From positions 18,859 through 82,858 of the forward strand of contig MHGF01000023.1 of the NCBI GenBank assembly GCA_001805445.1: a DNA stretch of 64,000 nucleotides, given 5' to 3'. This document shows, one piece after another, positions 1 through 64,000 of the stretch. The notes below the pieces were generated by a model. The model did not search any database. It was not told the DNA's origin and worked only from the letters and a program-made list of their open reading frames with translations. This stretch comes from Omnitrophica WOR_2 bacterium GWF2_43_52. Its GTDB lineage: Bacteria > Omnitrophota > Gorgyraeia > Gygaellales > UBA12090. Position numbers and translations under genes: made by a program. Within the stretch, counting starts at the first letter, position 1; every line of letters begins with the position of its first letter.

Positions 1-1
1 T

Positions 2-148
2 ATCCCGCGCGATTTTAAAAATGTGAGGGGATTCACTTTTCTCGATTGGCCTCCTCAGTTCGGCACCGACGCAGAGATAGCGGCCTGGAAGAAATATGTC
101 TCGGATAATCCGTATTACATTAAATATCCCGTGATTGATACCGATTGA
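2..148 (+). CDS. 3' end of an upstream CDS of unknown function; the open frame (…TDAEIAAWKKYVSDNPYYIKYPVIDTD*) enters from the window edge
   Basis: Frame is open from base 2 to a TGA at 146-148, followed by a hairpin at 185-213. I recognise no motif in the 49 visible residues. Confidence 0.3.
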   Translation: MPRDFKNVRGFTFLDWPPQFGTDAEIAAWKKYVSDNPYYIKYPVIDTD

Positions 149-233
149 TGTTATGAAGATAAGCAGCTTATTTTCAACAAAAAAGCCCTTTTCCCGTCAC
201 TAGGAAAAAGGGCATAAAGAGAATGTTATATTC

Positions 234-262
234 TTGAAAAAGGGCTTTTTTTGAGGTATACT
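234..262 (+). promoter_or_regulatory. sigma70-like promoter: TTGAAA (234-239), 17-bp spacer, TATACT (257-262)
   Basis: Near-consensus -35 and -10 hexamers with ideal 17-bp spacing. It sits upstream of a ~300-nt region that ends in a terminator at 534-570. Confidence 0.5.
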
Positions 263-533
263 TTAATTAGGAGGACAGTAAAGAGGCACAGAGCGAAACA
301 AGAAGAGGTTTTATGCTGGTAAAGGTTGGTTTTTGGTGAAAGCCAAGGACTCAAGCAAAGCCTCAGGCCTAAAGCTGAGTTAAGGAAAAGCCGTAGCGTT
401 AAGGATTTCCTCAAAAAGAAGAAAGTCCTTAAGGTTAATGAGGCATCTGATAGACAAGCCAAGGCTCGTGAGCTTTAAAAACGAAGAAGGTGATGGCAAA
501 GCGCGCCTTTATCGGCAGTAATGAGAAAAGAGA

Positions 534-570
534 AGAGCATCCGAGATTATTCGGGTGCTCTTTTGCTTTA
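534..570 (+). terminator. Rho-independent terminator: hairpin GAGCATCCGA/TCGGGTGCTC followed by TTTTGCTTT
   Basis: Imperfect 10-bp stem with a 5-nt loop, then a T-rich tract. Confidence 0.5.
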
Positions 571-614
571 GGTTACCGTTTTACCTATCAGACTGTGTTG
601 TAATAGCAAAATGT

Positions 615-754
615 GTGTCATTGCGAATCTCGCCTGCCGGCAGGCAGGCGGAGAAGCCAGCGGCCTTGCCCACGGCTTCGCCGTGAGGCGAGCCGCTAGG
701 CAGGCAATCTTAATCCTAAGATTACTTCGTCGCTGTCGCTCCCCGTAATGACAC
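615..754. repeat. MITE-like repeat, family A (copy A1): ends GTGTCATTGCGA … CGTAATGACAC with a GC-rich palindromic interior
   Basis: It shares terminal inverted repeats and a CTTCGTCGCTG(T/C)CGCTCC core with the copies at 17750-17827 and 44171-44248, and a related core with 8628-8770. The six-frame ORFs across it (for example 568-756 on the minus strand) are spurious. Confidence 0.6.
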
Positions 755-830
755 AATGAGGCATTACTACCCTGCCCGCAAAGGTAAATAATAACATTGT
801 GACACAGCCTGTATGCTATACTATAATGGT

Positions 831-1994
831 ATGAAAAAGAGGATTGTGAGAAGAGCTGGCTTTTTCGCGATTATTTTTGCCTTAATGGTTTTGATTGGTT
901 TTTTGGCCATGAAACCGTTCCTTATGTCTTTGGCTAAAGCAAAAATACGGGAGGTTTTTAGCGAAAGCTCTGTTGTTATCGGAGATTGCGAAGTTAGCTT
1001 TTCGCGGGGAGTAACGTTTTCCAGGATAGAAATTAAAAGAGGCCCGATATATGACGTTACTTTAAAAAGGCTCAACATTGAATATGCCATCTCAGAAATC
1101 CTGAAAGGCAAAATAGCAAGAGTTTCCCTGGAAGGCTTAGAAGCCTCACTTGATATGGGCAATAAGAACATCCAGGAATTTACGCGTTATTGTACCTTCC
1201 CGCAAGGCCAGCCATTTTTTATCATAGGGACAGTTGAAGTATCGGGCCTCAAGCTTAACCTAAAGAGTGCCAATGTAACCCTTGATGCAACTCTTTCTTT
1301 AGGAGTAAATGCCGAGCAGCCAGCCTTACGCTATCTTGATATAACGCTGGGACAATGTAAATCCGGAAATATTCGCCTAGAAGGTCTCAGGTTAAAGGTT
1401 GCAAGAGGCCAAACGTCAGGGCAGTTTTATGTGCGAGAGGCTATGTACGAGAAAATCAAAGTAACTACTATAACATCAAACATTGCCCTAACGGATACAA
1501 GATTGGTATTAGAGTCTTTGTCAGCGCAGATTTTAAACGGCACCATGCGGGCACAGGTAGTTCTGGAGTTAGATAAGGCGATGGCATATCGTATTGCTTT
1601 AGAGGTGCTGGATGTGGATTTGCAAAATTTGGCCAGAGACCTGAAGTTAACCGAAAAGTTCCTAATGACCGGAAAATTGAGCGGGCGCCTTAGGCTTGAA
1701 GGTGAAGGTTTAGCGATGAGTATTGTAGATGGTAAATTTCTAGTAGCGCAGCCGGGAGGCACGCTGATAATCAAGGATAAAAAAGTTATTGAGAATATCG
1801 CGCAAAGTTCCAAACTGCCCTATGAGATAGTAGTAGAAGGTTTTAAGAATTACCGCTATAATAACGGACAGCTATCATTAGCGTTACAAGGAAATGATAT
1901 AGTAGTATCCGCTCTTTTTGAAGGAGAGGCAGGCAAACGCCGATTTGATATCAGGTGGCATAATTTTCAACAGGAAAAGGAGAACAATCAATGA
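831..1994 (+). CDS. AsmA/YdbH-like membrane-anchored protein (N-terminal TM helix; DUF748/YdbH-like)
   Basis: N-terminal TM segment plus a beta-rich body. It sits immediately upstream of, and overlaps, a YnbE/YdbL-type gene, which is the conserved ydbH-ynbE-ydbL arrangement. Start chosen at MKKRIV (831); the ORF track starts at 813. Confidence 0.5.
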   Translation: MKKRIVRRAGFFAIIFALMVLIGFLAMKPFLMSLAKAKIREVFSESSVVIGDCEVSFSRGVTFSRIEIKRGPIYDVTLKRLNIEYAISEILKGKIARVSLEGLEASLDMGNKNIQEFTRYCTFPQGQPFFIIGTVEVSGLKLNLKSANVTLDATLSLGVNAEQPALRYLDITLGQCKSGNIRLEGLRLKVARGQTSGQFYVREAMYEKIKVTTITSNIALTDTRLVLESLSAQILNGTMRAQVVLELDKAMAYRIALEVLDVDLQNLARDLKLTEKFLMTGKLSGRLRLEGEGLAMSIVDGKFLVAQPGGTLIIKDKKVIENIAQSSKLPYEIVVEGFKNYRYNNGQLSLALQGNDIVVSALFEGEAGKRRFDIRWHNFQQEKENNQ

Positions 1995-2575
1995 GAATAA
2001 TTTTCTTCATAGGAATAGTGTTAATGGCAAACGTAGGATGCGCAAGGATAAAGGTTGAGGCGCCTAAAGAGCCGATTAAGATGGATATATCGATGCGTCT
2101 GGATATTTATCAGCACGTAGCCAAGGATATCGATGATATTGAAAATATGATTTCAGGGCCACAAAAGCAGGCAAAGCCTAACAATAGCCAAAGCAGAATC
2201 AGTGATTATTTTATTACCAATGCCTATGCCCAGGAATCCTTAAGCCCTGAGGTTGAGGCGGCGGTATCACGAAGAAAACAAAGGCGCTCTGACTTAATAA
2301 GTTGGGAGCAAAAAGGGGTAATTGGCGAGAATAGTATAGGGTTGGTTGCGGTAAGAGTTTCCGATAGTGTGGATGCCGCGTTAAAAGAGCTGGTGAGCGC
2401 TGAAAATAGCGACCGTATGGTTATTTATCAGTCAGTTGCACAGAAAAACAACGCGTCTATCGCAGAAGTTCAAAAGCCATACGCCAAACGCCTTCAGGAT
2501 GACGCGCCTGTTGGCACGCCTATTGAGGCATTGAATCAGGCAAACGGCTCCTACGAGTGGACAGTAAAGAAATAA
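1991..2575 (+). CDS. Lipoprotein fusing a YnbE-like N-terminus to a YdbL-like (DUF1318) C-terminus
   Basis: Lipobox VGC, then ARIKVEAPKEPIKMDISMRLDI, which matches the YnbE lipoprotein signature (C-x-P-R-I-E-V-A-A-P-K-E-P-I). The C-terminal half (SWEQKGVIGENSIGLV…ENSDRMVIYQSVA) matches the DUF1318/YdbL pattern (GxxGExxxG…ENxDRxxxYxxxA). Confidence 0.55.
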   Translation: MRIIFFIGIVLMANVGCARIKVEAPKEPIKMDISMRLDIYQHVAKDIDDIENMISGPQKQAKPNNSQSRISDYFITNAYAQESLSPEVEAAVSRRKQRRSDLISWEQKGVIGENSIGLVAVRVSDSVDAALKELVSAENSDRMVIYQSVAQKNNASIAEVQKPYAKRLQDDAPVGTPIEALNQANGSYEWTVKK

Positions 2576-2675
2576 CCAAACCGTTTGTCAAGGCGCAGCC
2601 TTGGAAAGTTATTATACATTTTAAGGCTGCGCCTTGATTTTCGTAGTGCATCCGTCTTTTGTCAAGGCCCTCTCA

Positions 2676-3211
2676 TGAGTTTTTTGGAATTAGTCAAGGC
2701 AAGAAGAAGCGTTCGAAAGTATGCTCGGAAGCCAATACCCCGGGAAGTTATAGACAAGTGCCTGGAAGCGGCGCGACTGGCGCCTTCAGCCTGCAATAGC
2801 CAGCCGTGGTATTTTATTGTGGTTGATGATGAGAAGCTTAAAAGCGAACTTACGGACAAGGCATTTGCCGGAATATATTCCATAAACTCCTTTGCTAAGA
2901 AGGCTCCGGTGATTGTGGCGGTGGTTACTGAACGCTCCAAATATATCGCCTGTGTAGGAGGGTATATTCGCGGCGTTGGGTATAGCCTTATTGACATTGG
3001 GATAGCCTGCGAGCATTTTATTCTGCAGGCGCAGGAAGAGGGTTTGGGAACATGCTGGTTAGGATGGTTTGATGAAAAGCAGGTAAAGAGAATATTAGGT
3101 ATTCCCAAAGATAAAAAGGTTGATGTGATGATAAGTGCTGGGTATCCGGAAGGGCCGCCTGCGCGTGAAAAAACGCGAAAATCTTTGAATGAAATCCGTA
3201 GGTTTTGTTAA
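2676..3211 (+). CDS. Nitroreductase-family flavoprotein
   Basis: LVKARRSVRKY…CNSQPW…GWF are typical NAD(P)H nitroreductase motifs. The ORF track starts at 2585; the likely start is MSFLEL. Confidence 0.75.
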
Positions 3212-3245
3212 ACCACTTGAACTTAGTGGGTTAAACCTCTTCTTT

Positions 3246-3635
3246 TTACGGGCCGATGATATTCCGGGCTAAAATAGACAAAATCACCGTTTCCAGTTTT
3301 TCAAAGTCACAGAGCTTATTAATATAATCGCAGGCCCCTGATTTTTTTGCCTCTTTTCTCAAATCCACGTCTTCCATAGCGCTTAACATCACCACTTTTA
3401 TTGAACTGTCCATCTCTTTAATCTTCTTTAAAGTTGTCAAGCCGTTTGTTCCCGGCATACGTTCATCAAGAAGCACCAGTACCGGTTTCTCTTGTTTTAT
3501 CTCTGATAATGCCTGATGGGCATTGGCGGCGCACCTTACGTTAAAACCCTTCATCCCCAGGAGGGCAGCCAATGTTTCTCTTGTCTCCTCGGTATCATCA
3601 ACCACTAAAATACTACCCTTGTCCTTATAGTTGCT
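3246..3635 (-). CDS. Single-domain response regulator (CheY-like receiver)
   Basis: ILVVDD…LLDERMPG…K motifs give the phospho-acceptor Asp and conserved Lys. It is divergent from the Amt-histidine-kinase gene. The ORF track extends to 3677. Confidence 0.8.
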   Translation of the reverse strand, partial: SNYKDKGSILVVDDTEETRETLAALLGMKGFNVRCAANAHQALSEIKQEKPVLVLLDERMPGTNGLTTLKKIKEMDSSIKVVMLSAMEDVDLRKEAKKSGACDYINKLCDFEKLETVILSILARNIIGP

Positions 3636-3880
3636 CATTTGTTCTGCCCTTTCTTTATCCCCATATAAAGTATACACAAATTATTTGACATTGCCAAGTA
3701 TAAGATTTATAATTAGTTACTACAGTTCCGACGAAGCCGGGATCCCTGCAGGGCCGGGAAAAAAGTGGCAGCTCGCGGGGGATTTTAAAGAGTAACAGAG
3801 GCCCCGCTTATCAGGCGGGGTTTGGAATTAGTTATTGCTGAAAAACCCCTGTTTTTTCAGCGGTAACTAATTAAAAACTA

Positions 3881-6025
3881 ATGGTTGAGCAGAAACTTAT
3901 TGACACTCTTTGGATTCTCATTTGTTCTGTGCTGGTTTTTATCATGCAGCCCGGCTTTTCCTGCCTTGAGTCAGGCCTTACCCGCGCCAAGAACACCATT
4001 AATGTTGCCATAAAGAATCTCACCGACTTTGGGATATCCTCAATCTTGTTCTGGGCCTTAGGTTTCGGCTTGATGTTTGGCGAAAGCCGCGGCGGGCTTA
4101 TCGGCACAAGTCATTTCTTCTTATCTCTTGACAGGCACAGCTGGTTTATCGCCTTTTTTCTTTTTGAATTGGTATTCTGCGGGACAGCTACTACAATTAT
4201 TTCGGGCGCGGTCGCGGAACGGATGCGCTTCCGGGCTTACCTTGTAATTGCCGCGATAGTTTCCTGTTTAATCTATCCGGTCTTTGGCCATTGGGTATGG
4301 AACGGCCTTGAAAGTAACGCCTACAGCGGCTGGTTGGGAAAATTAGGGTTCCGGGATTTTGCCGGCTCAACGGTAGTGCATAGCCTTGCCGGATGGGTTT
4401 CCTTATCAGCATTGGTTCTTATCGGCCCTCGCGAAGGCAGGTTTACCAAAAACGCGCCGCCGCGAAAAATCTCCGGCCACGATATCCCGATCTCGGTTTT
4501 GGGGGTATTTTTGCTTTGGTTGGGATGGTTAGGTTTCAACGGCGGAAGCACCTTAGCGATGAACGATGCGGTTTCCCGTATTATCACCAATACCATCCTG
4601 GCAGGGGCCAGTGGAATGGTTACCACCCTGGCTATCGGCTGGAGCATAAAGAGGCTGCCTCATATAGAATTTGTAATAAACGGCTCGCTTGCCGGCTGTG
4701 TAGCTATTACTGCCTCCTGCTATTTTGTAGGCGCGGCCGCGAGTGTGGTAATCGGGGCCATTGGCGGCATAGCTATGCTTATTACTGAGGAGCTGTTAGA
4801 GCGCCTTCGTATTGATGACGCGGTAGGGGCCATACCCGTGCATTTAGGCGCGGGGGTTTGGGGGACCTTGGCAGTAGCGGTGTTTGGCAATCCCGCCCTT
4901 ATCAATACCGGCCTTAGCCCGCTCCAACAATTATCCGCGCAAGGCTTAGGCATAGCGGTATGCGGGCTTTGGGCATTCGGGATAAGTTTCGTCGCGTTTT
5001 ATATCCTTAATCGTTTCGTTCGCCTTAGAGTTAGCCCGGAAGAAGAATATTCCGGGCTCAATATCTCTGAACACGGCTCAAGCACAGAACTTCTGGATTT
5101 TTTCAGGGTAATGGAAAGGCAGATTGAGACAGGCGATTTAAGCTTACGAGCGCCTGTTGAGCCATTTACTGAGGTTGGCCAGATTGCCCAGCGTTACAAC
5201 AGCCTCATAGAGGCATTGGAGAATGCCTCCCGGGAATTAAAAGACGCGTACTTGAAGCTGCGCCAGAGCCAAAGCCAGCTTATTCAATCCGCGAAGATGG
5301 CCGCGGTAGGACAGCTCTCAAGCGGCATCGCGCATGAAATAAACAATCCCTTAGCCGGGGCATTGAATACCCTGCAACTACTTAAAATGCAAGTAGAGCA
5401 GGCAAAAGATTTAAAGACTACTGACGTAAAAAAGCTGTTAAACACCGCTGAAGAATCCCTCTCGCGATGCAGGAAGATAACCACCTCTTTATTAAGTTTT
5501 TCCCGGGCATCAAAAGAATTGTTTCAACCCGTTTCTGTGAATGACGCGGTACAGAAAATTTTAGATATCATAGAATATGAGATACGGTTAGACAATATCG
5601 CTATCCAACCCCGGCTTCAGCCGGATTTGCCGTTGGTTATGGGGGATTCCCAGTTTCTTCAGCAGGTAATCTTTGACCTTGTTTCTAATGCCAGATGGGC
5701 GTTCTTGCATAGAACGCCGTCAGAAAATCAGGTAAGGGTAATCACGATAACCAGCAGTTACGATAGGCAAAACCAAAATGTTATTCTCACTGTTTCGGAC
5801 ACAGGCCCGGGCATTCCTGAAGAAAACCTCGCGAAAATATTTGAGCCATTTTTTACTACTAAGCCTGAGGGCGAGGGAACGGGCTTAGGGCTGTCCATTG
5901 TTGCCCATATTATTGAAGAGCATCAAGGAACAATTGAAGTACAAAGCCGGCTCAACCAAGGAACAACCTTTACGATATCCCTGCCTATAATTCCTTCGGG
6001 AAAACCAGGCGCTGTTTCTCCGTAA
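3881..6025 (+). CDS. Ammonium transporter (Amt/MEP, ~400 aa, 11 TM helices) fused to a C-terminal HisKA + HATPase_c histidine kinase
   Basis: Amt signatures are present (FGxxxGxxxFWxxGFGLMFG, the twin-His region, …GAIAERM-like AVAERMRF). The C-terminus has an H-box (SSGIAHEINNPL) plus N, G1 and G2 boxes (DTGPGIPEE, GTGLGLSIV). Confidence 0.85.
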   Translation: MVEQKLIDTLWILICSVLVFIMQPGFSCLESGLTRAKNTINVAIKNLTDFGISSILFWALGFGLMFGESRGGLIGTSHFFLSLDRHSWFIAFFLFELVFCGTATTIISGAVAERMRFRAYLVIAAIVSCLIYPVFGHWVWNGLESNAYSGWLGKLGFRDFAGSTVVHSLAGWVSLSALVLIGPREGRFTKNAPPRKISGHDIPISVLGVFLLWLGWLGFNGGSTLAMNDAVSRIITNTILAGASGMVTTLAIGWSIKRLPHIEFVINGSLAGCVAITASCYFVGAAASVVIGAIGGIAMLITEELLERLRIDDAVGAIPVHLGAGVWGTLAVAVFGNPALINTGLSPLQQLSAQGLGIAVCGLWAFGISFVAFYILNRFVRLRVSPEEEYSGLNISEHGSSTELLDFFRVMERQIETGDLSLRAPVEPFTEVGQIAQRYNSLIEALENASRELKDAYLKLRQSQSQLIQSAKMAAVGQLSSGIAHEINNPLAGALNTLQLLKMQVEQAKDLKTTDVKKLLNTAEESLSRCRKITTSLLSFSRASKELFQPVSVNDAVQKILDIIEYEIRLDNIAIQPRLQPDLPLVMGDSQFLQQVIFDLVSNARWAFLHRTPSENQVRVITITSSYDRQNQNVILTVSDTGPGIPEENLAKIFEPFFTTKPEGEGTGLGLSIVAHIIEEHQGTIEVQSRLNQGTTFTISLPIIPSGKPGAVSP

Positions 6026-6093
6026 TTACAATTATACGAGTGCACTATAAAGTTAGTTTTTATACGTTATAGACAATGCATTAAGTGGGGGTG

Positions 6094-6126
6094 CCCCGCC
6101 TGATAGGCTAAGCAGGCGGGTTTATT
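6094..6126 (+). terminator. Rho-independent terminator after the Amt-histidine-kinase gene
   Basis: Hairpin CCCGCCTGATAGGCTAAGCAGGCGGG followed by TTTATT. Confidence 0.6.
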
Positions 6127-6138
6127 GTCAGTTATCAA

Positions 6139-6166
6139 TTGCAAAGTTTTCTTTGTCTGTTATAAT
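6139..6166 (+). promoter_or_regulatory. sigma70-like promoter TTGCAA, 16-bp spacer, TATAAT, upstream of htpX
   Basis: Consensus -10 and a good -35 about 25 nt upstream of the RBS GAGGAGG. Confidence 0.5.
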
Positions 6167-6191
6167 AGTAAAAAAATAAGAGGAGGAAGGT

Positions 6192-7214
6192 ATGATGTCA
6201 TTAGCGGGGTTACAATTCAGGATGTGGCTTTTGATTGCTGTATTATTCAGCATAATTTATGGGGTGGTGGTAACTGTAGGGTATTCTTTAGGGATAGTCA
6301 ATTCTTGGGTATACCTTTTTCTTTCGCTTGCGATGCTTTTTATCCAATATATGATTGGCCCAAAGATTATTGAATGGAGTATGCGCGTTAAATATGTTAC
6401 TAAGTCAGAACAGCCTCAGCTTTATGCTATGGTAAGTGAGTTAGCTGCCGCGTCAAAAATACCCATGCCGAAAGTCGGGATTGCGGATGCCGCGATTCCT
6501 AATGCCTTTGCCTTTGGCCGTTGGAAGGCTGACGGCAGGGTGTGCGTGACCAGGGGCATTATGAATTTACTCAGTGAGGATGAATTGCGAGCGGTCCTGG
6601 CCCATGAGGTATCGCACCTTAAGAATAAAGATGTGCTTACCATTACGCTTCTTTCGGTAATACCGCTTATTCTTTACCGGATTGCCATAAGCACGCTTTA
6701 TTATGGAGGAGGCCGCAGGCGCGAAGAAGGCAATAACGCGGCATTGATTGGGATGGCGGCAATGCTCTTTTATTTTATCACTAACCTTTTAGTGCTTTAT
6801 GCCTCAAGGATTAGGGAGTATTTTGCCGATAGGGGGGCGGTTTCTTTAGGGTGCGCGCCCAAGAATTTGGCGTCTGCTTTGTATAAATTAGTTTACGGCT
6901 CAGCACGGCTGGACAACGCGAGTTTAAAGGAAGTTGAAGGGCTTAAGGCATTTTTTGCCAATGACCCATCGCGGGCCTTAAATGAAATTAAGGAATTACG
7001 CCAGCTGGATTTGGATAAGTCAGGGACTCTTGACGCAAGCGAGTTAGCCGCCTTAAGCAGTAAAAAATTGAATATTGGTTTCGCTGAAAGGCTTTTAGAA
7101 ATAATGAGCACGCATCCGAACATGTTGAAGCGAATTAAGCAATTATCCTCTTATAGCGCATACAAAGAAGATAAGAAACAAGCCCGCGGCTATGAAAGAA
7201 TCAATCGTTCTTAA
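6192..7214 (+). CDS. htpX: HtpX-family M48 zinc metalloprotease with an inserted EF-hand-like loop
   Basis: N-terminal TM helices, HEVSHLKNKD (HExxH), and the C-terminal STHPNMLKRI motif. The DLDKSGTLDASE loop matches the canonical 12-residue EF-hand consensus. Confidence 0.8.
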   Translation: MMSLAGLQFRMWLLIAVLFSIIYGVVVTVGYSLGIVNSWVYLFLSLAMLFIQYMIGPKIIEWSMRVKYVTKSEQPQLYAMVSELAAASKIPMPKVGIADAAIPNAFAFGRWKADGRVCVTRGIMNLLSEDELRAVLAHEVSHLKNKDVLTITLLSVIPLILYRIAISTLYYGGGRRREEGNNAALIGMAAMLFYFITNLLVLYASRIREYFADRGAVSLGCAPKNLASALYKLVYGSARLDNASLKEVEGLKAFFANDPSRALNEIKELRQLDLDKSGTLDASELAALSSKKLNIGFAERLLEIMSTHPNMLKRIKQLSSYSAYKEDKKQARGYERINRS

Positions 7215-7265
7215 TCGGTGATGGCGAAAGAGTAGTTTTAAAACGGATTAAGCAGTTAGCTACGT

Positions 7266-7350
7266 ATAAATAGAGTGTTTGGGTGAGCGGGTTAGCCGGT
7301 GAGCGGGTTTACAAGTCAACCCGTACACCCGTTAACCCGCAAACTCGTTA
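7266..7350. repeat. Structured repeat upstream of trpB: GTGAGCGGGTT x2 followed by AACCCG x3 complements
   Basis: Seen directly in the sequence. I recognise no Trp leader peptide or T-box. Confidence 0.3.
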
Positions 7351-7368
7351 ACCGACATTGGATTTTTT

Positions 7369-8559
7369 ATGACGCTTCCAGATAAAACAGGCCATTTTGA
7401 CGGTTTTGGGGGTAAGTTCGTCCCCGAAGTGCTGATGTCCGCGCTTTCTGAGCTTGAGAAAGAATACCAGAAAGCGAAGAAGGATAAGGCATTTAGGAAA
7501 GAACTGGAGTATTACCTTTCCTGTTATTGTGGAAGGCCTACCTCGCTTTACCCTGCCCGTAATCTCACCAAGGCATTAGGAGAAAAGCTCAAAATTTATC
7601 TTAAGCGAGAAGACCTTTTGCATACCGGGGCGCACAAGATTAATAACACCATAGGCCAGGCTTTGCTTGCGATACGGATGAAGAAGCCCCGGGTGATTGC
7701 TGAGACAGGCGCGGGCCAGCATGGTGTGGCAACCGCAACTGTGGCAGCGCTTTTTGGCTTAGAGTGCGATATTTTTATGGGCGAGGAAGATATCGTGCGC
7801 CAGGAATTGAATGTCTTTCGGATGAAACTTCTGGGCGCGAGAGTTATTCCTGTTGCCTCGGGAAGCAGAACGTTAAAAGACGCGATGAATGAGGCAATAC
7901 GCGATTGGGCGACCAATGTGCGTAATACGCATTACATTATAGGCTCAGTGGCCGGGCCGCATCCGTATCCTGTGATGGTGCGGGATTTTCAATCCATAAT
8001 CGGTAAAGAGGCAAAACAACAGATTCTGGGAATGGAAGGGCGTCTGCCGGATTATCTGGTTGCCTGTGTGGGCGGCGGCAGCAACGCCATGGGGTTGTTT
8101 CATTCCTTCTTTAAAGATAGGCAAGTGCAATTTATCGGAGTGGAGGCAGCGGGCTTGGGATTGCATACTTCGCATTATGCGGCGACTTTAACCAAAGGAA
8201 GAGTGGGAGTGCTGCATGGCTCAAAAAGCAAGGTGCTTCAGGATAAAGACGGACAGATTGCCATAGCCCATTCTATTGCCGCGGGGCTTGATTATCCGGG
8301 TGTTGGCCCGGAACACAGTTATTATCAGAAAATAAAGCGCTCGCGCTACGTAAGCGTTACGGATACTCAGGCCTTGGAAGGCTTGAAGCTGCTTTCTGAA
8401 ACAGAAGGCATTATCCCCGCGCTTGAAACAGCGCACGCGGTATATTATCTTAAAGAATTAGCCAAGAAGATAAAATCAAAGAAGGTTGCCATACTTTGCC
8501 TCTCTGGCAGAGGGGATAAGGATATCGGCATAATCAGACAGCATATTAAATTTGGATAA
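7369..8559 (+). CDS. trpB: Tryptophan synthase beta chain
   Basis: [16 protein letters not shown]-terminus, the PLP-lysine region [11 protein letters not shown], and GGGSNAMG. Confidence 0.95.
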
Positions 8560-8627
8560 AAAACTTCGTTGTTACATTCTATCCACGAGTAGTTTTTTAA
8601 TTTAGGTAACAAAAGACGGCGGAGGTT

Positions 8628-8770
8628 CTGTCAAGGTAATGTTTTCGCGGGGACGTTCGTCCGCCATAGGCGGACTCACTCGGCGTAAATTTTTGCGCTC
8701 CTCGCTGTCGCTCGGAGACCAAGCCGCAAAAATTTCCGTACGTGCTGCTCAAACATAACCTTGCCACCCC
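8628..8770. repeat. MITE-like repeat (family D, related to A) in the trpB-trpA spacer
   Basis: Terminal inverted repeats GTCAAGGTAATG / CATAACCTTGCC, internal palindromes, and the shared core CTCGCTGTCGCTCGGAG. The minus-strand ORF 8597-8800 is spurious. Confidence 0.5.
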
Positions 8771-8824
8771 CGCTGGCAAGTGAAGTGTTGCGGATAGCAA
8801 GAATTTATGTCACGGAGCACTATC

Positions 8825-8989
8825 GCGCTGTAAACTTAATTAGTATTAATAGTTCGCAAGTTTGTTAGCTTAAGCGAATGCGCGTGTCAGCTGTTTAGCT
8901 GTTTGGCTCAGTAGCTGTTTAGTTAAATTGTTAATCAGCAAAAGAGCAAATGAGCTAAGCAGCTACTGTTAAAATATACTTTTACAGCG
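8825..8989. repeat. Repeat family C, copy C1
   Basis: About 90% identical to 53105-53212 plus 53339-53408. Here it is uninterrupted; the 53-kb copy carries a nested B element. Confidence 0.65.
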
Positions 8990-9017
8990 CAATGGTAATC
9001 TTCTTAAGGTAGTAATA

Positions 9018-9803
9018 ATGAATAGAATTGATGCGAAATTTAAGGAGCTGAAGGCGCAAGGCAAAAAAGCCTTGATTGTCTATATCACCTGCGGTTATCC
9101 TGATATCGCGACAACGGAAAAATTAGTTCTTGAGTTAGAAAAAAGAGGCGTGGATATTATTGAATTGGGTGTGCCTTTTTCTGATCCATTGGCAGATGGC
9201 CCGATAATTCAGGAGGCATCAAGCTATGCCCTTAAAAAGAAGATTAACCTCAAGGATATATTTTTTTTGGTAAAGCGGTTAAGGCGGAAAAGCCAAATTC
9301 CTCTTTGCCTTATGGGCTACTACAACCCGATTTTTTCTTTTGGCCAGGATAGGTTTGTTGCCGAAGCGATTAACGCTGGAATTGATGGTGTGATTATTCC
9401 GGATTTACCTCCGGAGGAAGATGAGCGGCTTGTGTCTTTGGCCAAGAGGTCCGGGCTTAAGACTATCTTTTTCTTATCTCCTACAAGTTCGTCTGGGCGC
9501 GTAGCATATATCAGTAAAGTTTCAACAGGCTTTATTTACTATGTTTCTTTAACAGGAGTAACGGGAGCACGGCAGGCGTTGCCCGCGGATTTACAACAGA
9601 ACATTAGAGCAATTAAACGCTGTACTACAAAACCGGTATGCGTTGGTTTTGGCATATCCAAGCCAGAGCATATTAAGGAAGTTTTCAAAGCCGCGGATGG
9701 CGTCATTGTGGGAAGCGCGGTGGTTAAAGTAATTAAAGAGAATATCGGTAAACAGGATTTAGTTCAAGGGGTTGGAAGGTTTGTAAAAAATTTGATGAGA
9801 TGA
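9018..9803 (+). CDS. trpA: Tryptophan synthase alpha chain
   Basis: ELGVPFSDPLADGPIIQ and GFGIS motifs. Confidence 0.95.
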   Translation: MNRIDAKFKELKAQGKKALIVYITCGYPDIATTEKLVLELEKRGVDIIELGVPFSDPLADGPIIQEASSYALKKKINLKDIFFLVKRLRRKSQIPLCLMGYYNPIFSFGQDRFVAEAINAGIDGVIIPDLPPEEDERLVSLAKRSGLKTIFFLSPTSSSGRVAYISKVSTGFIYYVSLTGVTGARQALPADLQQNIRAIKRCTTKPVCVGFGISKPEHIKEVFKAADGVIVGSAVVKVIKENIGKQDLVQGVGRFVKNLMR

Positions 9804-9863
9804 GAAATTGTTAAATGGCCGCATTGCTAAACTGTTTGACACTAAGGCAATGACATAAAAACT

Positions 9864-11129
9864 ATGTATGAAAAATCCACATTAGATAACGGTTTACGTT
9901 TAGTTACCCATAAGATGCCCGAACGCAATTCAGCGGCAATTGGTATTTGGGTTGGCGTTGGCGGCCGCTACGAACAAAAGGCAAATAAAGGCATCGCCCA
10001 TTTGATAGAGCATCTTTCGTTTAAGGGCACAAAAAAATATTCAGCTAAAGAAATCAAAGAAAAGATTGAAGGCGTGGGCGGTTCCTTGAACGCCTTTACG
10101 TCTGAAGAGTTTACCTGTTATCTTACCAAGATTATCGCTAAGCATATAGGGCTGGCGATAGATATTTTATCTGATATGGTTTTAGAGCCGCTTTTCGCGC
10201 AAAAAGACCTTGAAAAAGAAAAATCAGTTATCCTGGAAGAAATCAAGATGTATCGCGACCTTCCTCAGGCATACGTGAATGAGCTTTTAGATGAGCTCCT
10301 TTGGCCGGAGCAGCCATTAGGGATGAACCTTGCCGGAACCATGGAATCCGTGAGTGCTTTGTCTCAAAGGCAGGTGGTTGATTTTCAAGAGTTGTTTTAT
10401 CATCCTCGGAATATTGTGGTTTCAGTAAGCGGCGCTATTGAACATAAAAGAATATTTGAATATTTATCAGGGATATTTCTAAAGGCTAAGGCTAAAAATC
10501 CTATACCGTTTCAGAAGGCAGGGCAGGCCCGGAAGCAGCCCTGTACGACATTCTTTCATAAGCAAACTGAGCAAAGCCATTTAGCCATAGGTTATCATGG
10601 ATATAAACGCACGCATCCGGACAGGCACGCCCTCGGGCTTTTGCATATTATCTTGGGCGCGAATATGTCCAGCCGTCTTTTTAATGAGGTGAGGGAGAAG
10701 AAAGGGCTTGCCTATGAGATTGGCACCCACCCCAGGTATTTCCAGGATACCGGGGCGTTTTATATTCACGCGGGGGTAGACAATAAAAAAGTAGCCGCGG
10801 CGCTTTCTACTATCTGTAAAGAAATGGATAAGATTACTAGAATCCCGGTGGCAAAACAGGAATTTATCCGCGCCAAGGAATATTATAGCGGCCAGCTTCT
10901 GATGAGCCTTGAGGATACCCTTGACCATATGGTATGGATGGGAGAGCAGGAGAGCGCTTTAGGAAAAATTAAAAGCGCGCGGGATATCCTCAAGGAAATA
11001 CAGAAAGTAACTATTGATGACTTAACGAGGGTGGCAGAGGATATTTTTAAGCTCACCAATATAAATCTGGCACTCATTGGCCCTCAGGATTCATCGGAAC
11101 AGGAAAGAATCAGGGGTTTATTGTCATGA
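9864..11129 (+). CDS. M16-family zinc peptidase (pitrilysin-like, inverted HxxEH)
   Basis: GIAHLIEHLSFKG matches HxxEH. The length is about 420 aa. Confidence 0.85.
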   Translation: MYEKSTLDNGLRLVTHKMPERNSAAIGIWVGVGGRYEQKANKGIAHLIEHLSFKGTKKYSAKEIKEKIEGVGGSLNAFTSEEFTCYLTKIIAKHIGLAIDILSDMVLEPLFAQKDLEKEKSVILEEIKMYRDLPQAYVNELLDELLWPEQPLGMNLAGTMESVSALSQRQVVDFQELFYHPRNIVVSVSGAIEHKRIFEYLSGIFLKAKAKNPIPFQKAGQARKQPCTTFFHKQTEQSHLAIGYHGYKRTHPDRHALGLLHIILGANMSSRLFNEVREKKGLAYEIGTHPRYFQDTGAFYIHAGVDNKKVAAALSTICKEMDKITRIPVAKQEFIRAKEYYSGQLLMSLEDTLDHMVWMGEQESALGKIKSARDILKEIQKVTIDDLTRVAEDIFKLTNINLALIGPQDSSEQERIRGLLS

Positions 11130-11141
11130 GGCTCTTTAAAA

Positions 11142-12575
11142 ATGAATCAAAATAATCTGCTCAAAACGCATAATAGCCACCAGCGCTATATCTTGAGGCC
11201 AAGTAGTTTTGCCTTGTTGCTGCCTGAATTAAGGGAACTCCTCCAAAGTAAGGAATTTTCTCCTCTAAAAGATGTCCTGAAGACAATCCATTCTATTGAT
11301 TTAGCCGAAGGCTGGACGAAGCTTAATCCGCAGGAAAAAATCCTTATTTTCCGCCTTTTAAGCTCACGCAAGGCTGTCGAAATCTTTGAGGAATTACGCT
11401 TTGAAGAACAATCATATCTTTTGAGCAATCTGGATAACCAGGAGGTGGTTTCAGTAGTAAATGAAATGGTATCAGACCAGCGGGCGCAGCTTTTTAAGGA
11501 TTTAAACCCCAAAACGGTGAAGAAACTTTTTTCGGTAATGAAGAAGGAAGAAGTTGATGATGTGCGTAAGCTCCTTACCTTTAAAGAAGGCCTTGCCGGA
11601 AGCATTATGACTACTGAATTTGTGGAGCTTAAGAAGGCGATGACTGCCCGCCAGGCAATCCTGCGTATTCAGGAGACTTGTAAGGCCGGACAGAATGCCA
11701 ATATTTATTCTATCTATGTCACCGATGACGAGCATAAGCTTACCGGAGGCATCAGCCTGCAGGCGCTTATTACCGCTCCTTCAGATATGCTGGTAAAAGA
11801 TATTATGTCAGATGTTGATGTTATCAAGATTGACTGCCACATGCCAAAAGAAGATGTGGCAAAGCAGTTTTCTAAATATGACTTGCTTGATGCTCCCGTC
11901 GTGGATGATAGTAATCAATTATTGGGGATTATTACTATTGATGATGTGGTGGATTTGATTAATAAAGAAGCGACAAAGGCATTATATGAATTTGGCAAGA
12001 TGGAGGCAAAAGGCGGCGTTGAAATCCGTTATGCCAGCGCTACCGTTAAAGAATTGATACAGCGCAGGGTAGGATGGCTGATGCTGCTGCTTATGTTTGA
12101 CTTTCTTACCGGGACGGTGCTAAAGAATTTTGAACATGCCTTGGGGTCGGTGGTGGCGCTGTCCTTTTTTATCCCGATGCTTTTAGATACCGGGGGCAAT
12201 GCCGGGGCGCAAACGTCAATTACTATTATCAGAGGCTTAGCCACAGGGGATGTTACCATAAAAAATGTCTGGAAGATTGTCCGCCTTGAATTCTTAACCT
12301 CAATTTTTATGGGCTTTATTGTAGGGTTAGTGGCGTTTCTGCGCGCCTTCATGCTGCAGAAGGATTTGATGCTTGCTTTGACCGTAGGCACAACAATGAC
12401 TACGGTTGTGCTCTTAGCGATTGGAACGGGTATATTCTTGCCGCTATTTTCCAAGAAAGTCGGCCTTGACCCGGCGGTATTAGCCGGCCCTATTACTACT
12501 AGTGTTGTTGATGTGGTAGGATTGCTTATTTATTTTAATATCGCGAGAACCTTTATTCCGGCATTGGGGCATTAA
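11142..12575 (+). CDS. mgtE: Magnesium transporter MgtE (N-domain, tandem CBS domains, TM domain)
   Basis: Domain order and the C-terminal TM helices with GNAGAQ…D motifs. Confidence 0.85.
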   Translation: MNQNNLLKTHNSHQRYILRPSSFALLLPELRELLQSKEFSPLKDVLKTIHSIDLAEGWTKLNPQEKILIFRLLSSRKAVEIFEELRFEEQSYLLSNLDNQEVVSVVNEMVSDQRAQLFKDLNPKTVKKLFSVMKKEEVDDVRKLLTFKEGLAGSIMTTEFVELKKAMTARQAILRIQETCKAGQNANIYSIYVTDDEHKLTGGISLQALITAPSDMLVKDIMSDVDVIKIDCHMPKEDVAKQFSKYDLLDAPVVDDSNQLLGIITIDDVVDLINKEATKALYEFGKMEAKGGVEIRYASATVKELIQRRVGWLMLLLMFDFLTGTVLKNFEHALGSVVALSFFIPMLLDTGGNAGAQTSITIIRGLATGDVTIKNVWKIVRLEFLTSIFMGFIVGLVAFLRAFMLQKDLMLALTVGTTMTTVVLLAIGTGIFLPLFSKKVGLDPAVLAGPITTSVVDVVGLLIYFNIARTFIPALGH

Positions 12576-13588
12576 TGCATATCCTCGTATCTATCCCTAC
12601 TATAATAATCCTGGCTGTCTTGGCGTTGTTGTCATTTTTCTTCTCCGCCTCCGAAGCGTCGCTGATTGCCTTAAGCAAACTTAGGGCAAAGCACTTGGTA
12701 AATCAGGGAGTTAAGGGCTCGCAGACAGTATTCCGGTTGATTACGAAATTAGACAGGGTGATAGCGGCGATATTAATAGGCAATAATTTCGTTAATATTT
12801 TGATGTCAAGCCTGGCAACGGTTATCGCGGTAGGCATATTTGGGGCGAATTGGGGAGTGCTTATCGCCACGTTTAGCGTGACTTTATTCGTTTTAATTTT
12901 TTGCGAAATCAGCCCTAAGACTTTAGCTATCCGGTATTCGGAAAAAACCGCGCTTGTTACCGCGCCTTTCTTAGAGGCGTTCGTGAACGCCTTTAGTACC
13001 TTTATTACGTTGTTCATCGGCATAACCAATCTGTTTCTTAAGGCCTTTGGTATCAAGCCGGAGAAACGTTCTCCGCTTATCAGCGAAGAGGAATTAAAGC
13101 TGATGATTGAAATCGGAAAAGACGAAGGGGTTTTGTCCGATGAAGAGCGAAAGATGCTGCATCGGATCTTTGAGTTTGGCGATACCAAGGTTAATTCGGT
13201 AATGATTCCTAGGGAAAAAATGGTTGCCATCAGTAAATCCGCCAACAGCGAGGCATTGCTTGACTTATTAGTTGAAGAAGGCCATGCCAGAATCCCTGTG
13301 TATGAAGGTTCGCCCGATACAATTATCGGGATTATTTACGCGCGGGACCTGCTGTATCTTTGGCGTAACAAGGCGCTTGTGGTAGTGGAGGATTTGATTC
13401 ATCCGGCGTATTATGTAGCTGCCTCTAAGCGGGTGAATGAGCTTTTACGCGAATTTCAATCAAAACGCCTGCAGATTGCGATTGTAAGGGATGAGCATAA
13501 TAAGGCTTTAGGGCTGGTAACGCTTGAGGACCTGTTTGAGGAAATTGTGGGGGAGATAGAAGAAGAAACAATTGACAGGCAGAGGTGA
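12575..13588 (+). CDS. CorC/TlyC-family protein (DUF21 TM domain, CBS pair, CorC_HlyC domain)
   Basis: DUF21 N-terminus, CBS pair and CorC C-domain. Its start overlaps the mgtE stop. Confidence 0.8.
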   Translation: MHILVSIPTIIILAVLALLSFFFSASEASLIALSKLRAKHLVNQGVKGSQTVFRLITKLDRVIAAILIGNNFVNILMSSLATVIAVGIFGANWGVLIATFSVTLFVLIFCEISPKTLAIRYSEKTALVTAPFLEAFVNAFSTFITLFIGITNLFLKAFGIKPEKRSPLISEEELKLMIEIGKDEGVLSDEERKMLHRIFEFGDTKVNSVMIPREKMVAISKSANSEALLDLLVEEGHARIPVYEGSPDTIIGIIYARDLLYLWRNKALVVVEDLIHPAYYVAASKRVNELLREFQSKRLQIAIVRDEHNKALGLVTLEDLFEEIVGEIEEETIDRQR

Positions 13589-13661
13589 TTGTGTTAGTAT
13601 TAACACTCGTTGATTTCAGGGTTGTGCAGAGAGATAACCTTATTATAAGGAGGGATACGTC

Positions 13662-13811
13662 ATGGCTGAAAAGGGATATTGCGTAAAATGTAAGGCGTCG
13701 AAGGAAATGGTGGATGCGCAAGAAGTAACCATGAAAAACGGCCGTAAGGCAATGAAGGGTAAATGCCCTGATTGCTCAACCGGCATGTATAAGATTTTAG
13801 GCAAAAAATAA
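13662..13811 (+). CDS. Small (49 aa) zinc-ribbon protein with C-x2-C…C-x2-C; not in the supplied ORF track
   Basis: Strong RBS AAGGAGGG 7 nt upstream of the ATG. Conserved-looking basic sequence MAEKGYCVKCK…KGKCPDCSTGMYKILGKK. Confidence 0.6.
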   Translation: MAEKGYCVKCKASKEMVDAQEVTMKNGRKAMKGKCPDCSTGMYKILGKK

Positions 13812-13915
13812 ATTCGGACTATCTTTGTAAGATAATAATTGCTGCGTGTACCGTTACGGTAAACGGTACGCGGTGCGCGGTACACGAAACATAGTTTTAC
13901 TATAGGAGCAATACC

Positions 13916-14323
13916 ATAGATTCGTTTGAAAAAGTATATTTAGTTGCCCGCCTCGCGCAGGATAAGAAAGCAGAGGATATCAAGCTCCTGGATATGCGCG
14001 GGGTGAGCAACTTCTGTGATTTCTTCGTTCTCTTGACCGTATCCTCAAGCCGAAGGGCGCAGGCTGTTTCTGACAGTATAAAGGAAGAGCTGTTGAAGCA
14101 GCAGGTCAGGCATAAGGCAGAAGAGGGTACCCCTGAGTCAGGCTGGCTGCTGCTTGACCTATACGATGTCGTAGTGCATATCTTTGACGCCCAGGCGCGA
14201 GAGTTCTTTAACCTTGACAGGCTCTGGGCTGATGCCCCAAGTTTGGAATTTCCCCTAAAGAAACATGTCTCTAAACAAGGTAGAAAATCTTCTCACCGAA
14301 CTCCTCGCCAGAAAACTCAATGA
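13916..14323 (+). CDS. rsfS: Ribosomal silencing factor RsfS (Iojap); start codon uncertain (no ATG, GTG or TTG upstream in frame)
   Basis: DKKAEDIKLLDMRGVSNFCDFFVL…GWLLLDLYDVVVHIF…REFFNLDRLW matches RsfS. The homology begins upstream of the first ATG (13994). RBS GGAG lies at 13894-13897. Confidence 0.7.
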   Translation: MDSFEKVYLVARLAQDKKAEDIKLLDMRGVSNFCDFFVLLTVSSSRRAQAVSDSIKEELLKQQVRHKAEEGTPESGWLLLDLYDVVVHIFDAQAREFFNLDRLWADAPSLEFPLKKHVSKQGRKSSHRTPRQKTQ

Positions 14324-16013
14324 AACGTTCAATGCCCAAGAGCCATTATTTGGGCTTCAGGGACAGCTTTTAGAGTCTCCCAAGGATGAAGCCTTTGGTG
14401 ATATTTCTACCTCGGTTGCCCTCAAATTAGCCGCTATCCTTAAGCGTTCCCCCCGGGACATCGCGAAAGAAATTGTCGCGTGGCTTTACAAAGAAATAGC
14501 GGTGTCCTCGCTAAAAACCTCCATTGAGAAAATCGATATCGCGGGAGCGGGATTTATTAATTTTTACCTGTCGAAAGAATATTTTTATTCTCTTCTGAAA
14601 GAGGCCATTAGCTCGGAGTCGCCTTTTATGGGGCAGGCTAAAAAAGACAGGCGGGTGCTTGTTGAGTTTGTAAGCGCTAACCCTACAGGCCCGCTTTCTG
14701 TCGCCCATGGACGCCAGGCGGCAGTGGGGGATGCGCTGTGTAATGTGCTTAAATATGCAGGCTATGAACTAACCCGGGAATATTATCTCAATGATGAGGG
14801 CAATCAAATCAATATCTTGGGTAAGTCTATCGCCTTGCGTTTACAGGAACTAAAAGGAGAAAGAATAGAATTCCCCGAGGATCACTACCAGGGGGAGTAT
14901 ATCATAGATTTGGCAAAAGAATTGTATCAGGCCAGGGACGAGGGACGAGGGACGAGGGACGAGGGACCATGGACGAGGGATGAGGAACGAGAGACGAGAG
15001 ACGATGGACGAGAGACGATAGGCGAGAGACGATGGACGATAGACGATTGCCGCGACTATGGAGTAAAAAGAATCTTAGAAATAATTAAAAAGGAGCTTGA
15101 GGATTTCGGGGTTAGGTTTGATGCGTGGTATAGCCAGGCATCGTTACAGAAATCAGGCAAAATTGAGGAAACGCTTGCTTTGTTAAGGAGTAAAGGCTTT
15201 ATTTATGACCAGGATTCGGCAGTATGGTTTGCATCAACAAAATTCGGAGACGATAAAGATCGCGTCGTTATTAAATCTGACGGCAGCTATACCTATTTAG
15301 CCCCTGATATCGCCTATCATCAGGATAAATTCAGGCGGGGTTTTGACTGGTTGGTTAATCTGTGGGGCCCTGACCATCACGGCTATATCGGGCGGATGAA
15401 GGCCGCGGTAGAGGCATTAGGAAGAGAGAAAGAGGCTTTGAATGTCGTTATTGTCCAGCTGGCAACGCTTTATAAAGATGGCAAGGTCGTTTCTATGTCA
15501 ACCCGTAGAGGCGAGTACGTTACCTTGCGCCAGGTAATAGATGAGGTAGGAGTGGATGCGGGACGGTTTTTTTTCTTAATGCGCCGTACCGATAGCCACT
15601 TGGATTTTGATTTAGAGCTTGCCAAAAAACAAAGCTCTGAAAATCCCGTGTATTATATTCAATACGCCCACGCGCGCATTGCTAATATTTTAGCTCATGC
15701 CGGTATAGCGCCTGCTCAAATCAAAAACGCGGATATGTCGCTCTTAAAGGAAAAAGAGGAACTATCGTTACTTAAAGCAATTGCCCACTTTGAGAGCTGC
15801 CTGAAAATTGCCGAAATCCAGCTTGATCCTTATTGCGTCAGCACCTATCTGCAGGCTCTGGCAGAAAGTTTTCACCGCTTTTATGATCTTCATAGGGTAT
15901 TAGTTGACGATGTCCCGCTTAAAACCGCGCGGCTGAGCCTTATTTTAGGCTGTAAAACTGTTATTGCCGCGGCCCTTAAACTCTTAGGAGTAAGCGCTCC
16001 GGAGAAGATGTAA
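14265..16013 (+). CDS. argS: Arginine--tRNA ligase
   Basis: ANPTGPLSVAHGR (HIGH-class motif) and a C-terminal anticodon-binding domain. It carries an in-frame simple-sequence insert at 14933-15050. Confidence 0.93.
   Translation: MSLNKVENLLTELLARKLNETFNAQEPLFGLQGQLLESPKDEAFGDISTSVALKLAAILKRSPRDIAKEIVAWLYKEIAVSSLKTSIEKIDIAGAGFINFYLSKEYFYSLLKEAISSESPFMGQAKKDRRVLVEFVSANPTGPLSVAHGRQAAVGDALCNVLKYAGYELTREYYLNDEGNQINILGKSIALRLQELKGERIEFPEDHYQGEYIIDLAKELYQARDEGRGTRDEGPWTRDEERETRDDGRETIGERRWTIDDCRDYGVKRILEIIKKELEDFGVRFDAWYSQASLQKSGKIEETLALLRSKGFIYDQDSAVWFASTKFGDDKDRVVIKSDGSYTYLAPDIAYHQDKFRRGFDWLVNLWGPDHHGYIGRMKAAVEALGREKEALNVVIVQLATLYKDGKVVSMSTRRGEYVTLRQVIDEVGVDAGRFFFLMRRTDSHLDFDLELAKKQSSENPVYYIQYAHARIANILAHAGIAPAQIKNADMSLLKEKEELSLLKAIAHFESCLKIAEIQLDPYCVSTYLQALAESFHRFYDLHRVLVDDVPLKTARLSLILGCKTVIAAALKLLGVSAPEKM
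14933..15050 (+). repeat. Tandem heptanucleotide-type repeat (GGACGAG)n / (GAGACGA)n inside argS, in frame
   Basis: GGGACGAGGGACGAGGGACGAGGGACGAGGGACC…GAGAGACGAGAGACGATGGACGAGAGACGATAGGCGAGAGACGATGGACGATAGACGA encodes a low-complexity R/D/E/G/T insert (RDEGRGTRDEGPWTRDEERETRDDGRETIGERRWTIDD). Confidence 0.8.
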
Positions 16014-17707
16014 TGCCAAAGCTATGGAAGCTAAAACCCGCCGATATCCCCTTACAAAAAAAGCTTAGCCAGGAATTAGGCATTTCTCCAATCCTCGCCC
16101 AGGTATTGATTAACCGTAACATACGCTCGCAAGAATCCGCGCGGGAATTCTTGAATCCCCGTTTATCAGGCCTCCATGATACCAAGCTTCTTCCGGATAT
16201 AGATAAGGCAAAAGAAAGAATTCTAAAAGCCTTTAAGAATAAGGAAAATATTTTGCTGTTTTCCGATTACGATGCTGACGGCTTGACGTCTTTGGCGGTT
16301 TTAAAGATTGCCTTCGGGAAATTGGGAATACCTCATGAGTACTACGTGCCTCATAGGCTTAAGGAAGGATATGGCTTAAGTGAACATTTGGTTACGTATG
16401 CCCATGAACACGGTTTTACTTTAATCATAACTCTTGACTGCGGGATAAGTAATAGCAAGGAGATAGAGGCTCTTAAAAGGCTGGCTATTGATACAATCGT
16501 TATTGATCATCATCAGCTTGACGCGGGAAAACTTCCTCCTGCCCACAGCGTGATTAATCCTAAACGCCAGGATTCCCGGTATCCTTATCAGGAGTTGGCA
16601 GGGGTAGGGCTTAGCTATAAGGTTGCCGTAAGCCTTCTTGATAGCTTAATGGAGGAAGAACTCGATTTGGTGTGTATAGGCACTATCGCGGATGTCGTGC
16701 CGCTGGTAGGGGAAAACCGTATTATTGTCAAAGAGGGCTTGAAAAAACTTGTTTCCACGAAGCGCCAAGGCCTGCAATCGTTAATAGAGGTCACCGGGCT
16801 CAAGAACAAGGCAATCACGGCCGAGCATGTAAGCTTTATTTTGGCTCCTCGCATCAATGCCTGCGGCAGGATTGGCCCATCAGATGCCGCGCTTGAACTG
16901 CTCTTGTGTGACAGCGATGACAAGGCAGGCCTTTTGGCGCGTGAATTACACGACAAGAATAAAGAGCGCCAGCGTATAGAAAGCCGGATTTTGCAAGAGG
17001 CATTACAGCAACTAGAGGCTGAAATTGATTTGGCCAACGAAAGGGTTATCATTGTGCATAATGATAACTGGCATCAGGGTGTCTTGGGGATTATTGCCTC
17101 AAAGATAAGCGATCGGTTTCACCGCCCGGCATTTGTGGTTTCGTTTTCTGATGGGCTGGGCAAAGGCTCGGGGCGTTCCATTGAGAACTTTCATCTCTTT
17201 GAAGGCTTGAGGGAATGCAGCCAGCATCTGGTGGGTTTCGGTGGCCATAAGCGCGCCTGCGGGATGAGTATCCTAAAAAAAGAAATTGAAAATTTCAGAA
17301 AAAGCATCAACAGGATCGCTTTCGAAAAATTGACCCCTCATGACCTTATGCCGAGTATCACCATTGATGCCCAGATGAGCTTATCCAGTCTTTCCCTGGA
17401 TTTACTGCAGGAGCTTTCTTTGTTAGAGCCTTTTGGCAACGCCAATCCAAAGCCGATTTTCTCAAGCGCAAACCTTTCTGTAAAATCAAAACCCGCCCTC
17501 ATGGGCAAAGATACCCTGAAATTTTGGGTGACTGACGGTAAACAGGCCTATCAGGCGATAGGCTTCGGCATGGGCCGTTATTTCGATTTAGTCAGCTGCT
17601 CCGAAACAATAAATCTCGCCTATAGAATTTCCCTTGATACCTGGAATGGAAATAACCAACTGCAGCTTGAGATAGAAGATATCCAGCAATGTCAATGCCA
17701 GGCATAG
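16013..17707 (+). CDS. recJ: Single-stranded-DNA-specific 5'-3' exonuclease RecJ
   Basis: DHH motifs (DYDADG, DHH at LDCG…IDHHQ), a DHHA1 domain, and a C-terminal OB-like domain. Confidence 0.9.
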   Translation: MPKLWKLKPADIPLQKKLSQELGISPILAQVLINRNIRSQESAREFLNPRLSGLHDTKLLPDIDKAKERILKAFKNKENILLFSDYDADGLTSLAVLKIAFGKLGIPHEYYVPHRLKEGYGLSEHLVTYAHEHGFTLIITLDCGISNSKEIEALKRLAIDTIVIDHHQLDAGKLPPAHSVINPKRQDSRYPYQELAGVGLSYKVAVSLLDSLMEEELDLVCIGTIADVVPLVGENRIIVKEGLKKLVSTKRQGLQSLIEVTGLKNKAITAEHVSFILAPRINACGRIGPSDAALELLLCDSDDKAGLLARELHDKNKERQRIESRILQEALQQLEAEIDLANERVIIVHNDNWHQGVLGIIASKISDRFHRPAFVVSFSDGLGKGSGRSIENFHLFEGLRECSQHLVGFGGHKRACGMSILKKEIENFRKSINRIAFEKLTPHDLMPSITIDAQMSLSSLSLDLLQELSLLEPFGNANPKPIFSSANLSVKSKPALMGKDTLKFWVTDGKQAYQAIGFGMGRYFDLVSCSETINLAYRISLDTWNGNNQLQLEIEDIQQCQCQA

Positions 17708-17872
17708 TCAGATGAAAGGTAACAGTTTAGTTTTTGGAAGTATCCGTCGGTGTCATTGCGAGCCCCGAAGGGGCGAAGCAATCTTATAAAAAGACTGCTT
17801 CGTCGCTGCCGCTCCTCGCAGTGACACGGATGCTTCTACGATGAAAGACATTTTGTTTATGCCTGGCATTGA
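17693..17872. mobile_element. Composite MITE-like insertion: ATGCCAGGCAT palindromic terminal inverted repeats enclosing a family-A repeat (17750-17827)
   Basis: Ends are CAATGCCAGGCATAGTCAGATGAAA … TTTGTTTATGCCTGGCATTG. The same two ends occur adjacent to each other at 37937-37985, and variants flank 42899-43226. The left repeat supplies the recJ stop codon; the right end abuts the rpmB stop. Confidence 0.6.
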
Positions 17873-17873
17873 A

Positions 17874-18101
17874 TCAGGCTTTTTTGACTTTTCTGGATTT
17901 GATGCACTTAGTGCAGGCAAAGACAGAGGCGGCCTTTCCTTCAATAATGGCCTTTATTCGCTGCAGATTGGGCTTGATGAGCCGTAAGTTACGGCGGGAA
18001 ATCTTGCTTCCTGTGCCGCCCTTAGCTTTATATTGTCCTTTACGGGACATTACCGCTCCCGCGACCGCTTTCTTACCGCAGTAATAACATATTTTACGCA
18101 T
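17874..18101 (-). CDS. rpmB: 50S ribosomal protein L28
   Basis: MRKICYYCGKKAV…NLQRIKAI…CTKCIKSRKVKKA is the bL28 pattern. Confidence 0.85.
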   Translation of the reverse strand: MRKICYYCGKKAVAGAVMSRKGQYKAKGGTGSKISRRNLRLIKPNLQRIKAIIEGKAASVFACTKCIKSRKVKKA

Positions 18102-18132
18102 GGGTATTATTTTATCATCCTTTCATAGTGTG

Positions 18133-18846
18133 CTAATCGTCATCATCTTTTTCCTTGCAGACTTTTAGACATGGGCCGGGGGTACACTCACTGTCCTCAA
18201 TTTTACCATTTACGTTGGTATCGCAGTTGTTTGCTTTTTCCACCTTGCCTTTGGCCCCTGTAGTTTTTCCTTTAATGCCTCCTGGGGTAATGCCATTCTG
18301 ATAGGTACCGCCGCTGCCGTCTTTATGCCGAAAATACGTACCCTCATCGAGAAGACTGTAAGAGCTGTCTTTCATTAACTTTACTTTCCCAGTAGTAGCG
18401 TTTCTAGTAAAAGTCAGATTTTCGTCGCTTGAGTCGGTGCGCAGTACGTAGGATGAAGGATCCGTTGAAGTATCAAGAGGGCATTTTAATGTCTTTGGGT
18501 TACTGCCATAGTAGCGTTGTGGGAGAGGGATGCCCCAGGCAGGTTTTATGCCAACATGGTTTCTTAAAAAAGCCAGGCAAGGATTTTCCCGCTGTGTGCC
18601 GGTTACTGTTTGATACGCGAGGTAGATTTGCTGTGGGGTAAGCTGGCTTAAGGTGGTTGGAAGGGTATCAGTTTCCATGGTGTAGATATCTACTGCTTTT
18701 TGCAGTACTTGAAGATTTAACAGGCATGCCTTGTCTTTAGAGGAACGGACAGTTTTTTCATAGCTTGCGATAGAAAGAGATACGACAACGGTCAGGATAA
18801 TGATTGCTACCATTACCTCGATTAAGGTAAATGCTATCTTTTTCAT
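18133..18846 (-). CDS. Type IV pilin-like protein with a class III signal (MKKIAFTLIEVMVAIIIL), 237 aa, and a Cys-rich acidic C-terminus
   Basis: The N-terminus has the prepilin consensus with Glu at +5 but Ala instead of Gly at -1. The C-terminus has 6 Cys residues and a DDDD tail. Confidence 0.6.
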   Translation of the reverse strand: MKKIAFTLIEVMVAIIILTVVVSLSIASYEKTVRSSKDKACLLNLQVLQKAVDIYTMETDTLPTTLSQLTPQQIYLAYQTVTGTQRENPCLAFLRNHVGIKPAWGIPLPQRYYGSNPKTLKCPLDTSTDPSSYVLRTDSSDENLTFTRNATTGKVKLMKDSSYSLLDEGTYFRHKDGSGGTYQNGITPGGIKGKTTGAKGKVEKANNCDTNVNGKIEDSECTPGPCLKVCKEKDDDD

Positions 18847-18947
18847 GGGTTTGCCTCCTTTTTAGCTGTGGATTATCATTACAGAAGCTGTTGCCTTTGT
18901 CAAGAAAATTCTTGTAAAAGCTATCTCTCTGTGTTAGAGTTAAGCCG

Positions 18948-21398
18948 ATGGCATACTCTAAAAAAGACGAGGAAACACTGACGGTTGTTTTTTTTCTGTT
19001 TGTGATTTTTCTTATCTATAACTTCATTTTTGGAGTATCAGGTTTTTTTAAAATCCCTACCATAGTAACCGACGATTTTTTTGTCCTGGAAACCCGGGCT
19101 AAAAAACCTCTCCCTCGGGAAATCAAAGATATTATTATTGTCGCGGTTGATAACGATACCCTAAAACAAGTGGGCCTGCAGTGGCCGTGGAAACGTTCTG
19201 TCTATGCTGACCTGGTTGCGAAGATTCATTCGGGCGGCCCTAAGGCGATTTTTCTGGATTTTGCCTTTATGGGAAAGGCTAATGACGAGTCTTCGGATAT
19301 GATTTTTGCCGAGGCGCTTAAAAAAGCAGGCACGGTGATTTTGGCAGGCTATATTGATGAGCGAGGCGAATATGTGAAACCGCTTGAAATGCTTGCCGCT
19401 TTTTCCGCGGGTGTGGGGTTTGTCAATAAAAAGAATTTCAGGGCGCGCGACGCGCAGGAAGTCTTTCATAAGGATACTGTGTTTGAATATGGAGTGGAAG
19501 TAAAGATTTTAGCTCAGGCCCAAGGGATTCCCCGCTCAGCCATTCGTTACGACGCAAATAACATTGTGCTTTCTAAGAAAATAGCCATTCCGGTTAATGA
19601 GTATGGCGTGCTTCCCATCAATTACGCTGCCACGGTCTCAGACTTTACCACAGTTTCCGCGTATAAGGTTTTGGATTCCAGTATTGATAGGGAGGTATTT
19701 AAGGATAAAATAGTTATGGTTGGCATGACTGCGGATAGCGGACAGGATATTCACGATACCTTATTCGGTAAAATCCCCGGTATATACATTAACGCCAATA
19801 CCCTGCTTATGTTTATTTCGGGCAATTTTGTAAACAGGCTGCCCTATGCCTTTGAGAATAAGGAGCTACTTTTGAGTATTATGGGAGGAAGATTTAAGGA
19901 GGCCTTGCCGGGCCTGTTGAACGTGCTTATTTTGCTTTTGTTTACCTTTGGTATCGGTATGTTCGCGTTTCGTTTTAAGGCGTTGTATTCGGCGTTCTTT
20001 GTTTCAGTGGTTTTATATGGAGTGTCTTTAGGATATGGAGCTTTGCAAATCCGCCATAATTTTCGCATGGATATTTTTAGCCTTTTTTTTCTTAGCGGCA
20101 TCTCATTTATAGGGGTTGAGGCATATAAGTATATTAGTTTACTGATGCGTTCTGAAAAATTAAAAACCTCAGCGATTACCGAGCAGGCAACGGGTATTTT
20201 TACCCAACGCTACTTTCAGCTTTCTATGGAATCGGTTCTTATCAAAGGGGGAATACGGCAAAAAGGTTTTTTCTGTTTCATGAGTATTAATGAATTTTCT
20301 AAGATAACGGCATTATCTCCGCAGTCCGCCAGGGATATCATAAAAGCTCTCTCAGCCATACTGAAGGAATATTGCGGCAAAAAAATCATCCTTGCCCGTT
20401 ATGGGGAGAGCGCGCTTGTTGTGTGTCTGTGGCATAACGACAGAAAAAAAGTGGAAAAGGCATTACGCTTAGCAGTAAAAGAAATTGTCGAGCGTGATTT
20501 CATTGTTGAAAATAATGCCCTGAGGCTTTCCGTCAAAATAGCGGCGGTGGCTTTTCCTCAGGAGCATATAAGGAGTTACGCGGATGTAGTATTGACTTCT
20601 GAATCTATGTTACAACGTATGGGCTCTGACGCGCAGGTTCCTGTTGCCGTTTTTGACCCGAAGAGAGATACCGTCGTCAGGGCTAACGCTTCTTGTGATG
20701 CCGCGAAAATACTTCCTAAGGAGGAATTAGAGTACATAAGCATGGATTTGGAGGCGCGTAATAAAGAGCTGGAAGAAGCGCTCCGGGAGTTAAAGAAGCA
20801 GCAGAAAAAGATTGAAGAGACGTATTTTGAAACTATGCATTCCCTGGTCAAGGCCCTTGAAGAAAAGGATCCTTATACCTCAGGCCATTCGGAAAGGGTG
20901 AGCAGGTATGCCCAGACGCTGGCGAAAGGGTTGTTATTACCCGAGAAGGAAATAGACGCGGTCCAAAAAGCGGCATACCTGCACGATATAGGAAAAATCG
21001 GCCTTCCGGATAGAGTGCTGCACAAGAAGGAACGGCTCAATGATGAAGAGTTCGAATATATTAAGCGCCATCAGGCAGATGGGGCGAGAATATTGGAAGG
21101 CCTGCCCTTTTATAAAGAAATCGTGCCGTATATCCTGTATCATCACGAGCGCTACGACGGTAAAGGTTATCCCCACGGTTTATCCGGGGATATGATTCCC
21201 CGGGGGGCCCAGATTATCAGCATTGCCGATGCCTATGACGCGATGACCACCGGACGAGGGTATAATAATCCGCTCACCGCGCAAGAGGCAATCGCGGAAC
21301 TCAAAAAGTCGTTAGGCCAGCAGTTTCATCCACTCTACGCGGAAACCTTTATCAAGCTTCTGGAAGAGAAGAAGATTCACGCCTTTGATAAAGCCTAA
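18948..21398 (+). CDS. CHASE2 sensor - TM - degenerate GGDEF - HD-GYP c-di-GMP phosphodiesterase
   Basis: The periplasmic CHASE2-like N-domain is flanked by TM helices. The middle domain has the GGDEF fold but RYGESAL in place of GG(D/E)EF. The C-terminal HD-GYP domain has HDIGKIGLPD and HHERYDGKGYPHGL. Confidence 0.8.
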   Translation: MAYSKKDEETLTVVFFLFVIFLIYNFIFGVSGFFKIPTIVTDDFFVLETRAKKPLPREIKDIIIVAVDNDTLKQVGLQWPWKRSVYADLVAKIHSGGPKAIFLDFAFMGKANDESSDMIFAEALKKAGTVILAGYIDERGEYVKPLEMLAAFSAGVGFVNKKNFRARDAQEVFHKDTVFEYGVEVKILAQAQGIPRSAIRYDANNIVLSKKIAIPVNEYGVLPINYAATVSDFTTVSAYKVLDSSIDREVFKDKIVMVGMTADSGQDIHDTLFGKIPGIYINANTLLMFISGNFVNRLPYAFENKELLLSIMGGRFKEALPGLLNVLILLLFTFGIGMFAFRFKALYSAFFVSVVLYGVSLGYGALQIRHNFRMDIFSLFFLSGISFIGVEAYKYISLLMRSEKLKTSAITEQATGIFTQRYFQLSMESVLIKGGIRQKGFFCFMSINEFSKITALSPQSARDIIKALSAILKEYCGKKIILARYGESALVVCLWHNDRKKVEKALRLAVKEIVERDFIVENNALRLSVKIAAVAFPQEHIRSYADVVLTSESMLQRMGSDAQVPVAVFDPKRDTVVRANASCDAAKILPKEELEYISMDLEARNKELEEALRELKKQQKKIEETYFETMHSLVKALEEKDPYTSGHSERVSRYAQTLAKGLLLPEKEIDAVQKAAYLHDIGKIGLPDRVLHKKERLNDEEFEYIKRHQADGARILEGLPFYKEIVPYILYHHERYDGKGYPHGLSGDMIPRGAQIISIADAYDAMTTGRGYNNPLTAQEAIAELKKSLGQQFHPLYAETFIKLLEEKKIHAFDKA

Positions 21399-21457
21399 GC
21401 TTTTTTATGCCGGTTTCCTTTTAAAAGGTATTTTTTCAGTACTCTCTAAGAATTCCC

Positions 21458-21485
21458 TTGACAATACTGTGCTATAGTGTATAAA
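21458..21485 (+). promoter_or_regulatory. sigma70-like promoter TTGACA, 16-bp spacer, TATAAA, upstream of merR-like-pilN
   Basis: Consensus -35 hexamer at 21458-21463. Confidence 0.45.
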
Positions 21486-21540
21486 GTAATACTAAGCATA
21501 CTTAGTACATATTAGTACGGACCAAGCAGGATGGCAGGGG

Positions 21541-21750
21541 ATGAAGGAAAAATTTTATTCGACAAAGGATGTGTTAAAGAGGGTTGCGATATCGCGCAAT
21601 ACCTTATTTTTGTGGTTTAAGCACCATAAAATCCCTGAGGCACGGCGCGACCGTAATGGCTACAGGATATTTACAAAAGAAGATATCAGCGCGATTTTGG
21701 CGTATAAGAATAAATTAGTGCTTCCAAAAAGGGCGTCATGGCAAAGATAA
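21541..21750 (+). CDS. Small (69 aa) MerR-type HTH DNA-binding protein
   Basis: YSTKDVLKRVAISRNTLFLWFKHHKIPEARRDRNGYRIFTKEDI matches the MerR N-terminal HTH pattern. It overlaps the pilN start. Confidence 0.6.
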   Translation: MKEKFYSTKDVLKRVAISRNTLFLWFKHHKIPEARRDRNGYRIFTKEDISAILAYKNKLVLPKRASWQR

Positions 21751-22349
21751 ATTTGCTTCCTTCCGAAAGAACAAGTGAAAAGAAAAGCAGAGGGCCCGCA
21801 TTGAGCGTGCGCACGGTGCTTTGGTTTTTGCTTGCCGCCAACATTATTGTTATCCTGGCATCTTTAGGGATAAGGGTTTTCGCGTGGCAGCGCTTAAAAG
21901 GCATGGGCATTATTGACAGTGAATATCAGCAGGCAAGCGCCGTAAGCAGAAAAATACAAACTATAAAGCAGGAACAAAATAAGCTGACACAGGAATTGGG
22001 GGCGTTAGAGAAACTCGCGCAAAGAAATGTTTTATGGAGCGAGGAATTATCCCGCCTGCCGCAGATTATGCCTGAGGAAGTATGGCTTACCAGTTTTTCT
22101 TTTAGGAGTAAATCCTTAAAAGGCCAAGAGGATAAGACCCTTTATTTAAAAGGCGGGCTCAGGCCGCCACCGGAAACAATACCTATGGTTGTATTGAGTA
22201 AGCTTATCAACCAGCTTAAAGAGGATCCGTTATTTTCCGCGGATTTTGATGCCCCCGTCTTAACGGAATCAAAGACCGAAAAAAGAGATATTACGGATAT
22301 CATGACCTTCGCGATAGAGATGTCTTATAAACAGGACACCGGTAAATGA
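21738..22349 (+). CDS. pilN: Type IV pilus assembly protein PilN
   Basis: N-terminal INLLPSE, a single TM helix and a coiled coil. Its position is immediately upstream of the pilO, pilP and pilQ homologues. Confidence 0.65.
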   Translation: MAKINLLPSERTSEKKSRGPALSVRTVLWFLLAANIIVILASLGIRVFAWQRLKGMGIIDSEYQQASAVSRKIQTIKQEQNKLTQELGALEKLAQRNVLWSEELSRLPQIMPEEVWLTSFSFRSKSLKGQEDKTLYLKGGLRPPPETIPMVVLSKLINQLKEDPLFSADFDAPVLTESKTEKRDITDIMTFAIEMSYKQDTGK

Positions 22350-22924
22350 ATAAAAAGCTTCTTGCCAGCCAACAGTCAATTTTTATAACAGTGATAATTT
22401 CCGCGGTGAGCCTGGTGGCAGTAGTGTATTTTGGCTTGTTTCCTTCTCTCGCGAATTTTCAGCAGATAGCCCAGCAGATAAAAGATAAAAAAACAGGGCT
22501 CATCGCGTTAAAAACACCGGCTGAAGAGTATGGGGCGCTGGAGGAAAAGGTAAAAACGCTGGGAGGGCGCAGAGAGGCCTTAAAAAATAAGCTTGTCTGG
22601 GAAAGCGATATCAGTAGTTTCTTAACGCGCATTATCCAGTTAGCTTCTGATTTAAAAATAGAGTTTGTTTCCCTAAGGCCGGAAGTAAAGTCATCGCCTT
22701 CAGAGAAAGTAAAAGGCCTGTCCGATGATTATATGTTGACAGAAGTCCCTATCGTGCTTATAATTAAAAGCAATTACGGGGATTTAATTCAATTCCTGGA
22801 ACGGATAGAGCAATCAGACAAATTTATTGGCGTAGAGTCGTTTTCCATAGATACGCAGCCACTTGATATCTCTACCCACAGTATTAGAATGGATTTGAGC
22901 ATATTTGCCAAGGAAAAGAGGTAG
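22346..22924 (+). CDS. pilO: Type IV pilus assembly protein PilO-like
   Basis: Bitopic membrane protein with a coiled coil, sitting between pilN and pilP. Confidence 0.5.
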   Translation: MNKKLLASQQSIFITVIISAVSLVAVVYFGLFPSLANFQQIAQQIKDKKTGLIALKTPAEEYGALEEKVKTLGGRREALKNKLVWESDISSFLTRIIQLASDLKIEFVSLRPEVKSSPSEKVKGLSDDYMLTEVPIVLIIKSNYGDLIQFLERIEQSDKFIGVESFSIDTQPLDISTHSIRMDLSIFAKEKR

Positions 22925-22937
22925 GGGGGCGGAATCA

Positions 22938-23378
22938 ATGGGAAAGATACTTGCCGCTGTAACGATTGCCATGGCAGCCTATGGCATGTATGTAACCACG
23001 AGTGCCGCGGAACTTCGCGATCCATTTATATCCATTATGGATCTTGAGAAGAAACAAATTGTAGAACAAAAAACTATAGACTTATCCAATGTCGCTCTCA
23101 AGGGAATAATTTGGAATGATGCTTTAGCAGTCGCGGTTATTAACGAAGAATTGATAATGGCCGGAGATACCTGGCGGGATTTTAAGGTTGAGAAGATTGA
23201 AAAAGACAGTGTCCTATTAAGTATCGAAGGCAAAGAATATACACTTTCTCTTGGTGAGGGGGAGAGCCCCGACAAAACAGCGGCCTCGGTACCGCAAACC
23301 CATCAATTATCCCTGCCGGAAGAAGAGCCTTTCACGCAGGGGATCCCCCAGACTGAAGGAGGAAACGAGTGGAGATAA
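22938..23378 (+). CDS. pilP: PilP-like pilus assembly protein
   Basis: ALKGIIWNDALAVAVIN…GDTW…KIEKDSVLLSIEGKEYTLSL fits the PilP beta-sandwich pattern. The ORF track starts at 22905. Confidence 0.5.
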   Translation: MGKILAAVTIAMAAYGMYVTTSAAELRDPFISIMDLEKKQIVEQKTIDLSNVALKGIIWNDALAVAVINEELIMAGDTWRDFKVEKIEKDSVLLSIEGKEYTLSLGEGESPDKTAASVPQTHQLSLPEEEPFTQGIPQTEGGNEWR

Positions 23379-24862
23379 ACGCTAGAAATAAACTGAAGGC
23401 AAAAAGCCTCAGGATTATTTTTTTCTTATCTGTTTTGCTTTGCATGGCTCCGCTATACGCGCAAGAAGTTCCTGCAACCGAGGAGCCCCAGCAGAAGGAG
23501 CAGGAAAGATTCCTTGTGGATTTTGATTTTCGTGATGCCGATATACGCGATGTGGCCAGGGCTTTTTCCCGTATCAGTAAAACCAACATCATTGTCAGCG
23601 ATGACGTAAAAGCCAATGTTACCATGAAGGTCCAAACTATGGATTGGAAAGAGGCGCTGACGATGATCTTGGGCGCCTACAATATCACCCTGATGGAAAA
23701 AGACAGCTATATTATTATCACGACGGCAGAAAGGCGTAAGCAGGCCGAGGAAAGCGGTGAGCTGCAGACTCGTGTCGTAAGCCTTAATTTTGTTAATGTT
23801 GTTGATACCCAAAAGACTTTGCTTTCTATGTTAAGCAGCAGGGGTAGAATAGAAATAGACGCGCGGACAAACAGCCTGGTCATTACCGATATCCCCGAAA
23901 AAGCGGATAAAATTCACAATGTGGCTTTGGAATTGGACACAAAAACTCCGCAGGTAATGATTGAGGCCTTGATAGTGACCGTGAAACTTAATGATGACGA
24001 ACAGTTTGGAATTGACTGGTTGCTCAAGCCTGTTGAAACAAATGAATGGAATTTCCGCCAGGATTTAGCATTGGATAGAACAACGGGTTTTCAGGCAGGC
24101 TGGGCTAAAACGGTTCTCCCTACATGGGCTGACCTTTCAACGCTCATTGAATACTGGAAGGAGCAGAAAAGGGTGAATATCCTTGCCAGCCCTCGGGTAA
24201 TGACCTTGGATAATTTTACCGCTACCATAGACCTTACCGAACAAGTCCCCTATACCTCGCAAAGCCAGTCTACCAGCGGCAGCGGAGAAACGGTGCAGTC
24301 AACGCAATTTAAGGATATCCCGATCAGCCTTTATGTCAAACCTCATATCACCAAGGATAACTACATTTTTATGAATATCAAAACAGAGCAAAGTATTCAT
24401 AGCGGCGATACCTCTGATTTTCAGCCTATTGTTGATTCACGCAAAGCGGAAACCAATGTCATGGTCAGAGACGGAGAAACCGTAGTTATCGGTGGCTTAC
24501 GAAAGAAAGAGCATACGACGACCGTTGATAAGCTGCCCTTTATCAGCGATATTCCTTACGTAGGGAATTTATTTAAAAAAACTATAACCGCGGAGGTGGA
24601 TACGGAACTTCTTATTTTTGTTACTCCGCGCATTGTTACTGAAGCAATGATGACCGAGCATGAGAAAGCGCAGTTGGCAGCCTCAAGCGTATTGAAAGAA
24701 TATGACGAAAAAGGCCTCAACGAGAAAGGCAAGAGCCTAAAACAGAATAGGGTAAAGGAAATTCCAAAGCCTCAAGAGCAAATAAAAACAGCGGGGGATG
24801 TCCCGGGGTTATTTGGGCAGGGTGTTCCTTTTCCTTTGAGGCCGCCTTCAGAATTGAAATAG
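23369..24862 (+). CDS. pilQ: Type IV pilus secretin PilQ (GTG start)
   Basis: Signal peptide, N-domains, and a secretin domain (ETVVIGGL…LPFISDIPYVGNLFK…LLIFVTPRIV). Confidence 0.85.
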   Translation: MEINARNKLKAKSLRIIFFLSVLLCMAPLYAQEVPATEEPQQKEQERFLVDFDFRDADIRDVARAFSRISKTNIIVSDDVKANVTMKVQTMDWKEALTMILGAYNITLMEKDSYIIITTAERRKQAEESGELQTRVVSLNFVNVVDTQKTLLSMLSSRGRIEIDARTNSLVITDIPEKADKIHNVALELDTKTPQVMIEALIVTVKLNDDEQFGIDWLLKPVETNEWNFRQDLALDRTTGFQAGWAKTVLPTWADLSTLIEYWKEQKRVNILASPRVMTLDNFTATIDLTEQVPYTSQSQSTSGSGETVQSTQFKDIPISLYVKPHITKDNYIFMNIKTEQSIHSGDTSDFQPIVDSRKAETNVMVRDGETVVIGGLRKKEHTTTVDKLPFISDIPYVGNLFKKTITAEVDTELLIFVTPRIVTEAMMTEHEKAQLAASSVLKEYDEKGLNEKGKSLKQNRVKEIPKPQEQIKTAGDVPGLFGQGVPFPLRPPSELK

Positions 24863-24879
24863 AAGGGAGAAAAATTTCT

Positions 24880-26055
24880 ATGGCATGGTGGAAAAATGTT
24901 TTTACAGCTTTTGTTTGTGTAAGCGTACCTTTCTTGGCCTTAACGTTATGTAATGCCCAAGATGACGCAACTCTACAGGAAAGCGACGATACCTTGTCTA
25001 TCTTTGAATCGCGAATCAACGCGCTTATTGAAGAAAATATAATGTTAAAGAAGAAGTTAAAGGATTTTGACAGCGGGCTTTCTTCTGTCCAGCGAGGGGC
25101 TTTTTCAGGCGCGGACACGAAGAGCCAAAAGTTGCAAGAAGAAAATCAATCCTTATCAGGGGAATTAGAGAAAAAAGACAAAGAAATTGTCGCGCTGCAA
25201 AAGCAGTTGGCAAACCTTAAAGAAAGCAATCAGGATGCTGAGCCAGCCTCAAAGAGCAAGCTGAAATCTTTAGAAGCAGAAGTGCAGTCTCTGCGCGCGC
25301 AACGAGATGAAAGCAGTAAAGAGAACGCCAGCCTCCGTGGCCAGCTGGAGAAGGCAAAAGATGAAATAGCGGTGGTTGCTGATTTACAAAGTAAACTTAA
25401 GTCTTTGGAAGATGCGGCGCAGTCACTGCGTACAGAGATAGAGGAAAGCAGCAAAGAGAAGAGCGAGCTCCGCGGCCAGATGGAGAAGGCAAAGGGTGAA
25501 ATAGCCGCAGCCGCTAGTGTTTCTGAGGCGTTTAATAAGCTTCAAGAAGAAAACAAAGAATTGCGGGAAAATGTTGCCGCGTTGCAAGAGGCAAATAGCG
25601 CCCAGGCCTTAGAAAGGACCATGTTAGAAGCGATGTTACGCAGGCATCCTCAAGGCCTAAAGCCGCCGCAACCTGCGGGCCCGGATGAAGGTAATTTTGA
25701 CGTGATGATACATACGAATTTAGGATTCGCTTATGCCATGAAGGAAAATATTGATGAGGCTGTCCGAGAATATCAGCAAGCGCTGAGCGCTAACCCTGAA
25801 GATAAGGATATCCATTATAATTTAGGATATCTTCTCAATAAGCAAAATAATTATTCAGAAGCAATTAAAGAGTATTCTCAAGCGCTTAAAGGCACGCCTC
25901 AGGATCAGGAAATATATTATAATGTCGCGCTTATCTACGCGCTTGGCCTTAAAGATGTAAAGACGGCTGAGGAATACCACCAGAAATTTTTGAGCCTTGC
26001 TTCTCCCGATTCCGGTTCTTCATCTCCCGTAGAGGAAGCCGGGAAGGCAAAATAA
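24880..26055 (+). CDS. Lipoprotein with a long coiled coil plus a C-terminal TPR domain; candidate secretin pilotin (PilF/Tgl-like)
   Basis: Lipobox LTLC. It has more than 200 aa of heptad-like E/K/L/Q-rich sequence, then TPR repeats (AYAMKENIDEAVREYQQALSANPED…). Confidence 0.5.
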   Translation: MAWWKNVFTAFVCVSVPFLALTLCNAQDDATLQESDDTLSIFESRINALIEENIMLKKKLKDFDSGLSSVQRGAFSGADTKSQKLQEENQSLSGELEKKDKEIVALQKQLANLKESNQDAEPASKSKLKSLEAEVQSLRAQRDESSKENASLRGQLEKAKDEIAVVADLQSKLKSLEDAAQSLRTEIEESSKEKSELRGQMEKAKGEIAAAASVSEAFNKLQEENKELRENVAALQEANSAQALERTMLEAMLRRHPQGLKPPQPAGPDEGNFDVMIHTNLGFAYAMKENIDEAVREYQQALSANPEDKDIHYNLGYLLNKQNNYSEAIKEYSQALKGTPQDQEIYYNVALIYALGLKDVKTAEEYHQKFLSLASPDSGSSSPVEEAGKAK

Positions 26056-26058
26056 ACA

Positions 26059-27087
26059 ATGCAAGGTGAAAATCCTCTGAGAGCTATCTTTCATCAGCCT
26101 TCCTGCCGCAGCGGGTTAGATATAGGAAATTACAGCGTTAAGTTCGTTACCATCAAAAAAGCGCCTCTGCGCAAAAAAAGCCTTCTTTCTTTTTCTGCCG
26201 TAACACTTGCCAAGAATGCCTCAGGCCAGAATATACAAGACGCCATCGTACAGGCATCGCAGGGCATGCCTCCGGAGTCAAAAAAAATAAAATTGTCTAT
26301 TTCTGGCCCAAATATCATTGCCCGGTATATCCTTTTGCCGGCGATGAAGGAGTCTGATTTAGCGAAAGCGCTAGAGTTCGAGTTGGAAAAATACATCCCC
26401 TATAAAAAGGAAGAGGCGATTATTAATTATTATATATTAACCCGCCTGCCTAATAACCAGATGGTCGTGTTGTTTGTTGCCGCGGAGCGTAAGGTTGTGC
26501 AGGAACGGATTGATTTGGTTAAAGGCGCTGGCTTGGAGCCGCAGCTTATTACTATCGATGCCCTTGCTTTATGCGAGATTTTTAAAGCTTTGGTCCCAAA
26601 ATATAAAGGGGTGGCAGTTATTTTAGATATCGGATACCGCTTGACCAAGTTGGTAGTCTTAGAAAATAATATCCCCTTTTTCTCCCGGGATATAGAAATC
26701 GGAGAATATGACATTATTCAAATGATTGCCGACAGGATGAATATCTCCTATGTAACAGCAAAAGAACAGGCCTGCGGCGCAGATGAGCATAAGGTGAAGG
26801 AGTTAGCCGAGGCAGCAAAAACCGAGTTGCATACTTTATTGAATGAAATTTCGTTATCTTTTGAATATTGCGAAAGAAATCTGGAAAAAAAGGTGCAGCA
26901 AATCTTCTTATGCGGCGGAGGCTCAAGAATAAAAATCTTATCAGGCTTCTTAGAAGGAATTCCTGATGTTAAAATAAGCTTTCTTGACCTTGCGCAAGGA
27001 TTTAGCGTAGTTTCAGCAGCCAGTTCTCAGGAAATTCATGATTCTGCCTCTTTTCTCTGTGTGGGGGCAGGCTTAGCGCTTAGTTAG
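26059..27087 (+). CDS. pilM: Type IV pilus assembly ATPase-fold protein PilM (actin-like)
   Basis: GLDIGNYSVKFV N-terminus and a C-terminal …LCGGGSRI motif. Confidence 0.8.
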   Translation: MQGENPLRAIFHQPSCRSGLDIGNYSVKFVTIKKAPLRKKSLLSFSAVTLAKNASGQNIQDAIVQASQGMPPESKKIKLSISGPNIIARYILLPAMKESDLAKALEFELEKYIPYKKEEAIINYYILTRLPNNQMVVLFVAAERKVVQERIDLVKGAGLEPQLITIDALALCEIFKALVPKYKGVAVILDIGYRLTKLVVLENNIPFFSRDIEIGEYDIIQMIADRMNISYVTAKEQACGADEHKVKELAEAAKTELHTLLNEISLSFEYCERNLEKKVQQIFLCGGGSRIKILSGFLEGIPDVKISFLDLAQGFSVVSAASSQEIHDSASFLCVGAGLALS

Positions 27088-27429
27088 TGAGCACTGAAAA
27101 GTGGTAACTAATTAGCGGACGTATCAAGCAACCGCGGCCTTAATTTTTAAGACAGTAACAAGAATATCTTCCTTTCTATCATTTTCTTCTTTTCCTATCC
27201 AAAAATGCAGCGCATTGTTTAACCACAGAATAGTCATTCTCTGTAAAATGAGGGATAATACCATTTGATTTTTATCTATTTTGGTGCTATATATATATTT
27301 GTTTTATCAGCCTGCAAGAAGCGAGCTTTAACGCTTCTTACGCGGTAAACTTTGGTTCATTCGTAAATAATGTGGAGCACTTAGCGTAACTGTTTGATAA
27401 TAAAGGGGAATTGCTAAAATCACTAGCAA

Positions 27430-27705
27430 TAGCGAAACTAATAGTTTTTGCAGCGAATGGTTCGACTACGCTCACCATTCGTACTGAGCAAAGTCGAAGT
27501 ACGAATGATGATTTTAGGCAAAAAGTCCGAATAGTTTCGGGAATCCCGATGCTCTCTAAGTATCATCGGAGCAATATCGGGACGACGAGGATGTGTGAGC
27601 CCCGACGAGTCCGGCGGGGCGAGTTCCGCAGTCGCCGAAACTATGAGAGGCTTTTTGACGTGAAAAAATCGTCCTGAGCGAAAAAATTATTAGTTTTGCA
27701 AACCA
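27430..27705 (+). ncRNA. Highly structured ~275-bp intergenic element of unknown identity, bounded by imperfect direct repeats (ACTAATAGTTTTTGCA / ATTATTAGTTTTGCAA)
   Basis: It contains multiple nested stem-loops (CGAATGG…CCATTCG; GTACTGAGCAAAGTCGAAGTAC; CGGGAATCCCGATG…CATCGG; CCCCGACGAGTCCGGCGGGG). The ORF 27411-27677 across it is implausible. I found no other copy in the window. Confidence 0.3.
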
Positions 27706-27763
27706 CTACATCCACAAAATTCACGAAAGAACCTAAACTTTTAACAGGATTATACTGTTAGCA

Positions 27764-30700
27764 ATGGAACCTTCCGAGAATATACAAAGAGCCGCAGAAA
27801 AAGATATCCGTTTCGCCGAACCTACCTTTATTGACCCTTTGACGAGATTATATAACCAATACTATCTTTTCCAGTTTCTTCCAGAGGAGATTAAAAAAGC
27901 GAATTTAGGGAATTATTCCTTGGCAGTCTTTATGATTGACTTGGACGGTTTTAAATATGTCAATGATACCTATGGCCACCTCTGCGGGGATGATGTTTTA
28001 AAGCAGATGGCAGAGATCCTTAAAAAATCAGTGCGCCAGACCGATATGGTGATTCGCTACGCGGGCGATGAATTTACCATTCTTTTGCCGGGCGTTGATT
28101 TGGCGCGGGTTGAAAAGTTGTCTGGGCAGCTTATAGAAAATGTCGCGAAAAACCCTTTTAAGGGATTAGAGGGAGAAAGCCTGAATCTGACCATAAGCAT
28201 GGGTTTTGCTATGTGCCCTGAAGATGGTACCGAGGTAGACAGGCTGATAGAATTGGCGGATAAGGCGCTCTACTTATCGAAACAGAGAGGGAAAAACCGT
28301 GTTTCTCAGGCAAAAGAAGTAACCCAGGAGAAAGTAAGTTCCCTTATCGCGTTGGATTCATTTCCTTGCCCCGCGTTTATCGATAGGCGCAAGGAAATAG
28401 ACACGCTCGCAAATATCTTTGATACGAAAGTATCGCAGGATAATTCATTACAGATGGCATTGATTTCCGGTGACGCGGGAATCGGCAAGTCTCGGCTGCT
28501 GACAGAATTAAATAATTATGTCCATGATAAGGCGGTTGTCATTGGCTGCCATGCTTCTCTTACGCACAAGGGGAATCCTTATTTTCTCTTTGCCCAGGGG
28601 ATCTCAAATTATATTCAGAAGATCGGCCCGCGTAATCCTCAGCTTGCTAATCTTCTCGCTAATGTCCCTATTGAAGAAGTCACAGAGCTCAGCCGAATCA
28701 TCCCCTTATTAGCTCCTCTGGTTGGAAGTTCGCAGGAGGTATCAGGAGAGGATAAGAAAGCGCGATTTTTACTCTTTAAGGGATTGCTTGACTTTTTTAT
28801 AGAGCTTACGCGCCATTCGGCGGTTGTATTTTCGTTTGATGACCTGCAATGGGCAGATAAGGCAAGTATCGAGCTGTTGCGCTACCTTTCCAAACAGGAA
28901 AAAAACAGGCGCATATTTATCGTATGCAGCCTTTCAGGGGATAGCTATGGAGAAGCAGTCAGGGATAATTATTTCAGGCCTTGGCAGGAAGAATTGAGCC
29001 TTATGGATAACGTTGCCGTAGTAAAGCTATCAACCCTTTCGTCAGAAGACGCGTCGAAAATGGTTGATGCTATTTTTCCCGGGACAGGCAGGGATGGGGA
29101 ATTTTGTAAGTCATTGTACGCGGCCACAAAGGGAAACCCTTCTTTTATTGAAGAAGTGCTGAAGTCGCTTGTGGAGAATTCGGTGATTCTGTATCAGGAT
29201 AACCGCTGGATGATAAAAAAAGAACTGTATAACCAGGGAACGTCATTTTCGCTGGAGGAGATTATCAAAAAACGCTTGAAAAGCCTGGATGAAGAGACCA
29301 AGGAGATGATTGTCCAGGCGGCAGTCATCGGGGAAGATTTTTCGCTTGATTTTTTAAGGAAGATCGATAATCGTGATGAAGGGTTTATGCTTGAGCTTTT
29401 AAACCGGGCAAAGAAAATGCGTTTGATAGATGAGACCGAACAAAAAGGCAAATACGGCTTTATCAATAAAAATATACAGCATATGCTCTATAACGAATTA
29501 AATGAAGAAGAGCGCGCACAGCTTCATCATAAGATTGCCAATGTTCTCGGCCAAGAGCATAAAGACAATTTATCCCAAGTGGCAGGAGAAATGGCATTCC
29601 ATTATACCCAGGCGCCCGGACAGGAGAAATCGGATGAGTTTCGTAGGACGCTTCTGGAAAAAGCCTCGGAACTTTTCAGCCCGGTCGAGATTGTCGAATA
29701 CCTCGATAACCTTTCAAAAAAAGCTCCTCTGGCAGAAGAAAAGGTGCTTCCCCTTACTGATGAAGCGCTTATTCATGAGGCAGTGAGGTTTGTTCGAATG
29801 CTTCAGAACGCCAGAAAGGTTTTTCATTTGTATCCTCCGGGAGCGATGAGAATCAACGCGGTGCAGGAGGCATTTGGCCTGGTAGAGCATATACTGAAAA
29901 GCACCGCGATGGTTGTGATAAGCCAGTCAGAAAGAAGGCTGCTTCTTAACGGAGAAGCAGTGATTATTAAAGAGGTTGATCAGGCAAGCGTTGAGAGTTT
30001 TTTGCAGCTTTTGTTGGAATATAATATCCAGTCACTATCCTTTAAGAACGGCATTATTCCCGAGGAATTGAATATTTTTCTCGATTACGCCAGTGCTCCT
30101 TCGGAAAAGATTAAGGAAAAAGGCGGCTGGGGGGCAATTTTCAATAAGGAAACCATGAAATCCCTCAAGGTTAATGACGCGCGTTTCGCGCAACCTGCGG
30201 GGCAGGAAAAAGAATCGGGAAAGAAAGATAAGCTCAAAGATATGATGCTCATGGAATTTTTCTTGGGTAAAGCAGGTATGGGAGGGATAGATAAAAAAAC
30301 GGTTATTAGTACAATCGAGAACGAACCGCAGAGTTTTGCCCGCACGCTTCAGGAAGCAGCCAAAGAATCGCTCAAGGAGGGTAAGACCAAGGATGAGGCA
30401 AAGGCGGTTACCGAAAGCATTGAAAAGATACATTCGCAGATATTCGGTAAGCAGCTGCAAAAAGCCTCTGACCCTAAGGCATTGGCCCGGATTATTATAG
30501 AGCTTGAACCGGGATTAAGAACCCGGGTTATACGGCTTCATTTGAAGGAGCAATCTTTGAAGACACCCGATACAAAAGACGATATGCTGTACGTGCTTCC
30601 TGAGGCGATTATCGTTGAGGCGCTTATCGTGGAATATAAGGAGTCCCAGGGAAATCTTATTGTCGTTAAGGCTTGCTTTGACAAAGCCTTTGGCAATGAC

Positions 30701-31843
30701 GCGGCAAGAAAACAGGCGGCATTAGCTTTATTAGAAGTATCGCTGGGTGAGCTTCAGGCGGAGAAAAGCGCCGCGCCTTTTATCGGCGGGCAGTTTCCCT
30801 GGGAGAATGTTTCACTTCCCGCGCGCCTGGAGACTCTTGCTAGCTTGCCGGATAACTATTACCCTGCTGAATTAGGAAAAATAAAATTATTATTGGAAGA
30901 GTTAACCTCGCATCAGAAGCCGGTGGAGTTGGAAAAATTTATATCGCACCTGCTTGCGAAAGTAGGCAAGTTTGACCCCTTGATCCGTAAGGACATTATT
31001 ATGGCGCTCTCTGGCGTAGTGAAAACATCGTTATGTAACGATACTATTGACAGCCTTAAAATGCAGGATAGGTTAGGAATTATATGGAAACTTTTAAAGG
31101 CTGAATCACAGCCAAGAGAATTCCGTGTTTTACTGGATATCCTTCGGGATGCCTGCAGGGAACTTGCTTCTCATTTGCAATTACTGGGTGATGTGGTTCT
31201 TGAAAGAGACAAGCCTGAAGTGAAGAAATATGTCGCGTTTATACGCCAGCTTTGTTTTTCCCTTGGAGAGGCAATGCAAAAAGAAAAAAACAGTGATTCG
31301 GAAATATGCAAGCTTGCCGCCGGATTTATAAAAGATATAGTGTATGGCAGGCTTTTAGAGGTTTTCGCCTATGCTGTTGTCAGTGCTTCTGGAGAAGAAA
31401 GAGCGAAGGTAAAGATACTCTTTCCTTTTATTTACGAGAAACTAGCGGATGCTGTGATCGCTTTTCATGCCTCCAAGGATATAAAGTTTGGAGATTCGTT
31501 TTCAGAGTACGCGATAATCAAGGGAAGCGCTGATGTTTTGCTGGAACTTGGGGAGCCGGCATTGCATAGGCTAAAGCAGAAATTATCCCAGGCACGCGAT
31601 GATATATCCGTATCACTCATTGAGTTAATCAAACACCTTAATAAAGAGGAATTAATAGAGCCGTTATCTTCACTGATTCACCACAAAAATCAGGTAATAC
31701 GCTATAAGGTGATTGTAGCTTTAGCCGCTATCGGAACCCAGAAGGCGCACGAAGTGCTTGTTGGGGCGCTCAAGGGAGAGAAAGATAAAAGGATGCGGTC
31801 GTTACTTAAAGACGAAGTGCGTAAGTTAAAGGCGAAAAGATAA
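27764..31843 (+). CDS. 1359-aa protein with GGDEF (AGDEF variant, intact RxxD I-site), AAA_16/STAND NTPase, a helical domain and C-terminal HEAT/ARM-like repeats
   Basis: The GGDEF domain spans residues ~15-185 (DLDGFKYVNDTYGH…RQTDMVIRYAGDEFTILLPG). Walker A is GDAGIGKSRLLTEL and Walker B is VVFSFDDLQWAD. The C-terminal ~300 aa hold PBS-lyase/HEAT-like repeats (…VIRYKVIVALAAIGTQKAHEVLVGAL). Confidence 0.8.
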   Translation: MEPSENIQRAAEKDIRFAEPTFIDPLTRLYNQYYLFQFLPEEIKKANLGNYSLAVFMIDLDGFKYVNDTYGHLCGDDVLKQMAEILKKSVRQTDMVIRYAGDEFTILLPGVDLARVEKLSGQLIENVAKNPFKGLEGESLNLTISMGFAMCPEDGTEVDRLIELADKALYLSKQRGKNRVSQAKEVTQEKVSSLIALDSFPCPAFIDRRKEIDTLANIFDTKVSQDNSLQMALISGDAGIGKSRLLTELNNYVHDKAVVIGCHASLTHKGNPYFLFAQGISNYIQKIGPRNPQLANLLANVPIEEVTELSRIIPLLAPLVGSSQEVSGEDKKARFLLFKGLLDFFIELTRHSAVVFSFDDLQWADKASIELLRYLSKQEKNRRIFIVCSLSGDSYGEAVRDNYFRPWQEELSLMDNVAVVKLSTLSSEDASKMVDAIFPGTGRDGEFCKSLYAATKGNPSFIEEVLKSLVENSVILYQDNRWMIKKELYNQGTSFSLEEIIKKRLKSLDEETKEMIVQAAVIGEDFSLDFLRKIDNRDEGFMLELLNRAKKMRLIDETEQKGKYGFINKNIQHMLYNELNEEERAQLHHKIANVLGQEHKDNLSQVAGEMAFHYTQAPGQEKSDEFRRTLLEKASELFSPVEIVEYLDNLSKKAPLAEEKVLPLTDEALIHEAVRFVRMLQNARKVFHLYPPGAMRINAVQEAFGLVEHILKSTAMVVISQSERRLLLNGEAVIIKEVDQASVESFLQLLLEYNIQSLSFKNGIIPEELNIFLDYASAPSEKIKEKGGWGAIFNKETMKSLKVNDARFAQPAGQEKESGKKDKLKDMMLMEFFLGKAGMGGIDKKTVISTIENEPQSFARTLQEAAKESLKEGKTKDEAKAVTESIEKIHSQIFGKQLQKASDPKALARIIIELEPGLRTRVIRLHLKEQSLKTPDTKDDMLYVLPEAIIVEALIVEYKESQGNLIVVKACFDKAFGNDAARKQAALALLEVSLGELQAEKSAAPFIGGQFPWENVSLPARLETLASLPDNYYPAELGKIKLLLEELTSHQKPVELEKFISHLLAKVGKFDPLIRKDIIMALSGVVKTSLCNDTIDSLKMQDRLGIIWKLLKAESQPREFRVLLDILRDACRELASHLQLLGDVVLERDKPEVKKYVAFIRQLCFSLGEAMQKEKNSDSEICKLAAGFIKDIVYGRLLEVFAYAVVSASGEERAKVKILFPFIYEKLADAVIAFHASKDIKFGDSFSEYAIIKGSADVLLELGEPALHRLKQKLSQARDDISVSLIELIKHLNKEELIEPLSSLIHHKNQVIRYKVIVALAAIGTQKAHEVLVGALKGEKDKRMRSLLKDEVRKLKAKR

Positions 31844-31846
31844 ACA

Positions 31847-32302
31847 ATGTCACCGCTCAGGCGTGTTAAGGCAAAAATCGGGGATTTGCTGCTACAGGAT
31901 GGCCTCATTACCGAGGCGCAGCTGCAGGAGGCCATTTCTTTGCAGAAGACTAATGCTAAAGACAAGACCTTGGGGCAAATTTTGTTAGAATTCGGGTATG
32001 TCAAGAAAGATGATTTATATACCGTTTTGGCTGTTCAAAGCGGCTATCCTTATCTTGCTATTCATCATTGCGTTGTCAATCCCAAGGTCTTAGCGCTTTT
32101 ACCGGAATCAGTAGTAAGAAAACATCAGGCGTTTCCTATTGATAAAATCCATGATATTTTTACCGTCGCCATGGTAAATCCTCTGGATAGGGCTGCTCTT
32201 GAGCAGATTGAAGATCTTGTTCAAAGCAGGGTGAGGGTTTTTTTAACAACGCCCGCGGATTTGGAAAAGGCGTTGAACCGCTACTATAGCGTAAAAACGT
32301 AG
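31847..32302 (+). CDS. Free-standing MshEN / T2SSE_N (PilB N1) domain protein; candidate c-di-GMP receptor
   Basis: KIGDLLLQDGLITEAQLQEAISLQ matches the 24-residue MshEN c-di-GMP-binding motif RLGxx(L/V/I)(L/V/I)xxG(L/V/I)(L/V/I)xxxx(L/V/I)xxx(L/V/I/F)xxQ. The rest is a GspE_N fold. It is in frame with the downstream ATPase but separated from it by TAG and TAA stops. Confidence 0.7.
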   Translation: MSPLRRVKAKIGDLLLQDGLITEAQLQEAISLQKTNAKDKTLGQILLEFGYVKKDDLYTVLAVQSGYPYLAIHHCVVNPKVLALLPESVVRKHQAFPIDKIHDIFTVAMVNPLDRAALEQIEDLVQSRVRVFLTTPADLEKALNRYYSVKT

Positions 32303-32359
32303 GGGGACGACATTTGTTTTTCGTCTCCTGCTTTATTATCATAACCTATAGATAAGCAC

Positions 32360-33592
32360 ATGCCGCCATCTGAAAAAAACGAAAAGCCGATACAAGAGCC
32401 AGCCATCCCCTCGGGTGTCATTGATGATAATCCTGTTGTGCTGGCGGTCAATAAGATTCTGGTTGAGGGAATAGAGAAAGGTTCAAGCGACATTTTGATC
32501 GAACCGTTAGATAATGAAGTGCAGGTGCGCTACCGGATTGACGGAATACTTCACAGGATGCATCTTTTTCCTAAAAGCTTTCAGGATGGAATCGTAGGCC
32601 GTATAAAGGTAATGTCCGGGCTGGATATCAGTGAGCACAGGCTTCCTCAGGACGGAAGGCTGAAAATGACGTATAGCTCTAAGGAGGTAGATTTACGGGT
32701 TTCTGTTCTGCCCGCGAGCCTGGGTGAAAAAGTAGTATTGAGAGTATTGGATAAATCAAGGACCGTGCTTGATATCAGTACCTTAGGATTTGACCAGCGC
32801 ACGCTTGAGCTGTTAAAGGTTAATTTAGTTAAGCCGGTAGGCATGATTTTGGTTTGTGGAGCAACAGGTTCCGGAAAGACGACAACACTCTATTCCGCGG
32901 TACAATACATTGATTCTATCGATAAGAATATCGTTACCGTTGAAGACCCCGTAGAATACCAATTGTACGGGATCAATCAAGTAGCGGTCTCTGAAGATAT
33001 AGGGCTGAATTTCGCCTCTGCCTTGCGCTCCATACTGCGCCAGGACCCCGATGTGGTGCTTGTGGGAGAAATAAGGGATTTTGAAGCTGCCGACATCGCT
33101 ATTAAGGCATCGTTAACCGGCCACCTGCTTTTAAGCACGCTCCACACCATTTCCGCGACCGGGTCTACGGTGCGTTTGATGAATATGGGCATAGAGCCGT
33201 TTCTCATTGCCTCGTCGTGCCTTTTAGTGGTAGCGCAGGTTTTAGCGCGCCTCTTGTGCCCTAAGTGTAAAGAGCCCTATCATCCGTCAAAAGAAGTAGC
33301 GGATGTTCTTCGGGCTTCTCATCTTAGCCTGGATGAACAAACAGTGTTGTATCGGAAGAAAGGCTGCAACGAGTGCAATCATGCCGGGTTTAAAGGAAGG
33401 ACGGTCGTTGCTGAAAGTTTAGAGATTACCGCTAGTATCAGAGATTTGATTATCGCGCGCGCGTCGGAACAAGATATCAGGAATGCCGCCTATAAAGAGG
33501 GGATGGTAAGTATCAGCGAGAATGGCTTTCAATTAGTATTGGAAGGGCTTACCACGATGGATGAGATTTTACGCGTAACCTCTCTTGAATGA
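32360..33592 (+). CDS. PilB/GspE-family secretion ATPase lacking the N1 domain (N2 domain, RecA-like ATPase and tetracysteine Zn motif)
   Basis: Walker A GATGSGKTTTLY, Asp and His boxes, and CPKC…CNEC. Confidence 0.85.
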   Translation: MPPSEKNEKPIQEPAIPSGVIDDNPVVLAVNKILVEGIEKGSSDILIEPLDNEVQVRYRIDGILHRMHLFPKSFQDGIVGRIKVMSGLDISEHRLPQDGRLKMTYSSKEVDLRVSVLPASLGEKVVLRVLDKSRTVLDISTLGFDQRTLELLKVNLVKPVGMILVCGATGSGKTTTLYSAVQYIDSIDKNIVTVEDPVEYQLYGINQVAVSEDIGLNFASALRSILRQDPDVVLVGEIRDFEAADIAIKASLTGHLLLSTLHTISATGSTVRLMNMGIEPFLIASSCLLVVAQVLARLLCPKCKEPYHPSKEVADVLRASHLSLDEQTVLYRKKGCNECNHAGFKGRTVVAESLEITASIRDLIIARASEQDIRNAAYKEGMVSISENGFQLVLEGLTTMDEILRVTSLE

Positions 33593-35285
33593 GGTAAAAC
33601 GTTACATCGCTATGGATACGAAGAATCAAAATAACTATTCCGGTGATAAAATAAAGGGGGATACTCCTTTGTCAGCCTCTGTCTCCTTGCGGCTTGAGGC
33701 TGATTCGCTGGAGGAACTGCAGCTAAAGAAAATACTTTCTTTTTGCGAAGACCTGGATATCCCGGTCATTAACCTAGCCAACTATAAAATTCCTCCTGAA
33801 TTGCTGCGCTTAATTTCCGAAGATTTGGCAAGGACGTACAAAATTATTCCTGTGGCCAAATATGGGAATATGCTTACCGTCGCTACCGCGGATCCGTTTG
33901 ATATTGTGGCTATAGATAATTTTAAGACGATAACAAAATTAGACATCCGTCTGGTCTTAAGCGCTCCCGCGCAGATAGCCAAGGCCTTAAATGACTACTA
34001 TAGCGCGCTCAATTTAGAAAAGGCTATGGATGAGAATCAAGTCCTGGTAGAAGAAACGCTTAAGGTTGAGGCAGTTGCCAATGACGCGATAAATATTGAA
34101 GAGATCGCGGAATTAAGCCAGCAGGTACAGATAGTTGAGATGGTTAATAGTATTTTAACCGATGGCCTGAAGCAGCGTGCCTCAGATATCCACATTGAGC
34201 CCTATGCCCAGAAGTTCCGGATACGGTATCGTATCGATGGTATTTTACAGGAGAGAAAGCTTGCCATAGAGAAGCAGTATGAATACGCGGTGATTGCCCG
34301 GCTTAAGATCATGTCACAACTGGATATTACGCAGCGCAGGCTTCCTCAAGACGGAAGGATTTCGATTAAAGTAGCCGATAAAGAAATTGACCTTCGGGTA
34401 TCGGTCTTGCCGCTGGCTACCGGTGAAAAGATAGTCATGAGAATCCTGGAAAAAGGCAATGTGCAGGTAAACCTGGAAAAATTAGGGTTTTCTGCTACCG
34501 CGCAAGAAGCGTTTAGAAGGGTTATTCACAGGCCTAACGGCATGATCCTCGTTACCGGCCCTACCGGAAGCGGAAAGTCTACCACACTCTACGCGATATT
34601 AAGCCTTTTAAATGTTCCGGAAAAAAACTTGATTACTGTCGAAGATCCTGTAGAATATCAAATGAAAGGGATAACGCAGGTTCATGTGCGTTCAGATATC
34701 GGTTTGACCTTTGCCAGCGTTTTAAGGGCGATTTTGAGGCAGACCCCTGATGTTGTTATGGTGGGTGAAATCCGCGATTTTGAAACCGTGGATATAGCAA
34801 TTAAAGCAGCGCTCACCGGCCACCTTATCTTAAGCACCCTGCATACCAATGACGCCCCCAGCACCATTGTGCGCCTTATCAATATAGGGGTAGAGCCGTT
34901 TTTAATTGCCTCAACGGTTAATCTTATTGCCGCGCAGAGGCTTTGCCGTAAGATCTGCCAGCAATGCAAAGAATCCTATACCTTGCCTCCCATGAACCTG
35001 AAAGGATTACCCGCTGAATATAAGGATAAAAAAGCGATTTTTTTCCGGGGCAAGGGTTGTCCGCGGTGTAACAATACCGGTTATTACGGACGGGTGGCAA
35101 TAATCGAGGCGCTGGTGATGGATGATGTTGTACGCCAGATGATTACGGATAAGGTGCCGATACCGAATATTGCCGAGTACGCCCGTAAGCATGGGATGAA
35201 GACCTTGCGGGAAGATGCCATCGATAAATGTTTGTTAGGCGAGATTTCTTTAGAGGAAGCTTTACGGGTAACCCCTGAAGGCTAA
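33585..35285 (+). CDS. pilB: Type IV pilus assembly ATPase PilB (full length, with N1 domain)
   Basis: GspE_N domain, Walker A GPTGSGKSTTLY, and CQQC…CPRC. 566 aa. Confidence 0.9.
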   Translation: MNEVKRYIAMDTKNQNNYSGDKIKGDTPLSASVSLRLEADSLEELQLKKILSFCEDLDIPVINLANYKIPPELLRLISEDLARTYKIIPVAKYGNMLTVATADPFDIVAIDNFKTITKLDIRLVLSAPAQIAKALNDYYSALNLEKAMDENQVLVEETLKVEAVANDAINIEEIAELSQQVQIVEMVNSILTDGLKQRASDIHIEPYAQKFRIRYRIDGILQERKLAIEKQYEYAVIARLKIMSQLDITQRRLPQDGRISIKVADKEIDLRVSVLPLATGEKIVMRILEKGNVQVNLEKLGFSATAQEAFRRVIHRPNGMILVTGPTGSGKSTTLYAILSLLNVPEKNLITVEDPVEYQMKGITQVHVRSDIGLTFASVLRAILRQTPDVVMVGEIRDFETVDIAIKAALTGHLILSTLHTNDAPSTIVRLINIGVEPFLIASTVNLIAAQRLCRKICQQCKESYTLPPMNLKGLPAEYKDKKAIFFRGKGCPRCNNTGYYGRVAIIEALVMDDVVRQMITDKVPIPNIAEYARKHGMKTLREDAIDKCLLGEISLEEALRVTPEG

Positions 35286-35300
35286 GCTCGTTACCACTGA

Positions 35301-35430
35301 GATACACGAATTCCCACGAATTGCACACTAATCATCACGAATACAGCGACGAAGTAATTCGTGTGTATTTGTGTGTAATTTGTGCCTATTCGTGCAAAAT
35401 AAAGGTTTTTCAGCAGTAACTAAACTATTA
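35301..35430 (+). repeat. Repeat family B, copy B1 (CACGAATTACACAC-type structured ~125-bp element)
   Basis: More than 90% identical to 43036-43165 (reverse complement) and 53213-53340. It has internal inverted repeats and ends in TTTTTCAGCAGTAACTAA. Confidence 0.7.
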
Positions 35431-35438
35431 GAGGGAAA

Positions 35439-36647
35439 ATGTCACTTTTTAGCTATACGGCAACCGATTATAGCGGGCAGAAGATAACCGGAAGAATGGA
35501 GGCAAAAGACAGGGCTGTCCTTATCAATAATTTGAGGAAGAATCAGTTGGTTATCATCGCGATAAGGGAGCTCAAAGAATCGGAGGTCCGCGCGCTTAAG
35601 AAAAGCGGCAGGGTAAAGCTGGATGACTTGACGGTATGCTTCAGGCAGTTAGCCGCCTTGGTGAAAGCGGGCATTCCGCTGGTAAAAAGCTTGAATATCC
35701 TTTTTGCCCAGGCCGAGAGCCCTTTTTTGAAAGAAATTCTTTCCTCATTACTAGCTAAAATAGAATCCGGCACAAGCCTTTCCGAGGCAATGAGCAGTTA
35801 TCCCCAGGTATTTTTATCTATGCATATCAATATGATTAGGGCAGGTGAAGTTAGCGGTGCGCTGGAAACGATTTTAGAGAGGCTTGCTCTTTACTTAGAG
35901 TCATCAAGTAAACTTAACCGCAAGGTGAAATCCGCGATGATGTATCCTGCCGTGGTTATCAGTGTCGCGCTTATGATTACCACGGGTATATTTATCTTCG
36001 TCATCCCTCAGTTCCAGGGCATGTTTGCCTCGTTAGGGGCAAATTTACCGCTTCCTACGCAGATTATGATTAACTTAAGCAATTTTCTTCGGCAGTACTT
36101 TGTTGCCCTTATTATTTGTGGTATACTTCTATGGGTAGCTTTACAAAAGGTTATGGCGAAGCCACAGGTTAGGGTAAGATGGGACAGGATAAAGCTGGAT
36201 TTACCTGTGGCGGGAAAACTAATCCGTAAGATTGTCGTCGCCCGTTTCGCGCGGACAACCTCCACCTTGCTTAAAAGCGGAGTGACTATTCTTTCGGCCC
36301 TCGATATCGGCAGTAAGACCACGGAAAATAGGACTATTGAAATAACCTTGGCGAAAGTAATCAACAGAGTCAGTAAGGGAGAGAGAATTGGGGAGTCATT
36401 GGCAGAAAATAAGGTCTTTTCGCCCATGGTAGTCAGTCTTATCGCGGTAGGTGAGGAAACCGGAGACCTTGGCTCTATGCTGGATAAGATTGCCAGTTTT
36501 TATGAAGATGAGGTTGATACCGCCATTAGCGGGCTTACCTCTTTGCTTGAGCCGTTTATCATTGTCTTTTTAGGAGGCATGATCGGCACTATTGTGCTGT
36601 CGTTATTTTTGCCTATTTTTAAAATTACCCAATATGTGGGAAGGTAA
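35439..36647 (+). CDS. pilC: Type IV pilus inner-membrane platform protein PilC (GspF family)
   Basis: Two GspF repeats, three TM segments, about 400 aa. Confidence 0.9.
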   Translation: MSLFSYTATDYSGQKITGRMEAKDRAVLINNLRKNQLVIIAIRELKESEVRALKKSGRVKLDDLTVCFRQLAALVKAGIPLVKSLNILFAQAESPFLKEILSSLLAKIESGTSLSEAMSSYPQVFLSMHINMIRAGEVSGALETILERLALYLESSSKLNRKVKSAMMYPAVVISVALMITTGIFIFVIPQFQGMFASLGANLPLPTQIMINLSNFLRQYFVALIICGILLWVALQKVMAKPQVRVRWDRIKLDLPVAGKLIRKIVVARFARTTSTLLKSGVTILSALDIGSKTTENRTIEITLAKVINRVSKGERIGESLAENKVFSPMVVSLIAVGEETGDLGSMLDKIASFYEDEVDTAISGLTSLLEPFIIVFLGGMIGTIVLSLFLPIFKITQYVGR

Positions 36648-36651
36648 GGAG

Positions 36652-37149
36652 ATGAACACGATGATAGGAAAGCAGAATACGGTAAGAAGGCAAAAGGCTG
36701 TTACCCTTATTGAGCTTTTAATTTCGCTTTTTATCGGGGTTGTGGTAATTGGCGCCTTGCTGGGGTTGGTTAATTATACCTCCGAATTGCAGGAAACATC
36801 GCGCAATAAAATGATTGCCTTAAACGACGCCCGGCAGGTTATTGAGCAGATAAAATATGCTGCCGATACCAGTTTTGATAATGCGATCAGCCAGTACAGC
36901 GCTGCCGCGAATCAGACGTTTACTCCCGCGGGATTAGACGCTAGAGGAAGGATTATCTTAAATAACGTAGCCGGAGGCGGCGGTGACCTTTATGATGTGA
37001 TGGTTCTTGTCTGCTGGAGGCAGCGAAGAAACAGGATAATCGGCGAGTGTGTAAATAGTGGCGGGGTGCTGCAATTTAGCGATTTGGATGGAGATGGAAA
37101 CCTTGAATCGCCTTGCTCGCTCACTACAGCTATCAGGAGGACGAATTAA
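36652..37149 (+). CDS. Pseudopilin / minor pilin (class III signal …QKAVTLIELLISLFIGVVV)
   Basis: Prepilin-like N-terminus with Glu at +5 and Ala at -1. RBS AAGGAG lies upstream. The ORF track starts at 36592. Confidence 0.6.
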   Translation: MNTMIGKQNTVRRQKAVTLIELLISLFIGVVVIGALLGLVNYTSELQETSRNKMIALNDARQVIEQIKYAADTSFDNAISQYSAAANQTFTPAGLDARGRIILNNVAGGGGDLYDVMVLVCWRQRRNRIIGECVNSGGVLQFSDLDGDGNLESPCSLTTAIRRTN

Positions 37150-37152
37150 CCT

Positions 37153-37725
37153 ATGAAAAAAGGATACAGCCTTTTGGAAGTCTTAATCGTGGCAGGCTTG
37201 ATTGTTGTGGTAACAGCTTTGCTATTGAATATGTCAAATACTTTTAATTTAAGCTGGGATGTCCAAAATGTCAAGATGGAATTAGACCAGCAGGCACGCC
37301 GCGGCATAGACGAGATGATAAGAGATTTATATGAGGCTACGTCTACTTCTGGTCAAACCACGGTTACTGCTAATAGCGTTAATTTCAGAGTCCCGGTAGT
37401 GGTTGATGACAATTTTCCTAATCCTCCGGATATTTATGACGCCAGCGGCAATATTTATTGGGGGGCAGACGGAGTAGTCGGCAATAATATTAGCTACCGC
37501 GTCAATTCAGGCCAGTTAGTAAGAGAAGTGATAAGCGGAACGAGTATAATCAGCAGCCGTGTCTACGCTAATAATGTTACAAACTTAGCTTTCACCCAGC
37601 AGCCTCCTAGCCCGCAGTTTCCCAGAGCTATAGCGATAAATATTACTTGCCAGAAGCCGGTGCGCAGGGGGTCTCTTACCCTGGCTAATTCCACTATGCA
37701 GTCACAGGTTACTCTGAGAAATTAA
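37153..37725 (+). CDS. Pseudopilin / minor pilin (MKKGYSLLEVLIVAGLIVVV)
   Basis: Canonical G at -1, Y at +1, and E at +5. Confidence 0.7.
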   Translation: MKKGYSLLEVLIVAGLIVVVTALLLNMSNTFNLSWDVQNVKMELDQQARRGIDEMIRDLYEATSTSGQTTVTANSVNFRVPVVVDDNFPNPPDIYDASGNIYWGADGVVGNNISYRVNSGQLVREVISGTSIISSRVYANNVTNLAFTQQPPSPQFPRAIAINITCQKPVRRGSLTLANSTMQSQVTLRN

Positions 37726-37936
37726 CCCATGGCAACCTTGAAAAGTTACACACTCTATGATATACTATAAGTAGTAATTTAGAAAGAGACCTATTGTTAA
37801 AGGCAAATCCGCCGTAAGGCGGAGACGCAAAGCCAATGAGCCCGCCAACGATATGTGGCGAGGTAGTCAGGTTGCCAAAGGGTAATAAGTTTTAAGAATC
37901 CTGCAGGCATTCTGCGGGATTTTTTTATGGAGTATT

Positions 37937-37985
37937 CAATGCCAGGCATAAACAAAGGTTTTTTCATCTGACTATGCCTGGCATT
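37937..37985. repeat. Back-to-back ATGCCAGGCAT terminal repeats (CAATGCCAGGCATAAACAAA-GGTTTT-TTCATCTGACTATGCCTGGCATTG): apparent solo or empty carrier element
   Basis: Both end types seen at 17693-17872 are here directly adjacent with nothing between them. Confidence 0.55.
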
Positions 37986-38012
37986 GAAAAAGCTTTGACA
38001 AGGAGGATAAAA

Positions 38013-40457
38013 ATGGATTCCTACAAAAATAAAAATAACAAAGGTGTGGCATTAATTATGGCTTTGGGGGTTTCCAGTGTTTTGCTTACCTTGAGTATGG
38101 CCTATGTGGGCGGGGCTATACAGGAGAGTAATCTCAGCCAGCGTTATCAGGATTCTATGACTGCGCTTTATGAGGCAGAGCGGGGGTTAGCCTATGCCTT
38201 CGGTGAGGCGCAAAATGCGGGGTATGACTGGTTTACCCATGATGTAGATAGCAATGATGCCAATAGGAATGGCGATACCACGGAATTCATAAGGCCAGCC
38301 AACTCTCCTGGAGTAACATTAGGAGATGTTAGGGATAATCAGGGAATAGTAATCAATAGTGCAGGTAATTACCAGATACCCTTAGGAGGGGCTTCTCTTA
38401 TTCAGGTGCGCAGTTACACCAATCCTAATGATACAAACCAGATGTTTCTTATGGCTCAAGCTACCGTAGGCTCTGCCAGCCGTACCTTAAAGACCAAGAT
38501 TATCCGCAGGCCGCTATTCAAATATTTTTATTACTATCCTGGGTGGAAATATTTTGAAGGCAGTGATTTTGACGGAGAAGGAATAGGCGGTGTCTATGTC
38601 AAAGATGGTATAACCTTACGCAATGTAAATTTTAAAAACATAACTGAATTAGCCACCGGTCCTAACGGATATATCGTAGCGGCAAGTGATCAATATACCT
38701 CTCCTAAAGGAGTAGATTGGTTCATAGGGGGGATTAACGGAAAAGCGCCTTTACCCTCTAAGTATGACAGCAGTGGGCAACTTGTTTGGGATGACGGATA
38801 TAACGGCAATAACCCTTGGGGGCAGTGGAGGTGGCCGCCTCAGTACTCCTTTCCGTGGGACTGGAGGCGCGTCTATGACCATTTTTTTAATCCAGGAACG
38901 GTTAACAAGGTTACTCTCCCTACTAAGGATGATGCAGTGAATAATTTATGGCCAGAGTGGCAGTGGAATAAATATCCGCAGAGTGATAATTCCGAAGTAC
39001 CGGTACAGTTTTGTAACCCTTGCGGGGAGCGCGATATTAACGGAGATGGAGTGAAGGATACAGTCTATGCCACTCCCCAGTATTGGGCGGCGTTTTCAGA
39101 AGCAAGATGCGGTGCGGGGAAAACAAATAACGAGTGCGGCCTCATTGACCCGGATTTCTGGAGGGATAAGATTTATGACCGCCAGACTCCGACCGAAATG
39201 GTAAGGTATCTTCATACCAAAAAGCAGGCAGGGGCATGGCAGGGGTGGGTTAATAGCGCTACCATTCCTTTAGGACAAGACCAGTATAACGAAGGCCAGC
39301 CTTTGTCTTCAGTGGTAAAAGAGGGACAAACCGGCGGCTATGATATTGAAATGCCTAAGATTGATCAAAACTATGCCGGGCTGGCGAAAAAGGACGGCCT
39401 CTATATCGGTGAGGATGGGGTGTATCTTAACGGAAGCCCGGACTCTTTGCCATCCTGCATAAGAGATAATGTAGAATTTTTTAATACGCTCCGTCCGCAG
39501 GATAGAAACGGGGATGGCACCCTTGACCCGGAAAATGTCTTAGAGATTAATATTGAGCAATGCCGGACGACAAGGGAGGTGCCGAATAACGGCATTATCT
39601 ATGTTGCCCACAAGAATCTCCGGTTAACCAATGCCAAACAAATGCCGGATAATGGCCTGACAGTGGCCTCTCCTTATAATATCTATATAAAGGGTAATTA
39701 TAACTATGATCCTTCCAATGACCCGGATACGAATGATCGCAACTGGCGCCCGTCTGCGGTTATCAGCAATAGTTATGTCTATATTCTTTCCGGCAACTTT
39801 ACCGACCCTCAGGCTCTGCCTGATTACGTCGTTCCCCGTGAATATCCGTATGAAACAACCAGGATTGCTAGTAACATTGATTATAATAATGCAACCCAAA
39901 GAGCGACTTTGCAAAATAAGGTACAAACTTATTTTGGGTTACCTAATTTTACTATGGCAGGAGTGAACAGCAAAACTGGGCTGGAGAGTAAGATTCGCAG
40001 CCAGCATGCAAGCGAATGTAGCAATACCATGCCTAATATAGCCAGCCCTACTACGGTAAGAAGCGCTATTGTGTCTCCCAAAGATATGACTGGGGTAAGC
40101 TGGGATGAAAACAAGTTTTATCAGCTGGAGCGCTGGCCTACCAATCCGGTGCTAAGAGGCGCGTTTATTCTTTTGGGAGAAAGCTGGGTAAAGGATAACG
40201 AGGGTAATGATATACAGGATATCCCTATTTATGGTTATGACTGGCAAGGCGTTCCTATTAATACCCCCCGGAGTGTACGCAGAGGCACAGGCGGCAGTGC
40301 GACTATTGACAAGGGAGAGGATGTAATGTGGATCAATACGCCGGGCTCCAAGTTAAAATACGAATACTTGTTTGACACTGATACTATGCCTCCCGGGAAT
40401 CTTGCCGGTGGCACGGAAGCCGGCTGGCAGGAGGTTAGCGATTTCAATCATTCCTAG
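38013..40457 (+). CDS. Giant (~815 aa) PilX_N-domain minor-pilin-like protein, paralog 1; candidate pilus-tip adhesin
   Basis: The N-terminus NKGVALIMALGVSSVLLTLSMAYVGGAIQESNLSQRYQDSMTALYEAERG matches the PilX N-terminal domain. The body is rich in N/Y/W/G/D. The C-terminus …AGWQEVSDFNHS is shared with paralog 2. The ORF track starts at 37974. Confidence 0.65.
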   Translation: MDSYKNKNNKGVALIMALGVSSVLLTLSMAYVGGAIQESNLSQRYQDSMTALYEAERGLAYAFGEAQNAGYDWFTHDVDSNDANRNGDTTEFIRPANSPGVTLGDVRDNQGIVINSAGNYQIPLGGASLIQVRSYTNPNDTNQMFLMAQATVGSASRTLKTKIIRRPLFKYFYYYPGWKYFEGSDFDGEGIGGVYVKDGITLRNVNFKNITELATGPNGYIVAASDQYTSPKGVDWFIGGINGKAPLPSKYDSSGQLVWDDGYNGNNPWGQWRWPPQYSFPWDWRRVYDHFFNPGTVNKVTLPTKDDAVNNLWPEWQWNKYPQSDNSEVPVQFCNPCGERDINGDGVKDTVYATPQYWAAFSEARCGAGKTNNECGLIDPDFWRDKIYDRQTPTEMVRYLHTKKQAGAWQGWVNSATIPLGQDQYNEGQPLSSVVKEGQTGGYDIEMPKIDQNYAGLAKKDGLYIGEDGVYLNGSPDSLPSCIRDNVEFFNTLRPQDRNGDGTLDPENVLEINIEQCRTTREVPNNGIIYVAHKNLRLTNAKQMPDNGLTVASPYNIYIKGNYNYDPSNDPDTNDRNWRPSAVISNSYVYILSGNFTDPQALPDYVVPREYPYETTRIASNIDYNNATQRATLQNKVQTYFGLPNFTMAGVNSKTGLESKIRSQHASECSNTMPNIASPTTVRSAIVSPKDMTGVSWDENKFYQLERWPTNPVLRGAFILLGESWVKDNEGNDIQDIPIYGYDWQGVPINTPRSVRRGTGGSATIDKGEDVMWINTPGSKLKYEYLFDTDTMPPGNLAGGTEAGWQEVSDFNHS

Positions 40458-40480
40458 AGCAAAAGCTCATTAAAGAAAGG

Positions 40481-42892
40481 ATGGGTACTATGTCTTCCTA
40501 CAAAAATAAAAATAATAAAGGCGTGGCATTGATTCTGGCGCTGGGGGTTTCCAGTGTTTTGCTTACCCTGGGCATGGCCTATGTGGGCGGAGCAATACAG
40601 GAGAGCAATCTCAGCCAGCGCTATCAGGATTCCATGGCTAGTTTATACGAGGCAGAGCGGGGAGTTCAGTATGCGGTACTTGAGGCCAGGAATTCCGGAT
40701 GGCAGTTTTTAACCCATAATGTTAATCCTGATAGGACATTGGCTCGGCAAACCGGCCCGGCCCTTATCCCGATAATCATCAGTGACGCGCAAAGGACCGT
40801 TGGTTTCGAAGCTGACGGAGATTATAGTATTGTGAGCCCTGCCTCAAGGATAGAAGTAAGGACGTATATTGACGCTGTACTAGATCCGCAGGATATCTTT
40901 GTTTTAGCCCGCAGCACCTCTTTGGCTACGAGCACCCAGAAAATAATCAAACTGCGCGTAGGTGCCAACTCGCTGTATCAGTATCAAATGTTTACTCCGG
41001 GAAGCATGGAATTGCGCTCAATTGACGGCAGAGGTATAGGCATGATACATGCTAATGGAAATATCCAGTGGCAGACGAATGGAAATGCCCGAAATTTGGA
41101 GAGTGTTGACTGCGCTGGCTTTATGCGCTATAGTTACAGTTACCGTGTCCCTGCATACCTCTTAGACGGTTTAGACGGAATTATGGATGGGAACGCCCCC
41201 TTGCCAAATGGGTCTTCTACTTACAGGGAGTGGAACCTTAACGATTATAATACGTGGTATAGCGGCTTAACTGCTGCTCAACAAACTCAGGCTGTAGCTC
41301 CTCCTACAGTACCGTATAATACTCCCTCTAATGTCAATAATTTCCCCTGGCTAAAATTAAACTGGTGGTATAATAGCAACCAAAATTACAGCTGGCACCC
41401 GTCATGGGCTTCAATACAAGGTGATTTTGCCTCTGCTTCACTTCAGCAGAATTCCGGCGTATCGTATAACTGGAACGAAGCGGTGGATACTTCAAATTCA
41501 GGCGGGTTAAGCCCCCATTATAATTGGAGTTTTGGTTCAGTTGCCAGTTACCCTATATTCTATAATACACTGGGCAGTAATTTTGATACCTATAATGGCA
41601 TCGGTAATTATGATTATACAAATTTTCGCAATCAAAGTGTCGATAACAGTAGAGTTGATTCATTATTTGGCTCCGGTATGCGTATCAATGGCGTTCAAAT
41701 CCCCTTTAGGTTAACAGGAGGCGACTCCTACCAATTTGACCCCTTTTATAAAGATCCTGTGGTAGACGCTCCGCGTACTGTCAGGTACGCGAACACAGAA
41801 CTACTGCCTAATAATTGGAGTACTTTTTCAAATGGGGCAACTATCCCGAATAATTTTATGGGAGATCCGCAGCCGCACGCGCTCGAGCCTTTAAGCGCGA
41901 TACTCAAAGATAGAAATAACGGAGGCAAGTATATTGACCCGGTTCCTGTTGATTCGGCTTATTTTAGCTCTTTGGCGGCGACAGGCGGGATAGTGATTCG
42001 CTGCGATGGCACTATTACTAATCGCGCGGATATCCCCTTGGGAGTTATCAGTACTTCCAGTTTTATCAATCATATTCATCCTTCCCTGGTGGGTGGGGTT
42101 CCGCAGCCAGACCAGGTAGTCAATGTTGATATAGGAACACTCAAGAATTGGGCAGCGGCTAATAACTTTAACGGGGTAATCTATTTTGATGGAAGCTCTT
42201 GCAGCGGCAGCAGCGGCATCCGCCTGAAGAATGCTAAAGAACTACCCGACCAGACAGCCACTAACACCAGCGGCGGCCTTAGCGTTTATTCCACGCGCCA
42301 GGTATATCTGCAGGGCGATTTTAATTATGACAGCACCAGGAGTGATTCATATAACGAGGATATCTGGCAGCCGGGAAGTGTGATTGCCACCAGCAGGGTG
42401 TATTATCTTTCTGATGGTTTTAGTGACCCGCAAACCTTGCCCACGCTGGTGCATAATAGGAATTGGCCTCAGATTACTGATGCTCCTAGCGCATTAATGT
42501 ATTGGACTAATAATGTGGGAAACATGCCTAATGAGGCAGCCCCTGAAGCAGGGAGCCAGAGTACCGTTACCTATCGCGCGTCTATTGTTTCTACAGATAG
42601 TTTATGGCAGGATAATATCCTTGAGCGCTGGAGAAACGGGCGAACCGGCCCGGATTATAGGCGCAGGATTATTGGCGCTCAGGTAGCGATAAATGGAACC
42701 AATAATGTTGTTTCTTCTTGGAATCGCGGGCGTTCCTGGGGAGGCCCCGCGCCTTTTCTTACCAGTTCTTATGATGGGGGCGCAACAACTTTTGAATATG
42801 ACCCTATGTTATTACAGCGAACCCCCCCGGGTGATTTCCTAGCTGGTTTTGAGGCTTCATGGCAGGAGGTGTCTGACTTTGATAACGCGTGA
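40481..42892 (+). CDS. Giant (803 aa) PilX_N-domain minor-pilin-like protein, paralog 2
   Basis: The first ~75 aa are about 85% identical to paralog 1 (about 88% at the DNA level over ~170 bp), with a divergent core and a conserved C-terminal …ASWQEVSDFDNA. Confidence 0.65.
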   Translation: MGTMSSYKNKNNKGVALILALGVSSVLLTLGMAYVGGAIQESNLSQRYQDSMASLYEAERGVQYAVLEARNSGWQFLTHNVNPDRTLARQTGPALIPIIISDAQRTVGFEADGDYSIVSPASRIEVRTYIDAVLDPQDIFVLARSTSLATSTQKIIKLRVGANSLYQYQMFTPGSMELRSIDGRGIGMIHANGNIQWQTNGNARNLESVDCAGFMRYSYSYRVPAYLLDGLDGIMDGNAPLPNGSSTYREWNLNDYNTWYSGLTAAQQTQAVAPPTVPYNTPSNVNNFPWLKLNWWYNSNQNYSWHPSWASIQGDFASASLQQNSGVSYNWNEAVDTSNSGGLSPHYNWSFGSVASYPIFYNTLGSNFDTYNGIGNYDYTNFRNQSVDNSRVDSLFGSGMRINGVQIPFRLTGGDSYQFDPFYKDPVVDAPRTVRYANTELLPNNWSTFSNGATIPNNFMGDPQPHALEPLSAILKDRNNGGKYIDPVPVDSAYFSSLAATGGIVIRCDGTITNRADIPLGVISTSSFINHIHPSLVGGVPQPDQVVNVDIGTLKNWAAANNFNGVIYFDGSSCSGSSGIRLKNAKELPDQTATNTSGGLSVYSTRQVYLQGDFNYDSTRSDSYNEDIWQPGSVIATSRVYYLSDGFSDPQTLPTLVHNRNWPQITDAPSALMYWTNNVGNMPNEAAPEAGSQSTVTYRASIVSTDSLWQDNILERWRNGRTGPDYRRRIIGAQVAINGTNNVVSSWNRGRSWGGPAPFLTSSYDGGATTFEYDPMLLQRTPPGDFLAGFEASWQEVSDFDNA

Positions 42893-42898
42893 TAAAGA

Positions 42899-43226
42899 TA
42901 ATGCCAGGCATACACAAGCAGTGCTCTGTCAAATTATATTTTAACTGCAGCTCTTTAGCTGATTAGCTAATGAGCTAAACAGCCGATGAATTCATTAGCT
43001 TGAACTAACGAACCTGCGAACTATTAACAATTAAGTTAGTTACTGCTGAAAAACCTTTATTTTGCACGAATAGGCACAAATTACACACAAATACACACGA
43101 ATTACTTCGCCGCTGTATTCGTGATGATTAGTGTGTAATTCGTGGGAATTCGTGTTTAAAAGACGTTTATTCAGTGATAACTAAGTTAACAACAAATAGT
43201 ATACAAGTTGTCTATGCCTGGCATTT
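42899..43226. mobile_element. Composite MITE: ATGCCAGGCAT-type terminal repeats enclosing a degenerate family-C fragment (42945-43035, minus) and family-B copy B2 (43036-43165, minus)
   Basis: Left end AATGCCAGGCATACACAAGC, right end GTTGTCTATGCCTGGCATTT. The interior matches the C and B elements at 53.1-53.4 kb. Confidence 0.6.
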
Positions 43227-43259
43227 CCTAAGATATCCCCTTTTTGCACTAAAAACATC

Positions 43260-43288
43260 TTGACATTTTGACATTATGATGTTATGCT
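43260..43288 (+). promoter_or_regulatory. Promoter and putative operator of the toxin-antitoxin operon: tandem TTGACATT TTGACATT (the first is the -35), 17-bp spacer, TATGCT
   Basis: Direct repeats overlapping the -35 are typical of ribbon-helix-helix antitoxin autoregulation. RBS GGGAGGG lies 7 nt before the ATG at 43318. Confidence 0.5.
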
Positions 43289-43317
43289 CCTATTGAAAAG
43301 TAAGGGAGGGATGACGT

Positions 43318-43545
43318 ATGTTAACGAAACGTTCTACCGTATATTTTGATCCGGCTATCCACAGGGTTCTTAAGCTTATGGCTATTGAAACAGAACAGTC
43401 AATTTCTGATATTGTTAATGAGGCTATCCGTCATGAATTAGCTCAAGATCAGGAAGACCTTGCGGTATTCGCGAAAAGGGCAAAAGAGCCGAGCATGTCT
43501 TACGAGGCACTCTTAAAGAAATTAAAGGCCGATGGGAAGATATAG
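43318..43545 (+). CDS. Type II antitoxin (RelB/DinJ/ParD-like, ribbon-helix-helix)
   Basis: 75 aa; the N-terminal strand and helices (STVYFDPAIHRVLKLMAIETEQSISDIVNEAIRHEL) fit the pattern. It overlaps the toxin gene by 14 nt. Confidence 0.7.
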   Translation: MLTKRSTVYFDPAIHRVLKLMAIETEQSISDIVNEAIRHELAQDQEDLAVFAKRAKEPSMSYEALLKKLKADGKI

Positions 43546-43795
43546 GCTCGAGATTAAGAAATCAGCTGTTAAGGAAATCGAACGCCTGCCTCGCAAGGAT
43601 ATGAAGGCAGTTCTTGGAAGAATAGAATCTCTTTCCGATAATCCTAGGCCGCGCGATTGCAAGAAATTATCAGCTCAAGAGAAGTATCGGGTTCGTTGCG
43701 GGAATTATCGAATACTTTATTCTATCGAGGATGATATTCTCATCGTTTTTGTCGTTAAGGTAGGGCATCGTAAAGATGTTTACCGGGGTAACTGA
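43532..43795 (+). CDS. RelE/ParE-family toxin
   Basis: …YRVRCGNYRILYSIEDDILIVFVVKVGHRKDVYR is the RelE/ParE C-terminal signature. Confidence 0.8.
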   Translation: MGRYRLEIKKSAVKEIERLPRKDMKAVLGRIESLSDNPRPRDCKKLSAQEKYRVRCGNYRILYSIEDDILIVFVVKVGHRKDVYRGN

Positions 43796-44014
43796 CAGGA
43801 AAAATGGCGAAAAAAGAAAAAAAGGGGGGGGGGTAACACAAAAACATCCGCTTAATAAGCGGCGGTCAAAGAAAGTAAATAAATAGTATCGTTACCTTTC
43901 GCGCATTTCTTCGTAATCAAAAGAGCCGAGGACGCCCCTGTGAAGGAAGCCCGCCCATTTTAAACACGTGCCATAAGATTTTTCAGCGATAACCAAAATA
44001 ATCCTCTAAAGTTC

Positions 44015-44043
44015 TTGACGATTATAAGGCGCTCGTGTATACT
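44015..44043 (+). promoter_or_regulatory. sigma70-like promoter TTGACG, 17-bp spacer, TATACT, upstream of rpsO-pnp
   Basis: Near-consensus hexamers with 17-bp spacing. Confidence 0.5.
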
Positions 44044-44138
44044 ATCTTCTCAGGCATTTTCTGTAAAGAGAGTAGCGGGAGTTTGTTTGCCTTTGGCATA
44101 GGTGAGAAAAAACAATGTTTTTGGTAAAAGAAAACAAT

Positions 44139-44255
44139 AGTAACAGTTTAGCTCCTGGAAGTGTCCGTCGGTGTCATTGCGAGCCCCGAAGGGGCGAAGC
44201 AATCCTATAAAGAGACTGCTTCGTCGCTGCCGCTCCTCGCAGTGACACGAATGTT
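44139..44255. repeat. MITE family A, copy A3, in the rpsO leader
   Basis: About 95% identical to 17718-17835, including flanks GTAACAGTTTAG…GGAAGT(A/G)TCCGTCG and terminal repeats GTGTCATTGCGAG / CTCGCAGTGACAC. Confidence 0.75.
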
Positions 44256-44308
44256 TCCGAGGGCTGAACTATTACAAACAATAATGTTTTATAAGCGGAG
44301 GTGTTACG

Positions 44309-44578
44309 TTGGCAATTGAAAAGGTGAAAAAGGAAAGGTTGATTTCAGAGTATAAAGAGCATCCTCAGGATACAGGCTCAGCGGTAGTGCAGGTGGCATT
44401 GCTTACCGAGCGTATCAACCAGCTGGGGGAGCATTTTAAGACGCATAAAAAAGACCATCATTCCCGCCGGGGGCTTCTGACTATGGTAGGAAGAAGGCGC
44501 AAGCTCTTAAGCTACCTGAAGAAAGAAGACAATAAAAAATATCAAGAAACATTAGATAAACTTAGCTTGAGAAAATAA
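44309..44578 (+). CDS. rpsO: 30S ribosomal protein S15 (TTG start)
   Basis: …[53 protein letters not shown]. Confidence 0.9.
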
Positions 44579-44673
44579 ACCCTTCGATTTAAGGCTATTC
44601 CTTAGGCGGTGCCCGTTTTTTGCATCACAAGAGGTTAGAATGTGGCGCTATCGAAGCATACAAAGGTGGAAAA

Positions 44674-46758
44674 ATGGAGTTAAAACAAGTTAGTATCAAA
44701 TGCGGCAGGCAGGATGTTCTTATAGAAACAGGCAAAATCGCCAAGCAGGCAAACGGCGCGGTAGTGGTAAGCTGCGGAGGTACGGTAGTTTTAGTTACTG
44801 CCTGTATGTCAAAGCGGACCAAGGAATCATTAGGATTTTTTCCTTTAACGGTAGAGTATCAGGAGAAAACCTATGCCGCCGGAAGAATTCCCGGAGGGTT
44901 TTTTAAACGCGAAGGCAGGCCTTCGGAAAGCGAAATCCTCGCCGCCCGCCTTATTGACCGGCCTATCCGGCCGCTTTTTTCTAAAGGGATAACCAACGAG
45001 GTTCAGGTTATTGCCATAGTTTTATCCAGCGACGGCGAAAATGACCCCGATGTCTTGGCGGTAAACGGCGCGTCGGCGGCGTTATCCATTTCCGATATAC
45101 CCTTTAACGGCCCCATAGGGGCAGTGAGGGTTGGTTATATTGACAATGGTTTTGTTATCAATCCGACCTATGCCGAAATAGCGAAAAGCTCTTTAGATTT
45201 GGTGGTTGCGGCCAACAAAAGCGGCGTGATGATGATTGAGAGTAAGCTTAAGGAAGTTCCCGAGGATCTGGTGCTTGAGGCACTACGCTTTGGTTTTACG
45301 AATATCCAGGGCATTATCCAGGCGCAGGATAATTTTGTAAAGCAGGTAGGCAAGGAAAAGGCGGTGCTTGAATATAAAAAGATTGATGAAAAGTTATATA
45401 CTACAGTCGAGTCTTTGGCAAAAGACAGGCTTTCAGAGATATGCCTTTTATCCGGTAAAGAGCAGCGCGAAGAAGCAGTAAGCATATTGGCAAAGGAATT
45501 AGATGAGAAGCTTACCGGAGAAGACTATGAGAGCCAGGATATCCGCGCAGCCTTAGAAGAAGTTGAAAAGCGCAGTGTCAGGAACTATATTTTAGAAAAA
45601 GGGGTGCGCGTTGATAACCGCGGCCCTTATGATATCCGGCCCATTACCTGTGAAATCGGAGTGCTTCCCCGGACCCACGGCTCAGGATTGTTTACCCGAG
45701 GACAGACCCAGAGTTTGGCAGTTACCACCTTAGGCTCAAGCGCTGATGAGCAGTTGGTTGAGGCCTTGGAAGGTGAAACCTCCAAGAGTTTTATGCTTCA
45801 CTATAGCTTTCCGCCTTTTTCAGTGGGTGAGACCGCGCCGCTTCGCGGCCCGGGCAGGCGTGAAATAGGCCACGGGGCATTGGCTGAGAAGGCGTTAGCG
45901 TTTGTGATGCCTTTAAAAGAGGAATTTCCTTATACGGTAAGGGTAGTTTCCGAGATATTAGAGTCCAACGGTTCCTCCAGCATGGCAACGGTCTGTGCCT
46001 CAACCTTATCCCTTATGGATGCCGGTGTGCCTATCAAAAAACCGGTTGCCGGTATTGCCATGGGATTAATTAAAGAAGGGCCTCGCAGTATTATCGTAAC
46101 CGATATAAGCGGCATTGAAGACCACTTCGGCGATATGGATTTTAAGGTTGCCGGCACCAGGGACGGGATTACGGCAATACAATTGGACTTGAAGACTGCC
46201 GGTATAGACCTCGCGTTGATTGCCACTATCATTAGCGATGCCAAGAACGCGCGCTTGATAGTGCTGGATAAGATGCAGCAGGCAATTACCCGGCCGCGCG
46301 AGGAATTATCCGCCTTCGCGCCAAGGATTACCATTTTAAAAATCAGCACCGATAAAATCGGCGAGTTGATCGGGCCCGGAGGAAAAAATATCAAGAAAAT
46401 CATCAGTACGACCGGGGCCTCTGTTGATATTGAGGATGATGGCTCGGTTTTCGTTGCTTCTAATGACTCTGTTGCCGCTCAAAAGGCAATCGATATGATC
46501 AAGGGCTTAACCGAGGCCCCGGAGGTAGGTAAAATCTATTCCGGTAAGATAAAGAGGATTATGGCCTTTGGAGCGTTTTGCGAGATTTTGCCTAATAAAG
46601 AAGGCTTGATACATGTTTCTGAATTGGCTGATAAGTTTGTCAAAAATGTTGAGGATGTCGTCAAGATCGGCGATGAGGTAAAGGTAAAAATCGTAGGTAT
46701 TGACGAATTAGGCAGAGTCAACCTGAGTATAAAGCAGGTTGTTGAAACTAAAGCATAA
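44674..46758 (+). CDS. pnp: Polyribonucleotide nucleotidyltransferase (PNPase)
   Basis: Two RNase PH domains, a KH domain (GPGGKNIKKI) and a C-terminal S1 domain. The ORF track starts at 44620; the likely start is MELKQV with an RBS. Confidence 0.95.
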   Translation: MELKQVSIKCGRQDVLIETGKIAKQANGAVVVSCGGTVVLVTACMSKRTKESLGFFPLTVEYQEKTYAAGRIPGGFFKREGRPSESEILAARLIDRPIRPLFSKGITNEVQVIAIVLSSDGENDPDVLAVNGASAALSISDIPFNGPIGAVRVGYIDNGFVINPTYAEIAKSSLDLVVAANKSGVMMIESKLKEVPEDLVLEALRFGFTNIQGIIQAQDNFVKQVGKEKAVLEYKKIDEKLYTTVESLAKDRLSEICLLSGKEQREEAVSILAKELDEKLTGEDYESQDIRAALEEVEKRSVRNYILEKGVRVDNRGPYDIRPITCEIGVLPRTHGSGLFTRGQTQSLAVTTLGSSADEQLVEALEGETSKSFMLHYSFPPFSVGETAPLRGPGRREIGHGALAEKALAFVMPLKEEFPYTVRVVSEILESNGSSSMATVCASTLSLMDAGVPIKKPVAGIAMGLIKEGPRSIIVTDISGIEDHFGDMDFKVAGTRDGITAIQLDLKTAGIDLALIATIISDAKNARLIVLDKMQQAITRPREELSAFAPRITILKISTDKIGELIGPGGKNIKKIISTTGASVDIEDDGSVFVASNDSVAAQKAIDMIKGLTEAPEVGKIYSGKIKRIMAFGAFCEILPNKEGLIHVSELADKFVKNVEDVVKIGDEVKVKIVGIDELGRVNLSIKQVVETKA

Positions 46759-46803
46759 ATTCCGTTATATACCCTATTTCAACCTACGAGGTTGAAATAG
46801 GGG

Positions 46804-49050
46804 GTGACTTTTGGTACATCTTCAATGAATCCCCGCCATCTCAATGAAATCAAAGCAATTATCATCATCGCGGTAGGGCTGTTAGTTTTATTAGGACTAC
46901 TTTCCTACACCCCTTACGATATTTCTTTTTTTAGTTATCCGGTAAATAGCCCCGCGCGGAATCTCATCCGTATTTTTGGCGCATGGATGTCCTTTGGCTT
47001 GTTTTTTATTTTTGGCTGGGTTAGCTATCTTCTGCCTATGGTTTGTTTTGCCTGGGCGGTTGCTAAATTTAAGGGAAAGTCTTTCTTTGATCCTTTCAAA
47101 ATCCCGGGGCTCTTGCTCCTGGCGTTTTCTCTTAGCAGCCTCATGGGGCTTACCTCAAGAATACATGAGGCAGGTTTCGCCAGAGGTGGGATGCTTGGGT
47201 TTATGTTTTCAAGGTTCCTGGTTACGTATTTTGGCAGCGGCTCATGGGTTGTTCTGATAAGCCTTACGCTGCTGGCGTGTGTTTTAGTAATGGAATTCCT
47301 GGTTTCCCGTTTCATTCTTACGGCGGTTGAAGGATTAAAAGAAACGGTAAAATTTCCCGTAATCGGCTTTAAGCCTAAACAAAAGAAGGAAACGCTTATT
47401 ATTTCAGAGTCTCCCCGGTATAACCTCAAGCAGCCTTCTCTCTTACAGCCTCGGCAGAAAGAAACAGCCGAGAATAAAAAGAGTGCCCTCGATAAGGAAG
47501 ATGGCTTGGAGGCGGCGCAGGGTAACAGGATAGCTTTAAAAATAAAAGATTCCCCGAAAGAAATAAAGGCGGGGAAACCAAAGTCCGTAGAAATGAAAAC
47601 CGGCACCTATATACTTCCTTCTTTGGATCTGTTGGAGTCTCCGGCTCTGGGCTCTGCCCGAAAATCGCTGGAAGAAGATTTAACCGGCAATGCCAAGATT
47701 CTTGAGGAGACCTTGCTTGATTTTAGCGTTTTGGTTAAGGTCACCAATATTGAACGCGGGCCGGTACTTACCCGATATGAGCTTGAACCGGCGCCGGGAG
47801 TAAAGGTGCAGAAGATCATCTCTTTGGGGGATGATATTGCCTTGGCAATGAAGGCCCCGTCGGTAAGGATTGTCGCGCCTATCCCGGGAAAAAGCCGGGT
47901 TGGTATCGAAGTCCCTAATACCTCAATAGGAGCGGTGTATCTTAAAGAAGTGCTTTCGAGCGCTGAGTTTCAAAACGCGGCGGGGAAGTTAACCTTAGCA
48001 CTCGGTAAGGATATTACCGGAAGGGCGGCAGTTTCGGATTTGGGGGAAATGCCGCATCTTTTAATTGCCGGGACTACCGGCTCAGGAAAGACCGTCTGTG
48101 TTAATTCTTTAATCCTTTCCATACTTTTTCGCGCTACCCCGGAGGAAGTAAAGTTTATGATGGTTGACCCAAAAATGGTAGAGATGTCCGTCTATAACGG
48201 ACTGCCGCATTTGATTTGTCCGGTCGTAACCGACGCCAAGAAGGTCTCTCATGCCCTTAGTTGGGTTGTGGCTGAAATGGAAAACAGGTATAAAATGCTG
48301 GCTAAAGTGGCGGCAAGGAATATTGAATCGTACAACCAAAAACAGCCGGATGAAAAACTTTCATATATTGTTGTCGTCATTGACGAGCTTGCTGACCTGA
48401 TGGCAGTTGCCGCAAACCATATCGAGAACGCTATTACCCGCTTAGCCCAGCTTTCCCGGGCAGTAGGAATACATTTGATTTTGGCTACGCAGAGGCCTTC
48501 AGTCGATGTGATTACCGGCGTTATCAAGGCTAATTTTCCCGCCCGTATTTCTTTTAAGGTGGCATCAAAGGTAGATTCGCGTACCGTTTTGGATGCTAAC
48601 GGCGCGGATAAGCTTTTAGGTAAAGGCGATATGCTCTTTATGCGTCCCGGTGAGGCAAAACTTATCCGCGCGCAGGCCTCATTTCTAAAAGACGCTGAAA
48701 TTGAAAGGGTCGTCGCGTTTATCAAAGAACAGGCTGAGCCGGTATTTGAGGAGGCAATCCTAAAAGAGCAGTCCAGAGCCCAGAGCCTTCCTGAAAGAGA
48801 AAGGGACGAGTTGTTTGAAGAGGCAACCCGCCTGATAGTAGAAAGCAACCAGGCATCGGTTTCTATCCTTCAAAGGAGGCTTATGCTTGGGTATGCCCGT
48901 GCCGCGAGGCTTATTGACGCGATGGAACAGGAGGGAATTGTCGGCCCTTATCAAGGGAGCAAGCCGCGTAAGATTATGGTTGACCGGGAATCATGGCTTA
49001 AGGAACACGGCTATAGCCCTCTGGTTTCAAAAGAAACATTACAGGAATAG
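46804..49050 (+). CDS. ftsK: DNA translocase FtsK
   Basis: N-terminal TM helices, a linker, the motor domain (Walker A GTTGSGKT), and a C-terminal gamma winged helix. Confidence 0.93.
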   Translation: MTFGTSSMNPRHLNEIKAIIIIAVGLLVLLGLLSYTPYDISFFSYPVNSPARNLIRIFGAWMSFGLFFIFGWVSYLLPMVCFAWAVAKFKGKSFFDPFKIPGLLLLAFSLSSLMGLTSRIHEAGFARGGMLGFMFSRFLVTYFGSGSWVVLISLTLLACVLVMEFLVSRFILTAVEGLKETVKFPVIGFKPKQKKETLIISESPRYNLKQPSLLQPRQKETAENKKSALDKEDGLEAAQGNRIALKIKDSPKEIKAGKPKSVEMKTGTYILPSLDLLESPALGSARKSLEEDLTGNAKILEETLLDFSVLVKVTNIERGPVLTRYELEPAPGVKVQKIISLGDDIALAMKAPSVRIVAPIPGKSRVGIEVPNTSIGAVYLKEVLSSAEFQNAAGKLTLALGKDITGRAAVSDLGEMPHLLIAGTTGSGKTVCVNSLILSILFRATPEEVKFMMVDPKMVEMSVYNGLPHLICPVVTDAKKVSHALSWVVAEMENRYKMLAKVAARNIESYNQKQPDEKLSYIVVVIDELADLMAVAANHIENAITRLAQLSRAVGIHLILATQRPSVDVITGVIKANFPARISFKVASKVDSRTVLDANGADKLLGKGDMLFMRPGEAKLIRAQASFLKDAEIERVVAFIKEQAEPVFEEAILKEQSRAQSLPERERDELFEEATRLIVESNQASVSILQRRLMLGYARAARLIDAMEQEGIVGPYQGSKPRKIMVDRESWLKEHGYSPLVSKETLQE

Positions 49051-49055
49051 AGCCA

Positions 49056-49934
49056 ATGAATAAGGCAGGAACCTACTTAAAAAATATCCGTGAAGAAAAG
49101 GGGTATTCTCTTTCCGAGGTAAGCAAGGCCACTAAAATCTCTCCGACGGTGCTTCGGGCGCTTGAGGAGGGGAGTTTTGAGAATATCGACCAGGTTTATT
49201 TAAAGAGTTTTGTGAAAATGTATTGCCGTTTCCTTGAGGTGAAGTGGGAGGGGTTCCTCAAAGAATACCCTCTCAATCCTCTCGAGCCAAAGCATACTGC
49301 CAAGCAGGCTGTTATCCAGAAAGAGAAAAAGGAGCAGATAAAAAGCGCGGCTAAAAAAACTTTTTCTTTTAGTGAGATTTTGGTAAAGCATAAGAAAATA
49401 ATCCTTACTATCCTTTCGGCGGTTGCCCTCATACTTTTTCTTATGGTAACTATCAGGGGTTGCCGCGCCATCCTCAAAAACCTTCCCAAAAAGCAGCATT
49501 CAAACCTTGCGCAGAGCAAGAAGAAAACCCCTTCCCCTGCGGCTACGGCACCTAAACCACGGCAATCTTTGAAACCTCCCCAGCCAAAAGAGGAAGTTAC
49601 GGCGAAACCGCTAAAATCATCCCCTGAAACCACCTCGACGGGCTCCAGCGCGACTCAACCGAAAGAATCAAAGCCTAAGGAAATTACTGTGGCAATCAGC
49701 GCTCATGAAGACAGTTTTCTTAAGATTAAGGTTGATGGCCAGGCGCTCTACCAGGGGATGCTGCGGAAGGGGAAAGCTGAAAGCTGGAGAGCAAAAGAAA
49801 AGATCGAGCTTTCGGTAGGCAATGCCGGAGGCATTGTGCTTGAGGCTAACGGCAAGATGTTCTCTCCTCTTGGCAGGCGCGGCCAATCAATTAAAAACAT
49901 AGTGATTACGAGCGAGGGGCTTAAGATATTATAA
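49056..49934 (+). CDS. rodZ: RodZ-like cytoskeletal protein (XRE HTH, TM helix, Pro/Lys-rich linker, C-terminal DUF4115)
   Basis: HTH (YLKNIREEKGYSLSEVSKATKISPTVLRALEEG), a single TM helix, and a DUF4115-like C-terminus (SFLKIKVDGQ…GNAGGIVLEANGK). Confidence 0.7.
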   Translation: MNKAGTYLKNIREEKGYSLSEVSKATKISPTVLRALEEGSFENIDQVYLKSFVKMYCRFLEVKWEGFLKEYPLNPLEPKHTAKQAVIQKEKKEQIKSAAKKTFSFSEILVKHKKIILTILSAVALILFLMVTIRGCRAILKNLPKKQHSNLAQSKKKTPSPAATAPKPRQSLKPPQPKEEVTAKPLKSSPETTSTGSSATQPKESKPKEITVAISAHEDSFLKIKVDGQALYQGMLRKGKAESWRAKEKIELSVGNAGGIVLEANGKMFSPLGRRGQSIKNIVITSEGLKIL

Positions 49935-50095
49935 TCCCCAATTGTAAAATAACCAAACATCACTATCCAATAACCAAATAATAACCAATGTGCCAATGAC
50001 CAAACGATGTGGTTATTGCATGGCTGCCGTTAGGCATGTATTTTTAATGATGCCTACTCCATAATCTTAGTCACACTGCACGAGTCAGGTTAGAA

Positions 50096-51379
50096 ATGAA
50101 ACAGGCAACCATCGGCATTATCAGCTTAGGCTGTCCGCGGAACCTCGTTGATTCGCAAAATTTGTTAGGATCCTTTCAGGCAAAAGGCTATAAAATCGTA
50201 GATATTCAAAAGGCAGATATAGGCCTGGTGAACACTTGTTCTTTTATTGAGGATGCTAAGAAGGAATCTATTGACGCGATACTGGATTTAGTCGCTTTAA
50301 AGAAAGAAGGCCGCCTGAAAAAGATTATTGTGGCAGGATGCCTTTCACAGCGCTATAAAGAAGCGCTTCTCCCTCAGCTTAAGGAAGTGGATGCCTTTAT
50401 CGGCACACGCGGCCTTGGCAATGAAGCCGATAAGAGCTATAACCTTATACCTCGCCACATTGCGTATCTTAAAATATCTGAAGGCTGTAATCATCCCTGC
50501 ACTTTTTGCGTGATTCCCAAGATTAAGGGGAAGCTGCAAAGCCGCGCCATGGAAGCGCTCTTTGAAGAAGCGCAAGGCCTAGAGGCTAAGGGAATTTCCG
50601 AGCTTAACATTATCGGGCAGGATATCAGCCACTACGGGCTGGATATTTATAAAAAAGCGCGCCTCTCTTTGCTCCTTCGCGGGATGTGCGCTTCTCTTAA
50701 GAAAATACACTGGATACGCCTTCTCTATCTGCATCCGAATCATGTTACAGATGGCCTCATTGATGTCATAGCCAACGAAGAAAAGATTTGTAAGTATGTT
50801 GATGTTCCTCTCCAGCATATCTCTAGCCGTGTTTTGAAGGCGATGAAGCGCCAAACGACTACGAAAAGGATACTGCACTTTTTGTCGCGGCTGCGGAAAA
50901 AAATCCCGGGAGTCGCGTTACGCACCTCTTTGATTGTGGGGTTTCCCGGAGAAACAGAAAAAGAGTTTAAGCAACTTCTTTCATTTGTAAAGGAACAAAA
51001 ATTCGAGCGCTTGGGAGTTTTTAAATATTCAAGAGAAGAAGGAACTCCTGCCTATGAGTACGCGGGCCAAATCCCACAGCGCCTCAAAGCGGAGCGTTTT
51101 AAAGCGCTTATGCAGTTACAACAGCGTATATCCTTAGAGTTTAACCGTAAGCTTATCGGTAGAGAGTTTGAGGTATTAATTGATGGTAAAAGCTCGGGGG
51201 CAAGGTATTGTGGCAGGTTAGCTATTGACGCTCCGGAAGTTGACGGGGCTGTGTATGTCAGCGCGGACAGGGAATTAAAACCCGGTGAATTTGTCAGGGT
51301 GAAAATTACCGATGCTTACGAATACGATGTAGCCGGCAGGCATATTCCTTTAACGCAAGAACAGAAAAAGAGCGCATGA
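50096..51379 (+). CDS. rimO: Ribosomal protein S12 methylthiotransferase RimO (radical SAM MTTase with TRAM domain)
   Basis: IGIISLGCPRNLVDSQ N-terminus, radical SAM CxxxCxxC (CNHPCTFC), and a TRAM domain. Confidence 0.8.
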   Translation: MKQATIGIISLGCPRNLVDSQNLLGSFQAKGYKIVDIQKADIGLVNTCSFIEDAKKESIDAILDLVALKKEGRLKKIIVAGCLSQRYKEALLPQLKEVDAFIGTRGLGNEADKSYNLIPRHIAYLKISEGCNHPCTFCVIPKIKGKLQSRAMEALFEEAQGLEAKGISELNIIGQDISHYGLDIYKKARLSLLLRGMCASLKKIHWIRLLYLHPNHVTDGLIDVIANEEKICKYVDVPLQHISSRVLKAMKRQTTTKRILHFLSRLRKKIPGVALRTSLIVGFPGETEKEFKQLLSFVKEQKFERLGVFKYSREEGTPAYEYAGQIPQRLKAERFKALMQLQQRISLEFNRKLIGREFEVLIDGKSSGARYCGRLAIDAPEVDGAVYVSADRELKPGEFVRVKITDAYEYDVAGRHIPLTQEQKKSA

Positions 51380-51969
51380 ATCTTCCCAATAAACTTACTC
51401 TTCTGCGGATAGTGTTGACCTTTGTTTTTATGTTTTTCCTCTTTTCGCAGGGTTTAGGCGCTAAAGTTACGGCGTTATGCGTCTTTAGCCTAGCAGCCCT
51501 TACCGACCTTCTTGACGGAATGATTGCCAAATCCCGTAATTTGATAACCAATTTCGGCAAGATTATGGATCCTATCGCGGATAAGATCCTGGTTTTAGCC
51601 GCTTTTTTGAGCTTTATCCAGTTACAGCTTATTCCCGCCTGGATGGTAATCGTTATTATAGCGCGGGAATCGATAATTACTTCCTTGCGCCTTTTTGCCC
51701 TTTCTAAGGGGATAGTTATCGCGGCCTCAAAAGGCGGAAAACACAAGACCGTCTCTCAGATCGTGGCGATCTTCATTATTCTTCTTTCGCTTATTTTAAA
51801 AGAGGCAATGAAGCAATGCATGAGCTGGCAGCCGGATTACGACAGGGTTATTGCCGATGTCGGATATTGGGCGATGTTTTCCGCGGTTATCCTTACGCTT
51901 ATTTCAGGGGTTTCGTATCTATGGAATAACCGCCACATTTTTCTGGGGGCAGCCCATGCGCAAAAATAA
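51376..51969 (+). CDS. pgsA: CDP-diacylglycerol--glycerol-3-phosphate 3-phosphatidyltransferase
   Basis: The CDP-alcohol phosphatidyltransferase motif DLLDGMIAKSRNLITNFGKIMDPIADK. Confidence 0.85.
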   Translation: MNLPNKLTLLRIVLTFVFMFFLFSQGLGAKVTALCVFSLAALTDLLDGMIAKSRNLITNFGKIMDPIADKILVLAAFLSFIQLQLIPAWMVIVIIARESIITSLRLFALSKGIVIAASKGGKHKTVSQIVAIFIILLSLILKEAMKQCMSWQPDYDRVIADVGYWAMFSAVILTLISGVSYLWNNRHIFLGAAHAQK

Positions 51970-52429
51970 TCTTACCGAAAGGGTTATTATTGTTGTAAGC
52001 AGTGTTTTTTATATCGGCTGCAGCCCATTTTTGGCCGGGACTATGGCATCCCTGGCCGCGTTTCTGGTTGATATACTGATTATCAAAGCTAATGTTATTT
52101 TACATCTGGGCATTGTTGGTTGTATTACTTTTATCGGCTTTTTAGTTTCAGGAAGGGCAGAGAAAGTATTCGGGCAGAAAGACGCGAGGGAGATTGTCAT
52201 TGATGATTTTAACGGTGTCCTGGTGGGCTTACTTTTTCTTCCCTACAGCCTGAAAATCAGTATCCTTGGATTTATTATCTTTCGGATCATGGATGGGCTT
52301 AAACCCTATCCGATTTATAAGATGGAGAAGCTCAAAGGCAGTTGGGGTGTCATGGGGGATGACCTTGTTGCCGGGGTGTATACCAATATTGTTTTGCAGC
52401 TATTGCGCGCGCTTCTTGCCTGGCGATAG
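51956..52429 (+). CDS. pgpA: Phosphatidylglycerophosphatase A
   Basis: PgpA-like TM protein (GTMASLAAF…VIDDFNGVLVGLLFLP). It overlaps the pgsA stop. The ORF track starts at 51851. Confidence 0.65.
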   Translation: MRKNNLTERVIIVVSSVFYIGCSPFLAGTMASLAAFLVDILIIKANVILHLGIVGCITFIGFLVSGRAEKVFGQKDAREIVIDDFNGVLVGLLFLPYSLKISILGFIIFRIMDGLKPYPIYKMEKLKGSWGVMGDDLVAGVYTNIVLQLLRALLAWR

Positions 52430-52482
52430 GCTGTTGGCGCTGCTTATGCAAAAACCGGGTTTAAAGAAGGAGGAAGGGCTTA

Positions 52483-53090
52483 TGGAGCGTTACTATAGAA
52501 TAATTATTACCTGTGGAGTTTTCACCTTAGGTTTACTCTCAGGCTGTGCTTCGGTAAAAGTTACTCGTACCGAGGTTACGAAAACAGTAGATTTAAGCGG
52601 CAGATGGAATGATACCGACTCACGTTTGGTTTCCGAGGAGATGATTAAAGACTGTCTGGCTCGGCCTTGGTTAGGGGAGTTTACTACAAAAGCCGGAAAA
52701 AGTCCGTATGTCATTGTGGGAACTGTGCTTAACAGAAGTTCAGAACATATCGACGCTCAACTTTTTATTAAGGACCTGGAGGCTGACTTGCTTAATTCCG
52801 GAAAGGTAAAATTTGTCGCTTCAAAAGAGCCTCGCCAAGAAATCCGGGAAGAAAGGGCTGATCAAACGCGATTTTCCTCAAAAGAAACCGCCAAGGCTTT
52901 TGGCAGGGAATCGGGGGCTGATTTTATGCTTCAGGGAACCATTAATTCGGTCACCGATGAGCTTAAGGGTAAGTCTTCCATTTTGTATCAGGTCAATCTT
53001 GAGTTGGTCAACTTAGAGACCAATGAAAAAGCCTGGATTGGCCAGAAGAAAATCAAGAAGATTGTTTCCCGAAGCGCGTTCGGCTTATAA
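52483..53090 (+). CDS. LpoB-like/COG3417-like lipoprotein of unknown function
   Basis: Lipobox LLSGCAS; YVIVGTVLNRS…FMLQGTINSV resembles the LpoB/FlgO-type fold motifs. RBS AAGGAGGAAGG lies upstream. The ORF track starts at 52266. Confidence 0.4.
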
Positions 53091-53104
53091 GTAGCGCACT
53101 GTAA

Positions 53105-53408
53105 ACTTAATTAGTAATAATAGTTCGTGAGTTTGTTAGCTTAAGCGAATGTGCGTATCAGCTGTTTAGCTTTTCAGCTCATTAGCTGTTTAGTTAGTTA
53201 TCAATGAAAAAGCGTCTTTTAAACACGAATTCCCACGAATTACACACTAATCATCACGAATACAGCGACGAAGTAATTCGTGTGTATTTGTGTGTAATTT
53301 GTGCCTATTCGTGCAAAATAAATGTTTTTCAGCAGTAACTAGTTAAATTGTTAATCAGCTAAAGAGCAAATGAGCTAAGCAGCTACTGTTAAAAAATAAT
53401 TTTACAGC
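53105..53408. mobile_element. Nested repeat: family-C copy C2 (53105-53212 plus 53339-53408) interrupted by family-B copy B3 (53213-53340)
   Basis: Aligning it with the uninterrupted C1 (8825-8989) shows the B element inserted precisely at …AGCTGTTTAGTTA|AATTGTTAATCAGC…. Confidence 0.7.
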
Positions 53409-53418
53409 GTACTATTGT

Positions 53419-54780
53419 ATGGGGCGTTTGTTATCAGTTTTTTCCGGTAAGCGTTTATTCCTTTCTTTTTTTCTTTTCCTCTCCTCTTGTTCGACGGCCC
53501 TTAAAGACCAGTCGCAGGTCTCTCGCCTTTGCCTCCAGGATAACTACGTAAAGGCAAAAGCAATCCTTAACGATAATTCGCATCTTTATGGCAGGAAGAA
53601 TACTTTATTGTATTTTCTGGATAAGGGGCTTATCCTGCATTTGTCGGGAGACTATAAAGAAAGTATCGCTGCCTTTGATAAGGCAAAGCGGACATTTGAT
53701 GAGCTTTATACCCGATCACTAAGTGCTATGGCAGGAACATGGCTTGTGAATGAGTATAGCGCCAGCTATCATGGAGAAGATTTCGAACGGGTGATGATTA
53801 ACATCTTTCAGGCATTGAATTATCTTATGGTAGGAGACTTGGATGAGGCCTTGGTTGAGGCGCGCCAGGTAGATAGCAAGCTTTCTGTAATCAATAGCCG
53901 TTATAAGCCGGGTGAAAAAAATGCCTATAAAGAAGATGCCTTTGCGCGGCTGTTTATGGGGATTATCTATGAGGCAAGCAATACGCCTGAGGATATGAAT
54001 AATGCCTTTATTTCATATAGAAAAGCGCTTGAAACCTATGAGACTGATTATCGGAAAAATTACGATTTCAGCGCTCCTTCGCTGCTTAAGGAAAACCTGT
54101 TAGCAACCGCGGATTATATGGGGATAGAGGAAGCTAGGGAATACCGGAAAAAATATCAGGGTATTCCTTACTTGAGCTTAAAGGAAAAATCTCAAAAAGC
54201 CCAGGTGTACCTTATTCAGTATGAGGGTGTTTCGCCGACAAAAGAAGAAGGCTCATTGGTAATTCCTCTTCCTGACGGCTATCTGGTAAAAATGGCTTTT
54301 CCAAAATATCGGCGTATACCATCAAAGATAAAGTCCTCGTTTTTTAGCGCGCGCGATAGTTCTAACGGGGTTATTAAGGCGCAGGTAGAGACGGGAGAAG
54401 ATATAAGCGCTCTGGCCATGCAGAATCTTGAGAGCCGTAAGGTACGAGTGATGGCTAAGGCAATTGCCGTAAGCAGCGCCAAATATCTGGTTGAGAGACA
54501 GCAGGAAGAGGCGATAAGGAAGAAATTCGGCGCAAAAGCGGCGGATAGTTTCAAAATCGCGAGCAGCGTTTTTAATGCCTTTTCGACGAAAGCCGATACG
54601 CGTTCATGGCAGACTTTACCGTCTGAAATACGCATCGCGCGGCTTTGTTTGAATGCGGGGGAATACAGTTTCTTTGTGGAGAATACCGATAGTGAAGGGG
54701 GTTTTTTGGAAAGCGTCACCTTAGGGAAGATAAAGGTTGCCCCGGGAGAGACGAAATTCTTTCTCATCAGGAGTTTGTAG
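53419..54780 (+). CDS. 453-aa lipoprotein with TPR-like helical repeats, unknown function
   Basis: Lipobox LSSC, and an alpha-helical repeat N-domain. Confidence 0.45.
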   Translation: MGRLLSVFSGKRLFLSFFLFLSSCSTALKDQSQVSRLCLQDNYVKAKAILNDNSHLYGRKNTLLYFLDKGLILHLSGDYKESIAAFDKAKRTFDELYTRSLSAMAGTWLVNEYSASYHGEDFERVMINIFQALNYLMVGDLDEALVEARQVDSKLSVINSRYKPGEKNAYKEDAFARLFMGIIYEASNTPEDMNNAFISYRKALETYETDYRKNYDFSAPSLLKENLLATADYMGIEEAREYRKKYQGIPYLSLKEKSQKAQVYLIQYEGVSPTKEEGSLVIPLPDGYLVKMAFPKYRRIPSKIKSSFFSARDSSNGVIKAQVETGEDISALAMQNLESRKVRVMAKAIAVSSAKYLVERQQEEAIRKKFGAKAADSFKIASSVFNAFSTKADTRSWQTLPSEIRIARLCLNAGEYSFFVENTDSEGGFLESVTLGKIKVAPGETKFFLIRSL

Positions 54781-54852
54781 GTTAGAACGTTACTTTTGGT
54801 TTTGCCGTGGGTGGTACCCAGGGATGCTCAGCTTAAATATGAGGAGATAATT

Positions 54853-55422
54853 ATGAAGCAACAATGTGCGATACACATAAAAGAGAGTATAGTTTTTTTG
54901 GTTATGGCTATCGTGTTTTCTTCTTCTCTTTGGGCAGAGGAAGCTCACAATGAGGAGGTTCCCGTAGGCATGGAAATAATTATGGTGAAGCCTGGAATGA
55001 AGCAAATTGTCCCTAAGGGCACCAAGGTTTCCAAAAAGGGGGATTTGATAGTTTTGGAAGATAGTAATGAGTATTCCGCGAGAAGATTCGAAGAAATGGA
55101 AAACCGTTTCAAATCCCTTGAGGCTGAGCTGGATACCTTTAAGAAAGGCCTGGAAACCTGTTCTCTGAGTGTTAAGGATGCTCGCGAAACGATCATAACG
55201 GATTTGGAAGAAAGATTTTCCAAGATTGAATCCAGCCTTGAAACTAATAAGCAAGGATTAACCGGCCGGTTTGAAAAAAAAGAGCTTGACCAGGAGGCTT
55301 TACGGAAAAACGTTGATAAGCTTACCGTAAGGCAGGAAGAGCTTAAAGATGAAATTGAAAGGCTTAAAGATGTGGTAATTGAGGCCAGAGAAGCGATAGA
55401 AGAAGTAAAACAGAAGAAATAA
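54853..55422 (+). CDS. Secreted coiled-coil protein, unknown function
   Basis: Signal peptide, and a C-terminal 100-aa heptad-rich region. Confidence 0.45.
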   Translation: MKQQCAIHIKESIVFLVMAIVFSSSLWAEEAHNEEVPVGMEIIMVKPGMKQIVPKGTKVSKKGDLIVLEDSNEYSARRFEEMENRFKSLEAELDTFKKGLETCSLSVKDARETIITDLEERFSKIESSLETNKQGLTGRFEKKELDQEALRKNVDKLTVRQEELKDEIERLKDVVIEAREAIEEVKQKK

Positions 55423-55689
55423 AGCTTTTCTACAGCATGGATAATTATGCGTACAACATGTTCATTATGAATCAGTTATAACTTTAAGAATAAATAGCAG
55501 ATGCCCCAGATTATGCTTAAGGGTAAGACCAGGTTTGGCAAGAAAATTATTGTAAACCTTTTGGGATGAATTTCGTCTAATTAAGTAGAGGAGAAGGGAT
55601 GAGATTGTCGAAGCCCTGCTTTCTGAGCAGGTAGTGAAGCGCTTTGTATTCGTATAATAACAATAGAGTTACTATGAAAGGAGGCTGTT

Positions 55690-56469
55690 ATGAAAAGAGA
55701 TAGGGTAATAATGTTCATAATAGTGGTGGGCGTAGTGTTGTGTATTCCGTCTTCGAGCTTTGCTGAGGATAAAACGCCTCCGGGTATTTCTCAAAAGGAG
55801 GCTATTCCCGGAAAAGGCAAGCACAAAGGCTGGGAACAGGGAAAACATAAGGGCTGGGATAAGGAGAAATTGGAGAAACTAAAGGCAGAGGACCCTGAGA
55901 AGTTTAAGGAAGAGGCTGCAGAGCATCGAAAAGAGACAAAAGAAAGGATGGAATATCTTAAGGAGCATGACCCTGAGAAATATCAGGAAATCAAGCAAGC
56001 CAGGAGGCAAAAGCGCAAAGAAGAGCTCTTTAAGTTAAAAGAAGAGAATCCCGAAAAGTTTAAAGAGATTATGCAAAAACGCAAACAGGCGCTTGATGAG
56101 AAGCTTGAGAAGATGAAGACAGAAAACCCTGAGCAATATGCGCGCATTATGAAACACCGTGAAGAAATGCGGGAGCTCCAGAGATTAAAGAAGGAAGACC
56201 CTGAGAAATATAAGGAATACCTAAAACAGCATCCGCATTTACGTGAGCGTTTAGAGGATGCCAGGGATAAGCGTGAAGATACGCGGGATAAAAGAAAGGA
56301 TAGCTTTGACCAAAAGCATACTAACTCTAAGGCTGATATGCTTGAAGATATAGAAGGCAAGAAAGAGAGTAAAAGGGATAAGAAGGAGGATGTCCGTGGC
56401 CGGAGAGAAGATTCCCGTGAGAGCAGCCATCCCTATAGCTTGGAAGGACGCGGGAGCAAGGGAAAATAG
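55690..56469 (+). CDS. Secreted K/E-rich repeat protein with about 7 copies of an (E/D)(N/D)PEK(F/Y)KE-containing ~24-aa repeat
   Basis: Signal peptide, then HKGWEQGKHKGWDKEK, then repeats DPEKFKEE / DPEKYQEI / NPEKFKEI / NPEQYARI / DPEKYKEY. It sits immediately upstream of the ECF sigma gene. Confidence 0.55.
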   Translation: MKRDRVIMFIIVVGVVLCIPSSSFAEDKTPPGISQKEAIPGKGKHKGWEQGKHKGWDKEKLEKLKAEDPEKFKEEAAEHRKETKERMEYLKEHDPEKYQEIKQARRQKRKEELFKLKEENPEKFKEIMQKRKQALDEKLEKMKTENPEQYARIMKHREEMRELQRLKKEDPEKYKEYLKQHPHLRERLEDARDKREDTRDKRKDSFDQKHTNSKADMLEDIEGKKESKRDKKEDVRGRREDSRESSHPYSLEGRGSKGK

Positions 56470-56474
56470 TCTTG

Positions 56475-57062
56475 ATGGAGCCTGAATTAAGCCTTTCAGA
56501 TGAATGGGTTTTGATTGCAAAAGTAAAAGAGGGCAGGCGCTCAAGTTTCGATACGCTGGTAAGCCTTTACCAGCACCGGGGCTTGAGCATTGCCTATACC
56601 ATGGTGGGCAATGTTGAAGACGCCCAGGATGTTTTGCAGGAGGCATTTGTTAAGGTGTATATCAGTATCAATGATTTTAAAGGAAAGGCAAAGTTCGGCA
56701 CATGGTTTTACCGGATTGTAGTCAATTGCGCCCTTGATTTTTTAAGGCGGCGAAAAAGAAGCGCGAAAGTTTTTATCGATATCATGGCTGATAAAGATGA
56801 GGGAGGAATTTTTCCGGAGGCCATTGATGTCAGCACTGAGCCTCGCCGAGTATCATCTTCGAGAGAGTTTGTCTATAAGCTTGATGAGTCTATAGCCACA
56901 TTGTCAAGGATGCAAAGGTCTTGCTTTATTTTAAGGCATCAGAACAGATTGGCCATTCAGGAGATAGCAAAAGTGCTTAAGTGCAGCCCTTCAACCGTTA
57001 AGGTGCACCTGTTTCGGGCCGTGTGGCGTTTACGGAAACATTTGCTGCATTATTTTAGATAA
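56475..57062 (+). CDS. ECF-subfamily sigma-70 factor
   Basis: Sigma70 region 2 (…YTMVGNVEDAQDVLQEAFVKVY…WFYRIVVNCALDFLRRR) and region 4 (LSRMQRSCFILRHQNRLAIQEIAKVL). Confidence 0.85.
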   Translation: MEPELSLSDEWVLIAKVKEGRRSSFDTLVSLYQHRGLSIAYTMVGNVEDAQDVLQEAFVKVYISINDFKGKAKFGTWFYRIVVNCALDFLRRRKRSAKVFIDIMADKDEGGIFPEAIDVSTEPRRVSSSREFVYKLDESIATLSRMQRSCFILRHQNRLAIQEIAKVLKCSPSTVKVHLFRAVWRLRKHLLHYFR

Positions 57063-57101
57063 ATACCGGAGAGTAGGCAAGGGAATGCAGAGGTTAGAGT
57101 T

Positions 57102-57614
57102 ATGGAGGCTTGTATGTTAGAATGTTTCCTTTTAAAAAGAAAACTTTATGATTGCCTGGATAATAGCCTTTCTGAAAAAGACCGGATGAGAATAAAAAAA
57201 CATCTTGATGTGTGCCCTCATTGCCAAGAGCGGCTTACCCAGCTAAAAGTTATCCTTGATTATGCCTCTTCAAAGCATATCCCTAGTCCGAATAATCAAT
57301 TTTGGTATACTTTTAATGCGGGGCTCGCCCGGAGGCTCGATACTATAGTATCCGAATCCGGCACCATGACGCAAAAGCCGAAGGTGTATCGAAAACCAGC
57401 ATTGGTGAACGCGGTTTTGTGCGTATTTTTTCTCGCGATAGGGATTTTTCTGTTTAAATTTTCACACCCAACAGGGATGCCGTTAGGACGACAGGTTAAT
57501 GTATTGGTTGAGGAGTTTACTTCTTCTGATGAGTTTAGTGAAGCATCGGAATTAAATCATGAAGATGATTATCTTGAAGAAATGGATTTACTTATGCAGT
57601 TAGAGTTGGCATAA
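57102..57614 (+). CDS. Zinc-binding (ZAS-type) anti-sigma factor with one TM helix
   Basis: HLDVCPHCQERL matches the H-x3-C-x2-C ZAS motif. TM helix ALVNAVLCVFFLAIGIFLF. Acidic C-terminus. Confidence 0.7.
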   Translation: MEACMLECFLLKRKLYDCLDNSLSEKDRMRIKKHLDVCPHCQERLTQLKVILDYASSKHIPSPNNQFWYTFNAGLARRLDTIVSESGTMTQKPKVYRKPALVNAVLCVFFLAIGIFLFKFSHPTGMPLGRQVNVLVEEFTSSDEFSEASELNHEDDYLEEMDLLMQLELA

Positions 57615-57698
57615 GGAGTTAATCGGAACGCAGAAATCCTCTGATTTTATCCGGAGATGAATGCGAGACGATTACCCCGTGCTTTAGCATGGGGAGAT

Positions 57699-58769
57699 TC
57701 ATTCAAAAAGCTTTTTATATTCTTTGTAGTTTTCTTTTTCTAAGTCTTCCTTAGGGATGAAACGAAGGGCGGCAGAGTTCATACAGTAACGTAAGCCGGT
57801 AGGTTTTGGCCCATCAGAGAATACATGGCCAAGGTGGCTATTGGCATGCTTACTGCGGACTTCGGTTCTGACGGTAAATAAGCTTCGGTCTTGTTTTTCC
57901 ACGATATTCCGGGGCTCAAGCGGTTTGGTAAAGCTTGGCCAGCCGGTGCCGGATTCAAACTTATCACGGGAAGAGAACAGCGGCTCTCCAGAAATAATAT
58001 CCACGTAAATACCTTCCTTCTTGTTATTCCAGTATTCATTATCAAAAGGGCGCTCAGTGCCGTTTTCCTGGGTTATTTTGTATTGCAGGGGAGTTAGTTT
58101 CTTGCGGAGCGTATCTTTTTCCGATTTCTTGTATTTGTCGGGGCTCTCTTCCGCGGGTTTATTTTTTAGTTCATCACCCCATACTTTTTTCAAGAATTGG
58201 TCGCGGCCGGAATTAAAACGGTAAAACTTATATTTCAACGCGCTCTTTTTATAATAATCCTGATGATAGTCTTCGGCAGGATAAAAGATAGTGGCTTTGA
58301 TAATTTCGGTGACAATGGGCTTGCCGAATCTTCCGGACTGGGCAAGGCTTTTTTTTGATTCTTCAGCCAAGCGTTTCTGCTGGTCGCTATGGTAAAAGAT
58401 GATTGAACGGTATTGAGAGCCGCGGTCAACAAATTGGCCGCCGGCGTCAGTTGGGTCAATCTGCCGCCAGAAAACATCCAAGAGTTTTTGATAACTTATT
58501 GTAGAAGGGTCGTAGGTGATTTGTATGGCTTCGACGTGGCCTGTAGCTCCTGAGGAAACCTCTTTATACGTTGGATTTTCTTTATGTCCGCCGCTATAGC
58601 CTGAGATAACCTCTTGTACTCCATCTAATTTCTCAAAAGGCGCCTCCATGCACCAGAAGCATCCTCCGGTAAATGTGGCTTTCTCTAATTTTACCTGGGC
58701 AAATAGGTTGTTTTGTGCCATAAGCATAAGAAGCGGTAAAAGCAGGCCGCTGAGTATTCTGGTTGCCAT
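57699..58769 (-). CDS. msrAB: Secreted bifunctional methionine sulfoxide reductase MsrA-MsrB
   Basis: Signal peptide, the MsrA GCFWC motif, and the Msr[10 protein letters not shown] with its Zn-binding CxxC motifs. The ORF track extends to 58871. Confidence 0.85.
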
Positions 58770-58934
58770 ATACCTCACATCCTTACCTAGCTCAAACTTT
58801 ATATATCTGTTTATCATTATACTCCTCAAAAATAGAAAAACAATGAAGAAGTGATAGATTAACCATAACACTATTTAATTTGCATTTTACCTTGCTTAGA
58901 GTTAGAATTGATTTAACGGAAAGAAAATGCAGAA

Positions 58935-59312
58935 ATGATAGACCGTAAAAAAATAGCCGTAGTCCACATTATCAAAAAGGAGCTTCATTTAAGTGATGAT
59001 GAATATCGGGATATCCTTTTTAAGGCAGCAGGGGTACGGAGCGCAAAGGAACTTGATGAGCAAAAGTTTCGGAAGCTTATGCGCTATTTTGTGCGCAGCA
59101 AATATTATACGATAAATGACAACGGGCTTACCCTGCGCCAGAAGCTATACATCCAGTATTTGAGCCAGCAACTAGGATGGACGGACGAACATTGTACCAA
59201 TTTTATCCGTAAATATTACCATAAGGATTGTCTAGGGCATCTTACCAGAAAAGAGGCGATAAAAGTAATAGAGTCTCTTAAACAAATATTGTTTCATCAG
59301 AGTAAAATCTAA
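58935..59312 (+). CDS. Phage GemA/gp16-like protein (DUF1018-like)
   Basis: KKIAVVHIIKKELHLSDDEYRDILFKAAGVRSAKEL… resembles Mu GemA-family proteins of about 125 aa. Confidence 0.4.
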   Translation: MIDRKKIAVVHIIKKELHLSDDEYRDILFKAAGVRSAKELDEQKFRKLMRYFVRSKYYTINDNGLTLRQKLYIQYLSQQLGWTDEHCTNFIRKYYHKDCLGHLTRKEAIKVIESLKQILFHQSKI

Positions 59313-59315
59313 TTT

Positions 59316-59360
59316 TACGCCCCTGGGGACCTTTTACACCCCTGGGGTGTAAAAGGGGGG
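59316..59360. terminator. Bidirectional terminator between convergent genes: palindrome TTTTACACCCCTGGGGTGTAAAA followed by a G8 run
   Basis: Perfect 10-bp stem with a 3-nt loop, flanked by T/A runs on both strands. Confidence 0.6.
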
Positions 59361-59362
59361 GG

Positions 59363-60703
59363 CTAGGAAGTAAAATTAAAATCCTTGATATACAGGGTAG
59401 GTGTGTAGACTGAGCCTAGGGCTTCTAAGTGGTCGGCAATAAGGGCGCGTTCCTTAGAGATATGCTTTATTCGCGAGAATGCCTCAAGAATTGATTCGGT
59501 AAAGCGCATATCTTTGATCGCGCTTTTTATTTTTCCATTTTTAATCAAAAACGTTCCGTCGCGGGTCATTCCGGTCATCAGTGCCTTATGGGTATTAAGG
59601 AAGCCGTTGATATAGTGAAAGCGGGTAATCAGAATCGCGCGCTTTGCGGAGCGCGTGATTTCATCCTGCGGTAATTTTCCCCCTTCCATGATTATATTGT
59701 AACCAAGCGGCCCGTCAACATCATCAGGGAAGTTAGCATGGCCATTGGATTTCATTTTTAAAAGCCCTGCGTAATAACTATCGCAGAGAGGCTTACCGGC
59801 AATGCCTTTTTTTATCAGGTATACTTTTTCCCGCTTTTGCCCCTCAAAATCAAAAGGAAGAATAAAAGTGTTTTTATCCGCCCCAGAATCATAGAGCGTT
59901 ACCGAATCTCCGGTAATGCGTTTTCCCGCCTTGCCGTGTAAAAAGCTGGTTTCTTCGACTACTGACTTTGCGCCAAAGCCTATATAGTTGAGCCAATGGA
60001 TAATATCGGCAACCGCCTGCGGTTCTAAAATGACATCGTAACGAGCGCTGGGAAGGTTTATTTTCTTAAGGCTAATGAGGCATTTTTCCATTGCGGTATC
60101 CGCGGCTTGTTTGGGATTGAGTTGGTTGATATCATAGCTTGTCCGCGCGGCATAGCCGCTTGCATCTAGTTGTGTAGCGATGAATTTTATCCCCGCGAAA
60201 GAATAATCCTGATACGCGAGCTTTCCTTGCGGAGAGATGACCGCGTACTGGGTGAGGCCATTGTAGAAATTACCGGAAAATTTTATTTTTAGGTTTTGTC
60301 CGTCGGTAAAAATCTTCTGTAAAATCTTTACCCGCGCGCGCGGGGAGAAATGCGCGGTCTCCGGGTAATAAACATTAGTTAAAGTATGAAGAGGCAAAAA
60401 GAAGGGGATATCTTTTTTGCCGTGCGTCCTTATCTTAAGCTGTGCTCTATGGAGGGCTTTTTTAAAAGTTTCATTCAGATTATGATCATCGAAGGAATTA
60501 GTTGAAGCGACGCCTAACCTGCCGTCAATGGCGACGCGGAAATAGATGAGCTGTTGTTCATCGCTCATATGCTGATGTACCTGGGAATTGGCAAAGCGGC
60601 TTACCTGTAAGCGCGTGCGAAAGAAAACAATGCCTATTTTATCCGCTTCTTTGGTTTTGATAAAAGGGAGTAATGTTTTTTTAAGTTGGTCAGGAGTAAT
60701 CAT
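59363..60703 (-). CDS. pmbA: Metalloprotease PmbA/TldE
   Basis: TldD/PmbA family, 446 aa, downstream of and co-oriented with tldD. Confidence 0.8.
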   Translation of the reverse strand: MITPDQLKKTLLPFIKTKEADKIGIVFFRTRLQVSRFANSQVHQHMSDEQQLIYFRVAIDGRLGVASTNSFDDHNLNETFKKALHRAQLKIRTHGKKDIPFFLPLHTLTNVYYPETAHFSPRARVKILQKIFTDGQNLKIKFSGNFYNGLTQYAVISPQGKLAYQDYSFAGIKFIATQLDASGYAARTSYDINQLNPKQAADTAMEKCLISLKKINLPSARYDVILEPQAVADIIHWLNYIGFGAKSVVEETSFLHGKAGKRITGDSVTLYDSGADKNTFILPFDFEGQKREKVYLIKKGIAGKPLCDSYYAGLLKMKSNGHANFPDDVDGPLGYNIIMEGGKLPQDEITRSAKRAILITRFHYINGFLNTHKALMTGMTRDGTFLIKNGKIKSAIKDMRFTESILEAFSRIKHISKERALIADHLEALGSVYTPTLYIKDFNFTS

Positions 60704-60727
60704 CGTATGTATGGTACAGTGTTTGCA

Positions 60728-62170
60728 TTATTTTTTCACGCCCACCGTAATCTTCTCAAACCTTGCCGGGCTTACCCCATGGCCTACATGCATTGCCTGC
60801 GCCGGTTCGCCTTTGCCGCATGAGGGGATACCCCATACGTACCAGGAATCCTTATTTGCTATTCCTGAGCAGTTATTCCAAAAGTACGGTGTGTTTGAAT
60901 GGTATACGGGATTTTTATAGGCGCGGCCTAATTTTCCGTTTTTAATCTCCCAGGCTATTTCGGTGCCAAACTGAAAATTGAGGCGCAGATCATCAATGCT
61001 CCAGCTTTTATTGGTGCAGAGATAGAGCCCTTTCCTGGTATCGGCAAGCAACTCTTCGAGGCTTGGCTTTCCCGGCTCTAAGTTAATATTGGTCATGCGG
61101 ACCAGGGGAATGTTGTTCCAGCTTTCAGCGCGCATGGTGGCGTTACTTTCTTTTTTAATCACAGGAGCAGTTTCCCTGGAGCTTAAGTAATTGGTAAAGA
61201 TGCCGTGTTTTATGAGCTCTACGCGTTGGGCCTTTACGCCTTCATCGTCATAGGCAAAACTTCCTACGCCGCCGGCTAATGTCGCGTCGGCGCTGATGTT
61301 GACCAATGGTGAGCCATAACGGAATTTCCCGTATTTTTCTAAGGTCAAGAAACTGCCTCCCGCATAGCTTATCTCTGAACCAAGCACTCTATCAAGTTCA
61401 ACCGGGTGGCCGCAGGATTCGTGAACCTGAAGCGCTGTTTGATAGCCATCGGTGATAATGGCCATTTCTCCTTCAGGGCAGGTGGGCGCGTCAAGGAGCA
61501 TGATTGCCTCGTCGCGTACGCGCGGCGCGTTTTCGGGAAAATTGAGTTCTTTGATATATTCGTAGCCTGCCTGACGGATTTGCGAGTGATGCGAAATAGG
61601 ATAAGAGCGCTTTTGCGTAGCCATCCCGCTGACGGCAACCGTTTCTAAAAACCCGCCGCTTTCAATAAAGGATTGTTCTATTTCTGAGCCTTCGGTATTG
61701 ACAAAAAGCTTATCCGTGCGGTAAAAATCCAAGCTTGACTGGGCGAATTTAATCTTTGGCGATTGCAAAAGAATTTCGTTAGTGTAGAGCAGATACTGAA
61801 GTTTTGTTTCTAGCGAGACACTAAAAGGATCCACTTCGTAGTTTGAGGCATACCGCGCGTGGACAGCCGGGTAAGCGCCAAAGGTTACCTTTTCTTTATT
61901 TATGGCGCTTGAGGCGCGGGCAATGGTAAGCGCAAGCTTTATATTCTTTTCTATAGCCTTTTCTTCGAAAATGCTTCCGCAGGAAAATCCCCATGCGCCG
62001 TTATACAGCAAGCGTATCCCATAGCCTTCATCGATATGGTGGGAGAGATTCTCGACGCTTTGGTTGAATACGGAAATATTCTCATGCTGTCTTTTTACCC
62101 AGCGGATATCCGCGTATTCTACGCCTTTTGCCTGTAACGTGTGTATCATCGAACGTAATAAATGCTTATT
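60728..62170 (-). CDS. tldD: Metalloprotease TldD
   Basis: TldD family with HExxxH-like HESCGHPVE. The ORF track extends to 62266; the likely start is MNKHLL. Confidence 0.8.
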   Translation of the reverse strand, partial: NKHLLRSMIHTLQAKGVEYADIRWVKRQHENISVFNQSVENLSHHIDEGYGIRLLYNGAWGFSCGSIFEEKAIEKNIKLALTIARASSAINKEKVTFGAYPAVHARYASNYEVDPFSVSLETKLQYLLYTNEILLQSPKIKFAQSSLDFYRTDKLFVNTEGSEIEQSFIESGGFLETVAVSGMATQKRSYPISHHSQIRQAGYEYIKELNFPENAPRVRDEAIMLLDAPTCPEGEMAIITDGYQTALQVHESCGHPVELDRVLGSEISYAGGSFLTLEKYGKFRYGSPLVNISADATLAGGVGSFAYDDEGVKAQRVELIKHGIFTNYLSSRETAPVIKKESNATMRAESWNNIPLVRMTNINLEPGKPSLEELLADTRKGLYLCTNKSWSIDDLRLNFQFGTEIAWEIKNGKLGRAYKNPVYHSNTPYFWNNCSGIANKDSWYVWGIPSCGKGEPAQAMHVGHGVSPARFEKITVGVKK

Positions 62171-62256
62171 CATAATAGTTACTATAACATCGCAGAGGTT
62201 ACGCCGCAATAGATTTTGATATTTGTAAGAATATGTACTATAATAAATGTACCCAC

Positions 62257-62718
62257 ATGAAAACAATAATCAATTACTTAGGAGTAATTATATGCGTAAT
62301 CGCAATCGCTTCTTGCTCTGTAAAAGAAGAGCTGGCAGTAGTTTCCTCCCAGGAAGCGTATAATGACGGCTTTGAGGTACTCCTGATAGATAACGATACA
62401 ATGGATAGCTTTCATCTTAAGGATGCAGAAGAGACGGTTAAAAAAACATCCTCTGCTACTTTTTTGCTCCCTCAGGATACAATCGGCACCTTAGAGAAGA
62501 AATTAGAGATACAGGTAAAAGATACTCCGGAATCACGATATCCTTTCGTCAGTATTGATTTGGAGGTGATAGAGAATAAGAAACAAATTATAGATGTGTC
62601 ATTCCATTATTCTAAAAGCACCTATCACTATTGTTATGAGGCACTTCCCAAAGAGATAAAGCCTTTATGGTCAAGCTATAGTGATTTAGCGCGGAATAAA
62701 AAAACCATCTATAAATGA
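62257..62718 (+). CDS. Small lipoprotein, unknown function
   Basis: MKTIINYLGVIICVIAIASCS lipobox. Confidence 0.4.
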   Translation: MKTIINYLGVIICVIAIASCSVKEELAVVSSQEAYNDGFEVLLIDNDTMDSFHLKDAEETVKKTSSATFLLPQDTIGTLEKKLEIQVKDTPESRYPFVSIDLEVIENKKQIIDVSFHYSKSTYHYCYEALPKEIKPLWSSYSDLARNKKTIYK

Positions 62719-64000
62719 GAAAGCATATCGTCTGGAAGCTTAATCATTATTTTAAATCCCTCAAGGAAAAAGAGATAACCCGGATTGCGGGGATTTTTAA
62801 TCAGCAGATACAGCATCTGAATATCAGATATTTTAGTGATTCCGGCAAGCCGCGCGATATTCAGCTTGTTTTGCGGCCGTGGTTTATCAAGCCGCGGGAA
62901 CTTGCCTTTTTTCACCGCCTTATTTACGCCTTCAAAGCCGCCCACCAGAGGCTTTGCGAATTGTATCTTCATAATAGGGCCATTCAGGAAATTATGCCCT
63001 TACGCCCTGATGAGAAAAAATGGTTTGATCTTATTAACAGGGATAAATTTCAAAAATATCAGGTTGTTTTCGGCAGATGGGACACGAATGTTTCTTTTGA
63101 TGAAAGAGAGAGGATTACGGATGTAAAATTCCTGGAAACCAATACCGTGGGAATCGGCGGCATTCACTATATCCCGGTTGTTTCTGAGGCGATAAAAAAA
63201 ATATTACAGATTACGTTTGAAAAGGACATCCATCCTTATCACCTGAAATTTCAGGCAGACCCCCGCCATCTTTTGGCGGAGGAAATAAAACGCCATGCCC
63301 GGCTCATCGGCCGTAGAAGCCTGAATGTGGCATTTTTGGAGAATCGCGATTATTTAGGCGGGACGGTTGAAATCCCGGAATTGACCAAGTATTTTCTTTC
63401 CTTAGGAATCCACGCGGTGTCCGTTGACCCCCGGGATTTGCATCTTAAGGCGGATGAAATATATTATCGGGATACAAATATAGATATGATTTACCGTGAT
63501 TCAGAACTTCAGGAGCTCATCGATATTGAGAAAAAGGGCCACGCGATGGCGGTACTCAAGCAGGCATTCGTTAACAATCAGGTTATTTCATCCATTGCCG
63601 GAGAATTAGACCATAAGAGCAGTTTCGAAATATTTACTAACCCTGAGTTTGCCGCTTTCTTTAATAACGCGCAGAAGGCGCTATTTAAGAAATATCTCCC
63701 CTGGACGCGGATGATAAAAGAGAGAAAGACTGCAGACCCCAATAATCGCGCCGTCGATTTAATCCCTTACATCATAAAAAAAAAGGATTTTCTTACCATA
63801 AAACCAAGCCGTGCCTATGGCGGCCAAGGAGTGGTTATTGGTAAGTTAACGGAAAAAATAAAGTGGAGTGAGTATGTCCAGAAAGCGCTCCGTAAACCGG
63901 GGGAGTATGTGGCGCAGAGTTTTGTTAATATCCGTCAGGAAACCTTTCCTGTACTAAGCTCAGATAAAAAGATAGAATTCCAGAAATTCTATTCTGTCTC
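62718..64000 (+). CDS. ATP-grasp-like enzyme (circularly-permuted ATP-grasp or GspS-like amidoligase), 5' partial; the open frame runs off the window end
   Basis: Starts at ATGAGAAAGCATATC and is open for 427 codons with no stop. …FLTIKPSRAYGGQGVVIG… is an ATP-grasp-like nucleotide-binding loop. Confidence 0.4.

Follow-up and report, generated by a model that had tools for sequence, protein, structure and literature searches.

A translated heptanucleotide repeat in the connector loop of arginyl-tRNA synthetase from an Omnitrophota bacterium

How a tandem repeat with a 7-nt unit, in which a single slip shifts the reading frame, can come to occupy the middle of an essential gene is the question raised by the argS locus described here. 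The locus lies in the window, that is, the whole 64,000-nt (64-kb) stretch of Omnitrophica WOR_2 DNA that was analyzed. We consider it likely that a heptanucleotide simple-sequence repeat (SSR), translated with the gene and by now partly decayed, has expanded in place within a permissive surface loop of arginyl-tRNA synthetase (ArgRS). Such a repeat is ordinary in kind, although its location is uncommon, and it does not constitute a new system.

The argS gene and its heptanucleotide array

Class Ia ArgRSs are recognized by an N-terminal Arg_tRNA_synt_N domain, a tRNA-synt_1d catalytic core, and a DALR anticodon-binding domain. The protein encoded in the window (Table 1) matched the C. jejuni ArgRS 3fnr at an E value of 1.5e-99, its nearest database relatives were annotated as arginine--tRNA ligase of Omnitrophica WOR_2 bacteria, and the precomputed Pfam domains of its homologues were PF03485, PF00750, and PF05746. 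The ArgRS P0121 is the identical protein. About 150 family-invariant residues, including the SVAH and MSTR motifs, were intact. The AlphaFold2 model, built from a 74-sequence alignment, had a mean pLDDT of 89.7 and a pTM of 0.89 and matched ArgRS crystal structures, with a TM score of 0.90 to 3fnr. By its three domains (N-terminal, catalytic, and DALR), its invariant residues, and its fold, the protein is a class Ia arginyl-tRNA synthetase. The gene order around argS, CNNM-DUF5679-RsfS-ArgRS-RecJ, was conserved, and tblastn revealed no second argS within the 64-kb window.

Table 1. Positions of argS, the repeat array, and its parts in the window
Feature	Positions	Strand	Basis
argS, arginine--tRNA ligase, 582 aa	14265..16013	+	ORF call and homology
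Heptanucleotide tandem array, 16 units, register AGGGACG	14934..15045	+	Tandem Repeats Finder, unit table, pattern enrichment
Near-perfect 5' block, AGGGACG x4 and AGGGACC	14934..14968	+	Sequence
Degenerate 3' block, units of ATGGACG/AGAGACG/ATAGACG type	14969..15045	+	DNA comparison
Last (17th) unit, ATTGCCG, fused with conserved flank codons	15046..15052	+	Flank comparison
Codons for residues 226-258, low-confidence coil	14940..15038	+	AlphaFold2 secondary structure

Tandem Repeats Finder placed a period-7 array with the consensus AGGGACG at 14934-15039, with 15.1 copies, 80% matches, and a score of 121, and a second, overlapping period-7 row at 14987-15047. The first eight units read AGGGACG four times, followed by AGGGACC, ATGGACG, AGGGATG, and AGGAACG; units 9 to 16 are AGAGACG twice, ATGGACG, AGAGACG, ATAGGCG, AGAGACG, ATGGACG, and ATAGACG. 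The longest perfectly periodic stretch was approximately 34 nt, and 11 units were degenerate. The array had a GC content of 60.7% and was 78.6% purine, compared with 45.2% GC for the rest of argS and 44.6% GC for the whole window. A degenerate two-unit pattern, GACGADRGACGA, was searched for throughout the 64-kb window with at most one mismatch allowed. It matched 14 times inside 14937-15046 and once elsewhere, when about 0.7 matches were expected per window, and the 15 matches were reached in none of 100 shuffles. Head-to-tail 7-nt units, in at least three copies and above chance, identify the array as a heptameric SSR. Neither dispersed copies of the array, according to the pattern search, nor an inverted partner was present elsewhere in the 64-kb window. 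The other dispersed repeats of the window were unrelated to the argS heptamer.

An in-frame heptanucleotide expansion inside argS had been claimed from the sequence-only reading, and this was borne out: the array lies within the 582-aa ORF and frame 0 is open throughout, whereas both other sense frames of the array contain stops. The product, ARDEGRGTRDEGPWTRDEERETRDDGRETIGERRWTIDD, is periodic in seven residues and rich in R, D, E, G, and T, with 14 D and E against 9 R. The unit GGGACGA gives stop-free hydrophilic residues in each frame (G, R, G, T, R, D, and E). The lack of in-frame stops was also considered as a signal of selection and was set aside, since the potential stop-bearing units number only three; the probability of avoiding stops by chance was ~0.3, and the observation is uninformative alone.

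On the sense strand, five GGG runs separated by 4-nt ACGA loops at 14935-14965 constitute a G-quadruplex (G4) motif by the criterion of at least four G3 tracts. A motif scan found three G3N1-7 sites in the 64 kb. G4-aware folding predicted a three-layer G4 in the 5' block, at -23.4 kcal/mol compared with -20.4 kcal/mol without the G4. A search for Rfam families returned none, only a sub-threshold chance match to a snoRNA on the opposite strand. The RNA fold of the array was not significant (z = -1.65), and the array had no dyad symmetry. A known RNA family or RNA structure at the array was rejected on these two results.

The connector loop and its variation

In the AlphaFold2 model, helix 211-225 is followed by coil 226-258 and helix 259-280, and the pLDDT values in 10-residue blocks over residues 221-260 were 73, 48, 56, and 73. 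The crystal structure 3fnr has a connector of 11 residues, from 124 to 136, at the corresponding point. The location that had been proposed from the letters, a loop between two helices, agrees with the model, and the flanks named for it, LAKELYQ and GVKRILEII, are correct. From the secondary structure of the model, we take this helix-coil-helix region to be part of the catalytic-domain insertion of ArgRS; a literature search for the boundaries of the Ins-1/Add-1 domains yielded nothing usable.

Loop length was measured as the number of residues between the anchors DLAKEL and YGV in 121 Omnitrophota ArgRSs. The connector ranged from 9 to 44 aa, with a mode of 12 (66 sequences) and a range of 15-31 in the nearest clade. 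The connector of the window, at 44 aa, was the longest of the 121, and the connector showed no sequence conservation among them. The array therefore extends a naturally variable, indeed hypervariable, surface connector between two helices. The number of added residues, which had been put at about 35, needs correction: it is 28 aa when compared with the nearest relatives that bear the repeat and 32 aa when compared with the common loop length of 12 aa.

Other lineages carried other inserts at this site. In-frame palindromes were found in the connectors of L450 (GGGCAGGC-cttgt-GCCTGCCC), L451 (GGCGCGA-ttta-TCGCGCC), L452 (GGCGGATCCGCC), and L453 (GCAGGCGCCTGC). These palindromes of the sister lineages were small and GC-rich. 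ArgRSs that are 84-89% identical outside the loop may have entirely different loops, indicating that turnover of the connector is far more rapid than that of the remaining gene. For example, P0002 is 84% identical to P0003, whose loop holds a palindrome and not the heptamer. P0024 shares 88% identity with P0005 and P0010, yet its loop and flanks match those of P0013, to which it is only 72% identical. This fast turnover could result from indels and possibly recombination or, alternatively, could reflect chimeric metagenome assembly. The heptamer carriers (the window, P0002, and P0007) were not mutually closest by identity outside the loop, so that their history requires losses, independent births, or recombination.

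Growth of the array and competing explanations

Two relatives, L003 (75% protein identity) and L004 (69%), carried the same heptamer at the identical site, but in only about 5 units. These were ACGAGGG, ACGATAG, ACGAGGG, ACGATAG, and ACGAGTG in L003, and TCGATGG, ACGATAG, ACGATTA, TTGATAG, and ACGATTG in L004. The stretch is 117 nt long in the window and 33 nt long in L003 and L004, and the additional 84 nt correspond to 12 units, a multiple of three units, and to 28 codons. Because the relatives at 69-75% identity carry about 5 units, the lineage of the window gained 12 units (84 nt, 28 aa); between these related genomes, the copy number varies from about 5 (L003 and L004) to 16-17 (the window). 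The degenerate 3' block of the array was similar to the 5-unit arrays of L003, L004, and L005.

The flank codons GAC GAT TGC CGC (D-D-C-R) were kept in relatives both with and without the repeat. The flank is GATTGCCG in L004, L450, and L451 and GAGTGCCG in L003; in the relatives without the repeat, the D-D-C codons read GAAGATTGCCGG in L451 and GAGGATTGCCGG in L450. Among homologues, the loops end in ...DDCRD, EDCRE, or DDCKE. From this comparison, the conserved 3' flank is a plausible and even likely local seed of the heptamer. Along the array, the units change from ACGATNG near the 3' flank to ACGAGAG in the middle and to five near-perfect ACGAGGG units at the 5' end. Such a gradient, from degenerate T-rich units to near-perfect G-rich ones, suggests successive expansions, the last of which probably gave rise to the 5' block.

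The comparison shows that the loop DNA of this Omnitrophota subclade already contained about five ACGAKRG units, the last of which runs into the D-D-C codons GAC GAT TGC. According to the mechanism we propose, the 12 extra units would have been added by slipped-strand mispairing; no intermediate copy numbers were found, and slippage is what we infer. Since the only copy of argS is essential, the array could change only by a net three units (21 nt, 7 aa) at a time, and its growth would amount to 4 x 21 nt. With hydrophilic and stop-free residues in every frame, the loop would have stayed soluble, disordered, and charged, and its enlargement would leave the fold and the conserved catalytic residues undisturbed. 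The expansion would require no function, neutrality being an assumption. In sister lineages, the connector likewise takes up GC-rich DNA of another kind in frame, namely small palindromes. If expansion in place is correct, a 7-nt repeat can reach about 16 units within a single-copy essential gene when the loop is permissive, the residues are benign in all three frames, and changes come in threes. The argS array would then be a clean natural example of the limits on repeat expansion in coding DNA.

The sequence-only reading had left room for an assembly artefact and for a length-variable insertion. Tandem repeats are known to cause assembly errors, and two contigs were chimeric exactly at the repeat: L005 runs through the variant units ACGATAG, GCGATAG, ACGATAG, and GCGATAG into a tRNA-Lys locus, and L448 has five perfect units followed by high-GC HypA-like DNA. 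If the repeat had been collapsed, over-extended, or mis-joined in the window as well, the true loop would be shorter or different. However, the 112-nt array was base-for-base identical in the window and in L001 and L002, which are contigs assembled at k=141 from different ENA samples; the three differ in sample and assembler. Identity to the window was 99.75% over 9.45 kb for L001 and 99.41% over 7.97 kb for L002, and their argS genes showed 9 substitutions outside the array and none inside. The 582-aa ArgRS was also present on at least 13 contigs and under four NCBI accessions, the reading frame was intact, and the perfect run of ~34 nt is shorter than a short read, with the 11 degenerate units acting as unique anchors that fix the count. 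An identical array in three independent assemblies, together with these anchors, makes an artefact extremely unlikely. A hypermutable locus, in which frequent three-unit steps would generate ArgRS loop variants in the manner of contingency loci, could account for the five perfect units, for the copy number of 5 in some lineages and 16-17 in another, and for L005 as a strain-level variant with other units (ACGATAG/GCGATAG) at the same junction. Nevertheless, the 90% protein cluster contained three distinct full-length sequences, all of 582 aa (the remaining members were fragments), and no length variant was found among these full-length members, the window, L001, and L002. In the same assembly-level sequences, no copy-number polymorphism of the population was seen, and strains with base differences of 0.25-0.6% outside the array showed none within it. 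A metagenome scan for length variants with a degenerate left-flank pattern returned one relevant contig, which was chimeric, and one chance match. Slippage would be suppressed by the degeneracy of most units, a slip of one or two units would be a lethal frameshift in a single-copy essential gene, and phase variation is used by genes of the surface or restriction class, to which argS does not belong. We therefore regard frequent length change as very unlikely.

Two further explanations concern the origin and the use of the array. It may have been imported, either through recombination with a different lineage or through capture of a heptamer element dispersed elsewhere in these genomes. Mosaic loops such as that of P0024, which resembles P0013, point in this direction, as do the heptamer-bearing lineages, which are not monophyletic by identity, and L005, which is window-like up to ~110 nt before the repeat and divergent after it. 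In addition, L006 and L026, from other Omnitrophota, have arrays of the unit written as GACGADR that form hairpins between genes. On the other hand, the heptamer array has no second copy in the 64-kb window, the identity of its last 3' unit with the conserved coding flank speaks for a local origin, and chimeric metagenome assembly may explain the apparent mosaics. The seed, but not the growth by 12 units, would be accounted for by import, which we consider unlikely. A functional element is in our view quite unlikely, although the 5' block might act as an mRNA or non-template-strand G-quadruplex that tunes argS expression, or the Arg/Asp/Glu-rich peptide of the array might add a function such as binding of RNA or a partner. 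In some eukaryotic synthetases, appended charged segments assist tRNA binding. For the quadruplex, the five GGG runs fit G3N1-7, which occurs at only 3 sites in the 64 kb, the G4-aware folding favours it, and in vitro G4 formation is known for the G-rich heptamer repeats found in Xanthomonas and Nostoc (PMC4692102). However, the relatives lack the G4 motif because they have only two GGG runs, the loop sequence is unconserved across the family, and the array is restricted to one species-level lineage. No Rfam family matched it, its secondary structure was not significant (z = -1.65), and in its peptide acidic residues are at least as many as basic ones. With the motif absent in relatives and the site unconserved, a regulatory role is possible but unsupported. 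It is doubtful, too, whether the connector is an active hot spot in Omnitrophota at which different kinds of GC-rich repeats, heptamer arrays here and small palindromes in sister lineages, are repeatedly inserted, expanded, and exchanged in frame and whether a G4 of the 5' block in the mRNA may additionally affect argS translation; if so, an essential gene would be undergoing colonization by selfish or slippage-prone DNA, much as with the palindromic elements of Rickettsia.

Expansion in place thus remains the reading we favour. In practical terms, the repeat generates chimeric metagenome contigs, and the ArgRS loop offers a fast-evolving marker that separates closely related Omnitrophota lineages.

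Known in-frame elements and heptamers in other genomes

Rickettsia palindromic elements (RPE) were reportedly described by Ogata et al. in 2000 as insertions in frame in protein-coding genes. As we propose for the argS array, they are non-functional repetitive DNA tolerated in frame in surface-exposed segments of housekeeping proteins that stay functional, and the small palindromes held by sister-lineage ArgRS loops at the same site add to the likeness. RPEs, however, are dispersed palindromic mobile elements of 100-150 nt, whereas the argS array is tandem, lacks dyad symmetry (z = -1.65), and most likely grew in place. With neither a hairpin nor a second copy in the window, it is not an in-frame palindromic mobile element of the RPE or REP/MITE-like kind.

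Contingency loci of Neisseria, Haemophilus, and Helicobacter also have intragenic short repeats whose unit is not a multiple of three, so that single slips shift the frame. A frameshift is adaptive in these phase-variable loci but would be lethal in argS, an essential single-copy housekeeping gene whose repeat is largely degenerate and in which no length polymorphism was detected. A contingency role is contradicted because argS is essential, single-copy, and without variants: only 5 of the units are perfect, there is a single argS, and no variants were found. Lineage-specific low-complexity insertions also occur in the aminoacyl-tRNA synthetases and other core proteins of Plasmodium. They resemble the loop described here in being disordered, biased segments with no known role between conserved synthetase elements. 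Extreme base composition and trinucleotide-type repeats drive the Plasmodium-type inserts, whereas the unit here is a GC- and purine-rich 7-mer in a genome of 45% GC.

Heptameric repeats are over-represented in prokaryotes and are usually intergenic (Rehm et al. 2015, PMC4692102). The G-rich GGGNATC arrays of Xanthomonas and Nostoc comprise 2-26 units, lie mostly between genes, and are under-represented on the coding strand (PMC4692102), and Geobacter metallireducens has 49 GGGACCG x4 elements between and within genes (PMC2700814). These heptamer SSRs, together with the cyanobacterial STRR sequences, are like the argS array in their head-to-tail 7-nt GGG units, G4 potential, occasional in-gene sites, and copy number that varies between genomes. 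They differ in forming tens to hundreds of dispersed copies per genome, in preferring four units, and in lying mainly in intergenic DNA near gene ends, whereas argS has a single array of 16 units that is on the coding strand, mid-gene, and translated. The many dispersed intergenic copies typical of the repeats of Rehm et al. 2015 were not found, the array being a single mid-gene copy in the 64 kb.

The unit was also searched for in other genomes. GACGADR x3.4 occurred at no fewer than 119 loci in many phyla in a scan of 185,579 species genomes, and many of the matches were hairpins, in which a forward array is joined to its own reverse complement. In viral contigs, GACGADR was found at 55 loci, compared with 102, 57, and 117 for three permuted control heptamers. 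A special cross-phylum GACGADR family was therefore rejected, since the permuted controls were equally or more frequent in the viral contigs, indicating that the argS unit is not special and that heptamer repeats are common in general. The view that such a repeat is unusual in bacteria thus held only in part: it stands for an array as long as ~16 units located centrally in an essential gene, but not for heptamers generally, which are common (PMC4692102) and have short in-gene copies elsewhere. Pfam scans found in-frame GACGADR arrays of 3.5-6.5 units in linkers or loops of core genes in other genomes. The proteins concerned were PyrK (in another Omnitrophota genome), ValRS, a second class I synthetase, Mfd (at two sites), HrpA, UvrD, CoaBC, a CoxM-like flavoprotein, and CobA-HemD. 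Among the GACGADR arrays found, the argS array, with 16 units, was the longest in-gene case.

Repetitive sequences and mosaicism in the ArgRS connector

GC-rich palindromes were found in frame within the same ArgRS connector, the hypervariable stretch between helices 211-225 and 259-280, in other Omnitrophota lineages (table below). The connector looks like a site that has taken up repetitive DNA repeatedly. The loop region is also mosaic. The ArgRS protein P0024 was 88% identical to P0005 and P0010, yet its loop and flanks matched those of P0013, to which it was only 72% identical. Likewise, the metagenome contig L005 (3340-3460) resembled the window up to ~110 nt 5' of the repeat. Either recombination or chimeric assembly would account for this mosaicism.

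Coordinates of palindromes, repeats and hairpin loci
Feature	Location	Details
Palindrome GGGCAGGC..GCCTGCCC	L450:1730-1790	ArgRS loop region, in frame
Palindrome GGCGCGA..TCGCGCC	L451:1670-1720	ArgRS loop region, in frame
Palindrome GGCGGATCCGCC	L452:1650-1720	ArgRS loop region, in frame
Palindrome GCAGGCGCCTGC	L453:1660-1720	ArgRS loop region, in frame
GACGADR hairpin loci	L069:2560-2635; L102:7514-7575; L008:6508-6590; L006:590-650; L026:7225-7300	
Dispersed repeat copies	window 35304-35423; 43023-43197 (inverted); 53181-53355	
Dispersed repeat copies, further set	window 8821-8989; 53092-53409	
Repeat pair	window 17719-17836; 44140-44257	118 nt, 93% identity
Direct repeat	window 38000-38245; 40477-40722	246 nt, 78% identity, 2.5 kb apart

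Heptamer arrays in other genomes

In Chloroflexia, Omnitrophota and other phyla, arrays of the degenerate heptamer GACGADR were paired with reverse-complement arrays, forming long perfect hairpins of -58 to -70 kcal/mol. T runs lay 3' of some of these hairpins, a terminator-like arrangement. The array of Ferrimonas gelatinilytica JCM 18720 (L081:4301-4850) comprised ~78 perfect GAAGGACGAAGGACG-type units over 549 nt. No real Pfam domain was detected in the 336-aa ORF that holds it, in which the array was open in frame with the product (TKDEGRR)n.

The argS start and the class I signature

The start of argS (14265) overlapped rsfS (window 13994-14323) by 59 nt, and the overlap was equally found in the relatives L003, L004, and L453. 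Members of this Omnitrophota ArgRS clade carry SVAH at the class I 'HIGH' signature (residues 145-148 of the product of window argS, 14265-16013), with Ser in the position of the first His; SVAH was invariant among the 74 aligned homologues.

Other repeats in the window

Both sets of dispersed repeats were ~120-320 nt long, with 90-98% identity in direct and inverted orientations, and contained the short tandem motifs GTAATTTGTGT and AGCTGTTT. The 118-nt pair contained the hairpin GCGAGCCCCGAAGGGGCGAAGC, and one copy was directly preceded by recJ. The 246-nt direct repeat is probably paralogous coding sequence. A double hairpin rich in GC, CGCCTGCCGGCAGGCAGGCGG... GCTTCGCCGTGAGGCGAGCC, occupied intergenic DNA at window 622-709, with ~70% GC versus 45% for the genome; its type matches that of the palindromes sitting in frame in the ArgRS of relatives.

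Follow-up and report, generated by a model that had tools for sequence, protein, structure and literature searches.

A short palindromic repeat in an Omnitrophota genome as a probable target of nested insertions

Introduction

We describe P, a short (47–54 bp) non-coding, hairpin-forming palindromic repeat in Omnitrophica WOR_2 bacterium GWF2_43_52, an uncultivated groundwater bacterium of the Omnitrophota. P is probably a REPIN-like or minimal, ends-only MITE-like repeat that spread in this lineage and later became a landing site for two other elements, MITE A and element C, the latter carrying a further MITE, B. The analysis documents a P family not described before in Omnitrophota, as well as a nest three layers deep (B in C in P); the kind of repeat is already familiar. 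To our knowledge, no member of the Omnitrophota serves as a cultured model and mobile elements are hardly annotated in the phylum, and we know of no REP or REPIN described from it. Below, "the window" denotes the whole 64,000-nucleotide stretch of DNA that was analysed; several counts extend to the 79.9 kb assembled around it.

Architecture and pairing of P

Four copies of P lie in the 79.9 kb, all four of them intergenic, and they fall into two subfamilies, P1 and P2, with one empty copy of each:

17692–17872, − strand: P1 copy (site 1) split by MITE A, with 100% complementary arms, filling the gap between the convergent genes recJ and rpmB
37935–37988, + strand: empty P1 (site 2), with 16-nt arms that are 100% complementary; −27.7 kcal/mol as RNA (z −6.7) and −17.4 as DNA
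42900–43225, + strand: P2 copy (site 3) split at its centre by C carrying B, with arms 94% complementary and ends that match the empty P2
L134:4886–4935: empty P2 (fourth copy), between two same-strand genes, its sequence matching the ends at site 3

The unit comprises two inverted arms of ~15–18 bp, (T)CAATGCCAGGCATA(G/A), which flank an asymmetric loop of 15–22 nt. P1 and P2 differ in the loop, and both form a near-continuous hairpin. The original prediction, that paired ends recur in the window and also occur empty, is borne out by reading of the sequence and by pair counts: ATGCCWGGCAT is found exactly at six places in the window, all as inverted pairs that make up three sites (17695/17859, 37939/37974 and 42901/43214) with none unpaired, and a fourth P pair lies 4.3 kb upstream of the window. 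With at most one mismatch, ATGCCAGGCAT gives 13 strand-matches at seven places in the window, compared with 1.5 ± 1.3 matches in shuffled sequence and with 13 reached in 0 of 100 shuffles; the seventh place, 56258 (one mismatch), is unpaired. A palindrome frequent in unpaired positions, named beforehand as the finding that would speak against element ends, is not what the 79.9 kb contain: arm matches with at most one mismatch are paired in eight cases out of eight, and three weaker matches, with two mismatches each, are unpaired and look like chance.

Two details of that earlier description need correction. The 11-bp core is not a perfect palindrome, as the reverse complement of ATGCCAGGCAT is ATGCCTGGCAT and the centre base W is asymmetric; and the copy placed at 37937–37985 is indeed empty, with a 22-nt loop between its arms rather than literally nothing. 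Each arm holds its own dyad, ATGCC-W-GGCAT. At sites 1–3 the complementary arms extend beyond the 11-mer to 15–18 nt at 94–100% complementarity (site 1, 15 nt, 100%, 17692–17706/17858–17872; site 2, 16 nt, 100%, 37935–37950/37973–37988; site 3, 18 nt, 94%, 42900–42917/43208–43225), and the fourth copy is 84% complementary over 25 nt. The P hairpins fold with −27.7 and −29.5 kcal/mol as RNA (z −6.7 to −7.3) and with −11.7 to −17.4 as DNA (z −4.4 to −7.2), and no shuffle was equally stable.

Identity, distribution and mobility of P

Measured against the features of known repeat classes, P has the structure of a REPIN, being an extragenic inverted doublet with a spacer that folds into a hairpin, and shares part of the features of a MITE: it has terminal inverted repeats and is small, non-coding and multi-copy, and it lacks a target-site duplication. 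Among Rfam families, a c-di-GMP-I-GGC riboswitch was the sole match in the window, and the matches that relaxed settings gave for P, A, B and C were all far below threshold. Two further readings were rejected. A sigma-54 promoter read through the TGGCA of the right arm has a flank-dependent GG-N10-GC spacing that holds at site 2 only, and CCWGG (Dcm/EcoRII-type) sites are not avoided, with 162 observed and 173 expected.

P arms were found in none of the relatives' loci that were examined. Two relatives keep the riboswitch-to-gene leader of site 2; past the terminator theirs extends for 18 and 62 nt, with no P, compared with 85 nt here. P thus appears to be lineage-specific, and its mobility is suggested by its distribution and by its absence from relatives that are rather distant (71% identity for RecJ, 44% and 33% for the site 2 neighbour), such that deletion of P on their side is possible. 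Several assemblies of this population, compared at 10 loci, are all at least 99.7% identical to the window and show no strain polymorphism at the repeats; as they are identical there, they offer no recent movement to observe. A scan of a genome collection (596 Gb) with AATGCCAGGCATANNCA, a pattern too short at 15 specified bases, returned chance single matches only, and the paired matches at its loci, which serve as a negative control, are unrelated or ordinary terminator hairpins. A metagenome scan with TCAATGCCAGGCATARWCARA gave no P outside this genome and three unpaired, unrelated matches; the collection apparently does not include the source genome, so this result bears little on how rare P is. 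Viral contigs and plasmids gave no match.

On the preferred reading, P would have spread into tight intergenic spots beside gene ends in this lineage, moved by an enzyme encoded elsewhere that recognises the arms or the hairpin and leaves no flanking duplication. The cognate transposase (IS200/IS605-like or other) that the original prediction had proposed to look for was not found in the 80 kb around the window, where Pfam domain lists show neither a transposase nor a RAYT for P. The same ATT stands next to the same end of both P1 copies, as AGAT does for both P2 copies; each subfamily having two copies, coincidence or a palindrome that reaches further out could explain the agreement.

P could alternatively have arisen by deletion from a conventional IS or MITE of the DDE type, reduced to its ends and with target duplications very short or decayed beyond sight. 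The long perfect terminal inverted repeats with almost no interior fit this origin, as do the genome's richness in TIR-type MITEs (A, B and C) and an analogous object in the same window, an ends-only hairpin of B termini at ~3827–3873 that appears to be such a relic of B. However, none of the four P copies has a direct repeat at any plausible boundary (flanks read by eye), no longer element with P ends was found in the 80 kb, and the loops differ between the subfamilies yet both form a near-continuous hairpin, which is a better fit to hairpin-based than to TIR-only recognition. We consider such a relic unlikely, though not far-fetched.

P at gene ends

The contexts of P are heterogeneous and comprise a gap between convergent genes, a leader, an intercistronic space and a position upstream of a promoter; all four copies lie 0–15 nt from a stop codon or inside a leader. 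The neighbouring features at sites 1 and 2 are:

16013–17707, + strand: recJ, an open reading frame with Pfam domains DHH/DHHA1/RecJ_OB
17874–18101, − strand: rpmB (ribosomal protein L28), convergent with recJ, its stop codon beginning 2 nt past the right P arm
37793–37880: c-di-GMP riboswitch (c-di-GMP-I-GGC, Rfam), upstream of the site 2 P

The site 2 copy occupies the 5′ leader of an 814-aa gene, after the riboswitch and a terminator-like hairpin and before the ribosome-binding site. At site 1 the recJ reading frame ends in CAA TGC CAG GCA TAG, so that the codons for QCQA and the stop (17693–17707) are the left P arm. The TAG at 17705–17707 therefore lies inside the repeat end, as had been claimed from the start, and the last four sense codons lie there with it. 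The closest RecJ homologues end in ...LQLEIEDI plus 0–3 variable residues, and the RecJ of the window ends in ...EIEDIQQCQCQA. Comparison of these C-termini upholds the proposal that the insertion remodelled the RecJ C-terminus and confines the change to the non-conserved tail after ...EIEDI. In the relative with 71% identical RecJ, the recJ TAA is followed by 11 bp and then the rpmB stop, with P absent; a closer relative, with 88% RecJ identity, is represented by 1.75-kb contigs that end 27 nt past recJ. P would have inserted into the final recJ codons, replaced a short variable tail and supplied a new stop, and the spacer of ~11 bp between recJ and rpmB would have been widened to 166 bp of strongly folding DNA. 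We regard site 1 as a clean example of a small repeat that harmlessly rewrites a stop codon and inflates an 11-bp spacer between convergent genes.

This placement raises the question of whether P is a selected functional hairpin (one that stabilises mRNA 3′ ends, marks a processing site, insulates transcription or binds a protein) rather than a selfish repeat, with apical insertions persisting because they spare the stem. Positions at stop codons or in a leader and very stable folds agree with such a role, and the arm dyad would suit a dimeric binding protein; both insertions are apical and leave the arms paired, the site 1 composite folding with −89.8 kcal/mol (z −8.5), and roles of this type are known for REP elements (PMC1525189). 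Against it, P is absent at the orthologous sites in relatives, so these operons do not carry it as a conserved regulatory element, its contexts are heterogeneous, and the mismatch in one arm of the empty P2 suggests drift. Intrinsic termination in particular is ruled out, since the stem has no directly following U-tract: there is no T-run on either strand at sites 2–4, the T6 at site 1 begins 9 nt past the stem, and a terminator scan did not call P. We rate a selected function as rather improbable; it is compatible with, and not exclusive of, the preferred reading of P as a mobile repeat that was later invaded.

Insertions into P

Sites 1 and 3 hold other elements between their arms, with the following features:

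17692–17718: left half of the site 1 P1, carrying the first copy of GATGAAAG (17711–17718)
17719–17839, + strand: MITE A in site 1, 121 bp, 93% identical to 44140–44257; boundaries set by alignment
17840–17872: right part of site 1, with the second GATGAAAG (17840–17847) and then the right half of P1
44140–44275, + strand: reference copy of MITE A with no P, termini GTAACAGTTTAGC...GCTGAACTATTAC, flanked by direct AAACAATA at 44132–44139 and 44276–44283
42919–43200, − strand: C element in site 3, a complete shortened variant that replaces the central TGGT of P2
43039–43181, − strand: MITE B inside the site 3 C, 98% identical to 35304–35423, flanked by direct TAAGTTA at 43032–43038 and 43182–43188

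A is a MITE in its own right, with terminal inverted repeats (GTAACAGTTTAGC and GCTGAACTATTAC) and exact target-site duplications of a fixed 8 bp at both full copies (GATGAAAG and AAACAATA). In site 1 its left terminus, GTAACAGTTTAG, is intact and its right terminus retains ...TAC, 15 bp short of the 44140 copy; for the latter, a foreign copy in L142 confirms the right terminus. When ORFs called across A were used to search for further copies, one truncated foreign copy was found; its contig, of 636 bp, has no P. The idea that a degenerate P surrounds the 44140 copy was considered and dropped, since what had looked like a right arm is the ribosome-binding site of rpsO with its TTG start.

Because A has its own terminal inverted repeats and exact 8-bp duplications both inside P and at a P-free site, we infer that it transposed into a pre-existing P. 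Deletion of A and one duplication (joining 17692–17718 to 17848–17873) yields a 53-nt P1 that matches the empty copy at site 2, which is inverted relative to site 1, the two being of opposite polarity. Duplications of 8 bp are typical of DDE-type transposases. A would thus have entered the apex of one P1 and generated the 8-bp duplication there.

At site 3 the ends had been read as bracketing a C fragment and a B copy at 42899–43226; the bracketing and the B copy stand, and C proves to be complete, with both termini, in shortened form. Once B is taken out, this C aligns over its full length with the copies at 8820–8990 and 53090–53410. No target duplication is consistent across the three C copies, and the entry of C into the apex of one P2 is suggested by the empty P2 and by the independent C copies. 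B would have inserted into C later. It lies 8–15 bp from one C end, and B occurs within C twice at different positions (flanked by TAGTTA in the 53090 copy and by TAAGTTA in site 3), so insertion of one element into another is commonplace in this genome; both B and C are also found on their own. On a total of eight events and a rough estimate of intergenic length, nesting exceeds chance: at least two of five A/C insertions fall in the ~200 bp that P makes up among ~8.6 kb of intergenic DNA (p about 0.005), and at least two of three B insertions fall in C (p about 0.01).

Taken together, these comparisons point to P as a target, hit at its apex by A and by C, and successive insertions into P would create the appearance of a carrier with cargo. 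The original prediction had the direction reversed: that P is a MITE whose ends captured repeats as cargo, with the composites moved as units by a transposase acting on ATGCCWGGCAT ends, is very improbable, for although the same ends surround three contents (nothing, A, and C plus B) and the perfect arms of filled copies could still be recognised, the exact 8-bp duplications of P sequence that flank A are the signature of insertion rather than capture, copies of all three elements (A, B and C) are found away from P, no composite recurs within the 80 kb and there is no sign of P moving with cargo, and P has neither a flanking duplication nor a transposase in that span. More generally, where similar repeat ends enclose different cargo in a compact bacterial genome, they can be the halves of a repeat that served as a target and was split by insertions afterwards; target-site duplications inside the repeat tell such a split target from a carrier.

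The preference of A and C for the apex could reflect structure-directed target choice or a neutral safe haven. An extended form of the preferred reading would make P a dedicated landing pad, its extruded hairpin or cruciform apex recognised as a target by the transposition apparatus of two or more MITE families that are unrelated (A and C), and a new, GTAG-less class of REPIN in Omnitrophota moved by a putative hairpin-recognising enzyme; we give this form little credence at present. If true, P would be a structure-addressed safe harbour that organises mobile-DNA accumulation in a compact genome, and apex targeting, if confirmed, would be a case of structure-specific target choice, of interest to transposon biologists and for site-directed insertion tools.

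Comparison with known systems

Described REPs carry a conserved GT[AG]G tetranucleotide at their head. P differs from them in that its arms contain neither GTAG nor GTGG and hence no such head, and in that the dyad within each arm is only 5+1+5 nt. A REPIN consists of two REPs in inverted orientation that fold into a hairpin (PMC3116915), and P resembles REPINs in being short, extragenic and multi-copy, with two inverted units and a spacer that fold into one long hairpin as single-stranded DNA or RNA, as well as in its lack of target-site duplication, its location near gene ends and its sequence subfamilies within one genome. REPs and REPINs usually reach tens to hundreds of copies per genome and are associated with a RAYT (Y1 HUH transposase) gene, which the repeats commonly flank; for P, the 80 kb contain four copies and no RAYT, and its host belongs to the Omnitrophota. 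Palindrome-associated elements of the IS200/IS605 type show neither TIR-type cleavage nor duplication and insert 3′ of a fixed target of 4–5 nt beside one end; P has no duplication, and the ATT and AGAT noted above may be coincidental.

IS elements from several families, among them IS1397, ISKpn1, IS621, ISPpu9/10, ISPa11 and ISPsy8, use REP elements as insertion hot spots (PMC1525189). As with these targeted REPs, P is a palindromic extragenic repeat that was apparently invaded repeatedly and whose halves bracket the intruder; the intruders here are, in contrast, the non-autonomous MITEs A and C and not full IS elements, and in a sample of two invaded copies among four, dedicated targeting is indistinguishable from safe-haven neutrality.

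Nested MITEs are familiar from plants and also from fungi and cyanobacteria. The arrangement of B in C in P is akin to these (they are mentioned in PMC3227409), with a MITE in a MITE in a repeat and with insertions into existing repeats exceeding random placement. It differs in residing in a compact bacterial genome (~11% intergenic) and in having as its outermost layer a palindrome of ~50 bp with no target duplications.

Finally, like the bacterial MITEs that overlap gene ends and alter termini, such as Correia/NEMIS, RUP, ERIC, Nezha and Chunjie (reviewed in PMC3184786), P inserted at a gene end provides the final codons and the stop and leaves the conserved part of the protein undamaged. 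Unlike them, it is much shorter, has no detectable duplication and is wedged between convergent genes that lie 11 bp apart in a relative.

Results

Arm-like sequences for P, a hairpin-forming palindromic repeat of 47–54 bp, were counted in the window and compared with shuffled sequence. There are 13 strand-matches to ATGCCAGGCAT at no more than one mismatch, where shuffled sequence yields 1.5 ± 1.3 and no shuffle of 100 has as many, and within the 80 kb covered all eight arm matches with at most one mismatch are paired (8/8), which for this stretch upholds the view of a non-random element and not of a frequent unpaired palindrome. The sequences are present where the original prediction placed them, and the six exact ATGCCWGGCAT sites resolve into three inverted pairs, with arms of 15–18 nt and 94–100% complementarity. 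The 11-mer is, however, not itself the perfect palindrome it was taken for: its reverse complement carries T at the centre, so that the motif is ...CCAGG... in left arms and ...CCTGG... in right ones. A fourth, empty copy (TAATTCCAGGCATAAACAAGTGGTATACGAGTTGTCTATGCCTGGCATTA) lies in the upstream flanking locus L134 (4886–4935), 4.3 kb upstream of the window and between two same-strand genes, 15 nt past one stop codon and 17 nt ahead of the next ATG.

The empty copy at 37935–37988 (site 2) is predicted to fold into a stem of 16–17 bp with a 22-nt loop (−27.7 and −29.5 kcal/mol for the two strands as RNA, −17.4 as DNA; z ~ −7). P is polar, since its loop is asymmetric (...ATAAACAAAGG...CATCTGACTAT...), and the copy between recJ and rpmB (site 1) is oriented opposite to those at site 2, at 42900–43225 (site 3) and in L134. 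Sites 1 and 2 form subfamily P1, and site 3 and the L134 copy form P2, with a loop, ACAAGTGGTATACGAGTTGT, that is near-palindromic around GTATAC. No flanking direct repeats were seen by eye at any of the four copies, and no Rfam family matches P. Neither a terminator scan nor reading by eye found a T-run after P, which is therefore not an intrinsic terminator.

Elements found within other repeats also have copies of their own elsewhere, among them:

44140–44275: MITE A, reference copy, termini GTAACAGTTTAGC...GCTGAACTATTAC
~35295–35424: MITE B, free copy, termini GTTAC...GTAAC

The reference copy of A, with no P nearby, is flanked on both sides by the exact 8-bp direct repeat AAACAATA, and its right terminus is confirmed by a truncated foreign copy. 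At site 1, A starts at 17719 with the same left terminus, ends ...TAC at 17839 with 15 bp of the right terminus missing, and lies between exact 8-bp repeats GATGAAAG (17711–17718 and 17840–17847). Removal of A and one repeat leaves an intact P1, TCAATGCCAGGCATAGTCAGATGAAAGACATTTTGTTTATGCCTGGCATTGAA, with the length and both arms of the empty copy, a few differing loop positions and a predicted hairpin fold. A, an independent MITE, thus jumped into a P that was already there, at the loop, and was not captured by it, and the notion of P as a carrier MITE picking up other repeats has the direction reversed, A being flanked by duplicated P sequence. From the constant length of its duplications, 8 bp, A is probably served in trans by a transposase of the DDE type; no transposase is annotated in the 79.9 kb assembled from L134, the window and the flanking locus L137. 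A partial A-like repeat at 640–760 has its ...ATTACTTCGTCGCTGTCGCTCCCCGTAATGACAC half in common with A (84%) and a different, GC-rich left half, and suggests a wider superfamily around a CATTGCGAG...CTTCGTCGC hairpin module.

At site 3 the P2 halves enclose a C element in place of the central TGGT of P2. After removal of B and one TAAGTTA, this C can be aligned from one terminus to the other with the free copies at 8820–8990 and 53090–53410; the originally proposed bracketing of C plus B by variant ends is correct, but C is complete, a shortened variant and not a fragment. B is likewise an independent MITE, and it entered C in separate events, given its different positions: at TAGTTA, midway along the 53090 copy, and at TAAGTTA, close to the end of the C at site 3. 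The 53090–53410 copy, with B flanked by TAGTTA, and the empty site in 8820–8990 make a clean filled/empty pair in one genome. Half of the eight countable insertions (A two, C three, B three) lie inside another repeat. By rough estimates from this small sample, at least two of five A/C insertions falling in the ~200 bp of P has p ~0.005 (~8.6 kb intergenic of 79.9 kb) and at least two of three B insertions falling in C has p ~0.01. Both insertions into P lie a few bases or less from the hairpin apex, which may reflect either structure-directed target choice, as with the catalogued REP-specific IS elements (PMC1525189), or simply that insertions in compact intergenic DNA are tolerated only inside pre-existing junk.

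Further repeats were observed elsewhere. Two B termini with nothing between them (TAGTTATTGCTGAAAAA CCCCTG TTTTTTCAGCGGTAACTA) form an ends-only hairpin at 3827–3873 (−14.4 kcal/mol as DNA, z −6.8), just upstream of an ammonium-transporter/histidine-kinase gene. Another MITE-like unit at 27432–27699, with inverted ends GCGAAACTAATAGTTTTT / AAAAATTATTAGTTTTGC 232 nt apart and GC-rich internal hairpins, occupies part of a 676-bp gap from pilM to the gene of a 1359-aa GGDEF/AAA protein. Directly downstream of the site 3 nest, 43318–43795 encodes a ParD-like (ribbon-helix-helix) antitoxin and ParE toxin pair, and MITE A lies between this pair and rpsO.

The final five triplets of the recJ frame (...GAA GAT ATC CAG CAA TGT | CAA TGC CAG GCA TAG) are the left arm of P at site 1, so that the repeat end does supply the stop codon, as proposed. 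The rpmB stop codon starts two bases past the right arm (L28 ends ...VKKA here, ...VKKAL in a relative), and P is thus wedged exactly between the convergent recJ and rpmB. Across 60 RecJ homologues the conserved part ends ...LQLEIEDI, followed in most of the closest ones by 0–3 variable residues (...EIEDIQLPA in an 88% relative); here the tail is QQCQCQA, ~3 residues longer. The C-terminus is accordingly remodelled in its non-conserved part only, and judging from these sequences the rewritten tail is very probably harmless.

An insertion of P is in keeping with the recJ 3′ end of the nearest relative that has a usable flank (GCA_023247895.1, RecJ 71% identical): recJ ends there ...GAT ATT CGT TTA GCT GAA TAA and the rpmB stop follows after 11 bases, versus a spacer of 166 bp here, with neither P nor A between them. 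In the relatives whose RecJ is 88% and 74% identical, independent short-read contigs without exception stop ~30 nt past recJ (27 nt in loci L127/L128, 33 nt in L129/L130), as could be explained by another repeat in this position; what can be read of the sequence there is not P.

Site 2 lies in the leader of a riboswitch-associated gene:

37793–37880, + strand: c-di-GMP-I-GGC riboswitch (64.7 bits, gathering score 59)
L141:3518–3593 and L140:1211–1334: further loci of this riboswitch

A terminator-like hairpin with a T7 run follows at ~37897–37927, ahead of genes for two paralogous, fast-evolving proteins (814 and 803 aa, no Pfam domain) inside a type IV pilus cluster. This riboswitch–gene link is kept in two more distant relatives, where orthologous or paralogous genes also have the riboswitch and terminator-like hairpin; their ATG comes 18 and 62 nt further on, versus 85 nt here, and P is absent from both leaders. 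An ATG at 37974 in the right arm (tATGcctggcat) shares the reading frame of the 814-aa gene, and its use would add 13 residues (37974–38015); the database start is 38013, with AGGAGG 7 nt upstream. No P arms were found in the relative loci examined and, as far as sequence comparison reaches, P appears lineage-specific at no fewer than two loci; these relatives are too distant for an exact empty site or micro-duplication to be read.

The source is a groundwater population of the Rifle aquifer (NCBI name Omnitrophica WOR_2 bacterium GWF2_43_52). Its RecJ (16013..17707) is identical on contigs of GCA_001804465.1, GCA_003451255.1 and several ENA, JGI and Logan assemblies; the repeats are identical across all assemblies of this population and show no sign of current activity. 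Nearby are housekeeping genes (argS, recJ, rpmB, trpA/B, rpsO, pnp) and a large type IV pilus/type II secretion-like cluster, and a single GemA-like (Mu-type phage) gene sits amid housekeeping genes at 58935–59312 (L137:11392–11769). Within argS (14265..16013), 14934–15045 holds ~8 units of a 14-nt tandem repeat (AGGGACG AGGGACG...) encoding an R/D/E/G/T-rich insert (GRGTRDEGPWTRDEERETRDDGRETIGERRWTIDD); since this period is not divisible by 3, a change in the number of units would cause a frameshift. ENA ERZ28564302 (L004:9447–9458, window ~15435–15469) is 25 nt shorter and has argS called as two ORFs (415 + 172 aa); the difference is either genuine, a frameshifting variant, or an error of assembly.

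Discussion

P is a lineage-specific palindromic repeat, invaded at its apex by other MITEs; the original prediction thus described a real repeat essentially correctly, with its carrier interpretation the wrong way round. To our knowledge, REP/REPIN-like elements with nested MITEs have not been described in the phylum Omnitrophota. With long perfect arms, little interior, hairpin potential, subfamilies, gene-end positions and no duplication, P comes closest to REPINs (PMC3116915), which it resembles in the last four features, or to an ends-only MITE remnant, paralleled by the B-termini hairpin at ~3827–3873, the structural counterpart of P in family B. Described REPs, however, have a GT[AG]G head that the arms of P lack, and we therefore regard P as probably working like a REPIN or minimal MITE while assigning it to neither class. 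The family is new but its kind is known, namely a REP/REPIN-like repeat serving as insertion target, with nested MITEs.

Follow-up and report, generated by a model that had tools for sequence, protein, structure and literature searches.

The window analysed here is a 64,000-nucleotide stretch of contig MHGF01000023.1 from Omnitrophica WOR_2 bacterium GWF2_43_52, a member of the uncultured Omnitrophota. It carries a cluster of type IV pilus genes that includes a long gene for a protein with a GGDEF domain, a STAND NTPase and a HEAT solenoid. The features considered below are all on the forward strand:

18948..21398 (+): CHASE2 - degenerate GGDEF - HD-GYP protein at the cluster edge, predicted to be a c-di-GMP phosphodiesterase (CHASE2 E 4e-38, HD_5 E 9e-42)
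21738..27087 (+): pilus assembly genes for PilN-like, PilO, GspB/C-like (157 aa), secretin, coiled-coil/TPR and PilM proteins
26059..27087 (+): PilM, the upstream neighbour (PilM_2 E 6e-36)
27764..31843 (+): GGDEF - STAND NTPase - undescribed mid-domain - HEAT/ARM solenoid gene, 1359 aa, ATG start
27827..28309 (+): GGDEF diguanylate-cyclase domain, residues 22-182 (Pfam GGDEF, TIGR00254)
28034..28045 (+): I-site RQTD, residues 91-94, PleD R359-D362 (translation, PleD mapping)
28061..28075 (+): active-site motif AGDEF, residues 100-104, PleD G368-F372 (translation, PleD mapping)
28352..29617 (+): STAND NTPase module, residues 197-618, with P-loop domain, helical arm and winged helix (AAA_16, TIGR03903, AF2/Foldseek)
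28469..28492 (+): Walker A GDAGIGKS, residues 236-243
28823..28843 (+): Walker B VVFSFDD, residues 354-360, ahead of LQWAD
29132..29140 (+): GxP motif GNP, residues 457-459, in the STAND arm domain
29762..30175 (+): mid-domain, residues 667-804, a helical hairpin plus a small alpha/beta domain
30251..31840 (+): all-alpha HEAT/ARM-like solenoid, residues 830-1359 (AF2 secondary structure; HEAT_2 match)
31847..32302 (+): stand-alone MshEN protein, 151 aa, a predicted c-di-GMP receptor (NF053729; Pfam MshEN 66-148)
32360..33592 (+): PilB/GspE-type ATPase without the N1 (MshEN) domain, 410 aa (T2SSE E 3e-127; PilB model matched from 174 onward)
33585..35285 (+): second PilB-type ATPase, 566 aa (PilB model matched from position 37)
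35439..36647 (+): PilC/T2SSF platform protein (T2SSF E 1.3e-60)
36592..37725 (+): two genes for pilin-like proteins that bear an N-terminal methylation motif
37793..37880 (+): putative c-di-GMP-I-type riboswitch aptamer, GGC variant (RF03167)

The domain content proposed from the sequence-only reading was confirmed in Pfam by GGDEF (residues 22-179, E 1.9e-44, 151.7 bits against a cutoff of 23.8), AAA_16 (residues 205-387, E 2.6e-20, 74 bits, cutoff 32.6) and HEAT_2 (residues 1270-1346, E 1.1e-7, 32.4 bits, cutoff 27.7). The gene encodes a real, conserved Omnitrophota protein. Its source is a metagenome-assembled genome, but we found no support for an assembly chimera or for separate genes having been fused, an explanation whose probability we put close to nil. 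The identical 1359-aa protein, annotated as a hypothetical protein of the same bacterium, is recorded on 11 contigs (the longest of 177 kb). About 100 independent full-length homologues (22-57% identity, nearly all from Omnitrophota) have the Pfam set, length and domain order in common, and composition is even along the gene. The AF2 model (pLDDT 85) is continuous and confident across the domain junctions. Its pTM of 0.51 leaves the arrangement of the domains uncertain, so that a closed or open state cannot be read from it. The combination had not been recognised earlier as a described family, and no description of a GGDEF-STAND-HEAT family was found in the searchable literature.

The GGDEF domain scored 160.9 bits with TIGR00254 (cutoff 37.4) and matched the cyclase structures 6d9m, DosC and PleD with E values of 1e-36 to 1e-28. 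The RxxD I-site and AGDEF motif noted earlier were recovered in the translation, where RQTD and AGDEF lie five residues apart. Among 95 homologues, to which all counts of this form refer, the equivalents of PleD D327, K332, N335, D344, R366, G369, E370, E371 and K442 are invariant (95/95), and residue 76 is Asp, the residue typical of c-di-GMP-specific enzymes. Within the motif, A100 is found in 91/95, G101, D102 and E103 in 95/95 and F104 in 94/95; on these counts the alanine is a family trait. The I-site is less uniform (R91 in 70/95, with K in 15; D94 in 84/95) and is thus absent in part of the family. An AGDEF active-site variant is also carried by VCA0965 of V. cholerae, which makes c-di-GMP by experiment (PMC3974145) and provides an active example of such a variant in the literature; VCA0965 is otherwise a different protein without a STAND module, and its Ala is peculiar to that single protein, in contrast to the near-fixed residue here. 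Because all checked catalytic and GTP-binding residues are invariant and an AGDEF enzyme is known to be active, the domain is most likely an active cyclase. Of the two roles offered previously, c-di-GMP binding or production, we favour production. The near-fixed Ala could alter kinetics or regulation.

About 20 residues separate the GGDEF domain from the NTPase, whose Walker A and Walker B motifs are present as claimed. In Walker A, G241 is conserved in 95/95, K242 in 93/95 and S/T243 in 94/95; in the Walker B region D359 is conserved in 93/95, D360 in 74/95 (N in 13, E in 6) and D365 in 95/95. The GxP region has the family consensus TKGNPxFIEE, in which G457 is invariant and P459 is kept in at least 90%. 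Residues 197-618 matched positions 475-885 of TIGR03903, a kinase/cyclase-STAND protein model (E 3.8e-35), and a Foldseek search with the NTPase, arm and winged helix of the AF2 model returned 6mfv, Avs4, Apaf-1, CED-4 and plant NLRs as best matches, which bears out a STAND fold.

An undescribed domain of about 140 residues, overlooked at first, separates the STAND module from the solenoid. Residues 667-804 had no match in Pfam and no relative among solved structures. Its signature is N-x2-LYP-x-G-S ... L-x2-N-G ... I-K-S-I-x-F ... E-L ... G-G-W. The same domain forms the N-terminal part of stand-alone HEAT proteins and HEAT-cNMP-PilZ proteins, with fusions to cNMP-binding and PilZ domains in at least six proteins, and at locus L093 it is fused N-terminally to MshEN-T2SSE (PilB-type) ATPases. 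The solenoid matched importin-beta, SF3b155 and beta-catenin in Foldseek and alphaRep/HEAT proteins in PDB sequence searches.

The MshEN gene starts 3 nt past the stop codon of the cyclase gene. In a survey of genomic context, 14 of 18 loci had a stand-alone MshEN gene directly 3' of the cyclase gene. Nine loci have called gene coordinates (the window, L081-L086, L088 and L089), and in eight of these the spacing is -8 to +6 nt. No MshEN or pilus genes were found near L100 and L101, which are Omnitrophota-type (41% and 28% identity), or near the distant L087 and L090. The gene had been described as lying between pilM and a split pilB. PilM does lie upstream in the window, across a 677-nt gap, but this adjacency is not conserved elsewhere; placement relative to the secretin and PilM differs among loci, whereas the MshEN gene keeps its place beside the cyclase gene. 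Together with the domain fusions found elsewhere, the conserved gene order strongly supports a functional tie between the cyclase gene and the pilus genes.

The downstream region, taken earlier for a split pilB, is a conserved arrangement that is better explained by a dedicated MshEN receptor standing alone and ATPases whose own c-di-GMP site has been lost. The MshEN protein matched NF053729, 'c-di-GMP_motif, MshE-related', over residues 10-64 (59.9 bits, cutoff 38). Its two predicted c-di-GMP-binding motifs are KIGDLLLQDGLITEAQLQEAISLQ and TLGQILLEFGYVKKDDLYTVLAVQ, and the essential Gly of both is kept in all 11 stand-alone MshEN proteins inspected; in V. cholerae MshE, binding is lost on G11I/L and G40I substitution (PMC5013675). 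The 410-aa ATPase is the ortholog of full-length 'E1' ATPases at other loci, and the 566-aa ATPase has the MshEN_C part but is missing the c-di-GMP-binding helices. ATPases beside a stand-alone MshEN either lack the region or have T, S, I, D, K or N in place of the motif Gly; the neighbouring PilB-type ATPases have lost the c-di-GMP-binding motifs. In neighbour-joining trees, which carry no support values, the stand-alone MshEN protein forms a separate lineage, so that it is more than an N-terminal part cut off the adjoining ATPase.

Other c-di-GMP parts are found in the same cluster. The CHASE2 protein at its edge has intact HD (679), HHE (732) and GYP (740) motifs and a GGDEF motif decayed to YGESA. 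The putative riboswitch, which would belong to the 'GGC' variant class, matched RF03167 over its full length (64.7 bits, gathering score 59, E 5e-13) and precedes two large pilin-like genes (37974..40457 and 40481..42892).

Because the gene mostly adjoins a small predicted c-di-GMP receptor and pilus motor ATPases, its product is probably a dedicated local controller of the type IV pilus. From the observed architecture, motif conservation, fold, gene order and domain fusions we infer how it may work; the earlier idea of a signalling hub for pilus regulators has the same inferred standing. With slightly better than even confidence, we propose that a STAND-gated cyclase is a local source of c-di-GMP for the adjoining pilus motor, through a trans-acting MshEN adaptor. 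The protein would be cytoplasmic, with its cyclase activity gated by the built-in STAND switch. At rest, the C-terminal sensor (mid-domain and solenoid) would keep the NTPase closed and monomeric, leaving a lone GGDEF domain without a partner. A trigger, most likely a pilus-motor protein (a PilB-type ATPase, the MshEN protein or the PilM/PilC platform), would bind the sensor, and nucleotide exchange would open the STAND module into an oligomer, bringing the N-terminal GGDEF domains together to condense two GTP to c-di-GMP; the RxxD I-site would provide product inhibition. The co-translated MshEN protein may then capture c-di-GMP and give in trans the N1 sensing domain lost by the two ATPases, licensing pilus extension. 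The same c-di-GMP could act on the riboswitch before the large pilin-like genes, and the CHASE2-HD-GYP phosphodiesterase would remove it.

Three other readings of the protein were weighed against this one. The GGDEF domain might be a non-catalytic sensor that binds either c-di-GMP, through its I-site, or GTP, through its A-site, making the protein a c-di-GMP-responsive pilus scaffold or receptor and not a source. The first Gly of GGDEF is replaced, the I-site is intact in the window, AGDEF domains of some GGDEF-EAL proteins (NbdA) have been called degenerate, and HAMP-GAF-GGDEF and REC-GGDEF cyclases in some of the same clusters are a possible source of the messenger. We nevertheless consider this rather unlikely. 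All metal-, GTP- and transition-state-contacting residues are invariant (95/95) in homologues down to 22% identity, which a pure receptor would not be expected to show; the I-site, which a receptor needs, is the less conserved feature, and VCA0965 is active.

Alternatively, the NTPase could be a pilus or secretin assembly ATPase like MshM/ExeA (GspA) of MSHA and T2SS clusters, with the cyclase domain as an accessory. The gene follows a secretin, a TPR protein (MshN-like) and PilM and precedes MshE-type ATPases, and the GspB/C-like ORF is close by, but the AAA_22 match is weak and under its cutoff (21.3 bits against 27) next to the 74 bits of AAA_16, and the GspA/ExeA family is absent from the NCBIfam matches. 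The arm, GxP motif and winged helix, like the repeat sensor, are typical of STAND proteins, and it is MshEN, not the secretin or PilM, whose position holds across loci; this reading is improbable. We give very little credence to a conflict or defence STAND protein (Avs-/NLR-like) that senses an invader protein and uses c-di-GMP as an alarm, its pilus location being incidental. C-terminal repeat sensors are common in anti-phage STAND proteins, and the top fold matches include Avs4. Yet none of 5027 PADLOC models matched, the gene keeps its order with core pilus genes throughout the phylum, which sets it apart from a variable defence island, and the sensor module is also fused to PilB-type ATPases and PilZ.

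The proposed STAND-gated cyclase system resembles the V. cholerae MshE/MSHA pilus, in which c-di-GMP controls a PilB-type extension ATPase through MshEN, a 53-residue tandem motif that is its c-di-GMP receptor (PMC5013675, PMC4624765). The window's MshEN protein shares both MshE motifs, including the essential glycines. In Vibrio, however, MshEN is the ATPase N-terminus and cyclases are encoded elsewhere, whereas here a predicted binding-competent MshEN is a separate protein, the ATPases are without the site and the gene of a dedicated cyclase stops just upstream. Local signalling of this type is known for E. coli DgcJ-NfrB, where one specific cyclase serves the MshEN domain of a glycosyltransferase. 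The single cyclase devoted to a single MshEN target is the common feature; the target there is an exopolysaccharide synthase, and DgcJ, a membrane cyclase, has no NTPase switch. As in Xanthomonas FimX-PilZ-PilB, where PilB does not itself bind c-di-GMP, other proteins would relay the signal, but in Xanthomonas the adaptor role falls to a PilZ protein and a receptor with degenerate GGDEF-EAL domains, with no MshEN, STAND module or catalytic cyclase in the complex (PMC10333796).

The Apaf-1/CED-4 apoptosome and bacterial Avs proteins are the best fold matches for the NTPase, arm and winged helix, at a sequence identity of only 11-15%. The mechanism proposed here would share with them the induced proximity of N-terminal effectors on oligomerisation, with a second-messenger synthase as effector instead of a CARD or nuclease. 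The TOMM kinase/cyclase fusion TIGR03903 has the same order of N-terminal nucleotide-cyclase-fold effector, AAA_16 STAND module and C-terminal helical-repeat sensor, and its NTPase is homologous (E 4e-35). The mycobacterial Rv0386-type adenylyl cyclases are likewise cyclase-AAA_16-TPR STAND proteins. Both use a class III cyclase as effector, in some cases together with a kinase, and a TPR sensor, in some cases together with an HTH, in contrast to the GGDEF effector, undescribed domain plus HEAT sensor and pilus-operon location found here. GGDEF-AAA_16-TPR and kinase-AAA_16-GAF-GGDEF proteins, for which no descriptive paper was found in the searchable literature, are also present in databases (P0094, P0098, P0102-P0120).

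The ORF on the forward strand at 27764..31843 opens with ATG and encodes 1359 aa without interruption. Domain searches of the predicted protein returned the following matches:

residues 22-179: GGDEF domain (Pfam PF00990, E 1.9e-44, 151.7 bits against a cutoff of 23.8, full model, positions 2-161)
residues 205-387: AAA_16 domain (Pfam, E 2.6e-20, 74 bits against a cutoff of 32.6)
residues 1270-1346: HEAT_2 repeats (Pfam, E 1.1e-7)

TIGR00254 also matched the N-terminal domain (160.9 bits, cutoff 37.4). The observation made in the sequence-only reading is upheld, and the motifs named there were all recovered: RQTD (91-94) lies five residues before AGDEF (100-104), and the NTPase carries GDAGIGKS (236-243) and VVFSFDD (354-360). 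In NCBIfam the protein has domain-level matches only, none of them to a model of the whole family. Among 5.8 billion proteins searched, about 100 homologues of full length (1260-1490 aa) have the same Pfam set; pairwise identities, taken from an alignment of 95 of them (A1), are 22-57%. The named homologues are nearly all labelled Candidatus Omnitrophota and are annotated just as 'diguanylate cyclase'. The identical protein, annotated as hypothetical in Omnitrophica WOR_2 bacterium GWF2_43_52, occurs on 11 contigs, of which the longest is 177 kb, and base composition is uniform along the gene. Misassembly is therefore very unlikely.

The GGDEF domain is probably catalytic, a reading based on residue conservation. 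Alignment with the reference diguanylate cyclase PleD (1w25) is gap-free up to residue 137, with an offset of +268 to the numbering used in the literature. In the family the metal-, GTP- and phosphate-binding residues of GGDEF cyclases are all kept: D59, K64, N67, D76 and R98 (PleD D327, K332, N335, D344 and R366), G101, D102 and E103 (PleD G369, E370 and E371) and K173 (PleD K442) are each present in 95/95 sequences of A1, and position 177 (PleD R446) is K or R in all 95. In the cGAMP-producing Hypr GGDEF enzymes a serine replaces the aspartate at the base-specifying position, PleD D344. The invariant Asp at position 76 favors specificity for GTP and argues against a Hypr identity. The window protein has an I-site, which is less conserved in the family than the catalytic residues (R91 in 70/95, with K in 15; D94 in 84/95).

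The active-site motif is AGDEF rather than the canonical GG(D/E)EF. Residue 100 is Ala in 91 of the 95 sequences and Gly in the other 4, so AGDEF is a trait fixed in the family rather than a product of decay; F104 is found in 94/95. An AGDEF enzyme of V. cholerae, VCA0965, makes c-di-GMP (PMC3974145). The alanine is fixed in A1 among sequences as divergent as 22% identity, a pattern that implies, as judged from the alignment, that it is selected for and not just tolerated.

The central part of the protein has the sequence and predicted fold features that define STAND NTPases of the AAA_16 group. Residues 197-618 match positions 475-885 of TIGR03903 (E 3.8e-35), the AAA_16-containing middle of a TOMM kinase/cyclase fusion protein. 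Both Walker A (GxxxxGK[ST]) and Walker B (hhhhD[DE]) are present. G241 is kept in 95/95 sequences of A1, K242 and D359 in 93/95, and S/T243 and D365 in at least 93/95, while the second Walker B acid is D or E in 80/95. The GxP motif is conserved as TKGNPxFIEE, with GNP at 457-459 (G457/P459). An AlphaFold2 model of residues 186-1359 (mean pLDDT 85.2; pTM 0.51, so that inter-domain geometry is uncertain) contains a P-loop alpha/beta domain, a helical arm, a winged helix and more helices, the arm and winged-helix elements lying at 427-580. In the PDB, Foldseek matched it best to the STAND-TPR protein 6mfv (E 9e-8), Avs4, Apaf-1, CED-4, plant NLR resistosomes and Orc/Cdc6; the alignments to 6mfv, Apaf-1 and CED-4 span 400-900 columns (E 9e-8 to 9e-6). 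The layout is also that of STAND proteins, with GGDEF as N-terminal effector and a HEAT/ARM solenoid (830-1359) as C-terminal repeat sensor, and oligomerisation is predicted from this membership. Nucleotide-cyclase-AAA_16-TPR STAND proteins are built alike. Other GGDEF/AAA_16 architectures are present in the databases, so the bare pairing of the two domains is not unique.

From residue 830 onward the model is an all-helical solenoid, matching importin-beta, SF3b155 and beta-catenin in Foldseek searches and alphaRep/HEAT proteins by sequence. Between the NTPase and the solenoid lies a previously undescribed domain (residues 667-804), here called the mid-domain. Residues 655-1359, queried with phmmer against a set of 1.84 billion representative proteins, yielded 635 matches at E <= 1e-3. 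An HMM of the mid-domain placed it near position 650 in the family itself (148 proteins) and at the N-terminus of 52 others, mostly 540-800-aa proteins in which it is followed by HEAT_2. One of the latter is a complete gene adjoining PAS-HD-GYP and dCache-PAS genes. At least six of the 52 have the architecture mid-domain-HEAT-cNMP_binding-PilZ. In another locus, L093, two MshEN+T2SSE ATPases encoded in succession carry it N-terminally, MshEN being the c-di-GMP-binding N1 domain of PilB/MshE-type ATPases:

L093 4883..8443: unusually long PilB-type ATPase, 1186 aa (HMM E 4e-27), whose N-terminal extension opens with the mid-domain
L093 8799..11672: unusually long PilB-type ATPase, 957 aa (HMM E 8e-31), whose N-terminal extension opens with the mid-domain

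The common signature is N-x2-LYP-x-[GS]-S ... NG ... I-x-S-I-x-F-x2-G ... EL ... GG. The module is thus mobile and associated with c-di-GMP components and PilB-type motors. A metagenome scan with a narrow mid-domain alignment yielded 8 loci; the broad alignment had no stretch conserved enough for scanning. The 1186-aa ATPase also bears a run of ~20-residue repeats (…GYGRADEIP[AT]GRTGKNGNP[YN]IERNP…).

Every gene from 18948 to 42892 lies on the forward strand. The genes and elements around the 1359-aa protein are:

18948..21398, +: CHASE2 membrane sensor-degenerate GGDEF (YGESA)-HD-GYP protein, with HD 679, HHE 732 and GYP 740 intact
next in order, +: PilN-like protein, PilO, GspB/C-like ORF, secretin, coiled-coil/TPR protein, PilM
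31847..32302, +: MshEN-only protein, 151 aa, 3 nt past the stop codon of the 1359-aa ORF
directly after, +: PilB/GspE-type ATPase, 410 aa, matching the PilB model from position 174
next, +: PilB-type ATPase, 566 aa, matching the model from position 37
next, +: PilC, then two pilin-like genes
37793..37880, +: candidate c-di-GMP-I-GGC riboswitch aptamer (RF03167, full-length, 64.7 bits, gathering score 59)
37974..40457 and 40481..42892, +: a pair of paralogues, 827 and 803 aa, 3' of the riboswitch

The CHASE2-HD-GYP protein that opens the pilus cluster is likely, from its intact motifs, to be a c-di-GMP phosphodiesterase. The aptamer sits between minor-pilin-like genes and the 827-aa ORF. Neither the 827- nor the 803-aa protein has a Pfam or NCBIfam match; their pilin-like N-termini are nearly identical (…NKGVALI[ML]ALGVSSVLLTL…), and they may be pilus-tip or adhesin subunits. 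The gap between the PilM gene and the 1359-aa ORF is unusually long (677 nt, 27088..27763), and an Rfam search of it gave no match at E <= 1. Within it a 261-nt stretch (27420..27680, +) that occurs once in the window has a predicted fold much more stable than that of shuffled sequence (MFE -94.9 kcal/mol, z = -4.5); an 88-aa ORF without a Pfam match (27411..27677) overlaps it.

The MshEN-only protein passes NF053729, 'c-di-GMP_motif, MshE-related' (59.9 bits, cutoff 38), and contains both tandem 24-residue motifs [RLGxxL(L/V/I)xxG(L/V/I/F)(L/V/I)xxxxLxxxLxxQ]. They start KIG... and TLG..., so that the essential glycines (G12 and G43) are present and the first Arg is K or T, and the spacer between them has 7 residues instead of 5. 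The substitutions G11I/L and G40I abolish c-di-GMP binding by V. cholerae MshE, and changes to its first Arg have a less than fivefold effect (PMC5013675). The position-3 Gly of both motifs was retained in 11/11 stand-alone MshEN proteins inspected, whereas some neighboring ATPases lack the region and others have T, S, I, D, K or N at these sites. Neighbor-joining trees, which carry no support values, divide the ATPase cores into two orthologous groups, place the N1-less ATPase with one of them, the full-length 'E1' ATPases of other loci, and set the stand-alone MshEN proteins apart as a clade. Because the glycines are kept in the stand-alone proteins and lost in the ATPases, and because the former make up their own clade, the stand-alone MshEN appears from these sequences to be the dedicated MshEN-type receptor of the cluster and not merely a detached head of the next gene. 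The sequence-only reading had taken the two genes for a split pilB, which falls short as a full explanation since the separate clade is also present where both ATPases are full-length.

Synteny was compared in a sample, not a census, of the window and 17 further loci. An MshEN-only gene (~150 aa) lies directly 3' of the homologue in 13 of the 17 (L081-L086, L088, L089, L094 and L096-L099), or 14/18 with the window, and the spacing between the two genes is -8 to +6 nt in 8 of the 9 loci with called gene coordinates. Two gene orders were found: cyclase, MshEN, N1-less ATPase, ATPase, PilC; and ATPase, ATPase, cyclase, MshEN, PilC. The genes for PilM, the secretin and PilO mostly lie nearby, in positions and orientations that vary between loci. 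The exceptions are two Omnitrophota-type loci (L100 and L101; 41% and 28% identity) and two distant relatives labelled Planctomycetota and 'bacterium' (L087 and L090). L095, which stops short of the 3' end of the gene, was left out of the count. A contig scan with the full family alignment keyed on the generic FKxINDxYGH pattern of GGDEF domains and returned 80 unrelated GGDEF loci, of no use for synteny.

Several other identities were weighed for the 1359-aa protein. A non-catalytic receptor or scaffold is unlikely, given that the catalytic residues are invariant. An assembly ATPase like MshM/ExeA is less likely still: AAA_22, the domain of that family, scored 21.3 bits, below the cutoff of 27, the NCBIfam matches include no GspA/ExeA model, and the protein has STAND features. 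We consider a role as a defense STAND protein very improbable, since none of the 5027 defense-system protein models in PADLOC-DB matches at E <= 0.01 and the operon context is conserved. That the ORF is a chimera can hardly be credited in view of its even composition, the 11 contigs, the full-length homologues and the AlphaFold2 model.

STAND proteins are established to oligomerise upon activation, and GGDEF domains to work only as dimers (PMC7825114). Taken together, these properties make a trigger-gated cyclase the most economical reading. The conserved architecture, the motifs, the fold, the gene order and the fusions are observed, and we infer the steps that follow. A trigger would be bound by the mid-domain/HEAT sensor, the STAND module would then oligomerise, and the GGDEF domains, ~20 residues from the NTPase, would pair and make c-di-GMP, with output limited by the I-site. 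The co-translated MshEN protein would take up the c-di-GMP and act on PilB-type motors that lack a site of their own. GspE-type N1 domains are known to bind the GspL/PilM-like platform, so an N1 acting in trans could tether the N1-less ATPase or license it, depending on c-di-GMP. The fusion of the mid-domain to MshEN-PilB ATPases in L093 suggests the motor as the partner of the sensor. A local circuit would be closed by the HD-GYP protein together with the riboswitch.

Type IV pili are the presumed means of host attachment in Omnitrophota, which are uncultured and possibly predatory or parasitic (PMC10066038), and the trigger of the STAND switch may therefore be the host-contact signal. A more far-reaching reading, which we judge somewhat less likely than not, is an apoptosome-like 'signalosome': the mid-domain and HEAT solenoid would dock on a PilB-type motor or sense host contact through it, STAND oligomerisation would switch on the AGDEF cyclase by induced proximity, and c-di-GMP would pass straight to the co-translated, trans-acting MshEN that gates two motor ATPases, a phylum-wide, hard-wired local circuit for the attachment pili of ultra-small, host-dependent Omnitrophota. 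The locus would function like two known local c-di-GMP systems of pili, MshE, in which c-di-GMP acts in cis, and the adaptor-mediated FimX-PilZ-PilB.

Such a module touches the long-standing question of how diffusible c-di-GMP attains target specificity, since it would encode in compact form a source (the cyclase), a switch (STAND), a receptor (the stand-alone MshEN), a target (two PilB-type ATPases), a sink (HD-GYP) and an RNA sensor; its cyclase-MshEN-ATPase core is conserved across a phylum. It also defines a new domain, the mid-domain, that accompanies PilB, PilZ and GGDEF. We found no description in the literature of this family, of the mid-domain or of a STAND-controlled diguanylate cyclase, and two papers on Omnitrophota describe the pilus clusters and not this gene. 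We know of no earlier case of a STAND NTPase controlling a diguanylate cyclase, and this protein would be the first. The parts of the module are all soluble, which makes study in vitro possible without culturing the organism.

Two further observations concern the other loci. In L085 (4719..6546) and L088 (3656..5557) a HAMP-GAF-GGDEF gene of the same clusters is followed 2-4 nt later by a second stand-alone MshEN gene with intact motifs. The pairing of one cyclase with one MshEN may thus recur as a design among Omnitrophota. The phylum is known for giant ORFs; in L083 a 2160-aa ORF without a Pfam match (1676..8158) lies ~1.8 kb 5' of the homologue, with two small genes between.
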